From a virus (taxonomy: Duplodnaviria; Caudoviricetes), in IMG/VR virus record IMGVR_UViG_3300008255_000136, positions 5,335-69,334 of that record: DNA of 64,000 nucleotides; one strand, 5' to 3'. How positions within the stretch are numbered: the first letter of the stretch is position 1; each line of letters opens with the position of its first letter. Shown in pieces: positions 1 through 64,000 of the stretch. The translations under genes were made by a program, and so were the position numbers. Under the pieces are notes generated by a model that was not told where the DNA came from, made no database searches, and was given only the letters and a program-made list of their open reading frames with translations.

Positions 1-2
1 GA

Positions 3-731
3 ATGATGGCACTTTTAGCCGATCAAACCGGCTCGAACACTCCTTATTTTACTTATTTCGGAGAAATAGACGCTGTTCATATTTTTGAAAATTTTGATAA
101 CAGATGCTACGTGGTTAGAACAACGACAGGAGATGTTGGACATACTGATTCCATAATATCTAGATGGAGAAGGCTTTCTCCAATTGATAGCAAAACAATT
201 TTAAATGGATATCCAGCCCAACACTATTCCTTTGGAGAGAATTCTATATTACATGATACAAATGCTGAAAGAGGAAATCTTTTAGGCTTAGATTCTATAT
301 TTCCTGTTGGAATTTGGTTTTCAGACCCATCTCATTTTGCTGGTTATTTAAGAAACTGCTATTCTGCAAACGAAAATTTGCCTGAAGCTTCTGGTACGCT
401 TAGCGGTTCAAATTATCTTCATAGAAGAAATCAGCCTGAATCTAATATTGTTTTGAAGTTTGATGGCTCTACTGTGTTTGGCAGAGATAGTTCTGGATCT
501 CTTTTAGAACCTCTAAATCATAGGGATTTTTTATTCAGTGGTTCTTATTCTATGGATGTAGATTTTAATAATACAAGACTTTGGGGAGTGACAGGCTCTG
601 TAACAACATTAATTGTACCTGAACCAGAACCAGAACCTGAACCAATACTAACAAATGTTGTTGATAAAAATAGATTAAGAATTACGTATCCTTCTAGACG
701 AGGGAGACCAGTTTTTGGAAATTTAAGTTAA
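3..731 (+). CDS. Probable structural/adhesin protein, C-terminal part (likely begins upstream of the window)
   Basis: ORF open from the window edge; Ser/Gly/Asn-rich beta-type sequence; PEPEPEPEP linker then a basic C-terminal tail. Confidence 0.4.
   Translation: MMALLADQTGSNTPYFTYFGEIDAVHIFENFDNRCYVVRTTTGDVGHTDSIISRWRRLSPIDSKTILNGYPAQHYSFGENSILHDTNAERGNLLGLDSIFPVGIWFSDPSHFAGYLRNCYSANENLPEASGTLSGSNYLHRRNQPESNIVLKFDGSTVFGRDSSGSLLEPLNHRDFLFSGSYSMDVDFNNTRLWGVTGSVTTLIVPEPEPEPEPILTNVVDKNRLRITYPSRRGRPVFGNLS
618..644 (+). repeat. Pro-Glu dipeptide repeat (PEPEPEPEP)
   Basis: cctgaaccagaaccagaacctgaacca, in frame in ORF 3..731. Confidence 0.9.
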
Positions 732-747
732 AAAAATTTAAAAACTG

Positions 748-756
748 TGTTAGAAT
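748..756 (+). promoter_or_regulatory. Extended -10 promoter (TGtTAGAAT), leaderless position
   Basis: TGn plus TAGAAT at 751-756; ATG 762 follows after 5 nt; no Shine-Dalgarno. Confidence 0.55.
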
Positions 757-761
757 CAGCT

Positions 762-1553
762 ATGTCAAACAGGTTTGTTTTTGTGGTTCCCTGCTACAAT
801 GCAGAAAAAACAATTGAACGCATGCTCATGAGTGTTTTTTTGCAAACTTATGAAAATTGGATTATCCTTATTCGTGACGATATGAGCACGGATAGTACAA
901 TTGATAAAGTTCGCACAATATGTCATAAAATGAATGTTGAATTTGGTTTTTATGATAAGGGCTTGTATGATCAAAGTGCCACAAAGAAAGATTCTCCTAA
1001 AGTTATCATCTGGAAAAATGATGAAAAGTTTTGGGAAGTTAAAAATGTTTTATCAATGATTCGAAGCGAATATGTAAAAGAAGATGATATTGTTTGCCGC
1101 CTTGACGGTGATGATTTCCTTTGCAATTTATGTGCTCTTCAAGATATAAATGTTGCCTATGAAGCAAGTAAAGCAGATTGCTTGTGGACCGCACACAGAT
1201 GGTCAGATACTTGGGCCAATATATCTCAAGCACTACCTGACGGGGCAGATGTTTATAATCATCCATGGGTAACTTCTCATTTAAAAACATTTAGAAAAAG
1301 AATTATAACAAATATAGATGATGAAAATTTTCGTGGTTCTGATGGAGATTATATAAAAAGAGCTGGGGATCAAGCCATTTATCTTCCTGTGCTTCACAAG
1401 TCAAAAACAAGAATATTTCTTCCAACAGTAACTTATTATTATAATATTGATATTAAAAAAGAAACATTTAATTCACAAGATTCAAAATTTCAATCTGAAG
1501 AAGCAAATTTTTTACGCTCTCGCGGATTTGTTAGCAAAATAGGGTTTATTTAA
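762..1553 (+). CDS. Glycosyltransferase family 2 (GT-A fold)
   Basis: VVPCYN, DDMSTD and RLDGDD (DxD) motifs; ATG 762 preferred over GTG 747 because of the promoter position. Confidence 0.9.
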   Translation: MSNRFVFVVPCYNAEKTIERMLMSVFLQTYENWIILIRDDMSTDSTIDKVRTICHKMNVEFGFYDKGLYDQSATKKDSPKVIIWKNDEKFWEVKNVLSMIRSEYVKEDDIVCRLDGDDFLCNLCALQDINVAYEASKADCLWTAHRWSDTWANISQALPDGADVYNHPWVTSHLKTFRKRIITNIDDENFRGSDGDYIKRAGDQAIYLPVLHKSKTRIFLPTVTYYYNIDIKKETFNSQDSKFQSEEANFLRSRGFVSKIGFI

Positions 1554-1557
1554 TAAC

Positions 1558-1878
1558 ATGAAACACATGCATTTTCATAATGGAACCTTTACTAAGGGAA
1601 AGTATATTACTGTTCGGAGAGGAGAGGAATGGTTCAATATAACGATGCCAGGAGAAAGACTGATTCTTGTAGATATGGAAACAGGGTCTCATTCCGCCAT
1701 AGCAAAAGTTTTAGAAACTCAAAAAATTGCATTCGACAATATAGAGCCAGATATTTTAAAAATGTCTTCAAATCCCGAATGTAAATCCAAGCAAGGATTA
1801 CTTCATAATATGAAAAGTACATATTTGGACTTTGACCCAAAAGAAAAAGTTACAATTATATTATTTGAAATTTTGTAA
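1558..1878 (+). CDS. ASCH/PUA-like domain protein
   Basis: 106 aa; GKYITVRR resembles the ASCH K-x-x-T-x-R motif, followed by PGE, A-K-V and a C-terminal VTIILF strand. Confidence 0.6.
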   Translation: MKHMHFHNGTFTKGKYITVRRGEEWFNITMPGERLILVDMETGSHSAIAKVLETQKIAFDNIEPDILKMSSNPECKSKQGLLHNMKSTYLDFDPKEKVTIILFEIL

Positions 1879-1889
1879 AAAAAGTTATT

Positions 1890-2798
1890 TTGAAAAAATT
1901 ATTAATAAATAGAAAGCCTGTAAATGGCCCTTGGGGCGGTGGAAATCTTTTTGTAAAAGCAATAATTGAAAATGCAGAAAGGCATGGTTATGAAATTGTT
2001 TATAAATTGATTCCAAATATTGATTCAATATTGATGATTGATCCTCGATATGATGAATTGGGAATCTCTATAAATGAGATATTTTCTTATAAATCCAAAA
2101 ATCCAAATGTTAGAGTTGTTCATCGAGTAAATGAATGTGATGCTAGAAAAGGGACGAACAACATCGATGTTCTTTTGTCTAAATCTTCAAAGATTACTGA
2201 TGCAACAATTTTTGTTTCAAAGTGGATGCAAGATTACTTTAAAGATTCTTGGGAAACAAAAGAACAGCATGTAATCTATAATGGAGTTAATAAATCCCAT
2301 TTTAGAATTAAGGATCCTGATTTAAGAATTTATGATAAAATGCCTCCTAAGAAAATTATTGCTCATCATTGGTCAAACAATGAAATGAAAGGGTTTGATA
2401 TTTATGAAAAAATTGATAAATGGGTTGAAAAAAATAAAGATTACGAATTTATCTACATTGGAAGAGATAGAAAAACATTCAAAAATGCGATGGCTATTGA
2501 ACCTTTGTTTGGGAAGGCACTTGGCGACGAACTTAGGCAAGGAGACATTTATGTCAGTGCTTCTCGCTTTGATCCAGGCCCAAATCATGTCATTGAAGCT
2601 TTGGCTTGTGAAATTCCAACCTACGTACATGCAGACGGAGGTGGCGCTGTCGAGTTTGCCGGCACTGATGCAGTATATGGATCTTTTGAAGAGCTTATTT
2701 TGAGAATTTCGAAATCTGAACTCCCAACAAAGCGTGGATGGAATATATCTTGGGAAGATTGTGTAGATCTATATTTTAAGATTATTGATGGTAAATAG
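1890..2798 (+). CDS. Glycosyltransferase, GT4-like (GT-B fold)
   Basis: PWGGG N-terminal loop, IYNGV, YVSASRFDPGPNHVIEALAC. Confidence 0.85.
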   Translation: MKKLLINRKPVNGPWGGGNLFVKAIIENAERHGYEIVYKLIPNIDSILMIDPRYDELGISINEIFSYKSKNPNVRVVHRVNECDARKGTNNIDVLLSKSSKITDATIFVSKWMQDYFKDSWETKEQHVIYNGVNKSHFRIKDPDLRIYDKMPPKKIIAHHWSNNEMKGFDIYEKIDKWVEKNKDYEFIYIGRDRKTFKNAMAIEPLFGKALGDELRQGDIYVSASRFDPGPNHVIEALACEIPTYVHADGGGAVEFAGTDAVYGSFEELILRISKSELPTKRGWNISWEDCVDLYFKIIDGK

Positions 2799-2809
2799 TT
2801 CTAAGTCTT

Positions 2810-2818
2810 TGGTATCAT
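2810..2818 (+). promoter_or_regulatory. Extended -10 promoter (TGgTATCAT), leaderless position
   Basis: Intergenic; ATG 2825 follows after 6 nt; no SD. Confidence 0.5.
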
Positions 2819-2824
2819 AGGTTT

Positions 2825-3766
2825 ATGAAAGTTTATGTGCATCCTCCGAATGAGTCTTGGATCTGTGATAGATTTGCAAGCGAATGGAGTGCTTGGATAC
2901 AAAACAGTGATAACAATTTATCTGTAAGTAAATCTTTCAAAGAGTCAGATTTAATATGGCTTTTAGCTGATTGGTGTTGGCGTAAGGTAGATCCATATTC
3001 TTTGTCAAGAAAAAAAGTAATTGCAACAGTTCATCATATAGTTCCAAACAAATTTGGAAATCATGCACGTATGGAATTTATGCAAAGAGATGAATTTGTT
3101 GATGCTTATCATGTTCCTTGCATGGCCACAAAAATACAGATACAAGACCTTACCACAAAGCCAATTTACTCATTTCCATTTTGGGTAAATCAAAATATAT
3201 GGTTTGAAAAAGATAAGAATTTCTTAAGAAAAAGATACAATATAAATCAAGATGTTTTTCTGATTGGAAGTTTTCAAAGAGATACGGAAGGATTTGATCT
3301 TAAGTCTCCTAAGTTGGAAAAGGGACCTGATGTATTTTGTAATATTGTTAGCAACATGTACAAAGAAAATAAAAATATCAAAGTTCTTCTTGCCGGATGG
3401 CGTCGCCAATATGTTATGGAAAGACTAAAACAAGAAAGGATACCTTTTTTATATCAAGAATTGCCAAGTTTCGAAGTCTTAAATGATTTCTACAATATGC
3501 TTGATTTGTATATAGTTGCATCTAGGTACGAGGGAGGTCCACAGGCAATTTTTGAATCATCTATTGTAAAGACTCCTATCATCTCAACTTCGGTAGGTTA
3601 CGCTGAAGAATTGCTTCATAAGAAAAGCCTTATTTCAAACGGGGCTGACTGGCAATCGTGCAAGGAAGAGGATGTAATAAAATATAATTTTGATCAGGTG
3701 TCAAAGATAAGGATGCCTGAAGGTTTTAATAATTTTATAAATATGATTAATGAGGTAGCCAAATAA
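2825..3766 (+). CDS. Glycosyltransferase, GT4-like (GT-B fold)
   Basis: EKGPD and LDLYIVASRYEGGPQAIFES motifs. Confidence 0.85.
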   Translation: MKVYVHPPNESWICDRFASEWSAWIQNSDNNLSVSKSFKESDLIWLLADWCWRKVDPYSLSRKKVIATVHHIVPNKFGNHARMEFMQRDEFVDAYHVPCMATKIQIQDLTTKPIYSFPFWVNQNIWFEKDKNFLRKRYNINQDVFLIGSFQRDTEGFDLKSPKLEKGPDVFCNIVSNMYKENKNIKVLLAGWRRQYVMERLKQERIPFLYQELPSFEVLNDFYNMLDLYIVASRYEGGPQAIFESSIVKTPIISTSVGYAEELLHKKSLISNGADWQSCKEEDVIKYNFDQVSKIRMPEGFNNFINMINEVAK

Positions 3767-3829
3767 TAGTAGCAGGACTTTGCAATTCTGCACTTAAGAA
3801 TAAAATGTAAAAAGAGGATTTTTATTGAA

Positions 3830-4492
3830 ATGAATATTAAAGAGTTATGTATAACAAAACCAGGCTTGTTGCTTGATGACGATAGTTTTATGTCATGGTT
3901 TGATAAAAGTTCTAGTGTTGAAGATTCGTTAAGAAAAGGTTCACAGGACTTTCATAATTTATTGTTTGATAAAAAATCCAAAGATTATTTGGGAGATATA
4001 TCAGAAAAGAAGTGTTTAGAGATTGGCTTTGGTGGTGGAAGATTGCTATCAGAGGCTTGCAATAATTTTGGTCATTGCACAGGAATAGATATTCACGATT
4101 CTTTTGATAGGACTAAGAAAATATTGTCTGACAAATTAAACTTTAGATTATTGCATTCAGATGACATAGATTTGATAGAAACATGCTCAATAGATTTTGT
4201 GTATAGTTTCATAGTATTCCAGCATTTTACTAGCTGGAGTGTTGCTGAAAGATACTTAGAAATGATTGATAGAGTTTTGGTTGATAATGGCTTGGCTATT
4301 ATTTATTTTGGAAGATTAGATAATGGCTCTATTTACGTAAGCCCAGAATCAAACTCAAATGATTGGTGGATGAGCATGAATGTTTCTAAGTCATATTTAG
4401 AAAAAGAGCTATCAAAAAGATTTAAAGTATTAGAGATTGATCAAAGGCCAGGAAGCAAACAAATATTTGCTAGATTTAAAAAAAATATTTGA
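3830..4492 (+). CDS. Class I SAM-dependent methyltransferase
   Basis: Motif I CLEIGFGGGR, GIDI, IDFVYSFIVFQH, VLVDNG. Confidence 0.85.
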   Translation: MNIKELCITKPGLLLDDDSFMSWFDKSSSVEDSLRKGSQDFHNLLFDKKSKDYLGDISEKKCLEIGFGGGRLLSEACNNFGHCTGIDIHDSFDRTKKILSDKLNFRLLHSDDIDLIETCSIDFVYSFIVFQHFTSWSVAERYLEMIDRVLVDNGLAIIYFGRLDNGSIYVSPESNSNDWWMSMNVSKSYLEKELSKRFKVLEIDQRPGSKQIFARFKKNI

Positions 4493-4508
4493 TTGAAAGG
4501 ATTTGTAG

Positions 4509-5447
4509 ATGAGAATATATTTTGATAATGTTTTTTTTGATTCTCAATCTGGACCGAACTCATTTGGAAACAGGCTTGCTAACCAGTTTCTAAAAATGGG
4601 ACATGAGATTGCAAAGGAAAATGAAAATTATGATATTTTTTTATCCTTTATTGAACAAAGAGTTCGTTCTGCCCTTAGGTCAAAAAAGGTCCTTAGACTA
4701 GATGGAATTTGGTTTAAGCCAGAAAATTTTGAACAAAACAACAGAACAATTAAGCAAGCTTATTTTGCTTTTGATCATGTTATTTTTCAAAGCAATTTTG
4801 ATAAACAAATGATTGAAACACATTTTGGTAAAAGGTCTGATTGTTCAGTTATTCATAATGGAATTGATTTATGCGTAATGGATGCGATTCCTCAAATAAG
4901 TCATAAAAATGAAAAAATATTTGTTTGTTCTGCTTCTTGGCATCCGCAAAAAAGATTAAAAGACAATATATTATTATTTTCTCAAATTAGAAAACAATTA
5001 AAAAAGAACAGAGAAGATGCGAGGCTTTATGTTCTTGGAAAGAACGCAGACTTTCAAAGTCTAAGCTCTGAAGATTTGGAGAATGTTTTTTATCTTGGTC
5101 ACCAAAGGCATGAAGCATGTTTGAAGATTTATGCAACTGCTGACTATTTTATCCATTTGGCTTGGCTGGATCACTGCCCAAATGTGGTGGTAGAAGCCCT
5201 AAGTCAAGGATGTCCAGTAATTTGCACAAGCAGCGGAGGAACTCACGAGATTGTAAAAGAAAATGGAATAATAATTCCCGAAACAAAAGATTACAATTTT
5301 GAACTTACTGATTATGACTCTCCTTACCCTATTGATTTTTCTAATTTTATATTGCCTGAAAAAAGACCTGAAGTTAATGCAGATTATCTTGATATCGAAA
5401 AAGTAGCCGAAGAATATATAAGGATTTTTAAAAATGAAACATATTGA
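4509..5447 (+). CDS. Glycosyltransferase, GT4-like (GT-B fold)
   Basis: SGP, RLDG, IFQS, VIHNG, HPQKR, DHCPNVVVEALSQGCPVI. Confidence 0.9.
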   Translation: MRIYFDNVFFDSQSGPNSFGNRLANQFLKMGHEIAKENENYDIFLSFIEQRVRSALRSKKVLRLDGIWFKPENFEQNNRTIKQAYFAFDHVIFQSNFDKQMIETHFGKRSDCSVIHNGIDLCVMDAIPQISHKNEKIFVCSASWHPQKRLKDNILLFSQIRKQLKKNREDARLYVLGKNADFQSLSSEDLENVFYLGHQRHEACLKIYATADYFIHLAWLDHCPNVVVEALSQGCPVICTSSGGTHEIVKENGIIIPETKDYNFELTDYDSPYPIDFSNFILPEKRPEVNADYLDIEKVAEEYIRIFKNETY

Positions 5448-5679
5448 AATAGAAGAAGCATTCAAAATCGCAAAGTTCAATAACGCAATTAGGCTCCAGA
5501 ACAGAATAATGGAACTTTGTGAAGCAATTAAGTGCGATTTATCAGAAATTGAAGAGCCATTATCGGAAGAAACTGAAGAAGAAGATGACGACGACGACGA
5601 TTTTGTAGATGAAAATTCAACAGTCAAAGAAGAGTTATTTGCGCTTTTAGAAGTTTATAGAACCATTATTGAATCTTAA
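5434..5679 (+). CDS. Small, highly acidic hypothetical protein
   Basis: 81 aa, 26 Asp/Glu by my count, including EETEEEDDDDDD; overlaps the upstream stop. Confidence 0.6.
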   Translation: MKHIEIEEAFKIAKFNNAIRLQNRIMELCEAIKCDLSEIEEPLSEETEEEDDDDDDFVDENSTVKEELFALLEVYRTIIES

Positions 5680-5685
5680 TATGTT

Positions 5686-6237
5686 ATGGAAAATTTAGAA
5701 ACAAAAAATTCTAGACCAAGCAATTTGCTGCTGAATGATTTAATTAGATTCTCAAAGGGATTTAAAAAATCATCTTATTTAGAAATAGATTTTGGAGAAG
5801 GAGATTTTATATCAACTCTTTCTCCTCATTTTCGTTCATGCTATGGAATAGATTTAAGTCAAGACAATTTCAATAATCTAAATAGAATGTTTGTTGAAAA
5901 AAAGTTCAAGAATTCCATGGTGTTTTGCGGAGACTCTTCAAGAATTCCAATGAACAAATATGACGTAGTATTAATTGGAAAAAACAAGAGCTACAAAGAA
6001 ATTCTTATTGATACAATTAATGTTATTTCTAAAAACATTAATCAAAATCCATTTTTAATTGTCTATAATGGCTATGGAATTTTAAATTCTGGAGCTAACC
6101 AATTTTGTGATAAATTTTTTAAAGATTTTATGTTAGTAATTGGAGATAAAAAGCAGTCAGAAGCGGTTGCTTGCGCCTTTGATTTGAATATGAAGAAAAA
6201 GTATTTGGAAATATTAAAAAATGAATATGAACAATGA
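5686..6237 (+). CDS. Divergent SAM-dependent methyltransferase-like protein
   Basis: YLEIDFGEG (degenerate motif I), YGIDLS, FCGDS, YDVVLI. Confidence 0.45.
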   Translation: MENLETKNSRPSNLLLNDLIRFSKGFKKSSYLEIDFGEGDFISTLSPHFRSCYGIDLSQDNFNNLNRMFVEKKFKNSMVFCGDSSRIPMNKYDVVLIGKNKSYKEILIDTINVISKNINQNPFLIVYNGYGILNSGANQFCDKFFKDFMLVIGDKKQSEAVACAFDLNMKKKYLEILKNEYEQ

Positions 6238-6271
6238 TAATTAAAGGATATAGAAAGTCATTTTAGATTTG

Positions 6272-6277
6272 TATAAT
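6272..6277 (+). promoter_or_regulatory. -10 box TATAAT, leaderless position
   Basis: Intergenic consensus TATAAT; GTG 6283 follows after 5 nt. Confidence 0.5.
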
Positions 6278-6282
6278 AGATC

Positions 6283-7176
6283 GTGATTTCCATTTTAGAT
6301 ACAAAAGATCGATGCAACAATAAGTTATCGATTGTTAAAAATGCATATACTTGCAAAGATTCTAAATTTATAAATTGTCAAAACGCAGGAGATTCTTCAT
6401 GCGTTTTGACAATTTCATTTTCTGAGCTAAAAAATCATGTTGAATGTTCTTATCGTCATAAGCTTCAATATATTGATAAGATCAATATGTTTGAAGAAAA
6501 TGTAAATACAAATTTTGGAACGGCTTTGCATGAATCATGCGAACATTATCTTAAGTCAAGAGAAATGAAGTATGAGTTGGCTTTAGACTATATTGTTGAA
6601 GCATGGAAAAAATATGATCTGCCTGATTTAGGGCAGTGGCTCAAAGAGGCAAATGCGATTCTGGAGGCTGTGCCCAAATTTCTAGACGAAAGATTTCCAG
6701 GATGGAAGTACGTCTCAGCAGAAGAGAAAATCCATGAAAGAATCGAAGGAAAACACTCTCAAGAAGTTGCTTTCAAGGGATACATTGACGGAATCATTGA
6801 GCATGATGGAATTTTTTATATTTTAGACTGGAAAACAAGTTCTAAGGGTTGGAATAAATATAAGAAAGAAGATGAAACCCTAAAGATGCAGCTTGTTCTT
6901 TATGCCAAGTTTTGGGGACAAAAACATAATATTGAGGCTTCCAAAATTCGTGTTGGATTTGTTGTTTTGAATAGAGACCTTTCAAATCCTGAGAGAATAG
7001 AGTTTTTTACGTTTCCAATTGAAGAGAAGGCCACCAAGAATACTTTGAAAATATTGAATAACGCAATTTCTATGAAAAGAGATGGATTGTACTTTAAGCA
7101 ATGGAAATATAAAGTTCCAAACCAGCAAAGAAATTGTAGATTTTGTGATTATAATGAAACAAAATATTGCCCATAG
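6283..7176 (+). CDS. PD-(D/E)XK nuclease, Cas4/AddB-like, probable Fe-S cluster
   Basis: ISFSEL...ECSYR, GTALH, FKGYIDG, ILDWKTS, QL.LY, C-terminal CRFC-x7-C. Confidence 0.85.
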   Translation: MISILDTKDRCNNKLSIVKNAYTCKDSKFINCQNAGDSSCVLTISFSELKNHVECSYRHKLQYIDKINMFEENVNTNFGTALHESCEHYLKSREMKYELALDYIVEAWKKYDLPDLGQWLKEANAILEAVPKFLDERFPGWKYVSAEEKIHERIEGKHSQEVAFKGYIDGIIEHDGIFYILDWKTSSKGWNKYKKEDETLKMQLVLYAKFWGQKHNIEASKIRVGFVVLNRDLSNPERIEFFTFPIEEKATKNTLKILNNAISMKRDGLYFKQWKYKVPNQQRNCRFCDYNETKYCP

Positions 7177-7184
7177 TTATATGC

Positions 7185-8411
7185 ATGGGAAACTTTACAG
7201 ATGATCCAATTGATTTAGAAAAGTCTTTAGCAAGCGAGCCTGGCGGAAATGAGCTTATCAAAAAAAAGAAAAAGTCGGCTTATTTGTCTTGGAATGAGCT
7301 AATGGAATCTGTTATTTGCTGTCTTTTTGAATCAAAACAAGACAATATTGAACAGGACATAAATTTTCAATATATTGAAGATGATTCAGAAGAGCATGAT
7401 AAAGAAAGAGGGTATAATATTAGTCAAATTAACGCATTTATAGATGGGAATTTGGTTGGAGAATTAAAAATTGCTTACATTCCATTAGAAAAGTTTGAGG
7501 AAATATATAAATCAATTTGGCATTACTTGTATTTGTCGAAAGGATGGACATCTTTAAAAAAGATTATATATACTGATAAGTGGAAAGATCCTGAAATTTT
7601 ATGGGAACATATTTATCCTTATTTAAGAATGGGTATAGGTTCAAATCTTTCTTTAGAAGAAAAAATAGAAATTATTAAAGAAATACAAAACAATTCTATT
7701 TATAAAGATGATTTTCATAAATTTAAAAGACATTGGGTAAACAAACCAATGGTTGATTTTATTCAAGTCAACCCAAAATGGAGAAGAAAAGGAATAGGAA
7801 CTTCTCTTTATAGAGAAGGTGCAAGAATAATGGCTCAAAAAGGTCTAAAACTTTATGCTTCTGGGATTCAAAGTCCTGAAGCAAAGGCCGCTTGGAGTAA
7901 AATGCCAATAGAAACAAAGTCAGGAAGACGTTTCTTAAGTGACTTAAATGAAAGTGTATGCAAGACAATTTTAGAGTCTAGATTTTTTGATACAGAAGAT
8001 ATTGAAGAGAATCTTAAGTCAATAGAAGAACTAAAAGCCTTAATTCCTAAATTTGTAAAAGCTGCCCAAAAAGAGTATGATGAATGGATGTTAGATGATG
8101 ATGGTTTTCATTGGGAGTTGGGTTCAGGAGGAATTTGTCAAAATATTGCAGAACAATTGGCAGATGTACTCAATTCAAATGGAATAGAGGCAACTATTGC
8201 GTGTGCTCACCAAGGAGAGCAACATGTTTGGGCGGTGGCAAAAACCTCAGATGGGGTTTTTGAAATTGATATTGATCCATATCGATATGAGACTGGTGGT
8301 GGATATAATTGGAAAAAACTTCCAGATGTAGAATTTAGCGAAGATGATATAATCATAAATTTACTAGATTCTGATCCATCTTCTTTTGAAGATTATCTTG
8401 ACTCCATATAA
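7185..8411 (+). CDS. Fusion of a GNAT acetyltransferase and a transglutaminase/papain-like Cys-His-Asp domain; probable virion-packaged effector
   Basis: GNAT motif A QVNPKWRRKGIGTSLY and QSPEAKAAW; C-terminal GGIC...QHVW...IDID; ATG 7185 preferred over TTG 7167. Confidence 0.7.
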   Translation: MGNFTDDPIDLEKSLASEPGGNELIKKKKKSAYLSWNELMESVICCLFESKQDNIEQDINFQYIEDDSEEHDKERGYNISQINAFIDGNLVGELKIAYIPLEKFEEIYKSIWHYLYLSKGWTSLKKIIYTDKWKDPEILWEHIYPYLRMGIGSNLSLEEKIEIIKEIQNNSIYKDDFHKFKRHWVNKPMVDFIQVNPKWRRKGIGTSLYREGARIMAQKGLKLYASGIQSPEAKAAWSKMPIETKSGRRFLSDLNESVCKTILESRFFDTEDIEENLKSIEELKALIPKFVKAAQKEYDEWMLDDDGFHWELGSGGICQNIAEQLADVLNSNGIEATIACAHQGEQHVWAVAKTSDGVFEIDIDPYRYETGGGYNWKKLPDVEFSEDDIIINLLDSDPSSFEDYLDSI

Positions 8412-8449
8412 TGTTTTCTCCAAATGTTATTTTGTGACTCGTTAGAGAT

Positions 8450-8468
8450 AAACACGGATAGCGTGTTT
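8450..8468 (+). other. Inverted repeat AAACACG-N5-CGTGTTT (terminator or operator) next to a promoter
   Basis: Perfect 7-bp stem in the 8412-8481 intergenic gap, directly upstream of TATAAT. Confidence 0.5.
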
Positions 8469-8476
8469 GTTATAAT
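8468..8476 (+). promoter_or_regulatory. Extended -10 promoter (TGtTATAAT), leaderless position
   Basis: Consensus TGnTATAAT; GTG 8482 follows after 5 nt; no SD. Confidence 0.65.
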
Positions 8477-8481
8477 GAAGC

Positions 8482-9759
8482 GTGCAGAAGAAAAAGATTT
8501 TATTTATATCCGATCACCCGTTATCAACATCCGGTGTAGGATGTCAGGCACGGTACTTGATTGAAGGATTGCTTAGAACTGGGAAATATCAATTTAGATG
8601 CCTAGGTGCTGCAATTAAGCATGGAGATTACAGAATTGTAAATGTTCCTCCAAATCCAAATGATCCAAATAGATGGAATGACGGCGATTGGCTAATTCGT
8701 CCGATTGATGGCTTTGGAGATAAGAACACAATGCGATTGCTTTTAGCGCAAGAAAAGCCGGACGCAGTGTTTTTGTTTACAGACCCCAGGTTTTTCATGC
8801 ATTATTTTGAAATAGAAGATGAAATTCATCAAATATGCCCAATGGTTTGGTGGCATGTATGGGATAATGATCCTTGGCCCGCATACAATAAAGCCATTTA
8901 TGACAGCATAGATTTGTGCAATTGTCACAGCTATAAAACTTATTCTTTGGTTTCAGAGCATTATCCTGAAATTACAAACTTCATTCCTCACGCAGTTCCT
9001 CCTGAAATATTTTACCCGATGAAAGAAGAGGAGATTTCTTTAGCAAAAGAAAACCTTCTTGGAGCTGAAAAAAAAGATCATTTTGTTGCTCTTTGGATTA
9101 ATAGAAATGCAAAAAGAAAAATGCCTGGTGACGTTATCGATTCTTGGCATATTTTCCTAAAGCAGCTTGAAGAAAAATATGGGCATAAAAATGCCACATT
9201 ATTGATGCATACAAATCCCTTGGATCAAGAAGGTCCAAATCTTTATAAAATTGTTGAACACTTTAATTTGGTTGATAATGTTGTTTTCTCTACAGATCGG
9301 ATAGGCTTTCCTCAAGTAAATATGTTACATAATATTTCTGATACTTATATTTCGATTTCGTCCAACGAAGGATTTGGACTGGGGACTCTTGAGTCGATGA
9401 TGACTGCAACTCCAATTATTGCACTTAAGACTGGTGGTATGACACGCCAGGTTGTAGACCATAGAGATGGAAGCCATAATGGAATTGCTCTCGATCCTGA
9501 AGTTAGGAATTTGGTTGGATCGCAGCTTGTTCCGTACATTTATGAAGATCATATTTCAAATCAAACATTTGCAAATGCCATCATGGAAATGTACGAATAC
9601 GGGCCAGAGAAAAGAAAAGAACTTGGCAAAAAAGCTCTTGATTATGCAAATTATGAATTCAATCTAAATGAAACGGTTGAAAAATGGGATAAAACTTTAT
9701 TTGAAACCATTGAAGGCTGGAAAGACAAAAGGAAACCATGGGAATGTCAGAAACTATAG
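8482..9759 (+). CDS. Glycosyltransferase, GT4-like (GT-B fold)
   Basis: ISDHPLSTSGVG, IPHAV, NRNAKRK, SNEGFGLGTLESMM. Confidence 0.9.
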   Translation: MQKKKILFISDHPLSTSGVGCQARYLIEGLLRTGKYQFRCLGAAIKHGDYRIVNVPPNPNDPNRWNDGDWLIRPIDGFGDKNTMRLLLAQEKPDAVFLFTDPRFFMHYFEIEDEIHQICPMVWWHVWDNDPWPAYNKAIYDSIDLCNCHSYKTYSLVSEHYPEITNFIPHAVPPEIFYPMKEEEISLAKENLLGAEKKDHFVALWINRNAKRKMPGDVIDSWHIFLKQLEEKYGHKNATLLMHTNPLDQEGPNLYKIVEHFNLVDNVVFSTDRIGFPQVNMLHNISDTYISISSNEGFGLGTLESMMTATPIIALKTGGMTRQVVDHRDGSHNGIALDPEVRNLVGSQLVPYIYEDHISNQTFANAIMEMYEYGPEKRKELGKKALDYANYEFNLNETVEKWDKTLFETIEGWKDKRKPWECQKL

Positions 9760-10136
9760 AAAAAATAAAAAATGCAAAAGAGTCTTGGTATTGGAGTCTA
9801 AAGCCTGGTTGTTTTACAGATAGTCTCACAGGCAAAGATCCTTATCCCGACATGGTGAAAAGCCCTTGGTCAAAAACAATAGAGGAGTGGAACGCTTCTC
9901 TTATTGAAGCATGTATATTCTTCGCATTTAGATTATTTGGAGAAGAAAAAGAAAACGTAGAACTAGAAATTCCAGATTCAATTTACGGGAAAATGACACC
10001 TTCAATTCTTCAAAAATGGCCAGGAAAAATAAAAAGAAATAATTCAATTCCATTCAATAAAGTTTTGCTTTCTTTTGAAGGAAAGTCTGGGGTTGTAAAT
10101 GTATTAAATATTAATGAAAAGGGAAATCTTGTATGA
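9738..10136 (+). CDS. Hypothetical protein
   Basis: 132-aa ORF overlapping both neighbouring GT genes; no motif recognised. Confidence 0.6.
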   Translation: MGMSETIEKIKNAKESWYWSLKPGCFTDSLTGKDPYPDMVKSPWSKTIEEWNASLIEACIFFAFRLFGEEKENVELEIPDSIYGKMTPSILQKWPGKIKRNNSIPFNKVLLSFEGKSGVVNVLNINEKGNLV

Positions 10137-11356
10137 AGAAAAAAGTATTATTAAGGGCTCCGCTTTTGACGATGAGCGGATATGGTGTTCATTCTCGTCA
10201 AATCTTTAGATGGTTAGAAAGTCGTTCTGATCAATATGATTTTTCTGTAAATACACTTCCGTGGGGAAATACAAGTTGGCTTATTGATTCAAATAAGCTA
10301 AATGGCCTTATCGGCCGAATAATGAACAAGAGTGGAAAGTCAAAAGATGGTTATGATATATCTATTCAAGTTCAGCTTCCTAATGAATGGGATCCAAGCT
10401 TGGCAAAATTTAATGTGGGAGTTACTGCTGCCGTAGAGACGGACAAGGCAAATCCATCATGGCTCAATAATGTCAATTCTATGGATATGATAATTGTCCC
10501 TTCTGAGCATTCAAAAAAATCTCTATTGAATGCTGGAAGTGTAAATAAAAGAATAGAAGTTGTACCTGAAGCCTTTATTGATGAAATAAAAGAAGAAGAA
10601 CTTGTAACATTGCCTGAATTTGGTACGAAATTTAATTTCTTGATTTTCGGACAAATTACAGGACAAAACGCAGAAGACGACAGAAAAAACACTTATAACA
10701 CCATTAAGTGGCTTTGCGAACTGTTTAAAAAAGATAAAGATGTCGGAATTGTTATCAAAACAAATTCTGCAAGAAACTGTCTTTTTGATCGAGAAAGAAC
10801 CAAGGATATATTGAACAATATCCTTAAAAATATTCGTGGAGAAAACAATCTTCCTCCTGTTTATTTTATCCATGGAGACATGAATGACAAAGAAGTAGCT
10901 TCTCTCTATCGCCATCCCCAAATAAAGGCTTTGGTGGCCCTTACAAAGGGCGAAGGGTTTGGTCTTCCGATTTTAGAGGCAGCGGCTTCTGGACTTCCTG
11001 TAATTGCAACAAATTGGTCTGGACATCTTGATTTTATGGAAAAAGGAAAGTTTTTAAAGGTTGATTATGACTTAAAAGAAATTCCAAAAACTAAAATTGA
11101 TAAAAGAAAGTGCCCAGTATGCCAAAATGGATGCACTGTTTGTTCGGGAACAGGCTTTACTCAAATATTTGTAGAAGGATCTAAGTGGGCCGAGCCAAAA
11201 GAAAAATCTGCAAAAAGTATAATAAAGAAATTTCGTGAGATGCCTGACACTCCAAAAGAATGGGCAGAAAAATTAGCAACTACAATTAGAGAAGAATATT
11301 CACAAGAAGCTATCCAAAATCATTATGATCTAGTATTCTCTGATATAGCTGTATGA
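10133..11356 (+). CDS. Glycosyltransferase, GT4-like, with a Cys4 insertion
   Basis: SGYGVHSR, IIVPSEHS, KGEGFGLPILEAAASGLPVIATNWSGH; CPVCQNGCTVCSGTG at 11111-11155. Confidence 0.9.
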   Translation: MKKKVLLRAPLLTMSGYGVHSRQIFRWLESRSDQYDFSVNTLPWGNTSWLIDSNKLNGLIGRIMNKSGKSKDGYDISIQVQLPNEWDPSLAKFNVGVTAAVETDKANPSWLNNVNSMDMIIVPSEHSKKSLLNAGSVNKRIEVVPEAFIDEIKEEELVTLPEFGTKFNFLIFGQITGQNAEDDRKNTYNTIKWLCELFKKDKDVGIVIKTNSARNCLFDRERTKDILNNILKNIRGENNLPPVYFIHGDMNDKEVASLYRHPQIKALVALTKGEGFGLPILEAAASGLPVIATNWSGHLDFMEKGKFLKVDYDLKEIPKTKIDKRKCPVCQNGCTVCSGTGFTQIFVEGSKWAEPKEKSAKSIIKKFREMPDTPKEWAEKLATTIREEYSQEAIQNHYDLVFSDIAV

Positions 11357-11724
11357 TAATTGGACTAATATTTATAGCCTTATTACTTATTTCGGCACTT
11401 ACTGTTTCAGTAAGTGCCAATTTGCGTTTTGGAAATATGTTAATGAATGTTGAAGATAATCTTCAAACGTGCGTTGACATTGTTGACAAAAGGTATTATA
11501 ATTTAATGCATGTATTTGATGACTCTCCTGGAACGGTAGCTGACGACCCTTTAGTTAGATCGTTTTTAAAAGAGGTTCACGCTACAAGAAACGACATGCT
11601 TATGATAGCAAATCTTATTTCTCGTTCGACTGAGCAATTGAACGATATTAGCAGCGAGAATGAAACTCCTGCTCAAAATGACAAATCAGTTTCTGTAACT
11701 CAGGCAGAAGCAAAAAAAGTTTAA
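11353..11724 (+). CDS. Membrane-anchored hypothetical protein
   Basis: N-terminal hydrophobic helix MIIGLIFIALLLISALTVSV followed by a helical region. Confidence 0.7.
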   Translation: MIIGLIFIALLLISALTVSVSANLRFGNMLMNVEDNLQTCVDIVDKRYYNLMHVFDDSPGTVADDPLVRSFLKEVHATRNDMLMIANLISRSTEQLNDISSENETPAQNDKSVSVTQAEAKKV

Positions 11725-11727
11725 AAA

Positions 11728-12639
11728 TTGGAACAATCAAGTTTTGGCAAAAAGAAAGTTGTAAGAAGAAGAAGAAAGAAAGGAAGTGGTAGTAAGCCTT
11801 ACTTTCATGATGGTACACAAAATGCAATAATAGCTTTTCAAGATGAAATAGCTAAGCTAAGTCCGCTCAGAGAAAAGAAAGACAAATTAAAAAAAATAAA
11901 ATTAGAAATAGAAAAATCAAAAGATAGAAATAAAATTAAATCTTTATCAAATGAAAAAAAAGAAATTGAAAGATGGATTGATAAAAATCAAAGTAATCAA
12001 ATCTTTATAGATTCAAATAAAGAAAAGGCAAAAATTTATAGAGAACATATTGAGCCTGCTTTTGATAAATTGGTAGAAAATCTTATTTTTATTCATAATT
12101 TTTTAAGCCTTCATGATTCTTATGAGGACTTAAAATCTGATTGTGTGACTTTTTTGTATCAGGCCCTACCTAAATGGAAGGCATCAAAAGGCAAAAAGGC
12201 ATTTTCTTATTTTAATATTATTGCAAAGCATTTTTTAATAATTAAAAGCAAACAACGAATCAATAAGATAAAAAAGAATGTATCTTTTGACGATCCAGAT
12301 TCATTGGCAGAGTCGGAGCAAGAACTTTTGGAGGAATACTGTACAGTGCCATCTCCAGATGTGCAAGTAATTTCTAAAGAATTTAATAAAGAAATTAAAG
12401 GATTATTAGTAGAGATAAAGAAAAGATTAAAAAATGATAGCGAACACAAGACCATAGATTCGATCATTTACATATTTAATCATATTGATCAAATTGATCT
12501 ATTAAATAAGAGAGCTGTTTTTTTCTATATTAGAGAGATGACAGGATTATCCGCTAAACAACTGACAACAAATATGGCCGTTATTAAAAAACATTATCGA
12601 GAACTAAGAGGAGATGACGAATTTGGCATTTTCTTCTAG
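11728..12639 (+). CDS. Phage late-transcription sigma factor (T4 gp55-like, sigma70 region 2)
   Basis: YF...AI, AFDKLVENLI, EDLKSDCVTFL, GKKAFSYFNIIAKH; contains a Lys-rich insertion. Confidence 0.75.
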   Translation: MEQSSFGKKKVVRRRRKKGSGSKPYFHDGTQNAIIAFQDEIAKLSPLREKKDKLKKIKLEIEKSKDRNKIKSLSNEKKEIERWIDKNQSNQIFIDSNKEKAKIYREHIEPAFDKLVENLIFIHNFLSLHDSYEDLKSDCVTFLYQALPKWKASKGKKAFSYFNIIAKHFLIIKSKQRINKIKKNVSFDDPDSLAESEQELLEEYCTVPSPDVQVISKEFNKEIKGLLVEIKKRLKNDSEHKTIDSIIYIFNHIDQIDLLNKRAVFFYIREMTGLSAKQLTTNMAVIKKHYRELRGDDEFGIFF

Positions 12640-13015
12640 TAGTGATTTAGAAAAAAACACTCTTCTTCAAGAATTTGATGAATTGTTGAATTCAATAGAT
12701 TCTGCTGGGACTAAAGAAAAAATTCTTTGGAGGCAAATCTATAATAACTCTATTACAGATCGTTCAAATGCTAATCTTTGCTTTTTAGATCTTTATCCTC
12801 ATTTGCAAAGTGACATTGATAACCATATGACACACGGAATGCAGGCAGTTCAATATCTGACAAGAATGGAAAAGTCTAATGAGCAACTAATTAAACTTGC
12901 AACTATTATTCAAAAGGCACTAGAAAGCCAACAGCAAGAAGAGTCTATTGATACAAATGCACTTTTTGACGAAATTCAGAAATCTAGAAAAGAAACAGAG
13001 CAAAAGGGAGAATAA
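12614..13015 (+). CDS. Helical hypothetical protein (weak small-terminase candidate)
   Basis: 133 aa, coiled-coil-like YLTRMEKSNEQLIKLATIIQ; overlaps the sigma gene by 26 nt. Confidence 0.6.
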   Translation: MTNLAFSSSSDLEKNTLLQEFDELLNSIDSAGTKEKILWRQIYNNSITDRSNANLCFLDLYPHLQSDIDNHMTHGMQAVQYLTRMEKSNEQLIKLATIIQKALESQQQEESIDTNALFDEIQKSRKETEQKGE

Positions 13016-14328
13016 TGTTAAACGAAGTCAGTGGCTTTAACGCAAGTCGAAGAATATTTGAAGAAGGAACAGATATTGCCGAAGAAATTGATGGCGCTAG
13101 AGCATCTCTGCCTCTGCCTGTTTTTCAGGTGGCAGTAGTTGTTGATGTTTTTTCAAATCCTAGCCAAATGACAAAAGAGACTTTACAAAAACTAAAAGAA
13201 GGAAGTGCAACACCAGAACTTTATGAAAGAATGCCAAGAAACAGCATTGCAGGCAGAATTATTACAAGAAACCAAGATCTTTACGATAGTTCACCAAAGG
13301 TGTTTTTCCCAGTAAATATATTCGATTCAGAACCTGTAAAGCCGGGAGAGCAGGTTTTTATATTTTATGTAGACCAGACTACAAATGACCAAATTGGTTA
13401 TTGGTGGAAAAGAGTCCCTCAGCCAATAGATACGGACGACATTAATTTTACACATGCTGATAGAAAGTACCAGGCTAATGAAGGTTCTTCTTCAACAGAC
13501 AAGCTGGCAGGAGTTCAGCTTGAAGCGCCTGGCTTTAAAAATGGAGGAGAGAGCACAGAGCAGCAAACCCTGTCAAACCCAAAGGCATATGATGAAATCA
13601 ATAAAAACGCCACAGCAAATGCCCAAATCATCAAAGAGCCGGTAGCTAGATTTACGAAAAGGCCTGGCGACAAAATTATCCAGGGAAGCAACGCAGCCAG
13701 AATTGTGCTCGGAATGGACAGAAAAGGCCCAGCTTCAGAATCTCCTAGAAAAAAATCTGCAACTATTGACATAGTTGTTGGGTATGGAAGAGAAGACACT
13801 CCTACAGCTCCAAAGACAGTCGAGAATTCCCGTGGAGAAATAGAAGTAGACAAAAGACCAACTACAAAACCAAATGATACAGAAGGAGATCCTGACTTTG
13901 AAAATGATCCTTCGAGAATTTATGTTTCTGAAGATACAAATATTGATGAAAATTTTGCGGTAGAAATATCAGGGATACCAGCAAGCGAAGGAACTTCTGC
14001 TTCTATTGGAATTAAAAGTGAAAGAATAAGAATTCTTGCGAATGGAGACATTAAAATTGTCGGAAATGATAATGCAGTTGTTTTGGATACAAATGGAGAT
14101 ATTCATTTAGTTTCTTCTGGCAGAGTAAACTTAGGTTCTGCTTCTCCAAGTTTAGGAGTGGCAAGGCTTAATGACACAGTAGGGGCAGATACAACATTTA
14201 TGGCTTGGATGATCCAAGTTCAGGCTATTGTATCTGCTGCCGGTGCGCTTGTAGGCATTTCTCCTCCTGTTTTTCCAAGTGATTTTGGAATAATAACAAA
14301 AGCATCACAAAAGACGTATTCAGAATAA
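13015..14328 (+). CDS. Baseplate hub/central spike (gp5/gpV-like)
   Basis: OB-like N-terminal region, PGDKIIQGSN, short beta-repeat C-terminus IKSERIRILANGDIKI...VARLNDTV; directly before the gp25-like gene. Confidence 0.65.
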   Translation: MLNEVSGFNASRRIFEEGTDIAEEIDGARASLPLPVFQVAVVVDVFSNPSQMTKETLQKLKEGSATPELYERMPRNSIAGRIITRNQDLYDSSPKVFFPVNIFDSEPVKPGEQVFIFYVDQTTNDQIGYWWKRVPQPIDTDDINFTHADRKYQANEGSSSTDKLAGVQLEAPGFKNGGESTEQQTLSNPKAYDEINKNATANAQIIKEPVARFTKRPGDKIIQGSNAARIVLGMDRKGPASESPRKKSATIDIVVGYGREDTPTAPKTVENSRGEIEVDKRPTTKPNDTEGDPDFENDPSRIYVSEDTNIDENFAVEISGIPASEGTSASIGIKSERIRILANGDIKIVGNDNAVVLDTNGDIHLVSSGRVNLGSASPSLGVARLNDTVGADTTFMAWMIQVQAIVSAAGALVGISPPVFPSDFGIITKASQKTYSE

Positions 14329-14804
14329 TGCCAGACATCAAACAATTTTCCTTTAAAAGTGTCGGACTAAAGTCCGACTCTCCAAAACAACCAAATCCTT
14401 CTGAATTTTTGCCAATTGGAATTAGAACACCAATGAGAATTGGGCAAGGTTCTGATGGCATATTCCAAATGCATTTCAATATTGCAAATCAAATACGTGA
14501 CAATTTTAGAAATATGCTATCAACAAACCATGGAGAAAGGGTTGCAATATATAATTTTGGAGCAAACTTACAACCTTTGACTTTGGAATTGGGTTCTGAA
14601 GTTTTTGATGAAGAGCTTTTGACAAGAATAAACACGGCGGTATCTAGATTTATGCCTTTTATTAAATTAGATCGTTTAGAGCGCGAGGTAGATAATTTAG
14701 ATAATGAGAATGTTGCGAAAGTGAGAGTTAAAGTTTATTATTCTGTTCCGTCATTAGGGATTTTGAATCAAGCAGTTGAAATCTCATTTTATATAGGAGG
14801 CTAA
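14328..14804 (+). CDS. Baseplate wedge subunit (T4 gp25-like)
   Basis: QIRDNFRNMLSTNHGERV...FGANL and I..AVSRFMPFI match the GPW/gp25 pattern. Confidence 0.85.
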   Translation: MPDIKQFSFKSVGLKSDSPKQPNPSEFLPIGIRTPMRIGQGSDGIFQMHFNIANQIRDNFRNMLSTNHGERVAIYNFGANLQPLTLELGSEVFDEELLTRINTAVSRFMPFIKLDRLEREVDNLDNENVAKVRVKVYYSVPSLGILNQAVEISFYIGG

Positions 14805-14809
14805 TTTAG

Positions 14810-16654
14810 ATGCCTATTGATACAAAAAAGCAAGTTAAGCCAGTTAGACAAAGAACATTCCTTAATAAGGATTTCGATTCTTTGCGTTCAGATTTAATAA
14901 CATACGCCAGAGCATTTTATCCTGATAGAATTCAAGATTTTTCAGAAGCATCTCTTGGAGGAGCTTTTGTTGATTTGGCTGCTTATGTTGGTGACGTAAT
15001 GAGCTTTTATCTCGATCATCAATTTGGAGAGCTTTTTGTAGAATCGGCTGTAGAGACTTCAAATATAGAAAATCTTATCAGATCAGCAGGAGTTGAAATT
15101 ACAGGAAACAGCCCCGCTGTTGTAACTTTGCAATTCGCCATAGAAGTTCCAGCAATAAAAGTGGGAACATCTTTTGAGCCAGATCCAAAATCCTTGCCAA
15201 AAATATTACAAGGAACCATTGTTGCAGCTTCTAACGGAACAAGATTTGAAACAATGGGAGATATAGATTTTGCCGATCGAGACGAAGATAATAATTTTGT
15301 TGCTCAAATAGTAATAGGCAGTACAAATGCCAATGGATCGCCGGCTACATTGGTCTTGGGCAGAACTGTAGAGGCGATATCTGGGTTTAGTAGAACAGAA
15401 ACTTTTGTAATATCAAACACATTTGTCCCATTTAGACAGATCTCATTATCTAGTGCAAATGTAACAGCAATAAATAGCGTTACAGATTCTGAAGGAAATG
15501 AATATTATAAGGTTGGTTCTCTAACTCAAGACACTGTTTTTAGGGGAATTCCTAACAAGAGAACCGACAATGATCTTGTAGAAATGATTCTTGAAATACA
15601 GCCTGCACCATACAGATATGTATCCAACACAGACTTATCTACAAGGCTCACTTCGTTGACTTTTGGAGGAGGACAAGCATCCAGCTTAGACAACGACGTA
15701 ATACCAGATCCAAGCGAATTTGCCATTCCTTTGTTTGGAAAAAAGAATTTTGAAAGATTTTCAATTGACCCAAACAATTTATTAAATACAAGAACTTTGG
15801 GTGTGTGTCCTCAAGGAACAATATTATCTATAAATTATAGATATGGAGGCGGGTTATCTCACAACGTTGCATCTGAAACAATTAGGACGATATCAACATT
15901 ATTGATGACATTTCCTAGAAATCCAACTCCTGCATTAGCAGCACAGGTAAGAACAACCGTCGATGTAACAAACCCATCCCAGGCCGCTGGTGGTGAAAAT
16001 GCTCCAACAATCAATGAATTGAAAGCAAAGGTTCCTTCGGCAAGGAATGCACAGCAAAGAATCGTTACAAGAGAAGATTTGCTTGCGCGCGTATATACTA
16101 TGCCAAGTTCTTTTGGAAGGGTATTCCGAGCGGGAGTAAGAAACAACCCAGCAAATCCACAAGCAGCACAGTTATTTATAATCTCAAGAGACTCGAATAA
16201 AAATCTTATTCAATCACCAGATTCTTTAAAGGGAAATCTTATTACATTTTTAAACCAATTTAGAATGATTAGTGATGCGATTGATATTCTTGATGCACCA
16301 GTCGCAAATATTGGTATAGAATTTGAAATTGTGACAGACCCTCAAATCAATAAGAATATTGTTGTACAAAATATTATTTCAAGATTAAAGCAATTTTTCA
16401 AAATAGACAATTTTCAAATTGACCAACCAATAAGGATGTCTGATGTCCAAAATATCATATTCAACAACAATGGAGTTATTTCAGTAACTCAGCTTAGGTT
16501 CAAGAATATAACAGGAACAAAAGACGGAAGATCTTATAGTGGAAACTCTCTAAATATAGCAACGAATACTGTTAGGGGTCTTTTATTCCCTCCTTCTGGC
16601 GGTATGTTTGAGGTAAAATATCCTGATTTTGACATTTTAGGAGCATCGGTTTAA
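14810..16654 (+). CDS. Baseplate wedge protein (T4 gp6 / P2 J-like)
   Basis: KDFDSLRSDL, LAAYVGDVMSFYLD, Y.YGGG, AAGGENAPT, QRIVTREDL. Confidence 0.9.
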   Translation: MPIDTKKQVKPVRQRTFLNKDFDSLRSDLITYARAFYPDRIQDFSEASLGGAFVDLAAYVGDVMSFYLDHQFGELFVESAVETSNIENLIRSAGVEITGNSPAVVTLQFAIEVPAIKVGTSFEPDPKSLPKILQGTIVAASNGTRFETMGDIDFADRDEDNNFVAQIVIGSTNANGSPATLVLGRTVEAISGFSRTETFVISNTFVPFRQISLSSANVTAINSVTDSEGNEYYKVGSLTQDTVFRGIPNKRTDNDLVEMILEIQPAPYRYVSNTDLSTRLTSLTFGGGQASSLDNDVIPDPSEFAIPLFGKKNFERFSIDPNNLLNTRTLGVCPQGTILSINYRYGGGLSHNVASETIRTISTLLMTFPRNPTPALAAQVRTTVDVTNPSQAAGGENAPTINELKAKVPSARNAQQRIVTREDLLARVYTMPSSFGRVFRAGVRNNPANPQAAQLFIISRDSNKNLIQSPDSLKGNLITFLNQFRMISDAIDILDAPVANIGIEFEIVTDPQINKNIVVQNIISRLKQFFKIDNFQIDQPIRMSDVQNIIFNNNGVISVTQLRFKNITGTKDGRSYSGNSLNIATNTVRGLLFPPSGGMFEVKYPDFDILGASV

Positions 16655-16657
16655 TGT

Positions 16658-16665
16658 TTATTTAT
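16658..16665 (+). promoter_or_regulatory. Putative late promoter motif (TTATTTAT)
   Basis: Intergenic TANTTAT upstream of AGGTGG SD and ATG 16676. Confidence 0.4.
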
Positions 16666-16675
16666 AGGTGGAAAT

Positions 16676-18190
16676 ATGTTTCGTAGATTACGTGCAGATA
16701 AAGATTGTTATATTACCAATAAGATTATAAATGGGAAAAGGGTAACTGATGCAAACACAGGACAGGCTGGTACTTTAGATTTATTTAAATTGTCAAATGA
16801 ATCTGTTTCTGGAAGTTTTACTGGTTCAACAATTGAACTATCTCGTCTTCTTGTTCATTTCGATCTTGATCCATTGAGAGAATTGACTGGTTCCATTTTA
16901 GATTTCACAGATAATTCTTTTAAAGCCTTATTAAAAATGAACGATGTTTTTGGAGGGCAAACGATTCCTTCCAATTTTACTTTGATTGCATATCCATTAA
17001 GCAAAAACTTCAATGAAGGAAACGGTTATGACATTGGTCTTTTTAGAGACCTTGATTCTTCTAATTTTATAACATCTTCTTTAGGAACAACTTGGAGTAT
17101 TGATGGAGCTAACGCATCTGGAACTCTTGGAGATTCTAATATTGATATAATTGAAAATGGAAATATTGGAAATGGAGTTCAGAATTTATTTGTAACTCAA
17201 AATTTTTCTGATGGAACAGAAGACTTAATCTTGAATGTAACTTCTATAGTTTCAGCAACTCTTGCTGGGGCATTACCGGATTTTGGATATAGAATTTCAT
17301 TTAGCGGAACACAAGAAACTGATGATGTAAGTCGGTTTGTAAAAAGATTCACGTCACGACACGCAAACGACCCAGCACTAAGACCAAGACTAGAAGTCTT
17401 TTTTGATGATTCTCTGCAAGACGATCATAGAAATTTCTTTTTTGATCTAACTGGCTCTTTATTTTTGAATAATTTCCATTATGGAAACCATTCAAATATT
17501 ATATTCAACGGCCAAGAAGTAACAGGGGCAAATTCGTTATTGTTGCAGATATCTTCTGGTTCTGGCTCTACTTTTTTTGAAAAGTTTATAACTGCATCTC
17601 AATTCTCTGTTGGAGGAAACTTTCAAACAGGAATTTACTTTGCAGAATTTGCAATTGCGACAAATGAAACAGGATCAATTAGAAATCAAATAGATCTTGC
17701 AGGCTCTGCTACGTTCTCTGAAATATGGCAAAGCCTAGACGGGACACAGGGGTTTTTTACAGGCTCTTTGGATATAAAGACAGTGAGGCGAACTGCGTTT
17801 GATGGAGTGCCTTCTAAATTAAACATAACAATAAGAAATAATCTTGGAAAATATCAAAAAACAGAAAAAGTAAGATTTCATGTCTTTGCACAGAATCCCT
17901 TAGAGAATATTCGCGTTTCAAAACTTCCATTCCAAAGAAAAAGTTTACTCCTTAAAAATATGTATTATCAAATAAGGGACTCAAACAGTGGAAAAATTCA
18001 AATACCATTTGAAACACAAAATAATGGGACAAAATTAAGTGTTCATGATGATGGAATGTATTTTGATATATTTATGGATGATTTAGAGGTTGGAAGAAAC
18101 TATGGAATTGAGTTGAGATTTACAGAACTTGGCTCTACAACTACTCTAGATCTAGATAAAATTGGAGCAGTATTTACAGTTATACCATGA
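16676..18190 (+). CDS. Virion structural protein (DNRLRE-like beta domain)
   Basis: SRLLVHFDL and RPRLEV motifs; TGS/SGS-rich; within the baseplate operon. Confidence 0.55.
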   Translation: MFRRLRADKDCYITNKIINGKRVTDANTGQAGTLDLFKLSNESVSGSFTGSTIELSRLLVHFDLDPLRELTGSILDFTDNSFKALLKMNDVFGGQTIPSNFTLIAYPLSKNFNEGNGYDIGLFRDLDSSNFITSSLGTTWSIDGANASGTLGDSNIDIIENGNIGNGVQNLFVTQNFSDGTEDLILNVTSIVSATLAGALPDFGYRISFSGTQETDDVSRFVKRFTSRHANDPALRPRLEVFFDDSLQDDHRNFFFDLTGSLFLNNFHYGNHSNIIFNGQEVTGANSLLLQISSGSGSTFFEKFITASQFSVGGNFQTGIYFAEFAIATNETGSIRNQIDLAGSATFSEIWQSLDGTQGFFTGSLDIKTVRRTAFDGVPSKLNITIRNNLGKYQKTEKVRFHVFAQNPLENIRVSKLPFQRKSLLLKNMYYQIRDSNSGKIQIPFETQNNGTKLSVHDDGMYFDIFMDDLEVGRNYGIELRFTELGSTTTLDLDKIGAVFTVIP

Positions 18191-21100
18191 CACAACTAAA
18201 CTCACTTAAATTTAATAGTCCCGGACTATTCAAACCATCAGTTGTTCGTGGAATAGTTGACGCTGGTGCGCCAACAGGCTTAGTTAATTTTAATGATGTT
18301 TCGGATAGAAATATCGGAACATCATCTTCTTTCAGGTATGACCCCCCAGGATCAGGAATTCGATCAACTCAACAAGTAGGCGTTGATTTTTCGAAATTTG
18401 AAAATCATACTTTTTTTCAAAGTGCTCAAACAAATGTAAATCTTGCATTTTTTAAAATAATTAATGAATTTCCATTTGATGGAAACAGAAAGGAAGTTGA
18501 ACAATTTCTTGATAGCTTGACTGGTTTTGAGAAATATGTTTATGACAATTTTCCAAAAAACAAGGGTTTTTTGTTTTTTTCTGGCTCTGGTGATAATGAT
18601 GGTACTTATGTTGAAATAAATGACTTTGCAGGTTCTACATTTCCATCAATTGCGAAAAATAAAACTGGCAACAGCTTACTAAATCCTTTGTTAAAGCCGT
18701 TTTCTTTTGAGATGCAACTCTACCTGCCAGAAGAGTCAAATGACGTTCAAATTATATGTCAGAAACTATCCGGCAGTGATCAGGGCGTCTCTCTTTATGT
18801 TTCTGAGTCAGCAAGCACAAGTAATGCATCCTTATTTTTTACAGCAGTCTCTGCCTCGGTTTCTTTGGATGCTTCTACGTCGATTGAAAAAGGAAGATTC
18901 AATCATATTGTTGCTACCTTTGATAGAAGGCCAGGAATAAATCGACTTAATCTTTATGTCGATCAGGAGCTTGTTTCAACTTCAAGTAATTTTATTGAAT
19001 TTGGAGAAATGGATTTTAATGTTTCTCCATTTTATATTGGATCTGGATCTTCAATAAGCTCTAATGGGTCCTCTATTGTTCCAATGACAACCTTGTCTGG
19101 TGCTATTGATGAATTTAGGTTTTTCCACAACATAAGAACTATTGAAGATCAAAAAAGGTACGCTAAAAAAAGCATCTATCAGACGGATGATTTAGTTCTT
19201 TATTTGAAATTTAATGAGCCATCTGGAAGCTTTTCATCTGCGGGTGATACAGTTACAAATAGAATTGTCCTTGACTATTCAGGCAAGTCTTTGCATGGAC
19301 TCATTAATTTGGCTGGTTACTCTGATAATCTTAGGGTAACGTCATCTTTGACGAACCCAATGACTTATGAAAATATTCAATTGTCACCAGTTCTTTTTCC
19401 AAATTATCAGCCAATTGTTGATTTTAATGGCGATCTTTTAAATTCTGCTTCAACTTATGATGTTTCAAATCCAAATCTTATTACAAAATTAATTCCTCCA
19501 CATTATTTCTTGGAAGGACAAGCAGAAGAGGCTCTTATTAGAGAAGATGGAACAATTGTAGATCCTATTACTGGAGAGTCAATTCCTGGTACTGCTAATG
19601 CTGGACAGGCGCAAATTATACAGACGTTGTTGTATATTTGGGCCAAGTTTTTTGATGAGCAAAAAATCGTTATTGATAATTTTGGAAAAATTTTGAATGT
19701 AACTTACAATGGAGAAAACGCAGTACCAGATCAGTTACTTCCAAAGGTTGCTGAGTTTTTTGGAATAACATTGCCTAATCTTTTTAACGGTTCTTCAATT
19801 GAACAATTTATTGATGCAGAAAATTTATCTTTTGAGTTTTCTACTGGACAAGTTTCATTAAGAAACATTCAAAATAAAATTTGGAGAAGAATTCTTGTAA
19901 ATCTAAAAGATATAATTCAAAGCAAGGGAACCTTACATAGTGTAAAATCATTTATTAGAACATTGGGAATTGATCCTGATGGAAACTTTAGAATTAGAGA
20001 ATATGGAGGCCCAACCAAAAAGGCGATTTCTGATCAAAGAGAAATTAGAACTGAAGTAGCTGCATTGCTTGAAATGAGTAGCTCCACTTCTCTAATAGAA
20101 TCACAAATATTATCATCAAGCAGAATAGAGACAGGATACCCAGAAATAAATGGAAGCTTTGTAAATGTTGTTTCCAATCCTCCTCATGGAACATCAGACG
20201 ATATTTCTGATGGACTTTTGACTTCTGGCTCTTTTACTTATGAAGCAATTTATAAATTCCCGAAAGGAAGAGTAAAGAATAACGTTCAAAGTTTGGCCAG
20301 AATTCATGTTCAAACAGGATCTATTTCCATGTTTGATGGAGGAGAAACCGGTCTTTCGCTAAACATGGTGGCTGTGTCAGGTTCGGAACCTCAAGTTAAA
20401 TTATATGCACGTCCAGGAATGAATGACAGTTTAGATTCTCCATTTTTGACAATGAGCATTAATGCTGATATCTTTGATGGAAATCAATGGAATGTTTCAT
20501 TTGGAAGGTTTAGAGCTGATGATCCGATAAATTATTTGGAACCTTATCCTTCGCTTATAAAATCATATAATTCTTCTTCTTATTTTTTGCGCGCAGCTAG
20601 AGCACTAAGAGGCTCAATTGCAGAACAATTTTTAACCCAATCATTTTTTCAAGAGTCAAACGATAAAAATGATGATTCTTTTAGCAATATTTCTGCAACA
20701 TCAAATGCCTCTGGGTCTTTTATTGTAATTGGCTCTCAAAGTTTAAATGTTGGAGCGGGTTCTTCATTTATATACTTGAATGCTACTGACGACATAACAG
20801 AAGACGAATCAAGAGAAACTGATTTTAGTGGACTTATAGGTCAAGTTCGTTTTTGGAGCAAAGGTTTACTTGAAGATGAATGGAGAGAACATGTTAGAAA
20901 CTTTAAAAGTTTGGGAGTTTCTAATCCTATTCTAAATTTCAACTTTGAAACAGTTGCAACAGGTGCATTTAATAGGCTTAGGATAGATGCCTCAATGGAT
21001 CAAATTGTTACTGCGTCAGATTCTTCTGGCAACATTTCTATTTTTGACTTTTCTCAAAATAACAATCACATGGTTGGCACTGGATTCGAAGCAGAATCAT

Positions 21101-21702
21101 TAGTTATTAAACCTGAAATATTCTTTTCAAGTTATATCTCTCCAAAATTTGATCAGGCAAGTACGGCCAACAAAGTAAGAGCAAGATCGTATCAGGATTT
21201 TGATTTGGCCAAACAAAACAATGCAAAGTTTGGAGTTGCGAATGACATACCTCTAAACGAAGAACCAATGGATGATGTTAGGTTTACAATTGATTTTAGC
21301 ATCATAGATTCTTTAGATCAAGACATAATAAACATATTTTCAACATTAAGAGATTTGGATAATAAGATAGGAGACCCAGAATTACAATTTGCGCCAGATT
21401 ATCCAGGATTAGAAAATCTTCGTGACACATACTTTAATAGACTAGATAAAAAGATTAAATTAAAATCTTTCTTTGAATTCTTTAAATGGTTTGATAGAAG
21501 CATTGGAGATTTTATTTCTGCATTGCTTCCAAGAAAAACTAAATTTAGAGGAGTTAACTTTGTTATAGAATCACATATGCTTGAAAGACCTAAATTTGAA
21601 AATTTAAATATTGATCAATATTTAAGCGCTGCAACAGAAAGAAGTTCACTAAAAGGAACAATAGAATTGCAGCAAATTACTGGACAGATGAAGAAGTATT
21701 AA
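18187..21702 (+). CDS. Large baseplate wedge protein (gp7/P2 I-like) with LamG/ConA-like domains
   Basis: NHIVATFD...LYVD...GAIDEFRFF (LamG); IWRRILVNLKDIIQSKGT (P2 I-like); second LamG-like GQVRFWSK. Confidence 0.7.
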   Translation: MTQLNSLKFNSPGLFKPSVVRGIVDAGAPTGLVNFNDVSDRNIGTSSSFRYDPPGSGIRSTQQVGVDFSKFENHTFFQSAQTNVNLAFFKIINEFPFDGNRKEVEQFLDSLTGFEKYVYDNFPKNKGFLFFSGSGDNDGTYVEINDFAGSTFPSIAKNKTGNSLLNPLLKPFSFEMQLYLPEESNDVQIICQKLSGSDQGVSLYVSESASTSNASLFFTAVSASVSLDASTSIEKGRFNHIVATFDRRPGINRLNLYVDQELVSTSSNFIEFGEMDFNVSPFYIGSGSSISSNGSSIVPMTTLSGAIDEFRFFHNIRTIEDQKRYAKKSIYQTDDLVLYLKFNEPSGSFSSAGDTVTNRIVLDYSGKSLHGLINLAGYSDNLRVTSSLTNPMTYENIQLSPVLFPNYQPIVDFNGDLLNSASTYDVSNPNLITKLIPPHYFLEGQAEEALIREDGTIVDPITGESIPGTANAGQAQIIQTLLYIWAKFFDEQKIVIDNFGKILNVTYNGENAVPDQLLPKVAEFFGITLPNLFNGSSIEQFIDAENLSFEFSTGQVSLRNIQNKIWRRILVNLKDIIQSKGTLHSVKSFIRTLGIDPDGNFRIREYGGPTKKAISDQREIRTEVAALLEMSSSTSLIESQILSSSRIETGYPEINGSFVNVVSNPPHGTSDDISDGLLTSGSFTYEAIYKFPKGRVKNNVQSLARIHVQTGSISMFDGGETGLSLNMVAVSGSEPQVKLYARPGMNDSLDSPFLTMSINADIFDGNQWNVSFGRFRADDPINYLEPYPSLIKSYNSSSYFLRAARALRGSIAEQFLTQSFFQESNDKNDDSFSNISATSNASGSFIVIGSQSLNVGAGSSFIYLNATDDITEDESRETDFSGLIGQVRFWSKGLLEDEWREHVRNFKSLGVSNPILNFNFETVATGAFNRLRIDASMDQIVTASDSSGNISIFDFSQNNNHMVGTGFEAESLVIKPEIFFSSYISPKFDQASTANKVRARSYQDFDLAKQNNAKFGVANDIPLNEEPMDDVRFTIDFSIIDSLDQDIINIFSTLRDLDNKIGDPELQFAPDYPGLENLRDTYFNRLDKKIKLKSFFEFFKWFDRSIGDFISALLPRKTKFRGVNFVIESHMLERPKFENLNIDQYLSAATERSSLKGTIELQQITGQMKKY

Positions 21703-21706
21703 TGTA

Positions 21707-22516
21707 GTGGCATTTTTTAACTTATATAAGCCATTTGTAGAGGCTCCAACTAAAAGAACGACAGTGACACCTTCCTCTGGTGGCATTACCATAGATATTG
21801 GAACAGCCCAAGGCGTTTCCTTTAGAAATCCAATATTAAGACAAACTACACTTTTACCACAAATTAATAGTGGCCGAACAGATTTTGTTGTAGATTGTTT
21901 TAATTTTGGCTCATCACAGCCAGTAGATGAAGCAATTCCATTCAAGGACAAAGAAAGGCTAACTGCTGAAAAATATATCCAAGACCCCAATCAGTTTGGA
22001 TTTCCATTATTTGTTGGAGATTATTTGCCAATCGATGGAGCAATAGAGCCTTTAGAAATTAGAAGTGTAGCAACAAGAGAATCAATAGAAGATCCTACTT
22101 CTCATAGGGTTAGAGGTCATATAATGGATGGAAATGAAGATTCTTTTGATGGATCTGATTTAAAATCATCTTTTATTCTTTATAAGAAAAATTCTGACTT
22201 TGTTCCATTTGAAGACTTTTCAGATAGCTTGGCCGGTGGTCTTGTTGTTTTTCAAGGATTTGTAGCAAATTCTTTAGATGATAAAGTTGAACCTTTTGAT
22301 GAAAGTAAAATAGGCTCTAGTGAAAGATTTACAATCAATAATAATGAAATTGTTTCTGCTTGGCAGTCTCTTGAAAATAGCGGAATTCGTGATTCTAGAT
22401 ATTTTGATGATGATTTTAGGCCGCTCAACACAAAGGCCGCGACTTCTGGATTTGTGTATGGAAACAACCCAGAAGGCACAGACAGCTTGGCATTTGGAGG
22501 GTTTTTAAGAGGATGA
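21707..22516 (+). CDS. Probable virion structural protein
   Basis: 269-aa ORF tightly coupled within the tail operon; no motif recognised. Confidence 0.55.
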   Translation: MAFFNLYKPFVEAPTKRTTVTPSSGGITIDIGTAQGVSFRNPILRQTTLLPQINSGRTDFVVDCFNFGSSQPVDEAIPFKDKERLTAEKYIQDPNQFGFPLFVGDYLPIDGAIEPLEIRSVATRESIEDPTSHRVRGHIMDGNEDSFDGSDLKSSFILYKKNSDFVPFEDFSDSLAGGLVVFQGFVANSLDDKVEPFDESKIGSSERFTINNNEIVSAWQSLENSGIRDSRYFDDDFRPLNTKAATSGFVYGNNPEGTDSLAFGGFLRG

Positions 22517-25500
22517 GTACAAAGATTAGAGGACTGCCACCAAGAGTGGCAATAAGAATTAAAGATTCTGCAACAGGTTCTTATCCATCTGTCAAAAGAG
22601 CTGGTGATGACAGTAGAACTGGTGCGTATTCTGTTTTATATAATGATAAAAATACAATCAATTTTATTGAAGTTGAGGGTGATTCAAGTTCAAGTATAAA
22701 AAGACCAGCTCCTTTTGACTTGACAGTAAATCAGGGATTCTATAATGGAAGCTCTAATTTGATTGCTTATTACAATTTCAACAATTGGACTAGTGATGGA
22801 GATACTAGTTCCTATTTTGTTCAGGATTTAGGAAATTCTGAATTGTTTCATATGACAAGTTCATATGGTTCCGATCAAAACCCTCCCTCACTGTTTTCGT
22901 CGGACGTTCCAAGTTCGGGCTCTTTGAGTTCTGTATCCTTTGGTGGGAGTGGAATATTTAATGACCAATATTTTGCAATCGAAGGTTCTCAGGCGTTAGA
23001 GCTTGCGACTTCTTCATTTGCATTTGGAAATGGAACAACTGATTATCCAAGATCTATTTCTTGTTGGCTTAAAAAAGACTTTCCAAACACGGTTACAGGT
23101 TCGGTTTTTTTTGCAATGTCTGGAAGCGACATTGGAAAAGATGATGCTTTTCATTTTGGAATGTACGGAACGGGAGAGATAGTTCCTGGAAAAATATATG
23201 CATCACTTCATGACAATAGTTCTGACAGAAAGTGTGTTTCTACAATAGACCCTTTTGGAGAAAAATTAATACATTTAGGTGAATGGTTTCATTTTGCTTG
23301 GACATATGATGGAAGCGGAAATCATTCTGGAATGTCTTTTTATATTAATGGAGAAAAGACTCAAGAGTTTCTTGGAGATACAGATGTTGGTTATGTTGCA
23401 GTAGAGACTGTTGGTACAGAAATTGTATTAGGGGCCGCAACAACAAGCGGAAGCACTGATGCAGGAAAGCCTTGGAGGGGCCATATAGACAATTTTGCTC
23501 TTTTTGATCGGGTTTTGGGAGAATATGAAATAAAAGAATTGGCAGGTTATCGAAAAGGAATTTCTTTGCCAACTGGGCTAGATTCTAATTCTACTTTTCT
23601 TGAAAAAGAACAGATGACGGATATTTTCGTAACTGGAACTCCAAGAAAGGGTGTAATAGACAATTTTATTTCTTTTACACCAGGAGAAAATATTACTCCT
23701 TTCAACGAGACATTTAGACCAGAACAAAGTCAGTACAATTCGTTTTTTCAAAGCGGATCAAAAAAATCAGAAGTTGGTCTTGGCTTTTCGTCTAAGCTTG
23801 CTTCTAAAACACAAATAAGATTTTCTTTAAATGTTGATAGCTTGACTACTATGAATGCAACAACTGCATCAATGGTTTATTATAATAATAATACAAAAAC
23901 ATTTGATTTGGCAGGCGGAAGCGAAGCGCTGACAGACCCAGGAGCCATTAGTCGAAATGGAAATCTTGGCCGAGACTCTAAGCTTTTTAATTCCATTGGA
24001 CTTCCTATAATTAGTGGAACAGACGGGGCGCTAAACAAGCCTTCTCCATATCATGGAGAGAATTTAGGGACAAACATTGATAGCGCCTTGTCATTTCAAC
24101 AGCTTGGAAGCTTGACAACAAATGACAAATTTCTTGCTACTAATTCTCAAATTATTTCAATGGAAAATATCATCAATTTTCCATTTTTATTAGAAAAGGC
24201 AGTAATTGAATTAAATGTTAGTTCATCTGTTGGTTGGTTTAATGATTTTACGATATCTCAAGTTACAGCGGGAGGCTCAGATCTAGGAGGGCCATGTGTA
24301 ACTGTCTGTTTGATGAATCAAATTGCAGATTATAAAAGGGAACTTATACTTAGTGCGACAATAATTCCCAATGGAGATACTGGTTCTTTTGCCTATAAGG
24401 GCTTATCCTCATTAAAAATGCCGGCTGGATTTGGTAGTTTTGCAACACCAGGTGCGGTGGTAAATGATATGGGAATACAAAAGGTTTCCCTTCAATGTAA
24501 AACATCTATTTCAAATGGAATTATATTGCCTGCTAGAGCAGCTAATAGCTTTGAAGATTCCGACGTTGGAGAGGTTGCATCTTTTGGAAGGTCTTTAGAT
24601 CCAAAAGATCCAAGTGGACGCAGTTTTTTTGGAAAAGAATTTTCTGCCGCTAAAAAAACTGATAGCCATATTAGATATTCTATTGAAGATTTAGACAATA
24701 CAACAACAGCCCAAAAAGGAGTGTTCTATCAATATATCAAAGAAGAAAATTCTCCATATTTATTATATCCAACAGATAATCTTATTTTAGGAATTTCAAA
24801 ACACCGGCCTGCGATTTATAACATTAGTGACTTTACCTCGGGACTAACAGGAAGCCATGAATTCGGAATAGCCCCAGGAGTTATTAATATTACATTATAT
24901 GGTTCTATGGTGAGGGACGGTAAAGAATTTCACGATACACTAAATCAAAATTTAACATCTAATGCGATTCATGAAATTGTAGGGGCAGAGCCTGTTCTTG
25001 ATCAGTTTGATGTAGAATCAAGAAGTTCATTTACTGGCTCTTATATAGCAGAATTTTTCACTGGTTCAATTTTTAATTCAGACATTGGAAAAAAGAGAAA
25101 ACTAAGAGCAAGTCTCATTGGTACATCAAACACTTTGATTGACACATATGATGTGTATACAGAATTAACAGATTTTCGAGTAGCAAGAAACGGATTTAAT
25201 AAATTTGTACAAATAAAAAGTGATAATGAAAGATATTATGATACTTTAATTCCAAGACTTGATCAAATGTTAAAGATTGAAGAAAAATCAGTCTTGGGTC
25301 TTGTTCTTAATGATACCAAATATAATTCTTACCCTCTTGGAAGAGAGATTAATGATGATGGCGCTTTTGAGCCATTTGAAAATTGGGATTTTATTTTTCC
25401 ATTTGAGGCAAAATATTCTTCTGTTTCAAGAAATGTATCTATATTAAAAAATTCTACATCAACAACCGGCAGTATTCATACTACTGAAAACTCTTTTATA

Positions 25501-26037
25501 ATTCGAGCAAATATTATTGGGAATAAATCAATAGTACCAGTTGACTGGTGGTATGCAGGGTTTAGAATAGGGGACGACTCAATTATTGGAGGAAGTGGTT
25601 CACTTGTTCCTCTGAAAGAAGATATTTTTAAAAAAAATGCGTTTGGATTTGGGGATTCTCAATACGGGCAACCAACTTTACTAAGTAAAGTTGTTGATTA
25701 TCCTTTGATTTTTTCTTTTGATTGCAAAATTCGCGGATTCAAATATGGATTGTTAAATGCTAATAAAGAAGTCAAAAAATATCATTTCCGAAGAGATCGG
25801 TATGGCCAATTAAGGGATATGATTGAACAAGCAAAAGATTCAAAAATATTTTTAGAATCAGATTCTTCCATTGTTTCTTCCCCAGTTAGGGTTAGGTTTA
25901 TTTCAAATGGGAACTTTACAAATGGAGAAGAAACTTTCTCAAACAATGTTTCATTTGAGGCAACATCTTCTCTTCCATATTTTGATGGGCTTGCAAGAAG
26001 CCGAGGAGAATTGCCTGATACAGAGATTGTTCCTTAG
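22513..26037 (+). CDS. Large tail/baseplate protein with a LamG-like lectin domain
   Basis: LIAYYNF, ISCWLK, GEWFHFAWTYDG, FYING, GHIDNFALFDRVL. Confidence 0.65.
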   Translation: MSTKIRGLPPRVAIRIKDSATGSYPSVKRAGDDSRTGAYSVLYNDKNTINFIEVEGDSSSSIKRPAPFDLTVNQGFYNGSSNLIAYYNFNNWTSDGDTSSYFVQDLGNSELFHMTSSYGSDQNPPSLFSSDVPSSGSLSSVSFGGSGIFNDQYFAIEGSQALELATSSFAFGNGTTDYPRSISCWLKKDFPNTVTGSVFFAMSGSDIGKDDAFHFGMYGTGEIVPGKIYASLHDNSSDRKCVSTIDPFGEKLIHLGEWFHFAWTYDGSGNHSGMSFYINGEKTQEFLGDTDVGYVAVETVGTEIVLGAATTSGSTDAGKPWRGHIDNFALFDRVLGEYEIKELAGYRKGISLPTGLDSNSTFLEKEQMTDIFVTGTPRKGVIDNFISFTPGENITPFNETFRPEQSQYNSFFQSGSKKSEVGLGFSSKLASKTQIRFSLNVDSLTTMNATTASMVYYNNNTKTFDLAGGSEALTDPGAISRNGNLGRDSKLFNSIGLPIISGTDGALNKPSPYHGENLGTNIDSALSFQQLGSLTTNDKFLATNSQIISMENIINFPFLLEKAVIELNVSSSVGWFNDFTISQVTAGGSDLGGPCVTVCLMNQIADYKRELILSATIIPNGDTGSFAYKGLSSLKMPAGFGSFATPGAVVNDMGIQKVSLQCKTSISNGIILPARAANSFEDSDVGEVASFGRSLDPKDPSGRSFFGKEFSAAKKTDSHIRYSIEDLDNTTTAQKGVFYQYIKEENSPYLLYPTDNLILGISKHRPAIYNISDFTSGLTGSHEFGIAPGVINITLYGSMVRDGKEFHDTLNQNLTSNAIHEIVGAEPVLDQFDVESRSSFTGSYIAEFFTGSIFNSDIGKKRKLRASLIGTSNTLIDTYDVYTELTDFRVARNGFNKFVQIKSDNERYYDTLIPRLDQMLKIEEKSVLGLVLNDTKYNSYPLGREINDDGAFEPFENWDFIFPFEAKYSSVSRNVSILKNSTSTTGSIHTTENSFIIRANIIGNKSIVPVDWWYAGFRIGDDSIIGGSGSLVPLKEDIFKKNAFGFGDSQYGQPTLLSKVVDYPLIFSFDCKIRGFKYGLLNANKEVKKYHFRRDRYGQLRDMIEQAKDSKIFLESDSSIVSSPVRVRFISNGNFTNGEETFSNNVSFEATSSLPYFDGLARSRGELPDTEIVP

Positions 26038-26061
26038 ATGGTTCTATTTTTATTTTGTATG

Positions 26062-26069
26062 CTATTTAT
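26062..26069 (+). promoter_or_regulatory. Putative late promoter motif (CTATTTAT)
   Basis: In the 63-nt gap before ATG 26101. Confidence 0.4.
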
Positions 26070-26100
26070 TGAGGACAGATATAAGGTAATCTAAAAGCAG

Positions 26101-27018
26101 ATGGCAGGTATTTTAAATAACAAAGAAAGAATTCTTGATTCAATTGTAACACTTGAAGGAAGAAGGCAAATTATTGGAGGAAAATTAAAGATAGAATTTG
26201 CTTCTTTTAGTGATAGATTTACATTTTATGAAGCAGATGTCGCTTCAGGTTCTTCTGATGCAAGTGAAAGAATTTTTTTTGAATCAGTATCTTTGCCACA
26301 AGACCAAATTACGTTTGAGGCAGATGATTCTGGTCGTCTTTTGGCTTTTGAGGGAAGAAACTTTACCAAAATCGTTCAGGGAAAGCCTGTTGTAAGTGGA
26401 TCGTTTCTGACGGACAAATCTCAATTTGCAAGCACAGCAGAAGGATTGTTGAAAGATTCTTTTAATAATTTTACTAATCTAAGATCAATTGGAAGTAATG
26501 AGTTTTTTAGAGATGATAAAAATTTCGTCATTTCTCCTTTGAGTTGCGAATTTACAATTACAGATCAAAAGCCTATAAAACCTAGCGAAATTCAATCTAT
26601 CAGCGTAAGCAAAGCGGAGTCTTTTTTCCAAGATAGAAGATTATCACATATTAAGAATTTTAAATTTTTGCCGCCAAAAAATAAACCTACGATAACTGAT
26701 CCTCAAGGTTCTTTAATCGGAGAGTTTAGACCACTATCCCAGCCAGAAATTCTTTCAATTAAAGAACTAAAAGAAAGCCTATCTAATAAAGATTTTGAAA
26801 CAATTTATTTTTCAGAAACATCTAGAATCAATAATATTTTTTGTCAGTTCTTTGAAATTACTGGGTATAATATTAAAAAACTAGACGTTATTGATTTTGG
26901 TTCGTTTCCTTCTGAAGAAAGAGATGAAGATTTTCATGTGTTTTTTGTTGGAAAAATTTATGTTGATAAGTTTGGCAGAAGTACGTACATAAACATTTTT
27001 ACTTTAATTTTTGAATAA
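26101..27018 (+). CDS. Baseplate/tail structural protein, paralog of 35366..36073
   Basis: N-terminus GIL...ILDSIVTLEGRRQI resembles GFL...ILDAVLTDSGRQAL. Confidence 0.6.
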   Translation: MAGILNNKERILDSIVTLEGRRQIIGGKLKIEFASFSDRFTFYEADVASGSSDASERIFFESVSLPQDQITFEADDSGRLLAFEGRNFTKIVQGKPVVSGSFLTDKSQFASTAEGLLKDSFNNFTNLRSIGSNEFFRDDKNFVISPLSCEFTITDQKPIKPSEIQSISVSKAESFFQDRRLSHIKNFKFLPPKNKPTITDPQGSLIGEFRPLSQPEILSIKELKESLSNKDFETIYFSETSRINNIFCQFFEITGYNIKKLDVIDFGSFPSEERDEDFHVFFVGKIYVDKFGRSTYINIFTLIFE

Positions 27019-27022
27019 GCAT

Positions 27023-29425
27023 ATGAAATATCAATTTAAAAGAACAAATAAAAAAGCTATTTCATTAGATCCTGAGGACTTTGCGGTCCTTTCTGATTTT
27101 TCTAATGGAAAATCAACATATAAATTTACTTATTCAATCGATACAGCAGTAGCATTGAGTCAAGGTGCTCAAAAAGTGGAAATTTCTGTCTTTCCATCAA
27201 ATCAGCCGAAGCCACCTTCTATTTTTACTTTAAATTCTCTTTCTAGCAAGCCATCTCCGTTGCTTCTTGTTAAAAATATTCAACAAATAACAGCAATTAA
27301 AAAAGATACAAAAAATGCAAATACAAACGCAAAATTGGCAAATGTAACAAGTGATTTTACAACGAAAATAAGCAATTCTTCACCATTTGCTTCTTTTACC
27401 AAAAAAAAGTTTAATCTTGCATTGGCTCCTGTAATTTCTCAAAAAAGTAAAGTAGAGCCAATATTAAAGATAAATAATTTTCCTTTAGCAACAATTTCTC
27501 AGTCTTCTAAATCTTTGGCCATTAAAAGTATTCTTCAAAATTCTGAAGATCCTTCAAATATAAAGGCATCTTTTTCTTTAGGGACAACTAAGGCAATGCA
27601 AGGGATGATAAGTGATGCTCAGGTTTCCCTTACATTGAAACCATTTACAAAGAAACTTGTACAAAAAACATTAAGTCAAGCAAACATAAAAACATCACAA
27701 CAGGCATCAGAAACAACAGTTATTCCGATTCTTGCACAAGAAGGAACAGGGTTTACTACAATAACAAAGACTATTGACTTTGGACCAGGAAATCTAATAG
27801 GTTTTTCTGATTTTATTGTAGAATTTAGTCTTGTTGGCCCTAATGGACTTGTTGTTGAAAAGGCGAAAATGACCGTAGAGCATTCTAGAAACATAAGAAT
27901 TGCGCAAACTCCTGTTTTGCCACCAAGCATAACCTCTATCACACTCCCAGCAAGAAATCTTCTTACAATAACTCAAAATGATCCATTGGCAACATCTGTC
28001 GATATTTTTAGAAAGATCTTTAATAGGACATCTAGGATTGAGGAGCAAAATTATGTTTTTGTTGGAAATTTGGCGGTTTCTAAAAAAGGAGGACCGGCAC
28101 CATTTGAAGACTTGATTGGCAATGCTTCAGATATGATTTATAGGGTAATACCAAAAGGAGAACAACAGCAACTTGGATCGATATTTACAAATAAAGTTGT
28201 AAAAGCTTACAAGTTTGGTCTTTCAAGGGAAAGAACACAAAGATTGCTTTATGCAGGAATAGTGGCTCAGTCTGATCCAAAAGGTATTCGAATTGAGGTC
28301 TTGGGACTTGCTCCTGGGGTTTCTGCTATAAAGCTTTTAGCTAGAGACAGAACAAGAAAAGAAACTAATTTTAAAACAGTAAAATCATTAATTGGAAAGA
28401 CTGATACAGTTGTTATTAGCGAGTCAGGACAGGCATATTCTTTTCTTGATACCTTCTCTAAAAAGAATAATGTTATTGAATATGCTGTAATGATGCTATT
28501 TGAAAATGGAGATGAACAAATTTCAACAACTAGAGAAATTTTTAAAAACATACCATTTTCTTTTGGTGTAGTAGATACAAGGATTGGACAGCCAAGAATA
28601 CTTCAGGTAAAAAATGGTATAGATATTCAATTTAATATTGAATCATCAATCAATTCTTCAAATATTGAAAATTTAAAAAAATTACTGGAGCAACAAGGAC
28701 AAGCAAGTATTTTTACTGAGGATCTAATCAATGAAAAGAATAGCTTAAATAACTTAATTGCACATCAGATTAGAAGGATTGATTTGACAACGGGTGAAAC
28801 AGTATTTTTTAGGCCGTTTACGGGCACTGTGTTTAGTGATGAGCGGAATAGAAAGATTGATGGTATCTCTGCTCCAATACCTGGGAGAGTTTATAGATAT
28901 ATCGTTTCCGCTCTTTTGAGAAAAGCAGAAACATTATTTGAAAATAATGTTAAAACTATTACAAATTCTATTGGAATTTCAGTAAATTATTTGCCATTAA
29001 AATTTAAACACCCTGTTGTTTCACAGTATGGAAACATTGTGACAACTGCATCTTTATTGGCCAATCATAGCGAAACACAATTTGAATTTGGAAATATTGG
29101 AAACTTTACAAAGCAAGACATTAGTATTGATATATCGAAGCCACAGATTTTTAATGCTCGTGTATCTAAATTCAACAAAGATACCAATTTTTTAAAATGG
29201 AATATCACAGGAGATAAAAATACAATTGAACATTTCCTTGTAATTTTGGATAAATTTGGGGACGAAGAAGTTATTGGAGCTGTTCATGCAAATTTTAATT
29301 CAAATGTAATAGAATATATTGATAAAGAAGCTCCAAAGGAGCCGGGTTCATATAGGTATAAGATAATTCCCGTACTAAAAGATTACACGCAAGGTCCGGC
29401 AATTACTACACAGGAATTCATATAA
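27023..29425 (+). CDS. Structural protein with Ig/FN3-like beta-sandwich repeats
   Basis: Repeated Y-x-Y-x-[IV] strands (IYRVIP, YRYIVSA, YRYKIIP); ATG 27023 preferred over TTG 27011. Confidence 0.55.
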   Translation: MKYQFKRTNKKAISLDPEDFAVLSDFSNGKSTYKFTYSIDTAVALSQGAQKVEISVFPSNQPKPPSIFTLNSLSSKPSPLLLVKNIQQITAIKKDTKNANTNAKLANVTSDFTTKISNSSPFASFTKKKFNLALAPVISQKSKVEPILKINNFPLATISQSSKSLAIKSILQNSEDPSNIKASFSLGTTKAMQGMISDAQVSLTLKPFTKKLVQKTLSQANIKTSQQASETTVIPILAQEGTGFTTITKTIDFGPGNLIGFSDFIVEFSLVGPNGLVVEKAKMTVEHSRNIRIAQTPVLPPSITSITLPARNLLTITQNDPLATSVDIFRKIFNRTSRIEEQNYVFVGNLAVSKKGGPAPFEDLIGNASDMIYRVIPKGEQQQLGSIFTNKVVKAYKFGLSRERTQRLLYAGIVAQSDPKGIRIEVLGLAPGVSAIKLLARDRTRKETNFKTVKSLIGKTDTVVISESGQAYSFLDTFSKKNNVIEYAVMMLFENGDEQISTTREIFKNIPFSFGVVDTRIGQPRILQVKNGIDIQFNIESSINSSNIENLKKLLEQQGQASIFTEDLINEKNSLNNLIAHQIRRIDLTTGETVFFRPFTGTVFSDERNRKIDGISAPIPGRVYRYIVSALLRKAETLFENNVKTITNSIGISVNYLPLKFKHPVVSQYGNIVTTASLLANHSETQFEFGNIGNFTKQDISIDISKPQIFNARVSKFNKDTNFLKWNITGDKNTIEHFLVILDKFGDEEVIGAVHANFNSNVIEYIDKEAPKEPGSYRYKIIPVLKDYTQGPAITTQEFI

Positions 29426-32400
29426 TGCCAACAGGATTGAAGACAAATAATCTCTCATTTGCAAAAATGGGAAATATAAACATTCAGGCAATAAAGTCAC
29501 AGTCTGAAGACAATAAAAATGGAGCTTTGAATATTCAAGGTGCTGCGGTAATTGGCTATAATAAGATTGTAGGGCCACAGAATGGAAATATTTCGCAAAA
29601 TGCAAGCAAGCAAGTTGTACCGTTTATAAACGAATTTCAAAATCTTCAAATAACCCTTCCAAAACTTACAATTCCTATAAAGTTAGATTATAAAAAATCG
29701 GACAAATTGGTAATTTCTCCTATTTTATCTAAGTATTTTATTCCTATAAAATTAAAAGGGATATCAGAACAGAGACCAGAAATTATTTCTTTGACAGACT
29801 TTAGCTCTATTTATGCAACAAATGGCTCTGTTCAAAGCAGCGATTCTGGTGAATTTATAAAAACATCAATAGCAGCTAGGAAAATGAGACTTGATCACAT
29901 TCGTGCATTAATTTCCTCAATTCAAGAAGTTGAAGGTTCTAATAAAATTCTTCAAGAAATAGCAGAGAATTATTCTGCTGAAGTTTTGGAAGCTGAAAAT
30001 GTTGTTAAGTTAATGACAAAAATTTCTAGAACAGTTGAAAATATTAAAAATTCATTAAATGTTCGTAAATCTGAAAACTTTACTGATGAAAAAATTAATA
30101 AAGATATTGTTTCTGCTAAATCATATAAAGAATTTCTTGTAGAACTTTATGGATTTAGCGATTCTGGTGTTGATAATTTTTCAAATACAAAACTAATTGG
30201 ACAGTTCTTATTAGATGCAAGAACTACATTAGCAGAATATTCTCCATCTTTATTTGGTTCTAGCAATGTATCTTCTCCTAATGCGATTAATGCTGGTAAA
30301 GGATTTCAAATAAACCAGCCTAAACTAAATGAAAATTTTTTCAATGCCAATTTTGGATTGCAGCAAAATCAAGCAGGAATTCAAAGAAGGGCAGATAGGG
30401 ATTTTGGATCATATAACTCTGGAGAGTTTGACATAAGTGATGGTCAATTTACTTTTAAAGTTAAATCTTTTAGAAATCTTCCTTATCCAATTTTGGGAAC
30501 AGCATTTAATCAATTTTTAGATTCACTGCCAGGAAATGCATCAGATAGAGCGGCCTTATTGCTAACAACTCTTTCAAAAGAAATGAGAATTTCTTCCGGC
30601 CTCGGAAATGAAAGCATTAAAAGCGTACTTATTGATAAGCTTGGAGGTAGTGAAACGGGAGATCCATTTGAAATAATAATAGGGTCACCAGGTGACGACA
30701 TTACAGATGTTCCAAATGGAGAAAATTCTCTTTGTTCTTTGTTAAGATTTAAAAACAATTCAAACGAAGTAGTGCTTCCATTCGAGTCGTCTTATGTTAG
30801 AGGAGAAAATGGAGTCCTATACATCCCAGGCTCTAAAGAGTTTGGTGATTCTATTTTGCAATCTGAGATCCCTTATGATATTAGTAATATAAAATTGTAT
30901 CAAGAAAAAATGTCAGAAATATCAGGGGATGCAATTTCTTTGATTGGTAAAATTTTAAAAGAAAAAACTTTAAAACCAGAAAATTTGCTTGAAGATATTT
31001 CACGAAATTTTAGCGAAGCTATTGATGCGATTTTAGGAATAACAATAGAAAACAATTTGTCAGGAGAGTGGGGAGAGCTTTCTTTGATAAAGGCAGCATT
31101 TTCTAATAGAGAATTAAAGCATCTTCTTTTTCAATATGTATTGGTTCTTGGGCTTATCGGAACACCAGGAATTGGAGATATTGGTACTAGCAATGTTGAA
31201 TCGTTCTTTAGAGATATGTCATTTTTTGAAATAAAAAATTGGGGAAACTTACCTTCAATTAGTCAAAACAAAAATCTAAACAATAATACTGTTGAAAAAT
31301 TAAATTCTATATTTAAGAATTTTTTAGGAATAGAAGAAGAAGTAGATTCAAACATTGAAACCAATGACGTTTCAAACTCTCCAACTACTGATCATTTGGC
31401 TGGCTATACTGTTCTTTCTTTTTTGGTAGATTCAATAATTGGCAAAATTGACACACAAGGTGCTCCAAATATCAATAATGTCAATGGAGGAAATATTACC
31501 ATCGATCACTTGACCGGGCATTTAATTTCAAATAGAAATCTTATTTTGCTAAATAAAATGGCAGATTTCATTTCTACAATTGCAAATAGGGCAGGAAGCT
31601 TTACTGACGAAAACAATAGAACTAGAAATAATGGACTTAGCTATACAGCAATTTCTGTATTTGCATTTGAAGCTTTTATGTCAGTTTTGGAACCTCTCCT
31701 TTCTGGAATTTCAGAACCAACTACCAACGGCGAGGTATTTACCATTTCATCTAATATAGATGAACTAATAAAGTCTCAAGATATCGTAAAGACATTTTTG
31801 ACAAATCTTAACTTGAAGACAGTTGCAATAAATAACAATTCTCAGATTTCTCAGTCTCAAAATATTCAAGAAGCAAGCCTTTCTTCTACAGGAAAATTAA
31901 GAACAAAACTTCAAAAAGAAGAAACTATAATAAGTCAAATTGTATCAAGAATAAGAAGAACATTTGGATTAATTGAATCGGTTACAGCAGATGCTGTAGA
32001 TTTTTTTGCACAGAATAGCCCAAATGCACAAGGACTTGCGAATTTGATAGATTCTCAAGGAGGAAAAGAAAGAATTGCATTATTAAATGAGGCCCAATTT
32101 ATTTTATCAAGAAAGGCACTTTCAGATTTCAATGAAGGGCAAGGACTCAGCCTTATCACTAAGAATGTTTATAAAAGTCCTTCAAAGAACAAAAATCCAG
32201 AAACAAGAGTCTATCTTACCAAGGTAGAAGTTCCTGTCTTTTTAGAGGGCACAGAAATAGGTACAAATGAAAAAATATTAATGGAAACTATTTTAAATAG
32301 GCCAAAATTTAAAGGTAGCAGATCAGAGAATCTTAAAATTCTAACCATAGGAATACCAGCCGGATTTAGCAATAACTTATCCACAGAAATTGGAATTACA

Positions 32401-33369
32401 GAAGACACTCCAAACGAAATAATTAACAAACAAAGAGATGTTATTTCCATTAATGTTTATAGAAGAAGTATCGAATTTGAAGATGTGGTATTTAAACCAA
32501 GATCATATATTTTTGAGCTTTCTAGATTTGTTACAAAGTCGTCAGTAAACAGAGAAGAAGTAACTCAAAGTAAGTTTTTTGAATTTTTAAATGATAGAAG
32601 TATTGAGTTTACTAAAGATTTTGGAGCAAACTCTACAGAAGACTATCAAAGTAGAGAATCTTTTATCAATAACGAAGAATATAGTTTTTTATCAAATGCT
32701 CAAAAAAAAGAATTGGCAATTAATCATATTGAAAGTTTTGTTTTGGGATTGTATTTGCAATTATTGTTAGGAATTTCAACAGATGAAAATGACTATCTAA
32801 TTAATAACGAATTGTTAGATGGGTTTGTAAGTGACGAATCAAGAAATAGGTTTAACGATCTTGTTTTGACTTATGTTCAAGGAATTACGCAATTGCCTAT
32901 AACAATTCAACAGCTAAAAAATTCATCTCCACAAATCAAGTCTTTGTTAGAAAAAATTGACACATTTGCCTTGAATGCTAGCTTTACTGAGCAAATAACT
33001 CCACCCATTCTTCCTGGTGTTGCAATTGATCAAAGAATTGAACTAACTGAAGATTTGATTAATTTTGTAAAGTTATTCACTCCAAAGTCATTACTTACGG
33101 GAGGAAAGATTCATTCACTAAGAATAACGTCTCCTAAAATCTTTGAAAGGATCTTTAATTTGGCAGTAGACCCAGATGATTTTGAAATTGATCTTGAAAA
33201 AACATTTGAAACAACTTCTGGAGCGAAAATGTATGGCGTTCTAGAAAAGAAAAAAATGCTAACAACATCTAATGGAAAAGTTAAAATAAAAGAAAGAAGC
33301 AAAAACAATACTATTTCATTAGATCAATTTTTTGTTACTATATCAACAGTAGAAGAGGAAAGCCAGTGA
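29425..33369 (+). CDS. Large virion-associated protein, function unknown
   Basis: 1314-aa largely helical ORF in the tail operon. Confidence 0.55.
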   Translation: MPTGLKTNNLSFAKMGNINIQAIKSQSEDNKNGALNIQGAAVIGYNKIVGPQNGNISQNASKQVVPFINEFQNLQITLPKLTIPIKLDYKKSDKLVISPILSKYFIPIKLKGISEQRPEIISLTDFSSIYATNGSVQSSDSGEFIKTSIAARKMRLDHIRALISSIQEVEGSNKILQEIAENYSAEVLEAENVVKLMTKISRTVENIKNSLNVRKSENFTDEKINKDIVSAKSYKEFLVELYGFSDSGVDNFSNTKLIGQFLLDARTTLAEYSPSLFGSSNVSSPNAINAGKGFQINQPKLNENFFNANFGLQQNQAGIQRRADRDFGSYNSGEFDISDGQFTFKVKSFRNLPYPILGTAFNQFLDSLPGNASDRAALLLTTLSKEMRISSGLGNESIKSVLIDKLGGSETGDPFEIIIGSPGDDITDVPNGENSLCSLLRFKNNSNEVVLPFESSYVRGENGVLYIPGSKEFGDSILQSEIPYDISNIKLYQEKMSEISGDAISLIGKILKEKTLKPENLLEDISRNFSEAIDAILGITIENNLSGEWGELSLIKAAFSNRELKHLLFQYVLVLGLIGTPGIGDIGTSNVESFFRDMSFFEIKNWGNLPSISQNKNLNNNTVEKLNSIFKNFLGIEEEVDSNIETNDVSNSPTTDHLAGYTVLSFLVDSIIGKIDTQGAPNINNVNGGNITIDHLTGHLISNRNLILLNKMADFISTIANRAGSFTDENNRTRNNGLSYTAISVFAFEAFMSVLEPLLSGISEPTTNGEVFTISSNIDELIKSQDIVKTFLTNLNLKTVAINNNSQISQSQNIQEASLSSTGKLRTKLQKEETIISQIVSRIRRTFGLIESVTADAVDFFAQNSPNAQGLANLIDSQGGKERIALLNEAQFILSRKALSDFNEGQGLSLITKNVYKSPSKNKNPETRVYLTKVEVPVFLEGTEIGTNEKILMETILNRPKFKGSRSENLKILTIGIPAGFSNNLSTEIGITEDTPNEIINKQRDVISINVYRRSIEFEDVVFKPRSYIFELSRFVTKSSVNREEVTQSKFFEFLNDRSIEFTKDFGANSTEDYQSRESFINNEEYSFLSNAQKKELAINHIESFVLGLYLQLLLGISTDENDYLINNELLDGFVSDESRNRFNDLVLTYVQGITQLPITIQQLKNSSPQIKSLLEKIDTFALNASFTEQITPPILPGVAIDQRIELTEDLINFVKLFTPKSLLTGGKIHSLRITSPKIFERIFNLAVDPDDFEIDLEKTFETTSGAKMYGVLEKKKMLTTSNGKVKIKERSKNNTISLDQFFVTISTVEEESQ

Positions 33370-35324
33370 CGATATCTTTTCCATCAAAACCTTCATTGGT
33401 TGTAGACACGCCAGAAGTAAGAAATTTCAATGGCAAGTTTGTTTATAATTTTTTTACACCAGATGAAAGAGTTAATGATGAAGGAAATGTCCCTTTTTCA
33501 ATATTGAAAAAGGGATCTGATTTTTTTGACAATGCAACAGCAGATACTCTTAGTAGGATTCCAAGATTTGTAAGGCTTAATTGGTCACCTATAAAAATTA
33601 GAGAGCCAGAATTTGAATTGGTTCCATTAGTAAATGTCGATTCTTCAGGCCTTTCTAGTGAAAATCAAAATTTTATTAGAAGAAATATATCTAAAATATT
33701 AAAAGAAGAAAATTTTAGCAATTTCGGATTTTCAGGAATTCAATTCCAAGATACTGCAATTGATGGAAAGTTGCACTTGCTTGTGAGTGGTACTGTTGCA
33801 AAATTTACAAATTCAAACAATATAAAATTGGCAAAAACAGTAAATGAACAGATTGAATTTCTTGCAGGAAAAATTGACACAAATAAGGTTTCTGCGCTTG
33901 ATTTGAGCAAATTTATTGCTGGGGAATTGGGCAATGAAGATCTGTCAGATCAAACAATTATAGATGCCCTGACAGATTTGAAAACTTCTGGTGCTAGATT
34001 CTTTAGTCAAGATGAGCAAAAAGAAATTATTGAAAAGAAATTTGAAAGCTTAAAAAAAGTAAAAACAAGATCAAGAATAAACAATAAATTTATAAAAACA
34101 TTTTTGTCCACAATTTCAACTGATCCATTAGGCTTTTTTGCAGATGAAGTTGGTCCACTTCTTGGAGATGCTGACAGGTTGCAGACAGAAATGGTGCAAA
34201 ATACAAATACTGACTCTATTGAAGAGGCAGAATACGACATTACGGTAGAGCCAGTATCATTACGTGCGGCTCCTAAGGATTCGTCTTTTTTACCAACTCG
34301 AAAACATATTGGCTATATTATAGACAAATTTCAAAGAAATAGTAACGGAACATTAGTTGAAGTAGACCCAATTGTTTTAGAAAATTCAAATACTACATCA
34401 ACAATAGACTTTTTTGTATCTTATGGTTTGTCGTACGTATATCAAATAAGGGCAATTTATCTTTTAGAGTTTCAAAGCTTTTCTGAACAAGATGACCAAA
34501 TAGCCATTTCTACAATACTTGTTAGTTCTTCTCCTTCTCAAAGATTGATTGTAAATACCGAAGAAACAATTCCTCCACCTCCTCCTTCGGATATAAATAT
34601 TTTTTGGGATTTTACTGAGCAAAGACCATGCATCTCATGGAGCTTTCCAGTAAACCCGCAACAAGACATTAAGCGCTGGCAAGTGTTTCGCAGAAAATCT
34701 ATAGATGATCCATTTGAAATATTGGTTGAATTAGATTTTGATAATAGCTTTGTTCCTACTCAAAACTATGAAAAAGTCAATATAAATCTAAGGAGAAAAT
34801 TATCAAGTCCTCAAAATTTTTGGATTGATAAAGATTTCAAAAAAGATGATAGTTTTATATATACTGTTTCTAGTGTAGATGCTCATGGAATGAGTTCAAA
34901 TTATGGAATACAATTTGAAATAAAATTTAATAGATATAAGAATAATATTGAAAAAAAACTAATATCTGGAAGTGGTGCGCCAAAACCATATCCTAATATG
35001 TTTTTAAATACTGACACTTTTGTGGATGTAATAAAAAATAGTAATCATAAAAAAGTGAAAATTTATTTTGAACCTGAATACTTAGAAATAGTAAGTAAAG
35101 GTCATTTGTCAGAACCTGTAATTGGAACATCTGAAAATGGAACAAGTTACAAAATGCAAATGATAAACGTAGACTTTCAACAAAATCAGCTTGTAGATAT
35201 CGTAATAAAGGATCTAAGAACGGCAAAGAAAGAAAAAAATTCGCCAGGAGCAACGAATGCTCCTAAACTTTATATGCATAAGGCATATATTGAAAACGAT
35301 TCTGATGATATAACAAAAGGATAA
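33366..35324 (+). CDS. Structural protein with FN3-like domains
   Basis: YVYQIRA, PPPPPSDINIFW, WQVFRRKS, IYTVSSVDAHG. Confidence 0.6.
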   Translation: MTISFPSKPSLVVDTPEVRNFNGKFVYNFFTPDERVNDEGNVPFSILKKGSDFFDNATADTLSRIPRFVRLNWSPIKIREPEFELVPLVNVDSSGLSSENQNFIRRNISKILKEENFSNFGFSGIQFQDTAIDGKLHLLVSGTVAKFTNSNNIKLAKTVNEQIEFLAGKIDTNKVSALDLSKFIAGELGNEDLSDQTIIDALTDLKTSGARFFSQDEQKEIIEKKFESLKKVKTRSRINNKFIKTFLSTISTDPLGFFADEVGPLLGDADRLQTEMVQNTNTDSIEEAEYDITVEPVSLRAAPKDSSFLPTRKHIGYIIDKFQRNSNGTLVEVDPIVLENSNTTSTIDFFVSYGLSYVYQIRAIYLLEFQSFSEQDDQIAISTILVSSSPSQRLIVNTEETIPPPPPSDINIFWDFTEQRPCISWSFPVNPQQDIKRWQVFRRKSIDDPFEILVELDFDNSFVPTQNYEKVNINLRRKLSSPQNFWIDKDFKKDDSFIYTVSSVDAHGMSSNYGIQFEIKFNRYKNNIEKKLISGSGAPKPYPNMFLNTDTFVDVIKNSNHKKVKIYFEPEYLEIVSKGHLSEPVIGTSENGTSYKMQMINVDFQQNQLVDIVIKDLRTAKKEKNSPGATNAPKLYMHKAYIENDSDDITKG

Positions 35325-35365
35325 ACTTCGATGATTACAAATATAATGAGAGGATTAAATTAACA

Positions 35366-36073
35366 ATGGGCTTTCTTGATCATACAACAAACAATATTAT
35401 TCTTGATGCAGTTTTGACTGACAGCGGAAGGCAGGCTCTTGCTCGCAATGATGGATCGTTTTCTTTTATAAAGTTTGCACTTGGAGATGACGAAGTTGAC
35501 TATACTATAATTCCAAAATTTGGAAGAGTTGTTGGAAAAGAAAAGATTGAAAAAAACACTCCTGTTTTTGAAGGATTGACAAATCAAAATTTTTCTCAAA
35601 AATCAAGAATGGTAAGTATTTCTAATCCAAACCTTGTTAGGCTTCCTACTTTGTCTTTGACTGGAGAAAATTTGGCAACAAATATTGTTTCTTTAGGGGC
35701 AACAACAACAAAAACATCTTCTCTGTCTGTTTCTCAAACCATTCAAAACGAAGACACTATTGATGCAGAACTTAGAGATCAAGGGTTTGAAATTTCCCTG
35801 AGCAACGACTTTCTTCAAATCCAAGGCTCCGTGCCAGATATTATCGACGGTACAAGGGTTGCCACATATATTTTGAGAAGAGATCCAACAGAAACCTCTG
35901 TTGGAGGTTCTAGACTTACATTTACGCTTGAAGTTAGGTCTATTTCAAATGACCAATTTACAGTATTTGGAACCGCAAACAATAAAAACATCATTAGAAC
36001 ATTTGTAAAAATAAAAGGAGTTCAAAGTGGTGCAGTAAAAGAATTTGAAGTTCAAATTAGCAAAAATGATTAA
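35366..36073 (+). CDS. Baseplate/tail-fibre anchoring protein
   Basis: ILDAVLTDSGRQALA...KFALGDDEVDY resembles the N-terminus of tail-collar fibre (DUF3751-like) domains. Confidence 0.6.
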   Translation: MGFLDHTTNNIILDAVLTDSGRQALARNDGSFSFIKFALGDDEVDYTIIPKFGRVVGKEKIEKNTPVFEGLTNQNFSQKSRMVSISNPNLVRLPTLSLTGENLATNIVSLGATTTKTSSLSVSQTIQNEDTIDAELRDQGFEISLSNDFLQIQGSVPDIIDGTRVATYILRRDPTETSVGGSRLTFTLEVRSISNDQFTVFGTANNKNIIRTFVKIKGVQSGAVKEFEVQISKND

Positions 36074-36107
36074 GCTAGATTTAGAATTATTTGGAGAAAA
36101 TGGATAA

Positions 36108-37349
36108 ATGGCAGTTTTTAAAGAATTAACACCAAACGATATCAAGACAGCTAGGTCTTTTTTGAATCAGCTAATTGATATTACACAAGAAGATATTAGT
36201 GGAAGCGTTACTAGACAAAAATATCAGGCTTTTGTAACTGGAGGTATAGGACCCGGAGTAACCTCTTCTTTGTATCAAACGGTACATGACCAAGATCTTA
36301 CTCTTCAAACGGCAAATGAAGTTTTAGATATGACAATTGGGCTTTACTTTTCTGGCTCTACTGTTCAAGACATTAAAACTGGTGAAGATTCTGCTGGAAA
36401 GCTTTTGTTTCCTTCAACGTCTTTAATGATGCGTGAAAAGATTGATATATACAAGCAACATGCGCTCATTCTTTTAGGCGATTCAAATGAAAGATTTGCT
36501 TCTCCTTTTGGCTCTGCTACGTCTACAGATCTTATTGATGAAGCATTTTTTATTGACTTTAAAAGATTGTTCTTTAGAGATGGATTGAAGCGTGAAACTT
36601 TTGCAATGCAGTTTTATCAATCATCTTCAAATAATGGCGCAGGTCCGGCAACTGATACTTCTGGCAACCTAAATAGAACTTCTGAAAATGGAATAAAAAT
36701 ATTTACAGATGCAGGTGCCGCAGCGAATCAAGAAGTTTCTTTTGGCGGAAAGGTTTCCAATGTTGTTGATTCTTCAGATACTTCAAGAAATGTTGGATTG
36801 CTTTTCAATGATCAGGGAATTGTCGTTCTTGATTTGTCAAAGATTATTTCTGGTTCAGAGTACGTAACAGGAGTTATCTCGGCAATGAGTGATGCTGCCG
36901 TTCCTGGACATGCCGATACTGCCGCAGGATTTACTCTTATAGGAGATCTTGACGCAGGAGGAAATCCTGATGCGAAGTTCATTCCAGATTTTTTGACTTC
37001 TGGCTCTATTGACAACATTATTGACCATTTAGCGTCAACAAGATTCAGCTCAGGAACATTGACTGCAATGACGTTTCAAAATCAAACGATCATTAATTCG
37101 ACATTGGTTTTCGCAAGAGCTACAGCCGACGAATTCAATTACAGTTCCAATAAAACATTTACAAATACAGAAAATAGAATTGTTGTTATTGATGAAGGTC
37201 AAGAAGATGTTCAGCAGACATTTACTTTTGTAACATCTGTTGGACTATATGATGCAAACAATAATCTTTTGGCTGTTGCAAAATTGTCGAGACCAATAGA
37301 AAAAAACCCGGAAAAAGATATTACATTCAGAATAAGGTTGGATTTCTAA
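36108..37349 (+). CDS. Baseplate/tail structural protein
   Basis: C-terminal VGLYDANNNLLAVAKLSRPIEK...RIRLDF; paralogous to the C-terminus of 37768..40149. Confidence 0.65.
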   Translation: MAVFKELTPNDIKTARSFLNQLIDITQEDISGSVTRQKYQAFVTGGIGPGVTSSLYQTVHDQDLTLQTANEVLDMTIGLYFSGSTVQDIKTGEDSAGKLLFPSTSLMMREKIDIYKQHALILLGDSNERFASPFGSATSTDLIDEAFFIDFKRLFFRDGLKRETFAMQFYQSSSNNGAGPATDTSGNLNRTSENGIKIFTDAGAAANQEVSFGGKVSNVVDSSDTSRNVGLLFNDQGIVVLDLSKIISGSEYVTGVISAMSDAAVPGHADTAAGFTLIGDLDAGGNPDAKFIPDFLTSGSIDNIIDHLASTRFSSGTLTAMTFQNQTIINSTLVFARATADEFNYSSNKTFTNTENRIVVIDEGQEDVQQTFTFVTSVGLYDANNNLLAVAKLSRPIEKNPEKDITFRIRLDF

Positions 37350-37351
37350 TT

Positions 37352-37765
37352 ATGAATTTAAGTAAAATTGTAAATAAAATAAAAGATGAATATTCTATTT
37401 ATCCTAGCTTGGCAGATAATAATGTCTTTGAAGTGAAGTTTGAAAATTTCACAATATTTGCAAATAAGCTTGATCAAATCAAAGAGCATTCTTATTTTAT
37501 TTCTGATTACCGTTACAAATTTGCTGGGATCTCATCTGGTTGTGGGGATGTTACTATTTGCGCAGCAGTTACAAGCGAGTTTTTGGATGCATTTAGACAG
37601 CATCAGCTTATAGGAAAAAAAGAAAACGTAATAGTCCCATCAAAGAACCTTGTTCTTCTTGGTTCTTTTATAAAAGAGATAAAATATTCAAACTATAATA
37701 GTGATCATTCCTTGTCTTATGTTACTATAACGCTATTTGTTGATAATTTTGCATATATACAATAA
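37352..37765 (+). CDS. Hypothetical protein, possible tail-tube (gp19-like) fold
   Basis: GDVTI and C-terminal LLGSFIKEIKYSNY...VTITLFVD echo tube-protein patterns; weak match. Confidence 0.4.
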   Translation: MNLSKIVNKIKDEYSIYPSLADNNVFEVKFENFTIFANKLDQIKEHSYFISDYRYKFAGISSGCGDVTICAAVTSEFLDAFRQHQLIGKKENVIVPSKNLVLLGSFIKEIKYSNYNSDHSLSYVTITLFVDNFAYIQ

Positions 37766-37767
37766 TA

Positions 37768-40149
37768 ATGTCACTTGTTAAAATAACAGAAGACGATATT
37801 GAAACATTTACTATTGTCACAAATCCTAAAAAGAACTATGTAAGTAGTTCTTTTGATGGTGTTACTGGCACTTTAAATTTGTTTGCAAGACGTTCTTCTA
37901 TTGAAAAAGAGTCCCAACCTCTTTCGTCATTTCAAACAGGGTTTTTTAATGATGAAAGCATTGAAGACTTGAGACTTAAAATGGTCAAAAAGGCCAAAGT
38001 TTCAACCGATGTATATAATGAAACAAATGCATATATTGCTGGTGTAAATTCTGAAAACACATCTGCTAGAAAGCAAAAGCAACTTAACATTTTTAGATTT
38101 GAACCTTCTTTTGAGTTTACAGAAAACACTCTAAAAAAGAGAGTTATTCAAGAGCTTTATCCTTATTATCGAATTCAGCATACAGATGCTCATTGGGCAT
38201 ATACCAATTATCACAGCTTAAATTTTTTTACATCTTCTGGCGTTCCTGAAGACTCTGTTCTTCTTTATCCAAACTCTGCATCTTCACCTTCTTTGTCTTC
38301 TATTTCTGGAAGCTATTCTCTGCCTGGTGCTTTTACTTTTGAATTTTATATAAACCCAAGATATACAACAGATGAGCCTGGAAGCGATTTTAAGGCTGGT
38401 ACTATTTTCCATCTTTCTTCTTCTTATGTTGTTTCTTTGGTAACAGGCTCTTCAAAGGATTCAAGAGGGTTTGCTGATGGATTTAAAATTCTTTTACAGT
38501 TAAGTCATAGTGCAGACATTTCTCCTTCACTTGCTTCTGTTGGAACCTATCCCAATGATTTAATATTTGAAACAAATGACAATGTATTAAAAAGGAATAA
38601 TTGGCACCATGTAGCAATTCGTTGGGGGACTGAAAAAATAAATCAAGGAAGTGGCTCTTTCTTTATTGATGGTGTGGAAGCAGGTTCTTTTGTAGTTCCG
38701 TCGTCTTCTGTGGCACCTGCTCCATTCTCTTTACCTAAGGGCAACCCAGATGTCCTTTGTGTTGGAAATTTTTATGAAGGAATAAACACAGGCTCTTCTG
38801 GGCAGTCTTTATTTTTCAATACAGAACCTTCAACTAGAGATGGGTTGGTAAACTTGGCAGCAAGTTTTAATCAGCATGCTCCTGACGAATTTTCATTTGA
38901 ACACCCATTGAATGCAGAAATTCATGATTTGAGAATATATAAGTCTTTTAGATTGTCTGACAATATTAAAGAAGATGCATTGAAAGGTCCAGCAAATTTA
39001 GAAGGTTTGGCATTTTATCTTGGCCCATTTTTTACTAGAGAAAGTCCTATAAGGCAGGTTTTAAATCAGCAAGGGGGAGTTTTGCAAACTCCTTTTTTTG
39101 GAATTGATGGAACAACAGATGATCCATTTAATGTTGCTATGTCATTTGGAGTAGGTGGACATTATATGAATCTTGAAAATTTCTTGAGAGATTTGGTAAC
39201 AGGAAACTATCCAAGACAATATCAGCTAACAGGATCTCAAATTACTGATACAGTCGATCCAAAAAGTGCAAATGAATTTCTTTATCAAACAGGTTCTATT
39301 GCGAAAAGAAACTTAACAGTTTTGCCATGCGACAATGGATTATTTCTTCCGAACTTCAATCTTTTGAGAAGTGGAACAATAACAAATACGCCTCAAATTG
39401 GCTCTGCGATGGAAAAATTTGTTAACGATTTAGGGCATCTTGACTTGACGCTCATTTCTCTTAATAATTTGGTTTCTTCTTCAAGTCTTCGTCCTGGTTT
39501 AGTATTTCAATCTGGTTCCATTTTTGAAAAGATAGCAGGAGCAACGCCGGAGGATCCAGGAGTAGATCCCGGTGAAGTTTTGACAATTTACCAAAGAACA
39601 AGAGATAACTCTTCAAATGAAATTTCATTTTTTGAAATAAGCAATATATTTTTTGGAAATAGAATAAACCCAAAAACTTTTTCAATAACAGATTCTAAAA
39701 TAACAGGAAGTAATGAAAAAGTTTCTATAACTCTAAAAGATAATGGCTATGGAAGCTTATATCGGGCAGATTCCTTAACAGAGCACGCAACATGGAATAG
39801 TGTTGGAAATATTTTTTACAATGAAGGAATGGTTGTTGTAAAATCTCCAAATATTCCATTTTTTGGCAAAGAGCAATATTCTATGGAATTTGAAGGAGAA
39901 AGCACAATTCATGTTCTCATGCTTTCTGCCGAGGCAGCCTCGGGGCTTGTAAATTCTTCTAGCCATCCAAACTTTATTCCAGTATCTTCTTCTGTAAACG
40001 CGAATGATACTGATAAAAACTTTGTCTATATTACAAATATAGACTGGCTAGACGACAATCTAAATGTAATAATGAAAACAGGCTTAAGCCAGCCCATTAA
40101 AAAAACAAATAATGATAAATTATTAATAAAAGCAAAAATGGACTTCTAG
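37768..40149 (+). CDS. Tail/baseplate protein with a LamG-like domain
   Basis: FTFEFYINP, WHHVAIRW, FFIDG, AEIHDLRIY; C-terminal LSQPIKK...KAKMDF. Confidence 0.65.
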   Translation: MSLVKITEDDIETFTIVTNPKKNYVSSSFDGVTGTLNLFARRSSIEKESQPLSSFQTGFFNDESIEDLRLKMVKKAKVSTDVYNETNAYIAGVNSENTSARKQKQLNIFRFEPSFEFTENTLKKRVIQELYPYYRIQHTDAHWAYTNYHSLNFFTSSGVPEDSVLLYPNSASSPSLSSISGSYSLPGAFTFEFYINPRYTTDEPGSDFKAGTIFHLSSSYVVSLVTGSSKDSRGFADGFKILLQLSHSADISPSLASVGTYPNDLIFETNDNVLKRNNWHHVAIRWGTEKINQGSGSFFIDGVEAGSFVVPSSSVAPAPFSLPKGNPDVLCVGNFYEGINTGSSGQSLFFNTEPSTRDGLVNLAASFNQHAPDEFSFEHPLNAEIHDLRIYKSFRLSDNIKEDALKGPANLEGLAFYLGPFFTRESPIRQVLNQQGGVLQTPFFGIDGTTDDPFNVAMSFGVGGHYMNLENFLRDLVTGNYPRQYQLTGSQITDTVDPKSANEFLYQTGSIAKRNLTVLPCDNGLFLPNFNLLRSGTITNTPQIGSAMEKFVNDLGHLDLTLISLNNLVSSSSLRPGLVFQSGSIFEKIAGATPEDPGVDPGEVLTIYQRTRDNSSNEISFFEISNIFFGNRINPKTFSITDSKITGSNEKVSITLKDNGYGSLYRADSLTEHATWNSVGNIFYNEGMVVVKSPNIPFFGKEQYSMEFEGESTIHVLMLSAEAASGLVNSSSHPNFIPVSSSVNANDTDKNFVYITNIDWLDDNLNVIMKTGLSQPIKKTNNDKLLIKAKMDF

Positions 40150-40172
40150 AGAGTTATTGTATAATTATTTTT

Positions 40173-40973
40173 ATGGCAATAACAGAAAAATGGCTAAATG
40201 TTCTTCTTGAGGAAGATGAAAAAGACGGAAAAGATCCGATGGAGGACTATGCGCTATATATTGATGCTGGCCGACATAGTTCTGATTACATTCTTTATAA
40301 GCCAAAATACTATGCTCAAAGAATAAAAGAAGATATTGACAAATCTCTTAAGGATTTTAATAAAATTCCTTTTAAAGGTAATCAATTTAGTAAATTTAAA
40401 GATTTTTATGCTTTTTCAAATGTAAAAGACATTTTTAAAGATCCAAAAGGTGTTTATGGGTTTGTAAGCGTAAATAATGGCCGAATTATTGGACTTAGAG
40501 GTTCTTGCAATAGAGCAAATGAAATTCGTTCAATTGCAACACGAGAAGGTTTTGGACGACTTATGTTCATGATTGCTCTAGCAAAAGAATCTCCGATTAT
40601 GCCTAATAGAGAAGAAATTTCTACAAAGGCATATGATTACTGGAGTATCTTTAATAAAAATCCAATTATTAAAAAAGAGCCTTTTTCAAATGAAAAAAGA
40701 CTTGCAAAAAAAGACAATGATGACTGTAAAACATATGGAAATATTGTTCTTGATAAAAGCTATAAAAGCGAAAGCGACATAGCAATAGAGGCACAGCCGT
40801 TGTTGAATCGTCATAAAATTTTTTTGCATCAAATGAAAAATTACTTACAAAAAAATGGAGTAGATTTCATTTTGTCAAGAATTAAACAATATATTGCTGA
40901 TGCAGGATCTTACTTTTTTGATGAGCAAAGGGGCGAAGATGGCTGGTACGAAAGCTATGATGAAAATGATTAA
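40173..40973 (+). CDS. GNAT-like acetyltransferase; probable virion-packaged effector
   Basis: IRSIATREGFGRLMF (motif A-like) and PNREEISTKAYDYW; leader ITEKWLNVLLEE. Confidence 0.5.
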   Translation: MAITEKWLNVLLEEDEKDGKDPMEDYALYIDAGRHSSDYILYKPKYYAQRIKEDIDKSLKDFNKIPFKGNQFSKFKDFYAFSNVKDIFKDPKGVYGFVSVNNGRIIGLRGSCNRANEIRSIATREGFGRLMFMIALAKESPIMPNREEISTKAYDYWSIFNKNPIIKKEPFSNEKRLAKKDNDDCKTYGNIVLDKSYKSESDIAIEAQPLLNRHKIFLHQMKNYLQKNGVDFILSRIKQYIADAGSYFFDEQRGEDGWYESYDEND

Positions 40974-41009
40974 TATTTAACAATATAATAAAAAGATATA
41001 TAAAAACAT

Positions 41010-41570
41010 ATGATATGTGGACTTGACATAAGTACAAGCATTACCGGATATACAATTCTTGATATGGATGGAAACCTTGTAGAAATTGGTCATTTTGAAC
41101 TTTATAAGATAAAAGGTACAATTTGGGACAAGGTTGATAATATGAAAAAAAATATTATAGATCTTGGAAAAAGATATAAACTAACCCATATCTTTATTGA
41201 AGAGCCATTATCAAAGTTTTCTCGTGGTAAGTCTTCTTCGTCAACAATTTCATTACTAATGAGATTTAACGGAATATTGTCTTATATTATTCATGATTAT
41301 TTGGCAATCGACCCTGTTTATTATTCTCCATCACAAGCAAGAAAATTGTGTGGACTAAAAATGATGAGCAAGACTGCTTGCAAAAAAGCAAAAATACCCT
41401 GGAAGCCTCAAAAACAACAGGCATTTGATCAAATGAACAAGCGGCCTCCATTTAATGGAACTTATAATTGGCCACTAAAGAGAACAGGAAAGTTAAAAGA
41501 TTACTGCTATGATCAAATGGATAGCTTTGTGATTGCAAGGGCGGGTTTTATTGAATTGAAGAATATTTAA
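41010..41570 (+). CDS. ruvC: RuvC-like Holliday junction resolvase
   Basis: ICGLDISTSITG, IFIEE, D-QMDSFVIA catalytic pattern. Confidence 0.85.
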   Translation: MICGLDISTSITGYTILDMDGNLVEIGHFELYKIKGTIWDKVDNMKKNIIDLGKRYKLTHIFIEEPLSKFSRGKSSSSTISLLMRFNGILSYIIHDYLAIDPVYYSPSQARKLCGLKMMSKTACKKAKIPWKPQKQQAFDQMNKRPPFNGTYNWPLKRTGKLKDYCYDQMDSFVIARAGFIELKNI

Positions 41571-41585
41571 CCTAAAGAGGTTGCA

Positions 41586-42176
41586 ATGTCCAAATGGGAT
41601 AATACAGTTAAGTTTCTTCAAAAAGAAATAAAAGGTTTTAATGTAAACGAAAAAGACGGAGTGTGGCATCAGGCTTTTCTTGGTAAGCTTTTGTTTTTTT
41701 CAAAATACATGAGAATGTGGACAACCCTGTATCCCAAGGTTTGGAAACCAAAGGGAAGGTTTAATGACTATGGAGTTCTTCAGCATGAAGGAGTTCATCT
41801 TATAGATGCCCAGACTTTATATGGAACTTTCAAGCCATTGCCTGTTTTGAAGTGGATAAATGTTATTCTTTTTAGCATGATTTATATATCTCCTCAGATT
41901 TTTGCTCTTTTGGCATTGGGGGCAATAGGGGGCAATTTATGGTGGCTATTATCTCTTCTTTTTCTTTTGCCCTGGCCGTCACCAGGCAGAATGTGGACAG
42001 AAGTAAGAGCTTATAGAAGGACAAGAGAATTGGGAAGTTCTGTTGAAGGCATGGTGGAAAATTTTACAAAAGAAAAGTATTATTTCATGTGGCCATTTCC
42101 AAACCATGTTAGAAAACTATTAAAGAAAAGCTCTCCATATAAAAATGAAATGGATGAAATAATTAACAGGGAATAA
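41586..42176 (+). CDS. Membrane-bound HExxH zinc metallopeptidase-like protein
   Basis: LQHEGVH at 41784-41798, downstream EVRAY, two to three hydrophobic segments between them. Confidence 0.65.
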   Translation: MSKWDNTVKFLQKEIKGFNVNEKDGVWHQAFLGKLLFFSKYMRMWTTLYPKVWKPKGRFNDYGVLQHEGVHLIDAQTLYGTFKPLPVLKWINVILFSMIYISPQIFALLALGAIGGNLWWLLSLLFLLPWPSPGRMWTEVRAYRRTRELGSSVEGMVENFTKEKYYFMWPFPNHVRKLLKKSSPYKNEMDEIINRE

Positions 42177-42583
42177 TGCTAAAAACATTAAAAGAGGTTT
42201 TCGGAGATATTCCAACATATATGATGGGAATAGCCTTTGAAACATACACTTACGATCAAGATAAAAACATGAACGTTAAGCGAAAAGGCTGGGAACTTCC
42301 ATATATGGAGGTTGACGCAAATGAGATAGATGCTTACGCTTCAAAGTATCAAGTGCCAGCGAGAGAAACAGGTGACGCAAGAAAAACCTGGGAAACAGAA
42401 GAACCTTTTAAAGATGGCATGTCTGGTGATGAAACCTATTACACCATTTATGTAAAGCACTTAGATGGTTCCGATATTGGAAAAGACGAATTTCACGATA
42501 TAAATGAAAAATTAAAAGATGACATGAGCGGCTTTGGAACAGGAATGAAAGTAACTCCAAGGCCATTGGTTATGGGATATTAG
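42176..42583 (+). CDS. Acidic hypothetical protein
   Basis: 135-aa ORF coupled by a TAATG overlap. Confidence 0.6.
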   Translation: MLKTLKEVFGDIPTYMMGIAFETYTYDQDKNMNVKRKGWELPYMEVDANEIDAYASKYQVPARETGDARKTWETEEPFKDGMSGDETYYTIYVKHLDGSDIGKDEFHDINEKLKDDMSGFGTGMKVTPRPLVMGY

Positions 42584-42600
42584 CATTCGAAATATAAAAG

Positions 42601-42622
42601 ACAAAACTCTATTGAGTTTTGT
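42601..42622 (+). terminator. Hairpin ACAAAACTC-TATT-GAGTTTTGT
   Basis: Perfect 9-bp inverted repeat followed by AATTTT, between the stop at 42583 and the primase start. Confidence 0.55.
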
Positions 42623-42632
42623 AATTTTGGTT

Positions 42633-43631
42633 ATGGGAGAAGTTCACGCATCTGCTGAAAAAATAGAATTTATTGAAAGAGCGTTTGGAAAGTCCGAAGT
42701 TTATACAAAGGGAAACATTCAAGTAAAATGCCCCAAGTGCCAAGAGAAAGCGATTAAAACTGGAATTCCTCTTCGAAAAAGAAAATTAGCTATCAACATA
42801 TTTAAAGGAGACATATTTCATTGTTGGCATTGTCCTTATCGGGGAAGGTTGGTGAGGGCACTGAATGAATATTGTCGACCAGCGCTTCTCATAGAATATT
42901 TGAATAGATTTGCCGATCAGAAAACAATGTCCGCTGGCGTTGAAGATCAGCCAAGAAAAAAAGAGCTGACGCTCCCTATGGACTTTAAATTGCTCGCTCT
43001 AAATCAAAATAGTAAAGATATAGCAGTTAAAAAAGCAATAGATTACGCGAAATCAAGAGGGATGACAGAGAGAGATTTTTGGTATTTTAAAATTGGAATA
43101 TCTGATGAATGGACTTGGAGAAATAGAATACTTTTTCCATCTTTTGATAAAAATGGAAACTTTAACTATATGGTTGGTCGTTCTTGGCTAAAAGAACCGA
43201 AGTATCCATATTGGGATACTTCTGTCGATGCAACTTCCATCATTTTTAATGAAATTAATATTGATTGGAAAAAAGAAATAATTATAACAGAAGGCCTTTT
43301 GGATTTGGTAAAATGTACTGACAATTCGGTGCCTTTGCTTGGTTCTGACTTAAAGGCGTACAGTGCCTTGTTTGGAATGATAGTAAAGCATAAAACACCA
43401 GTTTTGTTAGCTATGGATAAAGACATGGTTTATAAAAAAATGCCAAACGTAGCAAGTCTTTTTCTGAAAGCAGGAATTTCTTTACGTGTTTTAAATATGG
43501 GAAAATACGGAGACGTAGGAGAAATGACCAAAGAAGAATTCTTAAAAAGAAAAGAAGAAGCTCAGATTTGGGATTCTTTTTCTTTACTTACAAATAAAAT
43601 AAACTCAATAACAAGTAGATCAATTTTATGA
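42633..43631 (+). CDS. DNA primase (DnaG/T4 gp61-like)
   Basis: Zn finger CPKC...CWHC, RNRILFP, GR, TOPRIM ITEGLLD and AMDKD; ATG 42633 preferred because TTG 42612 lies inside the hairpin. Confidence 0.9.
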   Translation: MGEVHASAEKIEFIERAFGKSEVYTKGNIQVKCPKCQEKAIKTGIPLRKRKLAINIFKGDIFHCWHCPYRGRLVRALNEYCRPALLIEYLNRFADQKTMSAGVEDQPRKKELTLPMDFKLLALNQNSKDIAVKKAIDYAKSRGMTERDFWYFKIGISDEWTWRNRILFPSFDKNGNFNYMVGRSWLKEPKYPYWDTSVDATSIIFNEINIDWKKEIIITEGLLDLVKCTDNSVPLLGSDLKAYSALFGMIVKHKTPVLLAMDKDMVYKKMPNVASLFLKAGISLRVLNMGKYGDVGEMTKEEFLKRKEEAQIWDSFSLLTNKINSITSRSIL

Positions 43632-46600
43632 AAATAGCTCATTTCGCAGATATTCACTTTAGACCATTGGACAGGCATGAAGAATATTGTCAAGCCTTTC
43701 AGTATTTTTTTGACAATGCAAAACTATTAAAAGTTGATGCAATCGTCCTTGCAGGAGATATTCTTCATGAAAAAACTCAAAGGATTACTCCTGAAGTAAT
43801 CGAAATGGTTGCTTGGCTCTTTACAGAGTTGGCCAAGGTAGCGCCAACTTATATTATTTTAGGAAACCATGATGGAAATCTAAAAAATTTGCATAGGAAA
43901 GATGCAATTTCTCCAATAATAAAAGCACTAAATAATCCAAACATAAATTTATTTTTGAAATCTGGTGTATATCCTTTAAATGAAAAGATTAATTTTTGTG
44001 CATATTCTCCATTTGATGAGAAAGGATGGGAAGATGTAAAGCCAGAACAAGGGAAAATTAATATTTGTTTGTTTCATGGCTCTGTACAAGGCTCAACAAC
44101 AGATCTTGGATATGAATTGGACGGAGAGGTTGAAACATCATTTTTTAAAGATTATGATTTTAGCTTCCTTGGCGACATTCATAAATTGCAATTCTTAGAT
44201 AAAGATAAGAGAATTGCATATCCTGGTTCTACCTTACAACAAAATTTTGGAGAATCAATAAAGAATCATGGATTCTTATTATGGGATATTCGAGATAAAG
44301 ACGACTTTGATGTTAGACATATAGAAATTGAAAACAAAAAGCCATTTGTTACTTTAGAATGGAAAAATGATAAAGGATTGGCCGACGAGCAGAAATTTTC
44401 AAAATTTATGTTTGAGGCCAATAAATACCCAGACGGTTCTCGCTTTAGAATTTATAGCGAAAGAAAAATACCTCAGCAAGACAAGAAGAAAATTGAGTAT
44501 GAATTAAAGAATAAAAAGAAAGCATCTTTAATTGTTTATAAAAATAACAAAATTGGCTCTCCTGCTCTTGACGAAGAAACAAACAAGCAATTAAGAAGAG
44601 ATCTGCGAGACCCAGCAACGGTTTGCAAATTGTTCAAGGACTTTATTGGAGAAGGCACATTTAATGAGTCTCAGTGGAAATTTGCAAATCAAACAATTTC
44701 TAATTACTTAGAGAAATTGAATTCTGAAGACAGTACATTTAGAGGAAGAACGTGGGATCCTCGTCGTATTGAATTTGACAATATCATGCAATATGGAGAG
44801 GGCAATGTTATCAATTTTGATTCTTGTGAAGGGATTGTTGGAATATTTGCCCCAAATATGAGTGGAAAATCAACAACAATTGCTGCTATGGTATACGCTC
44901 TATTTGGAAGACTTGATAGAGAAATCCTTCAAAATCATTATCATGGAATGATTAATAATAGAAAAAAATCATGTTTTGCAAAATTTGATTTTACTGTCTC
45001 TGGTGAAAATTATCGAGTTCACAGAATAACCGAACGGGTTGAAAAGTCTGATGGTCGGTATGGTGCTAAAAATAAAATCTATTTTTATAGAATGACAGAT
45101 TCTTGGGAAGAATTGGAGCCTCTTCATAGAGAGAAACCACAAGACACAGAAAAGGCTATTCGAAAGATTGTTGGCAGTTTGGAAGACTTCAAGCTAACGG
45201 CATTGGCTAACCAGAGAAACGTTGAAGCATTTATGCGTGAACGGGTAACGACAAGAAAGCAGCACCTAGCAAGATTTAGAGATTTGCAGCCGTTAGACTT
45301 TCTTTCTACTCAGGCAAATTTAGATTGGTCAACTCAAAAATCAATGCTAAAGGCGTTGACGGCTCTTGATTGGGATGCTGCAATATTTGGTCTTCAATCT
45401 GAAAAGGAAAAACTTACACAAAAGATTGAAGACTATGAGTCTTTATTGGAAATTCTTCGTGAAGGACTTTCAAAAACAAAGGAAGATCTTATAAAAAAAG
45501 ATGCTGCAAATATTGTTGATCAAGATGATCTTGATATACAGCAGGCGGTAGTTGATGCTTTTGAACAAGATAAAAGCAAAATAGAGCTACAAATTGAAGC
45601 TGTTATTGAGAGAAAGCGTGAACTTCAATTGCAAATCGACGATATTGTAAATAAAAAAAGCAAGATAGATCTTGACAAAATTCGTAAAAAGTTAGCAAAA
45701 AAGAATGAGCTTGAAAAACAGATTTCTGGCTTGCAAGAAAAGCTAAAAGCAGCAATAAAGACATTAGAACAAAAAGAAAAGACTGTAAAGAAACTTGACG
45801 TAGTTCCATGTGGAGATCAATTTCCAACTTGTATGTATATTAAAGATGCCCACATTGAAAAAGGCAAGATCTCTTCTCAAAAAGAGTTAATTCAAGAAAT
45901 TGAAATAGATATTCAAAAATGTGAAATTCTCATTGTTGATGATGTTGATTATGAAAATCAAATAACCGAATACAACAGGCTTGAAAAGAAGGAAATTGAA
46001 CTTATTAAAAAGATTTCGTCTGTTTCAGTCGAAGCCTTGGAACAAAAGCTTGAAAACATTTTAGGAAAACTTGTTTCTAGTCAAGAAAAGCTAAAGCAAA
46101 TGGAAATGAATTTTTCCGATGATGATTCAATCAAAGAACTAAAGTCAAAAGCAGAAAAAATTAAAATAGAAATAAAAGAAATTGATAATAAAAGAATTCT
46201 TTCTGCAACAAGGATTGGAAAAATAGAAAGTGACATTGATGTTCTTAGATCGGACAAAATTAAATTTGAACAAATAAATGACAAATGCATAATCTTTGAA
46301 CAATTGTCATTTGCATTCGGAAAGAAAGGAATTCCAAATCAAATTTTGAGAATGGATTTACCTGCCATCAATTCAGAGATTAGAGATATTCTTGAAGATA
46401 TTGATGAAGTTGATGCTGTTGAATTTGAACTAGAAGAAGAAAGCGACAAATTGGATATTTATGTAGAGAGCAACAATACAAGAATACCCATAGAATTATG
46501 CTCTGGGGCGCAGCTCGTGATTGCTTCTATCGCTCTGCGAGTAGGACTAATGAGAGCAAGCAACTTGCCAAAGCCAGATATGTTTATTCTTGATGAGCCT

Positions 46601-46774
46601 TTTGAGAGCACAGATAGCTCACGCGTTGACTCAATCGTAAGAATGATTGAGTCATTGAAGAAATGGTTCAAAAAGGTAATATTGATTACACATCTGGAAT
46701 CAATAAAAGGAACGGCAGATACTTTAATCGAAGTTACAGTAAAAGGACAAAACTCTCATGTATGTCATGAGTAA
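43628..46774 (+). CDS. Fused Mre11/SbcD nuclease and Rad50/SbcC ATPase
   Basis: ADIH, AGD, GNHD, LGDIH phosphoesterase motifs; Walker A APNMSGKST; long coiled coil with PCGDQFPTC; CSGAQ signature; ILDEP Walker B; ITH. Confidence 0.92.
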   Translation: MKIAHFADIHFRPLDRHEEYCQAFQYFFDNAKLLKVDAIVLAGDILHEKTQRITPEVIEMVAWLFTELAKVAPTYIILGNHDGNLKNLHRKDAISPIIKALNNPNINLFLKSGVYPLNEKINFCAYSPFDEKGWEDVKPEQGKINICLFHGSVQGSTTDLGYELDGEVETSFFKDYDFSFLGDIHKLQFLDKDKRIAYPGSTLQQNFGESIKNHGFLLWDIRDKDDFDVRHIEIENKKPFVTLEWKNDKGLADEQKFSKFMFEANKYPDGSRFRIYSERKIPQQDKKKIEYELKNKKKASLIVYKNNKIGSPALDEETNKQLRRDLRDPATVCKLFKDFIGEGTFNESQWKFANQTISNYLEKLNSEDSTFRGRTWDPRRIEFDNIMQYGEGNVINFDSCEGIVGIFAPNMSGKSTTIAAMVYALFGRLDREILQNHYHGMINNRKKSCFAKFDFTVSGENYRVHRITERVEKSDGRYGAKNKIYFYRMTDSWEELEPLHREKPQDTEKAIRKIVGSLEDFKLTALANQRNVEAFMRERVTTRKQHLARFRDLQPLDFLSTQANLDWSTQKSMLKALTALDWDAAIFGLQSEKEKLTQKIEDYESLLEILREGLSKTKEDLIKKDAANIVDQDDLDIQQAVVDAFEQDKSKIELQIEAVIERKRELQLQIDDIVNKKSKIDLDKIRKKLAKKNELEKQISGLQEKLKAAIKTLEQKEKTVKKLDVVPCGDQFPTCMYIKDAHIEKGKISSQKELIQEIEIDIQKCEILIVDDVDYENQITEYNRLEKKEIELIKKISSVSVEALEQKLENILGKLVSSQEKLKQMEMNFSDDDSIKELKSKAEKIKIEIKEIDNKRILSATRIGKIESDIDVLRSDKIKFEQINDKCIIFEQLSFAFGKKGIPNQILRMDLPAINSEIRDILEDIDEVDAVEFELEEESDKLDIYVESNNTRIPIELCSGAQLVIASIALRVGLMRASNLPKPDMFILDEPFESTDSSRVDSIVRMIESLKKWFKKVILITHLESIKGTADTLIEVTVKGQNSHVCHE

Positions 46775-46783
46775 TTAAAAAAT

Positions 46784-47131
46784 ATGAACGATCAAACATT
46801 GAATACAATAAAATCCACAACAGACGCCAGTTTTGACTCTGATGTACTTCAGGCGTCTGGGCTTGTGCTTGTTGACTTTTGGGCCTCATGGTGCCAGCCT
46901 TGCAAACAACTTCTTCCAAAGTTGCAAAGTGTTGCAGAAGAATTTTCTGAAAAAATGAAAGTCACCAAATTGAACATTGAAGACAATCAGGCTATGACGA
47001 TCCGATACAAAATATCAAAGCTTCCCACTTTAATCTTGTTCAAAAACGGAGAAGTGGTCGATAGTATGTCAGGAAACCCAGCGCTAAGCACTGTTCGAAA
47101 TTTTGTAAAAAAGCATGTTATTGATGAATAA
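46784..47131 (+). CDS. trxA: Thioredoxin
   Basis: VLVDFWASWCQPCK active site and LPTLILFKNGEVV. Confidence 0.93.
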   Translation: MNDQTLNTIKSTTDASFDSDVLQASGLVLVDFWASWCQPCKQLLPKLQSVAEEFSEKMKVTKLNIEDNQAMTIRYKISKLPTLILFKNGEVVDSMSGNPALSTVRNFVKKHVIDE

Positions 47132-47167
47132 TTTTCTTTAAGAATTAATTAGGCTAAAATAGCTCAT

Positions 47168-47422
47168 ATGAGCTGGAAAAATATATCAAAAAATAGAATC
47201 CAGCGGGAAGCCGCTGGATTCTCTGTAATTAGGCCCAAAGACAATATTGAGCCAATTCCTCTATTTTGTCCTTTATGCAGCTTGGCTATGAAAACATTCC
47301 AAGATGCTCATTGTTGTAGAAAATGGGGGGTTTGTTATGATTGCTCTACTGTTTATGCGGAGCCAAATCGTAAAAAATGGCAAGAAGGGTGGCGCCCAGA
47401 CCTTTCTTCTGCTGGAGAATAG
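47168..47422 (+). CDS. Small Zn-finger protein
   Basis: CPLC...CYDC; TAAAAT at 47155-47160, 7 nt before the ATG. Confidence 0.65.
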   Translation: MSWKNISKNRIQREAAGFSVIRPKDNIEPIPLFCPLCSLAMKTFQDAHCCRKWGVCYDCSTVYAEPNRKKWQEGWRPDLSSAGE

Positions 47423-47430
47423 TTAATTGT

Positions 47431-47817
47431 ATGAATTTCGAAGAATACAATATCTTGGGCAATATCATTGATAGCACTTGGGGAGTTGGATCCACTAACA
47501 ATCCAAAAGGTGCATCAATGTCAGTTAAGGCAAATTTGCTAGGAGAAGATCAGCTTGTTCTTTCATTTATTTCAATTATCTCCTTTGGAGAGCCACACGA
47601 AAGAAAAAGAGAGTTTGACAAAATGTCTTCTGATTCAAGTTCAATTCTTGAAGCATGCGTAAAAAAAATAAAAGATTCTTTCAAGGATGAATCTGGCAGA
47701 ACGCTAAAAACAGAAAACTTGAGCGACAATGAAGATTGGGAGCTAATTTCTCTTGGTCAGTTCAGTGGCCGAAGGGACGCTTATTATCGACGTAAAATCG
47801 TTGTTCAGTTGAGGTAA
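47431..47817 (+). CDS. Hypothetical protein heading the terminase operon
   Basis: ATG 47431 follows ATAGTTAA after 4 nt; stop 2 nt before terL. Confidence 0.65.
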   Translation: MNFEEYNILGNIIDSTWGVGSTNNPKGASMSVKANLLGEDQLVLSFISIISFGEPHERKREFDKMSSDSSSILEACVKKIKDSFKDESGRTLKTENLSDNEDWELISLGQFSGRRDAYYRRKIVVQLR

Positions 47818-47819
47818 GA

Positions 47820-50800
47820 ATGGCCATTAACGTAAAGGCCCATCATGCAAAAGAAATATTAAGGTGCGGAAAAGATCCAATATATTTCATTAATAAATAT
47901 GTAAAGATTCAGCACCCTACAAAAGGAGCAATTCCTTTTGATACATTTGACTTTCAGGATGATTGTGTTGAAGAATTTATTAAGCATAGATTTACCATTG
48001 TTTTAAAGGCAAGGCAGCTTGGACTATCTACGGTCACAGCCGCTTATGCTTTATGGATGGTTTTATTTAGAGAAAATGCTAACGTTCTTGTTATTGCTAC
48101 AAAATTAAGCACAGCAAAAAACTTCATTGCGAAATGTAAATACATGTTAAAGATGTTGCCGCCATGGCTTATTCTTTGTGATATTTCGAGTGAAACTGTT
48201 CAAACCATTCAAACATCTCGTGGTTCTGTTTTAAAGGCTGTTCCAACATCTCCTGACGCTGGTCGTTCTGAGGCATTGTCTCTTTTGATTATTGATGAAG
48301 CTGCCTTCGTTCGTGACTTCGATGAGCTTTGGAAAGGCCTCTATCCAACTCTATCCTGCTTGACCGGAGACACATTGGTCTTGTCAGATAAAGGATTTAA
48401 AAGAATTGGGGATTATTTTGAAAATAAGAATATTGGAGATTATTTTGAATTAAATTCAAAGATTTGGGGAAAAAATGGGATTGAAGATATCTCTCATGGA
48501 TATGTTTCTCCAAAGTCAAAAGTTTTAGAAATCAGAACTCAAAGCGGCTCGACATTAAAGATCACTCCTAACCACCCTTTGTATTCATTGAAGGAAGGAA
48601 ATGAAAGGCCAAAAATGATCCCAGGAAAATATCTTTCTATTGGAGATCATCTAAGAACTTCATATGGAATGAATTCTTTTGGAGATGTCTGCATTGATGA
48701 TGACTTGGCATATATGGTTGGAGGATTTATTGCAGAAGGATGGATGACCTCAACCTCTCAAGAAAAAAATTATACAACATGGATTTCTAATACAGATGAT
48801 TCATTTAGAGATATTTTTATTAGAAATGGATTTTCTCCTGATAAATCAAACAATGAGAAATTGAGAATTTGTTCCGTTAATTTTTGTGACAAACTTAAGT
48901 CAATTGGAATTGAACCCAAAAGAAAATGTTATGAAAAAATAACTCCAAATGAAGTTTTTTCTTGGAATAAAATAGCAACTTCAAAATATCTTTCTGCATT
49001 GTTTGATGGAGATGGATCTGTTTCAGAAAGTGGAATCGTATTGAGTTCGACATCTGAGCAATTGTTGCAAGAAACAAAGATAATTCTTTCTAATTATGGG
49101 ATTTATGGAAACATCCATAAATCCACAGATTCCGAATCTAAGTTAAATTATGAACGTAAAACAGGAAGATTGTTGCCACAAGGTAAACCCGTTCAGTCTT
49201 TGCATGATTGTTGGTCAATAATAATACCAAGAAGTCAAATGAAACTTTTTTCTGAAGAGATTGGATTTAAAATTAAAAGAAAGCAACTTTTGCTTGAAAA
49301 ATATATTCAAGCATATAGCCAAGATTCTTCAAAAATATTTCAAATACCAAAATCAAATATTTATTTAAAAATAAAAGATATTGTAAAAGATTCAAATAAA
49401 AGTACTTATTGGTTTAGAAAGAATGGACTAAGACTAGATAAAATTCTTGATAAAAATATGGAAAGATATGTCAATCAAGAATTTTTAAGAAAATTAAGAG
49501 ATTTGATTGGTGAAAATTTGAAAGAAAAATATTCTTTATTTTTTGAAGAATATTTGTCTGATACTTTTAGGTGGGATAGAATTGTTTCAATATCAGAATC
49601 AGAAGATGAAGTTGTAACATATGACTTTACAGTTCCTGAAACTCATTCTTTTTTGCAAAATGGAATCCTTGGAAGCAATACAGGAGGGCGCGCAATTCTT
49701 TTGTCCTGTGTAACAGAAAATACATGGGTTTTTACTGACAAAGGGCCAACTCAAGTTAAAAACTTTATACAGCAAAAAAATAGTTTTGGCGGATATGAGA
49801 TAAGTGAATATTCTGTTTTAGGAAAGGATAAACTTAGAAATGGAACGCTATTCCATAACAATGGAAAAGTTGAGACAAAAAAAATAACGACTCAACATTC
49901 TTGGTTGGAAGGTTCTAATAATCATAAGGTTTGGGCTTGTGTTGATGGAAAATACAATTGGCATAGATTAGATCAATTAAAAGAAGGTGACTATATTGCT
50001 TATCAATATGGAATGAATTCTTGGGGTTTTAATGATGATATTTCTTGTTTTTCACATGTTCCATCGTCTAAAGAGAAAAATGTTCCAAATTTGGGAGAAA
50101 AAATAACAAAAGACCTGTCTTATATATTTGGAATGTATTTGGCCGAAGGTTCAAATTATAAAGTTTTAAATAATCAAAATGAACAAGTTGGAAATCATCT
50201 AACAATTACATGTGGAGACGATATTTCAAATATTTTTGAAAGCATTGAATTGTCTTCCAAGTCATATGACAATATGCATTATAATATTTCTTCCAAGTCT
50301 TTCGGACTTTTTCTGGAGTACGTTGGTTTTAATTTAGATCTAAAGGCAAAAGAAAAACATATACCAGACAGACTTTTGCAAATGAGCAAAGAAAACATAG
50401 CCTCCATGTTATCTGGTCTTTTTGATGGAGATGGGTATAGCAGAAGTGATCGTGGAACTATTGGAATTTCCTTATCTTCAAAAAGGCTAATAGAACAAAT
50501 AAGAATTCTTCTCAATAATTTTGGAATAATAACTGATTACTATGAGGGAACTTCTCTACCAACAGAAAAAGTTAAAGTTGAATCAAAATATTATAGGATT
50601 GAAATAAATGGAAGATATTCTAATATATTTTATGATGAAATTGGGTTTGGATTTGAAAGAAAGCAGAATAATAAAGAAAAATTAAAAGAATGTTATAACA
50701 TCTCTGCAAAAAATACAAAGGATATAATTCCAAATTCTTTGGGACTTTTGAATGAAATATATTCATATTCCTCAGAAAATTTAAATACGCTATATAAAAA

Positions 50801-52163
50801 ATATGGCCTATTTATGAATGGAATTCTAAATAAAAAAACAAAATATAAAACAGATGACATTAGCAGAGATGTTTGTTTGAAATTTTGGAATATAGTAAAA
50901 GATGATGTAATTAAAAAAGCACCAGAAAAAGTAGAAAATATTGATAATATAATATCTTCAAATATTAAATGGGACAGGATTAAAAATATAGAAGATGGAC
51001 TAGAAGAAACTTATGATTTCTCTCTGCCAGACATTGAAAAAGATTTTTGGTGCCATTCTGTAATTTACAATGGAATGCTTGGACATCAAACCCCAAATGG
51101 AACAGGCAATAAGTTTTTCGATATTTATGATAAGGCAGAAAAAAAAGAAAATGAATTCTATCCAATAAAGTTACCTTGGACCGTTCATCCTGAACGTGAT
51201 GAAAAATGGTTTAAAGAACAAACCGGAAACATGACAGTTAAGGAAATTGCACAGGAACACGAATGTGACTTTGCAGCTTCTGGTGATACATTTCTTGATC
51301 CTTCTATTATTGAAAAGCTTAGAAAAGCAGCCAGGGAGCCAATAAAAAGGGTTGGTGAGGATCGCAATATTTATATTTGGGAAGATTCAATTCCTGGCCA
51401 TAAATACATTCTTTCGGCAGACGTTGCAAGAGGTGATGGAAAAGATTATTCTACATTCCATATTATTGATGCTGAAATGGGAAAGGTTGTTGCAGAATAT
51501 CAAGGAAAGTTGCCACCTGATCGTTTTGCTGAGCTAATAAATGAATTTGGGCTTTTGTACAACAAGGCATTGGTTTGTCCTGAAAACAACAACGTGGGAT
51601 ATGCTGTTGTTCAAAGGCTTTGTTATTTGAACTATCCAAGAATCTATAATAACAAAGAAAAGTCTTTGGACATATGGAGTGCCATGGCTGGGAACGATGG
51701 AGATTTGCAAAATCCTTCTGGTGATCTTGGAATATTTACGTCTGGCGGCAAGAAAAATGTTCTTTTGACCAAAATGGAAGAAATGTTAAGAAATGATAAA
51801 GTTGAAATCTATTCAGATAGGCTTTGTCGAGAATTAAAAACATTTGTTTGGTTAGGAAACCATAAGGTTGGAGCAGACAAAAAGAAGAATGACGATCTTG
51901 TAATGAGTTTGGCTATTGGCCTCTGGCTTTTGGATACAGCGGATTTTGCTAGATTCTCAGAGGATCAAGGAAAAGCATTGCTTGATGCGATGTCTCAATC
52001 GTCTTCAAAGCTGGATGACATTATTGAAATGGGTTCAAAGAAAAAGGATGATTACAGTGTAATGTTGCCAGCAGCCGGAAATGCTAGCGGCTTTTCTAGA
52101 ATGACGGGAAAGACAAATAGGGTGCAAGTCCTAAACAAGAATTGGGATTGGCTAATGAAATAG
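47820..52163 (+). CDS. terL: Terminase large subunit (T4 gp17-like) precursor with two inteins; about 545 aa after splicing
   Basis: KARQLGLST Walker A, IIDEAAF Walker B, reconstructed PTLSTGGRAILLSTPNG, nuclease ADVARGDGKDYS, DDLVMSL. Confidence 0.95.
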   Translation: MAINVKAHHAKEILRCGKDPIYFINKYVKIQHPTKGAIPFDTFDFQDDCVEEFIKHRFTIVLKARQLGLSTVTAAYALWMVLFRENANVLVIATKLSTAKNFIAKCKYMLKMLPPWLILCDISSETVQTIQTSRGSVLKAVPTSPDAGRSEALSLLIIDEAAFVRDFDELWKGLYPTLSCLTGDTLVLSDKGFKRIGDYFENKNIGDYFELNSKIWGKNGIEDISHGYVSPKSKVLEIRTQSGSTLKITPNHPLYSLKEGNERPKMIPGKYLSIGDHLRTSYGMNSFGDVCIDDDLAYMVGGFIAEGWMTSTSQEKNYTTWISNTDDSFRDIFIRNGFSPDKSNNEKLRICSVNFCDKLKSIGIEPKRKCYEKITPNEVFSWNKIATSKYLSALFDGDGSVSESGIVLSSTSEQLLQETKIILSNYGIYGNIHKSTDSESKLNYERKTGRLLPQGKPVQSLHDCWSIIIPRSQMKLFSEEIGFKIKRKQLLLEKYIQAYSQDSSKIFQIPKSNIYLKIKDIVKDSNKSTYWFRKNGLRLDKILDKNMERYVNQEFLRKLRDLIGENLKEKYSLFFEEYLSDTFRWDRIVSISESEDEVVTYDFTVPETHSFLQNGILGSNTGGRAILLSCVTENTWVFTDKGPTQVKNFIQQKNSFGGYEISEYSVLGKDKLRNGTLFHNNGKVETKKITTQHSWLEGSNNHKVWACVDGKYNWHRLDQLKEGDYIAYQYGMNSWGFNDDISCFSHVPSSKEKNVPNLGEKITKDLSYIFGMYLAEGSNYKVLNNQNEQVGNHLTITCGDDISNIFESIELSSKSYDNMHYNISSKSFGLFLEYVGFNLDLKAKEKHIPDRLLQMSKENIASMLSGLFDGDGYSRSDRGTIGISLSSKRLIEQIRILLNNFGIITDYYEGTSLPTEKVKVESKYYRIEINGRYSNIFYDEIGFGFERKQNNKEKLKECYNISAKNTKDIIPNSLGLLNEIYSYSSENLNTLYKKYGLFMNGILNKKTKYKTDDISRDVCLKFWNIVKDDVIKKAPEKVENIDNIISSNIKWDRIKNIEDGLEETYDFSLPDIEKDFWCHSVIYNGMLGHQTPNGTGNKFFDIYDKAEKKENEFYPIKLPWTVHPERDEKWFKEQTGNMTVKEIAQEHECDFAASGDTFLDPSIIEKLRKAAREPIKRVGEDRNIYIWEDSIPGHKYILSADVARGDGKDYSTFHIIDAEMGKVVAEYQGKLPPDRFAELINEFGLLYNKALVCPENNNVGYAVVQRLCYLNYPRIYNNKEKSLDIWSAMAGNDGDLQNPSGDLGIFTSGGKKNVLLTKMEEMLRNDKVEIYSDRLCRELKTFVWLGNHKVGADKKKNDDLVMSLAIGLWLLDTADFARFSEDQGKALLDAMSQSSSKLDDIIEMGSKKKDDYSVMLPAAGNASGFSRMTGKTNRVQVLNKNWDWLMK
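48357..49679 (+). mobile_element. Intein TerL-1 with LAGLIDADG endonuclease, 441 aa
   Basis: Starts CLTGDT; block B TPNH; GGFIAEG and SALFDGDG; ends YDFTVPETHSFLQNGILGSN, then +1 Thr. Confidence 0.95.
49707..51089 (+). mobile_element. Intein TerL-2 with LAGLIDADG endonuclease, 461 aa, C-terminal Gln
   Basis: Starts CVTENT; SNNH; GMYLAEG and SGLFDGDG; ends YDFSLP...YNGMLGHQ, then +1 Thr. Confidence 0.93.
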
Positions 52164-52173
52164 ATTTTTCAAA

Positions 52174-52629
52174 ATGAACATCGATAAAAAATCCAAAAAA
52201 CTTTCAGAGATTATGAATGGGAATAAGCATTTTGATCATGCTATCAAAATGTATATTGAATATCTTGAAAGAAAAAGAGATAAGCAAAATATTGAAAAAA
52301 AAGTTTTTGAATTTAAAAAAAAAGGATGGCCAAAAGACAAAATAAAAAAGATGATAGAATGGGAAAGAAAAGCGTCCGAAATGCAAAAAAAGACTGTTGA
52401 ACTTTCAATGCGAGAAATTAGGCATATGGCAGACGATATTTCCGAACAGCAATTCGAAGATCTTGGAGAGTGGATTAAAAAAAGCTCCCATTCAAAAGAA
52501 GCCTGGAATAGAAATATGGTTTCATCTAATGATTCTTTGCCCGTCATTAAAGCAAAAGTAATGCATTTAGCATATATGAGCAGATCGTCATCTCCTGTAA
52601 ACATTGGAGAAATGCTAAAAAGCCAATAA
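52174..52629 (+). CDS. Hypothetical protein
   Basis: 151-aa basic, helical ORF. Confidence 0.6.
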   Translation: MNIDKKSKKLSEIMNGNKHFDHAIKMYIEYLERKRDKQNIEKKVFEFKKKGWPKDKIKKMIEWERKASEMQKKTVELSMREIRHMADDISEQQFEDLGEWIKKSSHSKEAWNRNMVSSNDSLPVIKAKVMHLAYMSRSSSPVNIGEMLKSQ

Positions 52630-52656
52630 ATAGACAGTCAAAGAATATTTACCTAT

Positions 52657-53079
52657 ATGATTTCTATCCAAAAAAATGAGCTTCGCGGCATAATAAGAGA
52701 ATCTTATATAAAATCTCTTATCGTTGAAGGAAAGGACCATAATAGAGAAATTGTGGCAGCAATCCTTTCATTAAAGGACTTTCTTGGAAAAAAGAACTTT
52801 GTTTGCAGCACGCAGTATACCCAGCCAAACCCAAACAAAAGACATAGAGACTTTGGGCATTGCAGCATAAAGATTGACACAACAATGGGCCGCGGCAAAT
52901 CAATGAGCCCAAGAGCTATTAGCCAAATGGTGTTGAGATTATGTCAAAAAACAGGATTTAACAAATACTTTTCGATGAGAGATCATGGATATGATGGAAG
53001 ATATTGTGACTGCGGATTCAATTTGAATCCAAAATATGTTGAAAAATATATGGCCACAGTTCCCAATGGGACAATATGA
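52657..53079 (+). CDS. Hypothetical protein with a head-targeting-type leader
   Basis: MISIQKNELRGIIRESYIKSLIVEG leader; ATATTTAC motif 4 nt upstream. Confidence 0.65.
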   Translation: MISIQKNELRGIIRESYIKSLIVEGKDHNREIVAAILSLKDFLGKKNFVCSTQYTQPNPNKRHRDFGHCSIKIDTTMGRGKSMSPRAISQMVLRLCQKTGFNKYFSMRDHGYDGRYCDCGFNLNPKYVEKYMATVPNGTI

Positions 53080-53438
53080 AAAGACTGCTCAAAAGATTTT
53101 TAGGGTTTTTTAAAAAGGACCAAAGTCCAAAAGTAATCCCTATGCAAAAAGATTGTAAGTGTGTCGCCGACACCTGTTTCTTTGATTTGAGTTCAGAAGA
53201 AACATATAATCCTTGGGGAATTGAAACCTCATATCATATTCCTATAAAATGCAGAGGCAAAACATCAAAAGACGATGCCTTATTTGTTTCTTTTCGTAAA
53301 TACAATAAAGAAGAGCTTAATTTTACAATTGAACAAATGATTGCTGTCGATAGAAGTCGAAGCATTCAGAAGTTAGAATGTATATTTGATGAGTCTGACA
53401 TTCATATATTTGTACCCATATCTAAAAAAGTCAAATAA
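53076..53438 (+). CDS. Hypothetical protein
   Basis: 120-aa ORF coupled by an ATGA overlap. Confidence 0.55.
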   Translation: MKRLLKRFLGFFKKDQSPKVIPMQKDCKCVADTCFFDLSSEETYNPWGIETSYHIPIKCRGKTSKDDALFVSFRKYNKEELNFTIEQMIAVDRSRSIQKLECIFDESDIHIFVPISKKVK

Positions 53439-53508
53439 TCACATTATTCGCAACAATCGCAGCATAAGAAATATAATAAGAGCAACCTTCAGTTACTAAG
53501 GAAGCATA

Positions 53509-56500
53509 ATGGCAAAAAGACAAAATTTATTCGCAAGACTAACAAGACTATTTAAAGCAGGCCCAATTGTAAAAAAACAAGTAAAGGGGTTTGATAGTGC
53601 CTCCGTCAAATCTTCCGCTCTGGACGTGTTTAGAAAAAGTACAGCAACAGTCTATGGAAATAGTTTAAATGCATATGGACAATATGATCGACTCTGCGTG
53701 GACTCTCGTACTAAAATAGCGATTCCTGGACCTGAAAGGTACATTGAAATTCAGGATTTGGGCAAAAAATATCCAAATGGAGAAAAATTTATTGTTTATG
53801 CATACGATCACGATGAAATGTGCATAAAGCCAGCTTGGGCTCATCATCCAAGATGTTCAGGCAATAAGGAAACTGTAAAAGTAACATTTGATGACGGAAC
53901 ATTCTTGATTTGCACTCCCGATCATCCATGTCTTATGAGAGATGGAAAATACAAGAATGCCGAGGACTTAAATGCGGGAACTTCAATGATGCCTTTTTAC
54001 AGAAGGGACTTCAAAGGAAAATCCAATAAAGATGGAAAAAAATTCGTTGTATCGGTCGAACCATTTGGCAAGCAAGAAGTTTGGGACTTGACTGTTGATG
54101 GGCATGAAAATTTTGCGACAGACACGATAGTTGTGCATAACTCTCGATATTCGGACTTCTGTTTGCGTGGAGATACTTTAGTCTATACAACTAAAGGAGT
54201 TTTTACAATAAAAGAATTGGCTGAAAAAAATGCCAATGATATAATTCATGTTTATTCGTACGATCAGGTGAATAATAAAATGGTCATAGCGCCAGCCCAT
54301 TCTCCAAGAATTACTCACAAAGGAGAAAAGCAAGATTTAATAAAAGTTAATTTTGATACAGGCGGAAGTGTTACTACAACGCCAAATCATAAATTTATGT
54401 TAAGGGATGGTTCTCCTTGTGAGGCAAAAGACCTAAAGGCAGACAATGCCCTCATGCCATTCAATGTGAGAGACTTGGCTGGTCATGGGTATAAATGGAT
54501 TTATACTATTAATAAAAATGATAAATCTGGAGGCTGGACACCTGAGCATGTTTTAGTTGCAGAATATTTTAATAGAAAATTAAAGCCCAACGAAATTGTT
54601 CATCATAAAGATTTTGATAGAGGAAATAACTTAATTGAAAATTTGGAAATCATGGATAGGTACGAGCATAATAGGTACCATGCTCAATTAAATAATAAAA
54701 ATAAATTTGGAAAACCGAATGAGAAACATTCTCAATGGATGAAAGAAAATAATACTGCAAAAAGAAACGATATAACATTTGAAAAAATACTGGAAGTCGC
54801 AACAGAAACTGACTTTACAATGAGCAAGGTAAAGGAAATTCTAAAAGTTGATCAAAATGTTATCAAGAGAAGACTAAGAGAGGTAGGATTTGAAAATTGG
54901 TTAGATTTTAAATCTAAGAAAGATTACATACAGCAATCAATTATTCATGAATCAATTGTTGAAGAAACAAAATCACCAGAAATTGAAGAAATATTAGAAC
55001 ATGGAAAAGATTGTGAAAATATTTATAAATTATGTCAAAAATTAAGTTGTTCACCTAATGCTGTTAGAAGAAGGCTAAATTCTTGTGGATATGGAACTTG
55101 GTCAGATTTTAAAGAAAAAAATGGCCATGAAATCGTAAAAGGAGTTGGAAGAACATCACTTATTGATGATTCAATTTCTTATCAAGATATTTGTAATTCA
55201 TATAAGCAAGGTATGACGTATGCAGAATTGGCAAAGGCGGCAAATACAACTCATAATAAAGTTATTTCAAGAATTAAAAAAGAAGGATTTAAATCTTATC
55301 ATGAATGGACTGAAGCCTATAGTAACCACAAAGTATCATCCATCGAACATCTAGAAGAAAAAGATTTTGTCTACAATATAACAGTTCCAGAATATCATAA
55401 TTTGGCAGTAGGATGCTATAATAAAAATTATCCAAAAGATGGCCAAGTACTTGATTTTACTATGGTTTTTCAAAGTGAAATGGAATATTGTTTACATGGG
55501 GATACAAAAATTGCAATTCCAAATGGGTATAAAACAATTAAAGAGTTGTCTGAAGAGTATGGAACTGATAAAGAATTTATTGTTTATGCTTACGATCACA
55601 ATATTGGAGGACTGACTCCTGCATTAGCAAAGCAAGCAAGGAAAACAAGATTTGATCATGCCTGGAAGGTTGTTTTTGACAATGGTCAAGAAATTATAGG
55701 CACTGCAAATCATCGATTAATGAAAAGAGATGGTACTTTTTGTAAAATTGAAGATCTAAAACCGGGAACTTCAATGATGCCATTTTATAGGAAAGATTTT
55801 TATAGCGAAAATAAAGATGAAAATTCTGATGGTTATCGTTGGATTTATACAATAAACGACGGATGGAAAACAGAACATCAATTTATAGCAGAATGGATAA
55901 GTGATAGAAAAATTCAAAAAGGAGAATGTGTTCATCATATAAATTATAAAAAATGGGATAATAGACCTGAAAATTTAAGGATTATGACATTATCAGAGCA
56001 TACAATTTTGCATAACAATTCTGATAAATGGTCAGAAGAAAATTCGGAATGGATAGAAAAATTCAAAAAAAATCATTCTGCATGGATGAAAAAAAATAAT
56101 CCTGCAAAAAGATCAGATATAACTTTTGGAAAAATTCTTGAATTATGTGAAAGCATTGGTTTTAATCTTTATAAAATTTGCGATGCTCTTGACACAGATC
56201 CTAATGCAATTAAAAGAAGATTGAGAGAAAATGGCTTTCAGGATTTTGTTACATTTTGTAAAGCATATAATGAAAATTGGAAAAGTGATTCCTGGAATAA
56301 TAAAGGAGAAAATAATCCTAGATTTAAAAATGAAATAACTTTTCAGTCAATATGCAATGTCTTTGAAAAGGCTAAAACATTGAATGAAATTAAAAAAGAA
56401 CTTAATTGTTCTCATGTTTTGATAACTAAAAGATTGAAAGATAATGGATTTTCTAATTTTACAGATTTTTCAAAAAATTATTCAAATCACAAAATTTCCT

Positions 56501-58422
56501 CTATTGAATATTATGGAAAAATAGATCTATATGATTTGACTGTTGATGGATATAAGAACTTTGCAACAGATACGATCATTTCTCACAATACACCAGAAAT
56601 TGCTAGTGCTGTTGACATTTACGCTGACGAGACGGTCGCTAAAGACGAGAAGGATCGTTCGCTTCATGTGTATTCAGAGAATCCAAAGATTAAGAGGCTT
56701 CTTGAAGAATTATTTTATGACACATTGAATTTTGAATTTTCTGGTCGTTCTTGGGTTCGTAACTTATGTAAATATGGGGATTTCTTCCTTTTAAATGACG
56801 TTTCTCCGAAGTATGGGGTTATCAATGCGCACCCTATTCCCGTCAATGAAATTGAAAGAGAAGAGGGTTTTGACCCTGAAAATCCTTTTGCTGTTAGGTT
56901 TAGATGGGTAACAGAAGGAAATCAGGTTCTTGAAAACTGGCAGGTTACACACTTTAGGCTTCTGGGAAATGATACGTTTCTTCCTTATGGCTCTAGTGTT
57001 TTGGAGAGTGCTAGAAGAATTTGGAGACAACTTGTCATGGCTGAGGATGCCATGCTTGTATATCGAATCATTCGTTCGCCTGAAAGACGAGTTTTCTATA
57101 TTGATGTTGCGAATGCTCCACCTAATGACATTCCAAATATTATTGAAAATGCAAGAACAACCTTGAAGTCGCAGGAGGTTATTGACAAAGATGCTGGTCG
57201 TGTAGATTTGCGATACAACCCATGGGCAGTTGACATTGATTATTTTATTCCTGTTCGTGGACAAGAGGGAGGAACGAAGGTTGATACACTTCCTGGAGGT
57301 GCCAACACAACAGCGATTGACGACGTTGAATACATTCAGCGCAAGCTTTTTGCTGCTCTAAAGGTTCCAAAGGCATATTTGGGATTTGATGAGTCTTTGG
57401 GTGGAAAAGCAAACTTGGCCGCTGAAGATGTTCGTTTCGCAAGAACAATTCAGCAGATTCAGCAAGTTGTTATTTCTGAATTGAATAAAATAGCAGCAAT
57501 TCATTTGGCTGCCCATGGTTATGATGGAGAAGATCTAATAAACTTTAGATTGCAATTAAGCAATCCTTCTACGATGGCTCAGCAACAGAAACTTGAGCTT
57601 CTTAGAAGTAGATTTGAAATTGCAGGAACAAGGCCGGAAGGCCTTCTTTCTGACAAGTATCTTTACAAAGAGGTATTTGGAATGACGGATGATTCAATCT
57701 CCATAATGGAAGAGGATCAAATTAAGGAACTAATAAGAAAGGCCCAGATGGAGCAAATGGGTGCTGCTGCTGCCGAAGGTGGCGGAGGTGGTGGCCTCGG
57801 TGGTGGAATGGGCGGAGGCGGTGGCCTCGGCGGAATTGAAGATCTTGGAGGCGGAGACGAAGGAGGCGAAGAGGGTGGAGAGCCACCGCCAGAAGGAGGA
57901 GAAGATCTTGGAGGCGGAGATGATTTATTCGCCGAAGAAGAATTTGGTTCTGAAAGACTTATTTCTGACGATGAAGATGAAATTATCGAATTTGGATTAG
58001 ACGAAGGCGATGACGAATATAAGCCTGTAAATCAGCAAAGTCAGATATCGAGATATCGTCATAACAATTTGAGACCAAGTAGAAGAAAGATGAAAGGTTC
58101 AAAAGGAATGACTCCGACAAATCCTGGGGACGCCTGGAACCATAAAGATCCTCATTTTCATGATGTTTCATTGAAGAGAGCTTGGAGTGCGGGAACTTCA
58201 GTAAATAAAGATGGTTCTTTTAAACTAACCGATGCTATTCAAAGACATATGGAAATGATTGAAGATTCAGAAATTAAACGAACAAGATTGTCATCAGAAA
58301 CAAAACACACTATAGATTCCCTTTCAAGGAAAATACCTATAAAGAGTAACACTTTAACAGACGGTGTTGCTGAGAAGATTTCAAGTCTAATAATTGAGTC
58401 CGATGAAGAGGATAATGAATGA
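53509..58422 (+). CDS. Portal vertex protein (T4 gp20-like) precursor with three inteins; about 683 aa after splicing
   Basis: Reconstructed DRL-SRYSDF-SEMEY-TPEIASAVDIYADE; RNLCKYGD, EDAMLVYRIIRSPERRVFYIDV, DYFIPVRG, LKVP. Confidence 0.95.
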   Translation: MAKRQNLFARLTRLFKAGPIVKKQVKGFDSASVKSSALDVFRKSTATVYGNSLNAYGQYDRLCVDSRTKIAIPGPERYIEIQDLGKKYPNGEKFIVYAYDHDEMCIKPAWAHHPRCSGNKETVKVTFDDGTFLICTPDHPCLMRDGKYKNAEDLNAGTSMMPFYRRDFKGKSNKDGKKFVVSVEPFGKQEVWDLTVDGHENFATDTIVVHNSRYSDFCLRGDTLVYTTKGVFTIKELAEKNANDIIHVYSYDQVNNKMVIAPAHSPRITHKGEKQDLIKVNFDTGGSVTTTPNHKFMLRDGSPCEAKDLKADNALMPFNVRDLAGHGYKWIYTINKNDKSGGWTPEHVLVAEYFNRKLKPNEIVHHKDFDRGNNLIENLEIMDRYEHNRYHAQLNNKNKFGKPNEKHSQWMKENNTAKRNDITFEKILEVATETDFTMSKVKEILKVDQNVIKRRLREVGFENWLDFKSKKDYIQQSIIHESIVEETKSPEIEEILEHGKDCENIYKLCQKLSCSPNAVRRRLNSCGYGTWSDFKEKNGHEIVKGVGRTSLIDDSISYQDICNSYKQGMTYAELAKAANTTHNKVISRIKKEGFKSYHEWTEAYSNHKVSSIEHLEEKDFVYNITVPEYHNLAVGCYNKNYPKDGQVLDFTMVFQSEMEYCLHGDTKIAIPNGYKTIKELSEEYGTDKEFIVYAYDHNIGGLTPALAKQARKTRFDHAWKVVFDNGQEIIGTANHRLMKRDGTFCKIEDLKPGTSMMPFYRKDFYSENKDENSDGYRWIYTINDGWKTEHQFIAEWISDRKIQKGECVHHINYKKWDNRPENLRIMTLSEHTILHNNSDKWSEENSEWIEKFKKNHSAWMKKNNPAKRSDITFGKILELCESIGFNLYKICDALDTDPNAIKRRLRENGFQDFVTFCKAYNENWKSDSWNNKGENNPRFKNEITFQSICNVFEKAKTLNEIKKELNCSHVLITKRLKDNGFSNFTDFSKNYSNHKISSIEYYGKIDLYDLTVDGYKNFATDTIISHNTPEIASAVDIYADETVAKDEKDRSLHVYSENPKIKRLLEELFYDTLNFEFSGRSWVRNLCKYGDFFLLNDVSPKYGVINAHPIPVNEIEREEGFDPENPFAVRFRWVTEGNQVLENWQVTHFRLLGNDTFLPYGSSVLESARRIWRQLVMAEDAMLVYRIIRSPERRVFYIDVANAPPNDIPNIIENARTTLKSQEVIDKDAGRVDLRYNPWAVDIDYFIPVRGQEGGTKVDTLPGGANTTAIDDVEYIQRKLFAALKVPKAYLGFDESLGGKANLAAEDVRFARTIQQIQQVVISELNKIAAIHLAAHGYDGEDLINFRLQLSNPSTMAQQQKLELLRSRFEIAGTRPEGLLSDKYLYKEVFGMTDDSISIMEEDQIKELIRKAQMEQMGAAAAEGGGGGGLGGGMGGGGGLGGIEDLGGGDEGGEEGGEPPPEGGEDLGGGDDLFAEEEFGSERLISDDEDEIIEFGLDEGDDEYKPVNQQSQISRYRHNNLRPSRRKMKGSKGMTPTNPGDAWNHKDPHFHDVSLKRAWSAGTSVNKDGSFKLTDAIQRHMEMIEDSEIKRTRLSSETKHTIDSLSRKIPIKSNTLTDGVAEKISSLIIESDEEDNE
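53695..54141 (+). mobile_element. Portal intein 1, mini-intein with no endonuclease, 149 aa
   Basis: Starts CVDSRT; TPDH; ends WDLTVDGHENFATDTIVVHN, then +1 Ser. Confidence 0.95.
54160..55473 (+). mobile_element. Portal intein 2 with HNH endonuclease, 438 aa, ends Phe-Gln
   Basis: Starts CLRGDT; TPNH; VHHKDFDRGNNLIENL; YNITVPEYHNLAVG...TMVFQ, then +1 Ser. Confidence 0.9.
55489..56589 (+). mobile_element. Portal intein 3 with HNH endonuclease, 367 aa
   Basis: Starts CLHGDT; TANH; VHHINYKKWDNRPENL; ends YDLTVDGYKNFATDTIISHN, then +1 Thr. Confidence 0.95.
57763..57930 (+). repeat. Gly/Glu low-complexity, GC-rich repeats in the portal C-terminal tail
   Basis: gaagatcttggaggcggaga at 57838 and 57901; ggcggagg.ggtggcctcgg at 57781 and 57811. 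Confidence 0.9.
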
Positions 58423-59264
58423 CAAGACACAATAAAAAGAGAAATACAGGGTTACTCTACGAATTTCTTGTCCGAACGATTTCTGATGCAATCATTGAAG
58501 GCAATGAAAAAAGGAGAGGCACTGCCTTGTCCATCATTAGAAAGCACTTTGTGGCAGGTTCGGAACTACACAAGGAATTTCGATTATTTCACTCTTTAGC
58601 AGCGACAACTGTAAAGAGTCCATCGGTGGCCGATACCATACTTGAAGCAGCCAAACAAGCATCGGGAATGTGTAATATCAACAAACTTAACCATGAAAAA
58701 TCTTTGCTCATAAGAAGCATTAATCATGGCCTTAATGATGAAAAGTTTTATGATAGAAAAATTCCCGAATATAAAACCTATGCAACTATTCAAACTCTTT
58801 TGAATGAATGGAGAGAAGGTCAATATAATAACATTGTTGAACAAGCACAATTTGAAGAACAATTGAAAGAATGGCTTTTAAAAGACAAGGCTGTTGCTAA
58901 AATAAATGAGCAATCTTCTTATTCTGGTGATCCATTGGTTGAAAAACTGATGATCAAAAAAATCAATGAAAGATATGGTGAAAGCCTAACAGAAGAGCAG
59001 TCAAATATAATTCGTACTTATATTTTTGCTAAAGATGAAAAGGCCAAAGAGAAACTGAATGAAGATTTAGATTCTATAAAGTCAAAAGCTCTTAAAAATA
59101 TAGATACATATATTGGAGAAAATGCTGGGAAGGATAAATATCTTGACGAGAAATTGAAAAAAGCAAAAAGCCTAATTCTGAAAGAAAGCATAGACTTAAT
59201 TGATGACGAAAAGGTTGAAAGGTTTCTTGATATTTCTAAATTAAATCAGGAGCTTAGGTGCTAA
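58419..59264 (+). CDS. Probable prohead assembly/core protein
   Basis: HNKKRNTGLLYEFL N-terminus; helical; lies between portal and protease. Confidence 0.65.
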   Translation: MTRHNKKRNTGLLYEFLVRTISDAIIEGNEKRRGTALSIIRKHFVAGSELHKEFRLFHSLAATTVKSPSVADTILEAAKQASGMCNINKLNHEKSLLIRSINHGLNDEKFYDRKIPEYKTYATIQTLLNEWREGQYNNIVEQAQFEEQLKEWLLKDKAVAKINEQSSYSGDPLVEKLMIKKINERYGESLTEEQSNIIRTYIFAKDEKAKEKLNEDLDSIKSKALKNIDTYIGENAGKDKYLDEKLKKAKSLILKESIDLIDDEKVERFLDISKLNQELRC

Positions 59265-59265
59265 T

Positions 59266-59883
59266 ATGCAAAAGGTATTGACAGAATGGACAAAATTTGA
59301 AGGCGAGATAATTAAAGAAGAAACAAAGTCTTTAAGTGGAAAGCCAAAATTAATAATGAAAGGAATTCTTCAAAGGGCAGATACCCTTAATCAGAATGGG
59401 AGAATTTACCCAAAAAGAATTCTTGAAAAAGAATTAAAAAATTATCAAAAGCTTATTCGAGACCGAAGAGCTTTGGGAGCATTGGATCATACTGATAGTT
59501 CGATTATAGAATTAAAGACCGTTTCTCATCTTGTTACAGAAGCTTGGATGGATGGAGATGTTATTTATGGAAAGGTAGAAATTCTACCAACAGAACATGG
59601 AAACACATTAAGAAATCTTATTGAAGCAAATGTCACGGTGGGAATTTCTTCTCGTGGAGTAGGTTCAACTGAGCCTGATGCTAATGGATACCAGGTTGTT
59701 CAAGACAACTTTCAGCTTATCTGTTGGGATTTTGTTTCTGAGCCATCAACTCCAGGAGCATTCATGATGAAAGAAGGTCGAGACCTTACAAGCAAGGACA
59801 TGAAAGATTTAAGAGAATTTTTTGATAAAAGTGACAGAATCGATAGAATTGTAAATGACATTCTTGACTGGAGGACAAAGTAA
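59266..59883 (+). CDS. Prohead core protease (T4 gp21-like)
   Basis: GILQRADTLNQNGRIYP, GALDH, VSH, GISSRGVGS, WDFVSEPSTPGA. Confidence 0.95.
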   Translation: MQKVLTEWTKFEGEIIKEETKSLSGKPKLIMKGILQRADTLNQNGRIYPKRILEKELKNYQKLIRDRRALGALDHTDSSIIELKTVSHLVTEAWMDGDVIYGKVEILPTEHGNTLRNLIEANVTVGISSRGVGSTEPDANGYQVVQDNFQLICWDFVSEPSTPGAFMMKEGRDLTSKDMKDLREFFDKSDRIDRIVNDILDWRTK

Positions 59884-60275
59884 TGGGTTCAGGATGGGCA
59901 GGTCCAGGAGTTAATCATACCGCAGAATATCAGGCATCTGGTGTTCCTTGGGTAACAGGATCTCTTGCTGTTGCAGGTGTTCAAAAAATTGAGTTTCCTA
60001 ACGTTACAAGATTTTTTAGAGTAAATAATACAGGTGGCTCGGCTGTTTCTGTTGGTTTTACCGAAGCAGGAATCTCAGGAGATCATGGGTTTACGGTTCG
60101 AAATGGGGAAACTGAACATTTTGAACTAAGGGTTAGAGAAATTTGGATTTCAGGCTCTGGTGGCACAGTCGACATTCTTGGTGGGCTAACTGCAATTTCA
60201 AGAAGAAGTTATCAACCATTAACCGGAGCAAACCCACCACCAGAAGGATTCTGGTACGTACCAGGAATTGAATAG
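59883..60275 (+). CDS. Probable head structural protein (small beta-sandwich)
   Basis: 130 aa, Gly/Val/Thr-rich, in the head operon. Confidence 0.55.
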   Translation: MGSGWAGPGVNHTAEYQASGVPWVTGSLAVAGVQKIEFPNVTRFFRVNNTGGSAVSVGFTEAGISGDHGFTVRNGETEHFELRVREIWISGSGGTVDILGGLTAISRRSYQPLTGANPPPEGFWYVPGIE

Positions 60276-60277
60276 TT

Positions 60278-61000
60278 ATGAGAAAAAGTGAATTTAGAGA
60301 ATTTGTAAAAGAAATGTTCATTGACCTTATTGAAAACGATCAAGAGGTTAGGGATATTGTGATGGAATTTGTTCAAAAGAACGGAAGTGTAATTTCTGAA
60401 TCTGTTCAAAAAGAACCAGCAGACCCAGATCTTTATGATAAATTAATGCTTATTGCATCTGGACAGGAAAAGAAATTAATATATGAAGGAAAGGTAGTAA
60501 AATCTCCAAATTATGGAAACGGATTCAAGTCCGGCAAAAACATTAAGGAATGGGCAGATAAGGCATATTCTAAGATTGGTGGAAAATGGGGAGAGAAAGC
60601 AGCAAGTTCTTTTGGGGATTCTACAGGTGTTAGAGGGGATACTTTGTCCTTTTTGGGAGCAATGGGAGCTGGCGGAGATGGAGGCAATTTAAAAAATATA
60701 GGCTCAGCAGGAAATGACAAGATCATTAAAGAAAGCATTATTAACAGTGGAAGAGGAGCCATGATGGGATTAGATGAAAATGGCCAATTTGATCCAAGTA
60801 GAACTGTTGATATTTCAAGTTTGCTTGTCGATACTGCAAAAACAACACTACAAAACTTCCCGTCTTCTCATGAAATGGGAACAGCTTCAGCGATTGGAGC
60901 AGGTCAAGAAGCTTTTAGAGGCGCGCCAGAACAGGTGTTCAAAGAGTCGGCTGGGAATTGGGCAGCATTAGCTTTCCAAGGAATGGACGTTGGAAAATAA
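60278..61000 (+). CDS. Probable head-internal protein
   Basis: MRKSEFREFVKEMF leader and several [ILV]-x-E sites. Confidence 0.55.
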   Translation: MRKSEFREFVKEMFIDLIENDQEVRDIVMEFVQKNGSVISESVQKEPADPDLYDKLMLIASGQEKKLIYEGKVVKSPNYGNGFKSGKNIKEWADKAYSKIGGKWGEKAASSFGDSTGVRGDTLSFLGAMGAGGDGGNLKNIGSAGNDKIIKESIINSGRGAMMGLDENGQFDPSRTVDISSLLVDTAKTTLQNFPSSHEMGTASAIGAGQEAFRGAPEQVFKESAGNWAALAFQGMDVGK

Positions 61001-61011
61001 GAAACAGAAGT

Positions 61012-61019
61012 ATATTTAT
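61012..61019 (+). promoter_or_regulatory. Putative late promoter ATATTTAT
   Basis: Intergenic; AAGGAG SD and ATG 61049 downstream. Confidence 0.55.
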
Positions 61020-61048
61020 TGTAAGGCATTTTGCTAAGGAGATTTAAT

Positions 61049-61399
61049 ATGGCTAGAGAAATTGACATGAGAGAACTATCCAACCTTGTTATGGAAGTTG
61101 TAACAGAGGTAGAAAAAGATTTAAAAAAAGTTCAGGCTAAAGAAGTAACACCTGACAAATATGCAGATACACTTGACAGTCCAATTGACTGGGAACAAAA
61201 ACTTGGAATAAAACCAACAGTAAAAGGCGGAAAAGCAATGCTTGAAGCCCTTAAGTCCAAAGAGGCAAAAGCAACGCGTATTGCTAAGGCTCTTAGAGAG
61301 CAGCGCAAAGCATTGCAAGAAGAGATGTCAAAAAATGCCATTGTGGCAGAAAATAAGCGTCTTCGTCAGGCGATTAAAAAAGTAAAAGAAGCAAAATAA
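61049..61399 (+). CDS. Small coiled-coil head-assembly protein
   Basis: AAGGAG SD favours ATG 61049; C-terminal coiled coil. Confidence 0.6.
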   Translation: MAREIDMRELSNLVMEVVTEVEKDLKKVQAKEVTPDKYADTLDSPIDWEQKLGIKPTVKGGKAMLEALKSKEAKATRIAKALREQRKALQEEMSKNAIVAENKRLRQAIKKVKEAK

Positions 61400-61425
61400 T
61401 ATATTCCATTTTTTTTGGAAGCATT

Positions 61426-61433
61426 ATATTTAT
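61426..61433 (+). promoter_or_regulatory. Putative late promoter ATATTTAT
   Basis: Intergenic; AGGAGA SD and ATG 61452 downstream. Confidence 0.55.
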
Positions 61434-61451
61434 TTCTAGGAGAACATACAA

Positions 61452-61877
61452 ATGGCAACAAATACGGTAGAAAACCCGACACAAAGAGATTTGGGAAGTA
61501 GTGATACTGCATCTTTGGCTGAGCAATTCCCTGCTACTCCAACTGATTTTGAGCCAAATGCTTTTACTAAAAGTCTTTTGGATGGAGTGGTAACTGAGAA
61601 CCCTATTATTGGAACATTTAGTATGGATTACTCTGACGCTCCAAATATTCTTGATGACATTATTCAGAACGATCCTAGCATCGTTGGATTTGTACCTAAT
61701 CCAACACCGCCAGGACCAGGAGACGTAAACCCAGCAAATAAAGGACCGGCACCGGAAACAAACTTCCCACCACCTTCGTCTGGATTTGGCTCTTCAACTT
61801 CTCCAAGTCAAACAGCTACCAAAATTGCTGAACAGAAGTTTGATACGCTTATTCCTGGAAAATCACACCAGAATTAA
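61452..61877 (+). CDS. Pro/Thr-rich probable virion protein
   Basis: 141 aa, strong SD, followed by a terminator. Confidence 0.6.
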   Translation: MATNTVENPTQRDLGSSDTASLAEQFPATPTDFEPNAFTKSLLDGVVTENPIIGTFSMDYSDAPNILDDIIQNDPSIVGFVPNPTPPGPGDVNPANKGPAPETNFPPPSSGFGSSTSPSQTATKIAEQKFDTLIPGKSHQN

Positions 61878-61898
61878 TTTATTATTAAAACTTATCTT

Positions 61899-61928
61899 AA
61901 AAAGAAGGCCATATGGCCTTCTTTTTTT
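61899..61928. terminator. Bidirectional intrinsic terminator (perfect 28-bp palindrome)
   Basis: aaaaagaaggccatatggccttcttttt at 61899-61926, within a T7 tract ending at 61928. Confidence 0.9.
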
Positions 61929-61968
61929 GTTTTAATAAGCTTTGCTTGTTTTGCCAATACTTATTGGT

Positions 61969-62622
61969 GTGATCAAAAGAAAAATCACAGAGCATGGAGC
62001 TTCTGTTGCGCTAAATAATTATCCAGGTAATTATTTAAATGTTGGATATCCTGATGCGAACAAAGGCCGTGGATATGGAAAATTAGATGGAGATGCTAAG
62101 AATACTCCAATTTCCGCAGATGGATTTCCTTATGACATTCATGAACCAAATGAATTAGAGGGAGACGAATTTAGTGATCCTTTGTTGCAAAATAAGTTTA
62201 CTGGAAAAATGGGAGCTTACGCTCCTTCAAAACCAGATTATGTTTCGAGGCCAGGTGATCCATTCTCATTTTTTGATGATGCAACAGTTGGCTTGGCAGA
62301 AAATTTAATAAAAGAATATGTAAAATTGTTTCTTGAATCTGGAATGACATTAAGGCCGGGTTCAAGTGGAACAGATGGTGCGGTCACACAATGGGGCACA
62401 AGAATACCAGGAGGAACCCAGTTTGGCTGGAGTTCTGCTCATCGACTACCTCAGAGACAAGATCAATATGAACCTGTTTTTTCATTAAGAGATTTAATGA
62501 CAAAACGTGAGGATTATACAGATCGAACTCAGGGAGAATTGGAGCCAGAGCCAGACGAGGAGTGGAAAAAGGAATATGGAAAAGAGCAGAGAGAGAAAAT
62601 TTATCCTTTTTTCTGGGAATAA
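61969..62622 (+). CDS. Probable head-internal protein
   Basis: GTG 61969 lies 4 nt after ATACTTAT; internal IKEYVKLFLES motif. Confidence 0.55.
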   Translation: MIKRKITEHGASVALNNYPGNYLNVGYPDANKGRGYGKLDGDAKNTPISADGFPYDIHEPNELEGDEFSDPLLQNKFTGKMGAYAPSKPDYVSRPGDPFSFFDDATVGLAENLIKEYVKLFLESGMTLRPGSSGTDGAVTQWGTRIPGGTQFGWSSAHRLPQRQDQYEPVFSLRDLMTKREDYTDRTQGELEPEPDEEWKKEYGKEQREKIYPFFWE

Positions 62623-62666
62623 TCAAAATGTAAATGTAACCTTTTAGTTTTTTGAGTATAAGAGTT

Positions 62667-62674
62667 ATATTTAT
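62667..62674 (+). promoter_or_regulatory. Putative late promoter ATATTTAT
   Basis: Intergenic, 25 nt before ATG 62700. Confidence 0.55.
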
Positions 62675-62699
62675 TTTCAGGATTTGTAGACAGGTCAAC

Positions 62700-64000
62700 A
62701 TGACAGCTATTCACAAAGAAGCATTGGCAGATGCAAAAAGGCTTCGAGAAGTTGCGGAAGAAAACGCAAAAAGAGCAATTATGGAACAAATTGCTCCAAC
62801 AGTCAAAGAAATGATTGAAAGAGAACTTCTTGGAGAATCATGTTCTTCTGACATGGAAGAAGATGTTCTGATTTCCCCTGATGAACGCGCCAAAGAAAAA
62901 AAAGAAAAAGGCGAAAGAGAAGAGGGGTCTTATAACGAAAGCAAAACACAGAGCGACGATCTAATGTTGACAACTGAATCAGTTGCAGCTTTGGCCAAAA
63001 TGGTTGGCGCAAAAGCTGAGCATTATGGAGTTCGTGCGCTTAGAATTTCCGAAAAAATCGAAAAACTTCATGAAGCGAAGATTAATGAAAACACTTATGG
63101 TGAAAAACTTCGTCAAATAAAGAATGAGATTGAGAAGACCTTTATTGATCTTCAAGAGGATAAAAAGAATAATATCGTACCAAATGATTCAGCACAACTT
63201 ATTGAAAATAAATTGGAAGAGTCATGGGGAGTCACAAATCAATTAATGATTCCTGTAAAGGTTCGACAGATAAATGAAAGCAATAATAGGATTTCTAATA
63301 AAGTTAGTAAGTTCAAAGTTATTGCTGAACAATATGGTCTTACAAAAGGGGCCAAAAAGAAATTTGGAGAAGAGTGCATTAAGCTAACAAAAGAAGCAAA
63401 ATCACTTTTCGATTCAGTATCCGAACTAAAAGAAGTAGTTGAGGATAGCAAGGTTAATAAGATTGGCAATAATGTCACTAGAGTTTACAAGGAGATTTAT
63501 ACAATGGCTAAAAGGTTTGGTTCACTAAACGAAGAAGAACTTAAGATTGTTATCAGTGGATTAGACACTGACGATCTTGAAGGGTCCGCTCTGTCCGCAA
63601 TGGTTGAGCCGGCTGACGACATGGACGATGAAATGGGCATGGACGACGACATGGACGATATGGACGACGACATGGGCATGGACGATGAAATGGGCATGGA
63701 CGATGAGTTGGATGAAAATCCAATTTCGTCAAAAAGTGCCTCTGGATCAACGGGCGGCAGAATGGGCGGACGACCAAGACTTAGACAGTCTGACGAAGAA
63801 AAAGAAGATCAAGCAAATAGAGCCCGCGCAAAATATGGCGACATTTATGAAATGGATGACGAATTGGACGAAGGGCTTCCAACAAGTGATTATCGTCCTT
63901 CAGGCGGAAGCCCAAGAAAAGGAAGCGGAAGATCAGGAGACGAAAGAGGGTTTGAAGCAGGCGCCGATCTAAACACGCCAGGTCGTTACAAAAAAGACGA
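62700..64000 (+). CDS. Probable prohead core scaffold protein (partial, runs off the window; absent from the ORF track)
   Basis: Manually translated as open from ATG 62700 to the end: MTAIHKEALADAKRLREVAEENAK..., acidic coiled coils, many INE/LNE/LDE sites; position after the protease fits a scaffold. Confidence 0.75.
   Translation, partial: MTAIHKEALADAKRLREVAEENAKRAIMEQIAPTVKEMIERELLGESCSSDMEEDVLISPDERAKEKKEKGEREEGSYNESKTQSDDLMLTTESVAALAKMVGAKAEHYGVRALRISEKIEKLHEAKINENTYGEKLRQIKNEIEKTFIDLQEDKKNNIVPNDSAQLIENKLEESWGVTNQLMIPVKVRQINESNNRISNKVSKFKVIAEQYGLTKGAKKKFGEECIKLTKEAKSLFDSVSELKEVVEDSKVNKIGNNVTRVYKEIYTMAKRFGSLNEEELKIVISGLDTDDLEGSALSAMVEPADDMDDEMGMDDDMDDMDDDMGMDDEMGMDDELDENPISSKSASGSTGGRMGGRPRLRQSDEEKEDQANRARAKYGDIYEMDDELDEGLPTSDYRPSGGSPRKGSGRSGDERGFEAGADLNTPGRYKKD
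63615..63707 (+). repeat. Met/Asp/Gly tandem repeat in the scaffold ORF
   Basis: Encodes DDMDDEMGMDDDMDDMDDDMGMDDEMGMDDE from atggacga/atgggc units. Confidence 0.92.

Follow-up and report, generated by a model that had tools for sequence, protein, structure and literature searches.

A predicted acetyltransferase fused to a transglutaminase-like domain: a T4-related groundwater phage protein that probably enters the host along with the DNA

The window, that is, the whole stretch of 64,000 nucleotides of phage DNA that we analysed, contains at positions 7185-8411 a gene for a protein (P0001) in which two predicted enzyme modules stand one behind the other. The gene sits outside the head module, within a cluster of glycosyltransferase and methyltransferase genes directly behind a nuclease gene. 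GT4 genes (4509-5447, 8482-9759 and 10133-11356) and methyltransferase-like genes flank it, and a baseplate module lies about 6 kb downstream on the same strand. We refer to the following features:

6283-7176, + strand: PD-(D/E)XK nuclease gene upstream of the ORF, its stop 8 nt before the ORF start; the gene order is the same in a syntenic relative
7185-8411, + strand: whole ORF, P0001, 408 aa, ATG at 7185 and stop at 8409-8411; fusion of a GNAT and a TGc-like module
7185-7331, + strand: extension at the N-terminus (aa 1-49) that shows little order and includes a run of Lys at aa 26-30; candidate propeptide
7299-7334, + strand: leader 1 (aa 39-50), a helix with LME41 and LFE49/S50 (here and below, a slash marks a candidate cleavage site)
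7353-7919, + strand: divergent GNAT core (aa ~57-245) that contains a long helical insert and the CoA motif RRKGIG at 7782-7799; from Pfam, AF2 and Foldseek
7935-7943, + strand: fusion junction; homology to a stand-alone GNAT gene ends just past SGRRF (aa 246-250)
7944-7979, + strand: leader 2 (aa 254-265), with LNE256 and ILE264/S265; an acidic spacer (7989-8024) comes after it
7986-8402, + strand: C-terminal TGc-like domain (aa ~268-406) of an unannotated family; from AF2, VIA and atlas structure matches
8136-8138, + strand: Cys318, the last residue of GGIC and the first of a helix, invariant; candidate nucleophile
8223-8225, + strand: His347, in QHVW, invariant, at the start of a beta-strand
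8268-8270, + strand: Asp362, 15 residues past the His, where the following strand ends; present in 90% or more of relatives
8286-8318, + strand: family signature Y-E-x-G-G-G-Y-x-W-K-K, with Tyr368, Glu369, Gly371, Trp376 and Lys378 invariant
59266-59883, + strand: prohead protease of the T4 gp21 / Peptidase_S77 family, the proposed processing enzyme (phrog_207, E=5.8e-44; Pfam PF03420)

Identical copies of the protein occur on three contigs, and the position of the start codon is also kept in a relative, P0002; searching phages at the DNA level returned nothing. The N-terminal extension is common only to the closest relatives (P0002, P0003 and P0005), and residues 1-55 are modelled by AF2 with a pLDDT of 47-63. 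A first-pass annotation had placed the two leaders (7299-7334 and 7944-7979), the cysteine (8136), the histidine (8223) and two aspartates (8268 and 8274) on this ORF, all of them at positions that proved exact. It had also called the gene late-type, which we could not substantiate: the T4 late promoter TATAAATA occurs 9 times in the window against 6 expected and nowhere upstream of the ORF, a scan of the window for sigma-70-like promoters yields 17 sites against 14.9 expected, which is no more than chance, and the upstream nuclease gene ends 8 nt before it.

Sequence and structural model together mark the N-terminal module as a divergent member of the GNAT acetyltransferases, in line with the first-pass annotation. 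Pfam Acetyltransf_1 matches residues 186-225, including RRKGIG, with E=3.8e-5 and 24.4 bits (cut-off 20.7), and within the RRKGIG region Arg201 is invariant and Gly203 nearly invariant among 22 relatives. The core is modelled with a pLDDT above 90 (AF2), and the top ~45 Foldseek PDB matches of the model are all GNATs, with probabilities up to 0.99 and E-values that all exceed 1e-3 because of the large insert. Among the nearest folds are the protein acetyltransferases RimI, GCN5 and Nat, and AcrVA5 is also matched. The module belongs to a family of its own, made up of proteins of ~220-250 aa and represented by 25 members in the representative set; when a database of cultured phages was searched with P0001, the only two matches came from megaphages, both on the GNAT half.

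The C-terminal domain is covered by no Pfam or PHROG model, although its relatives number more than 1,000. Over 860 cluster representatives match P0001 at E<=1e-10, most of them, among the matches listed, over this domain. Of the proposed catalytic residues, Cys318 and His347 never vary among 33 stand-alone relatives, and at least 90% of these have Asp362; sets of 48 and 43 multidomain relatives likewise keep the triad, invariantly or nearly so (at least 90%). The first-pass annotation had named a second aspartate, Asp364 (8274), which is not conserved among relatives. In the domain model (pLDDT 90, AF2) the triad elements are a helix at residues 51-64 and strands at 81-87 and 90-96 (domain numbering), a hairpin topology from which we infer that the triad residues are spatially adjacent. 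The minimal core of ~130 aa is marked by two invariant motifs, AAQ-x-YD-x-W and YE-x-GGGY-x-WKK.

As to the fold, the best structural matches of the domain are arylamine N-acetyltransferases, transglutaminases, protein-glutaminase, LapG and SseI. The best VIA match is NAT 1e2t, whose Z of 6.8 (101 aligned residues, rmsd 3.9) lies below the tool's caution level of 8; TglA, protein 4.2, LapG, TGase and protein-glutaminase follow with Z down to 4 (structures 9crn, 7tvz, 4fgo, 4xz7 and 2zk9), all below the same level. About 25 of the top 35 VIA rows belong to the transglutaminase/papain-like superfamily, every one with Z <8, and atlas structure matches to Transglut_core clusters reach a TM of 0.50-0.58. 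Foldseek with the domain model finds no match in PDB at E<=1e-3, BFVD at the same cut-off yields no annotation, profile searches of PHROGs and PDB sequences give no annotating match for the domain, and Pfam Transglut_core (PF01841) does not match the window protein, although 6 of the 33 relatives match it weakly (best E 3.3e-4). We therefore file the domain as a fold-level relative of the transglutaminases, to go by its model, and not as a member of PF01841. Its chemistry could be that of a peptidase, a deamidase, a transglutaminase or a Cys-dependent acyl transferase. With these qualifications, the description of the protein as two enzyme domains, a GNAT and a conserved Cys-His-Asp domain with a transglutaminase/papain-like fold, holds up.

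That the two modules were once independent, as had been proposed, is borne out by their separate occurrence. In a syntenic locus (L002) the GNAT gene stands alone and ends exactly at the junction, with an unrelated gene next to it, and the window protein is therefore a fusion. The C-terminal domain occurs alone in many phages, and the 1285 relatives of P0001 found at E<=1e-3 match either half separately. In multidomain proteins the C-terminal domain is partnered with ART-PolyVal, ADPrib_exo_Tox, NUDIX, Zeta/AAA_33, MuF, PcfJ and ParB, and also with several different GNAT families. Both module families behave as mobile 'cargo' modules: they turn up as single genes, as parts of polyvalent proteins, and in arrays of unrelated neighbours with a leader in common. 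We also considered whether a structural-module context is general for the C-domain family. It is not: across 52 loci the gene neighbours are a mixture of structural and non-structural genes, with head-tail adaptor, major head and tail tube genes but also homing endonucleases, ligases and a helicase.

The first-pass annotation had further described the two 12-residue segments as the same leader. As a claim of similarity this does not survive a shuffle test. The segments share 6 of 12 residues (BLOSUM62 score 21), and all 200 of 200 shuffled versions of P0001 hold a pair that scores at least as well, with ~16 such pairs expected; the best-scoring 12-mer pair in the real protein, at 28, is located elsewhere. 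The protein has 10 [LI]xE motifs where 7.6 +/- 2.4 are expected, and a PSSM derived from the two leaders picks out no additional copy in the window that exceeds the shuffle null (top non-self scores 35, 31 and 30 against a null mean of 35.5). The looser spacing pattern of the earlier reader has 3 matches among the proteins of the window, where shuffles give 0.35, but it is post hoc, since two of the 3 matches served to define it. One match falls at residue 3 of ORF 40173, which we rejected as a second GNAT (no Pfam match and no similarity to P0001). Nowhere in the window do genes form an array around a common N-terminal leader.

Leader 1 is equivalent in position to the N-terminal helix of stand-alone relatives of the GNAT family, and in P0001 and these relatives alike a hydrophobic-hydrophobic-Glu end precedes the first strand by 9-10 residues; leader 2 resembles the N-terminal leaders of stand-alone C-domain genes. 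In T4 the capsid targeting sequence (CTS) acts as the first 10 residues and CTS propeptides are 10-20 aa long, with Alt cut at both ends (PMC9026906, PMC5694885). P0001 has no propeptide of this T4 form, in which ~10-20 residues at the very start of the protein end in [LI]-x-Glu: its leader 1 begins only at residue 39, and its leader 2 lies inside the chain. A longer propeptide of 49 aa, unlike the T4 form, is possible. The relative P0003 has a leader-like tail at its C-terminus.

Looking for the leader in stand-alone homologs, a check suggested by the first-pass annotation, gave a clearer signal. With a T4-CTS template fixed in advance, T4-CTS-like N-termini are found in 27 of 78 stand-alone C-domain proteins (35%) but in only 17 of 148 neighbouring ORFs (11%; Fisher p=7e-5). 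N-terminal similarity is ~18-fold enriched within loci over between-locus pairs, and of 36 gene pairs that share a leader, 31, from 11 of 53 loci, are unrelated in the rest of the protein. Stand-alone relatives sit in arrays of unrelated genes that have a common, phage-specific N-terminal leader, which is short and ends in hydrophobic-x-Glu. One such array (L042) has the gene for the major head protein on one side and that for the head-tail adaptor on the other, and its contig also encodes a gp21-type protease; at a related locus (L104) a gene of the GNAT family stands in a similar leader array. On this comparative evidence, the two module families belong with accessory genes that bear leaders, such as those whose products T4 packages. 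A hydrophobic-hydrophobic-Glu-Ser motif is, however, not a fixture in front of every C-domain: it precedes 8% of internal copies and is found in 5% of control windows. Because internal copies mostly lack it, the internal leader of P0001 looks like a retained N-terminus.

The enzyme that might act on such leaders is encoded by the same phage. The gene at 59266 is a gp21-type prohead protease, as had been stated (phrog_207 and PF03420, see above), from a family matched by 2478 phage records, and the phage also encodes a portal and a Gp23 capsid protein. Alignment to T4 gp23 places the predicted maturation site of this Gp23 within LLE50/S ... LRE59/S, and the ends of the two leaders, LFE/S and ILE/S, resemble the predicted site LLE/S. 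The C-domain family as a whole is not tied to a gp21-type protease, since one is seen in only 9 of 39 viral records with the C-domain (8/34 plus 1/5), most of the records being fragments, and in none of the 3 whose completeness is 90% or more; we therefore dropped the idea that the family is confined to phages with this protease.

We propose that the ORF encodes a recently fused two-module effector that is packaged, trimmed or split by the gp21-type protease and ejected with the DNA, an account to which we give roughly an even chance. The fused protein would be made alongside the structural genes and carried into the prohead, where the protease (59266) would trim it after Glu49 (LFE/S) and probably part the two enzymes after Glu264 (ILE/S); the products would then be ejected with the DNA and modify host proteins. 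Given that related phages have the same modules as separate, leader-marked genes, delivery of the fused protein with the DNA appears probable on comparative grounds. Model confidence is low over the first 55 residues and where the two models border on the junction (pLDDT ~52 at aa 251-259 and ~71 at aa 268-277), which is compatible with access by a protease. More tentatively, and with rather less confidence than an even chance would imply, P0001 may be a polyvalent protein in the making, in which two T4-style, leader-tagged cargo genes were fused and the second leader was kept as an internal site for the prohead protease. In that case the prohead protease, and not an embedded metallopeptidase, would resolve a polyprotein inside the capsid, and leader arrays would more broadly mark a widespread and largely unannotated system of injected effectors in uncultivated phages of the T4 superfamily and in jumbo phages, with the Cys-His-Asp family among its commonest cargoes.

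Might the protein instead stay in the cytoplasm as an intact bifunctional enzyme, never packaged, whose two cooperating domains act on host or phage proteins for host takeover or anti-defence, with the 'leaders' being ordinary amphipathic linker helices? Fusions of GNATs to the C-terminal domain recur with different GNAT families and with junctions that have no leader-like motif, so that two such enzymes may work as one intact protein. The chance-level likeness of the leaders, the non-N-terminal position of the first, and the location of the gene 8 nt past a nuclease gene, in a non-structural cluster and with no late-promoter signal, all fit this alternative; so does phiKMV Rac, a GNAT that acts inside the cell, where RNAP alpha is acetylated and then cleaved (PMC7824862). 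It accounts poorly for the stand-alone members of both families in leader arrays inside or beside structural modules, for the enrichment of CTS-like motifs at N-termini, and for the match of both leader ends to the predicted capsid maturation site of the same phage. We regard it as a serious possibility that falls clearly short of probable.

All evidence for packaging applies equally to a cargo that loses its N-terminal propeptide and is ejected whole, with the internal ILE/S unused. Polyvalent proteins are often delivered uncleaved (PMC5512222), and the recurrence of GNAT and C-domain fusions again speaks for a functional unit of two domains. However, gp21 needs few determinants beyond hydrophobic-x-Glu and cuts Alt at an internal C-terminal site (PMC9026906, PMC5694885), and the junction is just where both models lose confidence, which makes an unsplit cargo rather unlikely. 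Less likely again, and in our view improbable, is a part in a glycosylation pathway, with the GNAT acetylating an amino sugar or glycan and the Cys-His-Asp domain acting on a glycan or glycoprotein. Amino sugars are commonly acetylated by GNATs, and GT4 and methyltransferase-like genes flank the ORF. In the syntenic relative, however, DNA alignment shows the gene after the GNAT to be unrelated to the downstream glycosyltransferase of the window, and conserved linkage to that glycosyltransferase is therefore not seen; in other phages the families keep company with domains of polyvalent proteins and with leader arrays, and the nearest GNAT folds include acetyltransferases of proteins.

If the proposal of a packaged and processed effector is right, P0001 would link T4 capsid targeting sequences to polyvalent injected proteins through a concrete intermediate, and would provide a search rule for injected effectors in uncultivated phages: unrelated neighbours that share a short N-terminal leader ending in hydrophobic-x-Glu. 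The large unannotated Cys-His-Asp family, repeatedly joined to acetyltransferases and ADP-ribosyltransferases, is a candidate host-protein modifier or anti-defence enzyme. Should the packaging reading be wrong, the gene would still be a clean example of a recent fusion between two mobile phage modules.

How does the protein compare with known systems? Its C-terminal domain shares with TGc-type enzymes (arylamine N-acetyltransferase, transglutaminases, protein-glutaminase, LapG, SseI and the PMT C3 deamidase) a cysteine at the N-terminus of a helix and a histidine and aspartate on the next two strands, spaced by 15 residues; it differs in having no match that passes Pfam, PHROG or PDB sequence thresholds and in its minimal ~130-aa core with motifs of its own. 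The GNAT module, with its large helical insert and its own family, has no detectable sequence relationship to either Rac or AcrVA5. AcrVA5, a phage GNAT that acetylates Cas12a, is nonetheless among its fold matches, and Rac offers a case in which acetylation, of RNAP alpha, is tied to proteolysis of the target (PMC7824862).

Polyvalent proteins carry two to fifteen effector-type domains per polypeptide, drawn from a shared repertoire (Iyer et al. 2017, PMC5512222). P0001 has two domains, one of them a GNAT and hence in the repertoire, the other a partner of hallmark domains, joining ART-PolyVal, Zeta toxin, MuF, PcfJ, ParB and NUDIX. The first-pass annotation had polyvalent proteins combine GNAT with papain-like domains: GNATs are indeed named in PMC5512222, whereas no papain- or transglutaminase-like domain is. 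In the present data, the C-terminal domain nonetheless occurs in polyvalent proteins. What sets the window protein apart is its small size (only two domains in 408 aa) and the lack of a self-processing zincin metallopeptidase, in place of which we propose the prohead protease.

Compared with the internal proteins IPI-III and Alt of T4, the window protein places its leader-like peptides at residues 39-50 and 254-265 and not at the extreme N-terminus, combines two enzymes in one chain, and showed no sequence similarity to them in general searches. Yet the phage has the same S77 protease family, a portal and Gp23; like alt, which lies beside baseplate genes, the gene is near a baseplate module and encodes a predicted protein-modifying enzyme; and the loci of T4 internal proteins with a CTS have the same layout as the arrays of the relatives, in which unrelated genes share a short leader that ends in hydrophobic-x-Glu.

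The ORF starts with an ATG at 7185, stops at 8409-8411 and encodes a 408-aa protein, P0001, in which all motifs listed by the first-pass annotation are present at their positions. Three genes of the window are needed for what follows.

6283-7176, PD-(D/E)XK nuclease gene, ending 8 nt ahead of the P0001 gene start
7185-8411, gene for P0001
59266-59883, gp21-type prohead protease gene (Peptidase_S77), as had been proposed

Around the P0001 gene lie GT4 glycosyltransferase and methyltransferase-like genes, with a baseplate module ~6 kb downstream on the same strand. Three contigs carry the identical protein, the longest of 139,890 bp, and the DNA comes from aquifer and groundwater metagenomes. 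The phage belongs to the T4 superfamily, though only distantly, and also encodes a portal of T4 type and a capsid protein of Gp23 type. Its portal gene (53509-58422, 1637 aa) contains two intein-like inserts that include HNH endonuclease domains, and its large terminase gene (47820-52163, 1447 aa) two LAGLIDADG inteins. A terminator-like scan found an inverted repeat with a 6-bp stem (7170-7189, minus strand) covering the nuclease stop codon and the ORF 7185 start codon, by which translation of ORF 7185 could be coupled or limited.

The annotation's claim of two enzyme domains agrees with the structural evidence, firmly for the N-terminal half and probably for the C-terminal one. Pfam recovers GNAT motif A only (Acetyltransf_1, E=3.8e-5, aa 186-225, with RRKGIG inside), and an AF2 model built from 22 relatives (pLDDT >90 across aa ~57-240) has top Foldseek matches that are all GNATs, among them RimI, AAC(6'), GCN5 and AcrVA5. 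Residues 1-55 are poorly ordered in this model (pLDDT 47-63), with the first putative leader (aa 39-50; 7299-7334) falling in a helix at aa 36-50.

The C-terminal domain (C-domain) belongs to a family for which searches of Pfam, PHROG and PDB sequences gave no match and which was not found in a search of 50,697 deposited phage genomes. Its AF2 model (aa 268-408, 32 stand-alone relatives as input; pLDDT 90, pTM 0.85) returned no Foldseek match at E<=1e-3, but one superfamily prevails in both the weaker Foldseek list and an exhaustive VIA search: arylamine N-acetyltransferase (Z 6.8), TglA, protein 4.2, LapG, TGase, protein-glutaminase, factor XIII, TG2, SseI, PMT-C3 and vasohibin. Because every Z value falls short of 8, the level below which the tool advises caution, the argument for this fold rests on the consistency of the matches, not on any single score. 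The same placement emerges when the Atlas model of P0001 is compared with Transglut_core clusters (TM 0.50-0.58) and from weak matches of 6 of 33 individual relatives to Pfam Transglut_core. Of the triad, Cys318 and His347 never vary and Asp362 rarely does; in the model Cys318 sits at a helix start, with His347 and Asp362 predicted on the next two strands, 15 residues apart. Other invariant residues, one Gln and one Trp of the first helix together with Y-E-x-G-G-G-Y-x-W-K-K, make up a family signature.

P0001 arose, as the annotation had supposed, by fusion; both of its modules are mobile. A profile-free exhaustive search found 1285 relatives at E<=1e-3, with matches covering either aa ~57-245 or aa ~268-406. 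The closest, P0002 (75% identical), is a stand-alone GNAT of 253 aa whose locus is syntenic with the window (methyltransferase-like gene, nuclease, GNAT, then an unrelated gene); it stops four residues past SGRRF, which is where DNA similarity to the window ends. Another GNAT relative, P0003 (276 aa, 46% identical, on an ENA contig of 1295 bp), extends beyond SGRRF by a leader-like tail of ~25 residues, opening with Asn-Glu-Ser as at the window's junction, and may be a further fusion, or one altered by a frameshift. The C-domain, for its part, occurs alone (~130-190 aa) and within proteins of up to 3449 aa, where its partners include ART-PolyVal, ADPrib_exo_Tox, NUDIX, Zeta/AAA_33, MuF, PcfJ, ParB and SprT-like domains and several distinct GNAT families. 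This set of partners is the hallmark of polyvalent proteins; the suggestion that such proteins combine GNAT with papain-like domains holds for GNATs, which the defining paper lists, but not for a papain-like or transglutaminase-like domain, which its list lacks. Other GNAT families have independently been fused to the same domain (P0013, P0039, P0086, P0087, P0148, P0037), a hint that the two chemistries are functionally linked.

Are the two halves also tied together by a common leader? The second putative leader (aa 254-265; 7944-7979) had been called the same 12-aa leader as the first, but the pair's BLOSUM62 score of 21 is unremarkable: 200 of 200 shuffles held a pair as good or better, and ~16 such pairs are expected. 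A PSSM from both leaders found no other copy above null in the window. The annotation's spacing pattern, defined post hoc, matches three times in the window against 0.35 expected. Its double [IL]-x-Glu spacing has one independent match there, at residue 3 of ORF 40173 (peptide at 40173-40214), which encodes a 266-aa protein with no Pfam or PHROG match, no similarity to P0001 and no detectable GNAT.

Comparative sequence data nonetheless support the functional idea behind the claim. In T4, diverse internal proteins have a common 10-residue capsid targeting sequence (CTS), which gp21 removes after Glu (PMC3012670, PMC9026906, PMC5694885). Stand-alone C-domain relatives frequently have a short amphipathic start ending hydrophobic-hydrophobic-Glu. 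A template derived from the T4 IPIII CTS and fixed ahead of the count (Glu at position 7-12, two or more hydrophobic residues among the three before it, another at -5 to -7) fits 27/78 stand-alone C-domain proteins, compared with 17/148 neighbouring ORFs in their viral loci (Fisher p=7e-5) and 3/52 window ORFs; in the GNAT family it fits 5/18 proteins. Many of the fitting control ORFs share their leader with the adjacent C-domain gene. N-terminal similarity (residues 2-11, score >=25; 53 non-redundant loci) is ~18-fold commoner within than between loci, and in 31 of the 36 pairs with a shared leader the protein bodies are unrelated. In several contigs of uncultivated large phages, phage-specific N-terminal leaders of ~10-12 residues recur on adjacent genes with unrelated bodies.

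L060:2334-7900, five neighbouring genes, joined by the C-domain gene should its true start be the internal Met
L015:5030-11568, three genes that pass the stringent score threshold, with weaker variants besides
L011:4248-11265, likewise three genes that pass this threshold and some weaker variants
L064:6427-10070 and L016:1251-6010, the same pattern
L077:4210-11203 and L095:1754-12348, further leader arrays

One lineage (L042) has its array within the structural module, between the major head protein and head-tail adaptor genes; the array includes a 331-aa C-domain protein, and a gp21-type protease lies on the same contig. A related contig (L104) has an array of similar kind that includes a GNAT-family gene and adjoins homologues of that adaptor gene and the two genes after it. 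The same capsid-to-adaptor slot, past the window's right end (L090:15346-20354, between the Gp23 capsid and gp13 adaptor genes), holds ~nine small accessory genes, one encoding a Mom-like GNAT fused to NUMOD3. Sequence comparison thus gives good support to the view that T4-like and large phages carry both families as accessory genes tagged with leaders. Because internal C-domain copies mostly lack the motif (8% versus 5% in controls), it is a feature of N-termini, and the second leader, just past the junction, looks like the kept N-terminus of a once separate gene.

Domain composition, conservation of the triad, fusion event and protease family are, in our view, established. The likeliest reading, though we give it no better than about even odds, is that P0001 is packaged, then split, and its products injected. 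In P0001 both leaders lie away from the N-terminus, no set of window genes forms an array with a common N-terminal leader, and the gene itself follows a nuclease gene in a cluster of non-structural genes; its description as late-type found no backing, with no late-promoter signal and a promoter scan at chance level. Moreover, C-domain neighbours are mixed across loci, and the family is present in near-complete phage records with no detectable gp21-type protease. The main rival is that P0001 acts as an intact bifunctional enzyme in the cytoplasm, and the repeated GNAT fusions suggest that the two enzymes may work jointly as one protein.

If P0001 is nonetheless packaged, cutting after Glu49 and Glu264 is plausible by analogy, since the leader ends (LFE49/S and ILE264/S) lie in low-confidence model regions and resemble this phage's Gp23 homologue, where the T4 gp23 maturation site (after LTE65) aligns with a short stretch holding LLE50/S and LRE59/S, and since Alt of T4 undergoes two cuts, one N-terminal and the other internal, on the C-terminal side. 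Such cuts would release a ~24 kDa GNAT and a ~16 kDa Cys-His-Asp enzyme. Around the protease gene, three head-module ORFs with no family match (58419-59264, 60278-61000, 61031-61399) are candidate core or scaffold substrates, because their amphipathic N-termini are rich in hydrophobic-x-Glu motifs.

The leader arrays of C-domain and GNAT relatives match the design of T4 internal-protein loci, well outside the T-even phages. P0001 is best seen as a variation on T4 CTS cargo and on polyvalent proteins, both already known, with a GNAT as one part and a member of a transglutaminase-like family that had no annotation before as the other.

Follow-up and report, generated by a model that had tools for sequence, protein, structure and literature searches.

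Three predicted inteins within 11 residues of a T4-type phage portal protein: a rare but recurrent stack, probably built up stepwise

How did three inteins come to lie within 11 residues of a single phage portal protein, by moving together as a block or by arriving one after another? The question was raised by a portal gene in a window of 64,000 nucleotides, positions 5,335 to 69,334 of the IMG/VR virus record IMGVR_UViG_3300008255_000136. The record is a fragment of 69,334 bp with a CheckV completeness of 19%, and its uncultured source is probably a large, T4-like phage. The portal precursor was encoded by a single uninterrupted ORF on the forward strand (53509–58422; 1637 aa), which remained open across 4.9 kb. 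Comparison of the precursor with Pfam revealed Portal_T4 (1.4e-67, residues 1027–1406), three stretches that match Intein_splicing, and two that match HNH_3. Judged by these matches, the product is a T4 gp20-type portal, the DNA-entry ring, interrupted by three class-1 inteins, which are referred to below as I1, I2, and I3 at sites a, b, and c. Two more inteins lie in the terminase of this phage. The predicted features of the locus, with the evidence for each in brackets, were as follows.

53509–58422, forward strand: portal precursor ORF with three inteins (Portal_T4, Intein_splicing, and HNH_3 matches)
53509–53694, forward strand: N-extein, 62 aa, C-terminal end ...YGQYDRL (gap-free against intein-free portals)
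53695–54141, forward strand: intein a (I1), 149-aa mini-intein, aa 63–211, Cys1...VVHN, +1 Ser, without endonuclease (Intein_splicing 5.3e-12; TIGR01445, TIGR01443)
54142–54159, forward strand: micro-extein 1, SRYSDF, 18 bp (alignment to intein-free portals)
54160–55473, forward strand: intein b (I2), 438 aa, aa 218–655, Cys1...MVFQ, +1 Ser, HNH and helical repeats (profiles, alignment, AlphaFold2 model)
54547–54675, forward strand: HNH nuclease motif of I2, I2 residues 130–172 (HNH_3 31.7 bits; HH...N...NL...H...H columns conserved)
55474–55488, forward strand: micro-extein 2, SEMEY, 15 bp (alignment to intein-free portals)
55489–56589, forward strand: intein c (I3), 367 aa, aa 661–1027, Cys1...ISHN, +1 Thr, HNH and helical repeats (profile matches, site map)
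55912–56001, forward strand: HNH nuclease motif of I3, I3 residues 142–171 (HNH_3 29.6 bits)
56590–58422, forward strand: C-extein, 610 aa, N-terminal start TPEIASAVDIYADE, portal core and Gly/acid-rich tail (Portal_T4, alignment, model of homologue)

Excision of the three segments (149, 438, and 367 aa) yields a spliced portal of 683 aa. The original prediction had placed three Cys-start inteins of these lengths at 53695–56589, with internal exteins of only 18 and 15 bp; the coordinates proved exact, all three segments scored above the intein cut-offs, and the internal exteins SRYSDF and SEMEY were restored colinearly. Intein-free portals of about 684 aa were retrieved in their thousands by a search with the C-extein, and the closest (P0002, 684 aa) was 91% identical. 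The alignment of the spliced protein with such homologues, which had been suggested along with the prediction, was gap-free against 38 intein-free portals through YGQYDRL-SRYSDF-SEMEY-TPEIASAVDIYADE. This fixes all six intein boundaries, including the unusual ...MVFQ/S end of I2, and a colinearity of this kind is far beyond chance. The insertion points fall after L62, F68, and Y73 of the mature portal, each directly before a Ser or Thr residue.

The position of the stack in the portal fold was taken from a structure model, as a sequence search of solved structures matched T4 gp20 over the central part of the portal only. The AlphaFold2 model of the 91%-identical intein-free homologue could be aligned to T4 gp20 structures with Z scores of 18.3–19.5, and its residues 59–64 aligned with T4 gp20 residues 70–74. 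In this model, sites a and b lie in the helix of residues 56–73, and site c lies in the turn preceding the helix of residues 76–89. The stack is thus located where the ordered portal fold begins, in its first ordered helices at approximately T4 gp20 residue 74. The Portal_T4 match in P0002 spans residues 65–453 and reaches profile position 4. Among the cultured-phage records, the best portal match reached 45% identity (Microcystis phage Mel-JY01), and I3 had no near relative there.

Each of the three segments was scanned separately against the profile models. The Pfam Intein_splicing model (PF14890; cut-off 35.8 bits) gave 46.2, 54.1, and 55.4 bits, and the N- and C-terminal intein models TIGR01445 and TIGR01443 also matched all three. 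HNH_3 (cut-off 24.8 bits) was exceeded in I2 (31.7 bits) and I3 (29.6 bits), and no HNH_3 match was found in I1. The first residue is Cys in all three, as in class 1 inteins, and the block B motif TxxH is represented by TPDH in I1, TPNH in I2, and TANH in I3. An alignment of 20 inteins revealed an invariant block-B His (H77) and a Thr (T74) in 90% or more of the sequences, and the HNH columns, including the His and Asn positions, were conserved in every full-length member. The C-terminal junctions are HN/S in I1 and HN/T in I3, so that all catalytic positions are present in these two; that of I2 is FQ/S, with an accepted Gln and no penultimate His. I1 was 40% identical to I3 in the N-terminal splicing part and 59% in the C-terminal part, while I2 and I3 were 31% identical over their full length, HNH domain and helical repeats included. 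From these similarities, I1, I2, and I3 are paralogues of one HNH-intein family.

The C-terminus of I2 could be traced in other phages. The terminal Gln, the missing penultimate His, and an extended loop ahead of the last strand (about 15 residues in I2) were common to 13 divergent inteins of 390–452 aa at site 68, and the sampled members of the I2 clade (support 97) ended in Gln except for one, P0131, which ended in Asn. The odd terminus of I2 therefore seems to be a trait of its lineage. The AlphaFold2 model of I2 (pLDDT 78.9) demonstrated a closed HINT domain, with a last strand at residues 430–437 of pLDDT approximately 85, and matched the Ssp DnaB, Mtu RecA, and Npu DnaB inteins with a Foldseek probability of 1.0 and TM scores of 0.54–0.61 (on target). 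We infer that I2 uses Gln rather than Asn cyclisation. Gln-ending inteins do splice, more slowly than their Asn variants (PMC8175363). I2, having neither the terminal Asn nor the penultimate His, could be a slow splicer or require special conditions.

The same arrangement was found elsewhere. The portal P0122/L081, 92% identical to that of the window in the C-extein, carries the same a+b+c array with intein lengths of 149, 438, and 367 aa; P0122 was recovered from an independent ENA scaffold, and its protein is also encoded on a separate Logan contig. In a second relative (P0157, about 63% identical), sites a, b, and c are filled by other alleles, namely mini-inteins of 140 and 163 aa and an HNH intein of 375 aa, and a further portal (L088) is occupied at sites 68, 73, and 88. 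Three was the highest number of inteins inside the motif in any portal sampled. The triple stack is thus rare but recurrent, not unique. At the nucleotide level, the window and L081 were 79.6% identical in the exteins, 84% in I2, 88% in I3, and 71% in I1. The two are mutual nearest relatives, since their 79.6% identity exceeds the 75.6% and 76.4% that they show to the intein-free L001, and one ancestral b+c or a+b+c array would suffice to explain what they share. I2 and I3 of the window were sister to those of P0122. A FastTree extein topology, in which each occupancy of site a or b was a separate change even between the window and P0122, was not used as an argument for block gain or loss because the nucleotide identities contradict it.

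Comparison of the window with L081 also allowed selection to be estimated. The dN/dS values were 0.07 for I2, 0.05 for I3, 0.20 for I1, and 0.03–0.05 for the exteins; with dS of about 1, near saturation, these values are rough. Within I2 and I3, the HNH segments gave 0.04 and 0.12 and the helical repeats 0.05–0.10, similar to the exteins. Both inteins are therefore under strong purifying selection from end to end, in the HNH domain and the helical repeats as well, and are probably active. The HNH part of I3 had a dS of 0.30, below that of the exteins, which may hint at a more recent exchange. The GC3 values of I2 (0.20) and I3 (0.17) were well below those of the C-extein (0.32) and I1 (0.34).

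These data also bear on whether the segments could be decayed, non-splicing remnants in a dead gene, or a product of chimeric metagenome assembly. The non-canonical C-terminus of I2 and the origin of the record as a metagenomic contig would fit such an explanation. Decay is contradicted by the intact 4.9-kb frame, the complete catalytic positions of I1 and I3, and the dN/dS values of 0.05–0.07. As to a chimera, an independent assembly contains the same array at about 80% nucleotide identity, the same protein is also found on a contig of 139,890 bp, and the inteins, only 31–40% identical as proteins, are too divergent for misjoining. The assembly chimera and the dead gene were rejected on the frame, the low dN/dS, the independent assembly, and the intein divergence, and this explanation as a whole is regarded as highly improbable.

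The locus of the window is one instance of a larger pattern. About 1,566 homologous portal clusters of 900–2865 aa were found, beside more than 8,000 short ones, and all 120 of the best-scoring 120 that were mapped had one or more insertions of at least 80 aa; an exhaustive search of representatives returned portals of up to 2,818 aa. Insertions were placed by an alignment that tolerates long gaps, and the samples are best-scoring subsets of capped searches and not a census. In the sample, canonical inteins were present after spliced residues 62 (n = 27), 65 (n = 8), 68 (n = 30), 73 (n = 131), 78 (n = 3), 84 (n = 14), and 88 (n = 15), and every one of these sites directly precedes a Ser, Thr, or Cys. 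Site 73, which is site c and holds I3, was the commonest portal intein site in the sample. At least seven insertion points thus fall inside 27 codons, and this block is the most conserved stretch among the N-terminal 130 residues. Additional insertion sites were located near residues 132, 208, 221, 235, 285, 310, and 343–349. The hotspot is large and apparently undescribed, and it is of more interest than the single locus.

A tree of the splicing domains placed the site-73 inteins in one clade (support 95) and the site-62 inteins in another (support 97), the two being sisters (support 97). At site 68, at least two intein lineages could be distinguished, and the Gln-ending group formed one clade (support 97); the inteins of sites 84 and 88 were intermixed. 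Inteins therefore cluster by site, and each of the three in the window belongs to a clade found at the same site in other phages.

Occupancy of the three sites was followed across relatives, in which all patterns (none, a, b, c, ab, ac, bc, and abc) were observed. Among 80 IMG/VR portal loci picked by the C-extein only, site a was filled in 3, site b in 5, and site c in 10. Degenerate junction patterns, run over IMG/VR with the record of the window left out, detected a-b neighbours on 4 contigs, b-c neighbours on 4, and a-c neighbours on 1. The original prediction had regarded inteins as uncommon in portals and the triple stack as without known precedent; this agrees with the literature searched but not with metagenomes, in which portal inteins are abundant and the triple recurs.

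The smallest of the three inteins had a history of its own. I1 is a deletion derivative of a 356–400-aa, HNH-bearing intein of site a. It was 79% identical in amino acid sequence to the copy of a 356-aa HNH site-a intein in L083, and 79% identical to the site-a copy of P0125 compared with 71% to that of P0122. In the tree, its partner was the HNH-bearing intein of 356 aa found at site a of P0125 (support 97/93), and a forced clade of I1 with the I1 of P0122/L081 was rejected by an AU test applied post hoc (p = 0.034). Both the window and P0122 have an I1 of 149 aa, and the deletion boundaries of the two differ. Together with the identities, this indicates that the endonuclease of site a was lost separately in the two arrays or that I1 was replaced. 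The history of I1 is accordingly best read as separate from that of I2 and I3; the quicker divergence of I1 could instead reflect relaxed constraint and not a separate origin. The view that the endonuclease-free mini-intein is a hitchhiker was not supported in the sense of a hitchhiker from the outset, as I1 derives, by this comparison, from an HNH intein of site a and has its nearest relative in P0125, not in the sister triple.

The question of one block or several arrivals can be weighed on this basis. The favoured reading, to which a probability of roughly 0.8 is assigned, is that three separate invasions by related HNH-family class-1 inteins produced a stepwise stack and that block homing was not its main origin. 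The three site-specific inteins would have accumulated in the portal gene one after another and not in a single event. I2 and I3 would already have been together in the ancestor shared with the relative at about 80% nucleotide identity, and the history of I1 would be separate.

The alternative is a composite mobile element with overlapping targets, in which the array spreads mainly as a block: HNH cleavage of an empty allele by I2 or I3 would be repaired from a triple donor, with I1 carried along. The predicted overlap of the sites was borne out, the spacing of 18 and 15 bp being too small for independent endonuclease targets. Spacers of this length are also too short to act as homology arms, and a triple donor used to repair an empty allele should therefore pass on all three inteins. 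Block homing itself, as originally predicted, received mixed support. In the 128 nearest cluster representatives, the sites were filled together more often than expected by chance in naive tests (Fisher p = 1e-4, 3e-3, and 1e-3), as block transfer would also give, and the signal weakened once P0122 was removed. Also in favour of block spread, I2 and I3 are common to the window and L081 at an identity equal to or slightly above that of the exteins. Against it, single inteins and all doubles occur, often from different intein alleles; intein clades follow the site and not the host gene; and I1 is discordant, with unlike deletion boundaries in two triple arrays. An independent-pairs test on the extein tree of 233 rows was not significant; it had too few informative pairs, and its comparison of b and c carries a bias from the length limits of the search sets. 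The sequence flanking the three sites showed no co-conversion tract. In Haloferax, two adjacent active inteins homed together into an empty allele with very low efficiency (PMC10643990). That the array spreads mainly as a block is considered unlikely. Under the stepwise reading too, an array with spacers of 15–18 bp, once stacked, would act as one linkage block in recombination, and recombinational transfer into an empty allele probably carries all three inteins.

The precursor would need three splicing reactions to yield the functional 683-aa portal, and it may be asked whether the stack serves the phage as a domesticated timing switch. Three sequential splicings, one of them slow and of the Gln type, would delay or condition the maturation of the portal and thereby make the assembly of heads depend on the state of the host cell during infection. 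The strong purifying selection on whole inteins, the location of the insertions in a ring protein that is essential, at its first ordered helices, and the presence of two inteins in the terminase of the same phage are in keeping with such a role. Close relatives thrive without inteins, however, P0002 at 91% identity among them, and occupancy is sporadic, as expected of selfish elements. Purifying selection on the HNH domain favours mobility over regulation, and no redox or sensor feature was found. A timing switch is judged improbable.

A broader reading of the hotspot is put forward only tentatively. The first helices of the portal may serve as a landing pad, onto which one HNH-intein lineage radiated by shifts of a few codons until all Ser, Thr, and Cys positions on offer were taken, which makes at least seven sites within 27 codons, and the stacked trio with micro-exteins of 5–6 residues may move as a composite element and splice in an ordered, mutually orthogonal way. 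We hold this combination to be doubtful as a whole; if true, it would provide a natural trio of paralogous, non-cross-reacting inteins that tolerate minimal flanks. The locus also offers a natural system in which to study how homing endonucleases with overlapping targets coexist, whether adjacent inteins aid or impede each other's spread, and how cross-splicing is avoided among paralogous inteins 5–6 residues apart, which bears on orthogonal intein tools. Since the family is abundant in metagenomes, the evolutionary questions can be answered from existing data.

Several known systems resemble the portal stack in part. In HNH-type inteins, of which the cyanobacterial GyrB family is an example, the HINT splicing domain is interrupted by an HNH nuclease and not by LAGLIDADG. 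The portal inteins differ from these in host gene and site and in that two to four helical repeat modules come after the HNH domain. In the literature searched on tandem, adjacent, or closely spaced inteins and on portal or gp20 inteins, no such micro-extein stack and no inteins in the Portal_T4-type family were found. With the Pab and Pho PolII inteins, I2 shares a C-terminal Gln, and splicing by Gln cyclisation is documented for the archaeal inteins (PMC8175363); I2 is not close to them in sequence, has no penultimate His, and possesses the loop of about 15 residues and an HNH domain.

Inteins of portals and terminases have been described in actinobacteriophages (Kelley et al. 2016, PMC5050341; bioRxiv 10.1101/2025.01.02.630785), likewise in genes of the packaging motor, and those in portals are polyphyletic with several insertion sites. 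The actinobacteriophage portals belong to IPR009279 and not to Portal_T4, their inteins are mostly of the LAGLIDADG type and of class 1 or 3, and no mention of tandem or adjacent stacks was found in these two papers.

A further parallel is given by the neighbouring MCM inteins, for which co-homing into an empty allele was found to be inefficient (2023, PMC10643990). As in the portal stack, several near sites lie in one essential ring protein, singles and doubles occur sporadically, mini-inteins stand beside endonuclease-bearing ones, and co-homing versus independent homing is at issue. The MCM sites are tens of residues apart and their inteins are of the LAGLIDADG type, whereas the portal stack has three HNH-family inteins in 11 residues; its host is a phage structural gene, and all of its inteins are paralogues of one family. 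Other multi-intein proteins likewise hold two or more inteins per host protein, the cited close pairs being separated by 85 residues in Tko Pol and by 48 in Pab CDC21 (PMC8966425); at 6 and 5 residues, the spacing of the portal stack is roughly ten times closer. Inteins, multi-intein genes, and phage portal inteins are already known, and what sets this locus apart is the density: three inteins in 11 residues, within a seven-site hotspot of 27 codons, are packed much more tightly than in the literature examples found, of which the closest are 48 and 85 residues apart.

Five inteins in total were found in two packaging-motor genes of the window, namely those of the large terminase and the portal, and the former carried two LAGLIDADG inteins.

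47820-52163, large terminase gene with two LAGLIDADG inteins
48357-49679, first LAGLIDADG intein of the terminase, 441 aa
49707-51089, second LAGLIDADG intein of the terminase, 461 aa
54757-56487, helical modules of approximately 50 aa each, C-terminal to the HNH domain of the portal inteins I2 and I3

The two terminase inteins were spaced by only 9 residues, with the junctions PTLS|C...SN|TGGRAILLS|C...HQ|TPNG. After removal of the inteins, the terminase was 77% identical to the 547-aa intein-free terminase of a related locus (L082). Base composition analysis revealed a GC3 of 0.17-0.20 in all four endonuclease-bearing inteins (window 54160-56589 and 48357-51089), compared to 0.29-0.32 in the host exteins, while the portal mini-intein I1 had a GC3 of 0.34.

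The helical modules numbered approximately four in I2 and two to three in I3, and shared the pattern ITF..I......F.......L......IKRRL...G. Because they gave weak HTH-type matches and were modelled as helical bundles, these modules probably represent a modular DNA-binding arm.

In the tree of splicing domains of portal inteins from the sampled relatives, inteins of site 84 (numbered by the spliced portal residue preceding the insertion) were interspersed with those of site 88, and those of sites 343, 344, 345, 347 and 349 with one another. Such mixing of neighbouring-site inteins suggests that the insertion point moved repeatedly by a few codons inside one intein lineage. Four to approximately six separate insertions per protein could be observed in the portal homologues P0315 (2818 aa), P0356, P0316 and P0290, far more than in the portal of the window.

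Insertions of 250-450 aa were also present at site 132 of related portals (e.g. P0134, P0147, P0234, P0251), with an Asn end before Cys and an apparent Pro start (RNL|PVHK...N|CKYGD). Such ends could indicate inteins of a class-3-like or another non-canonical type, or could result from an alignment offset of one residue. Large insertions at sites 284-286 and 310 (e.g. P0235, P0252, P0315, P0321) departed from the Cys1/HN rules: they began, for example, with LPV.., LC.. or QFPV.., and terminated in sequences like ..N|S.

The C-terminal tail of the portal contained a Gly-rich, acidic low-complexity stretch (window 57600-58050) with a GC content of 0.52 against 0.34 for the genome. The stretch was predicted to be disordered in the AlphaFold2 model of an intein-free portal homologue (residues 468-558, pLDDT < 50), and T4 gp20 lacks it.
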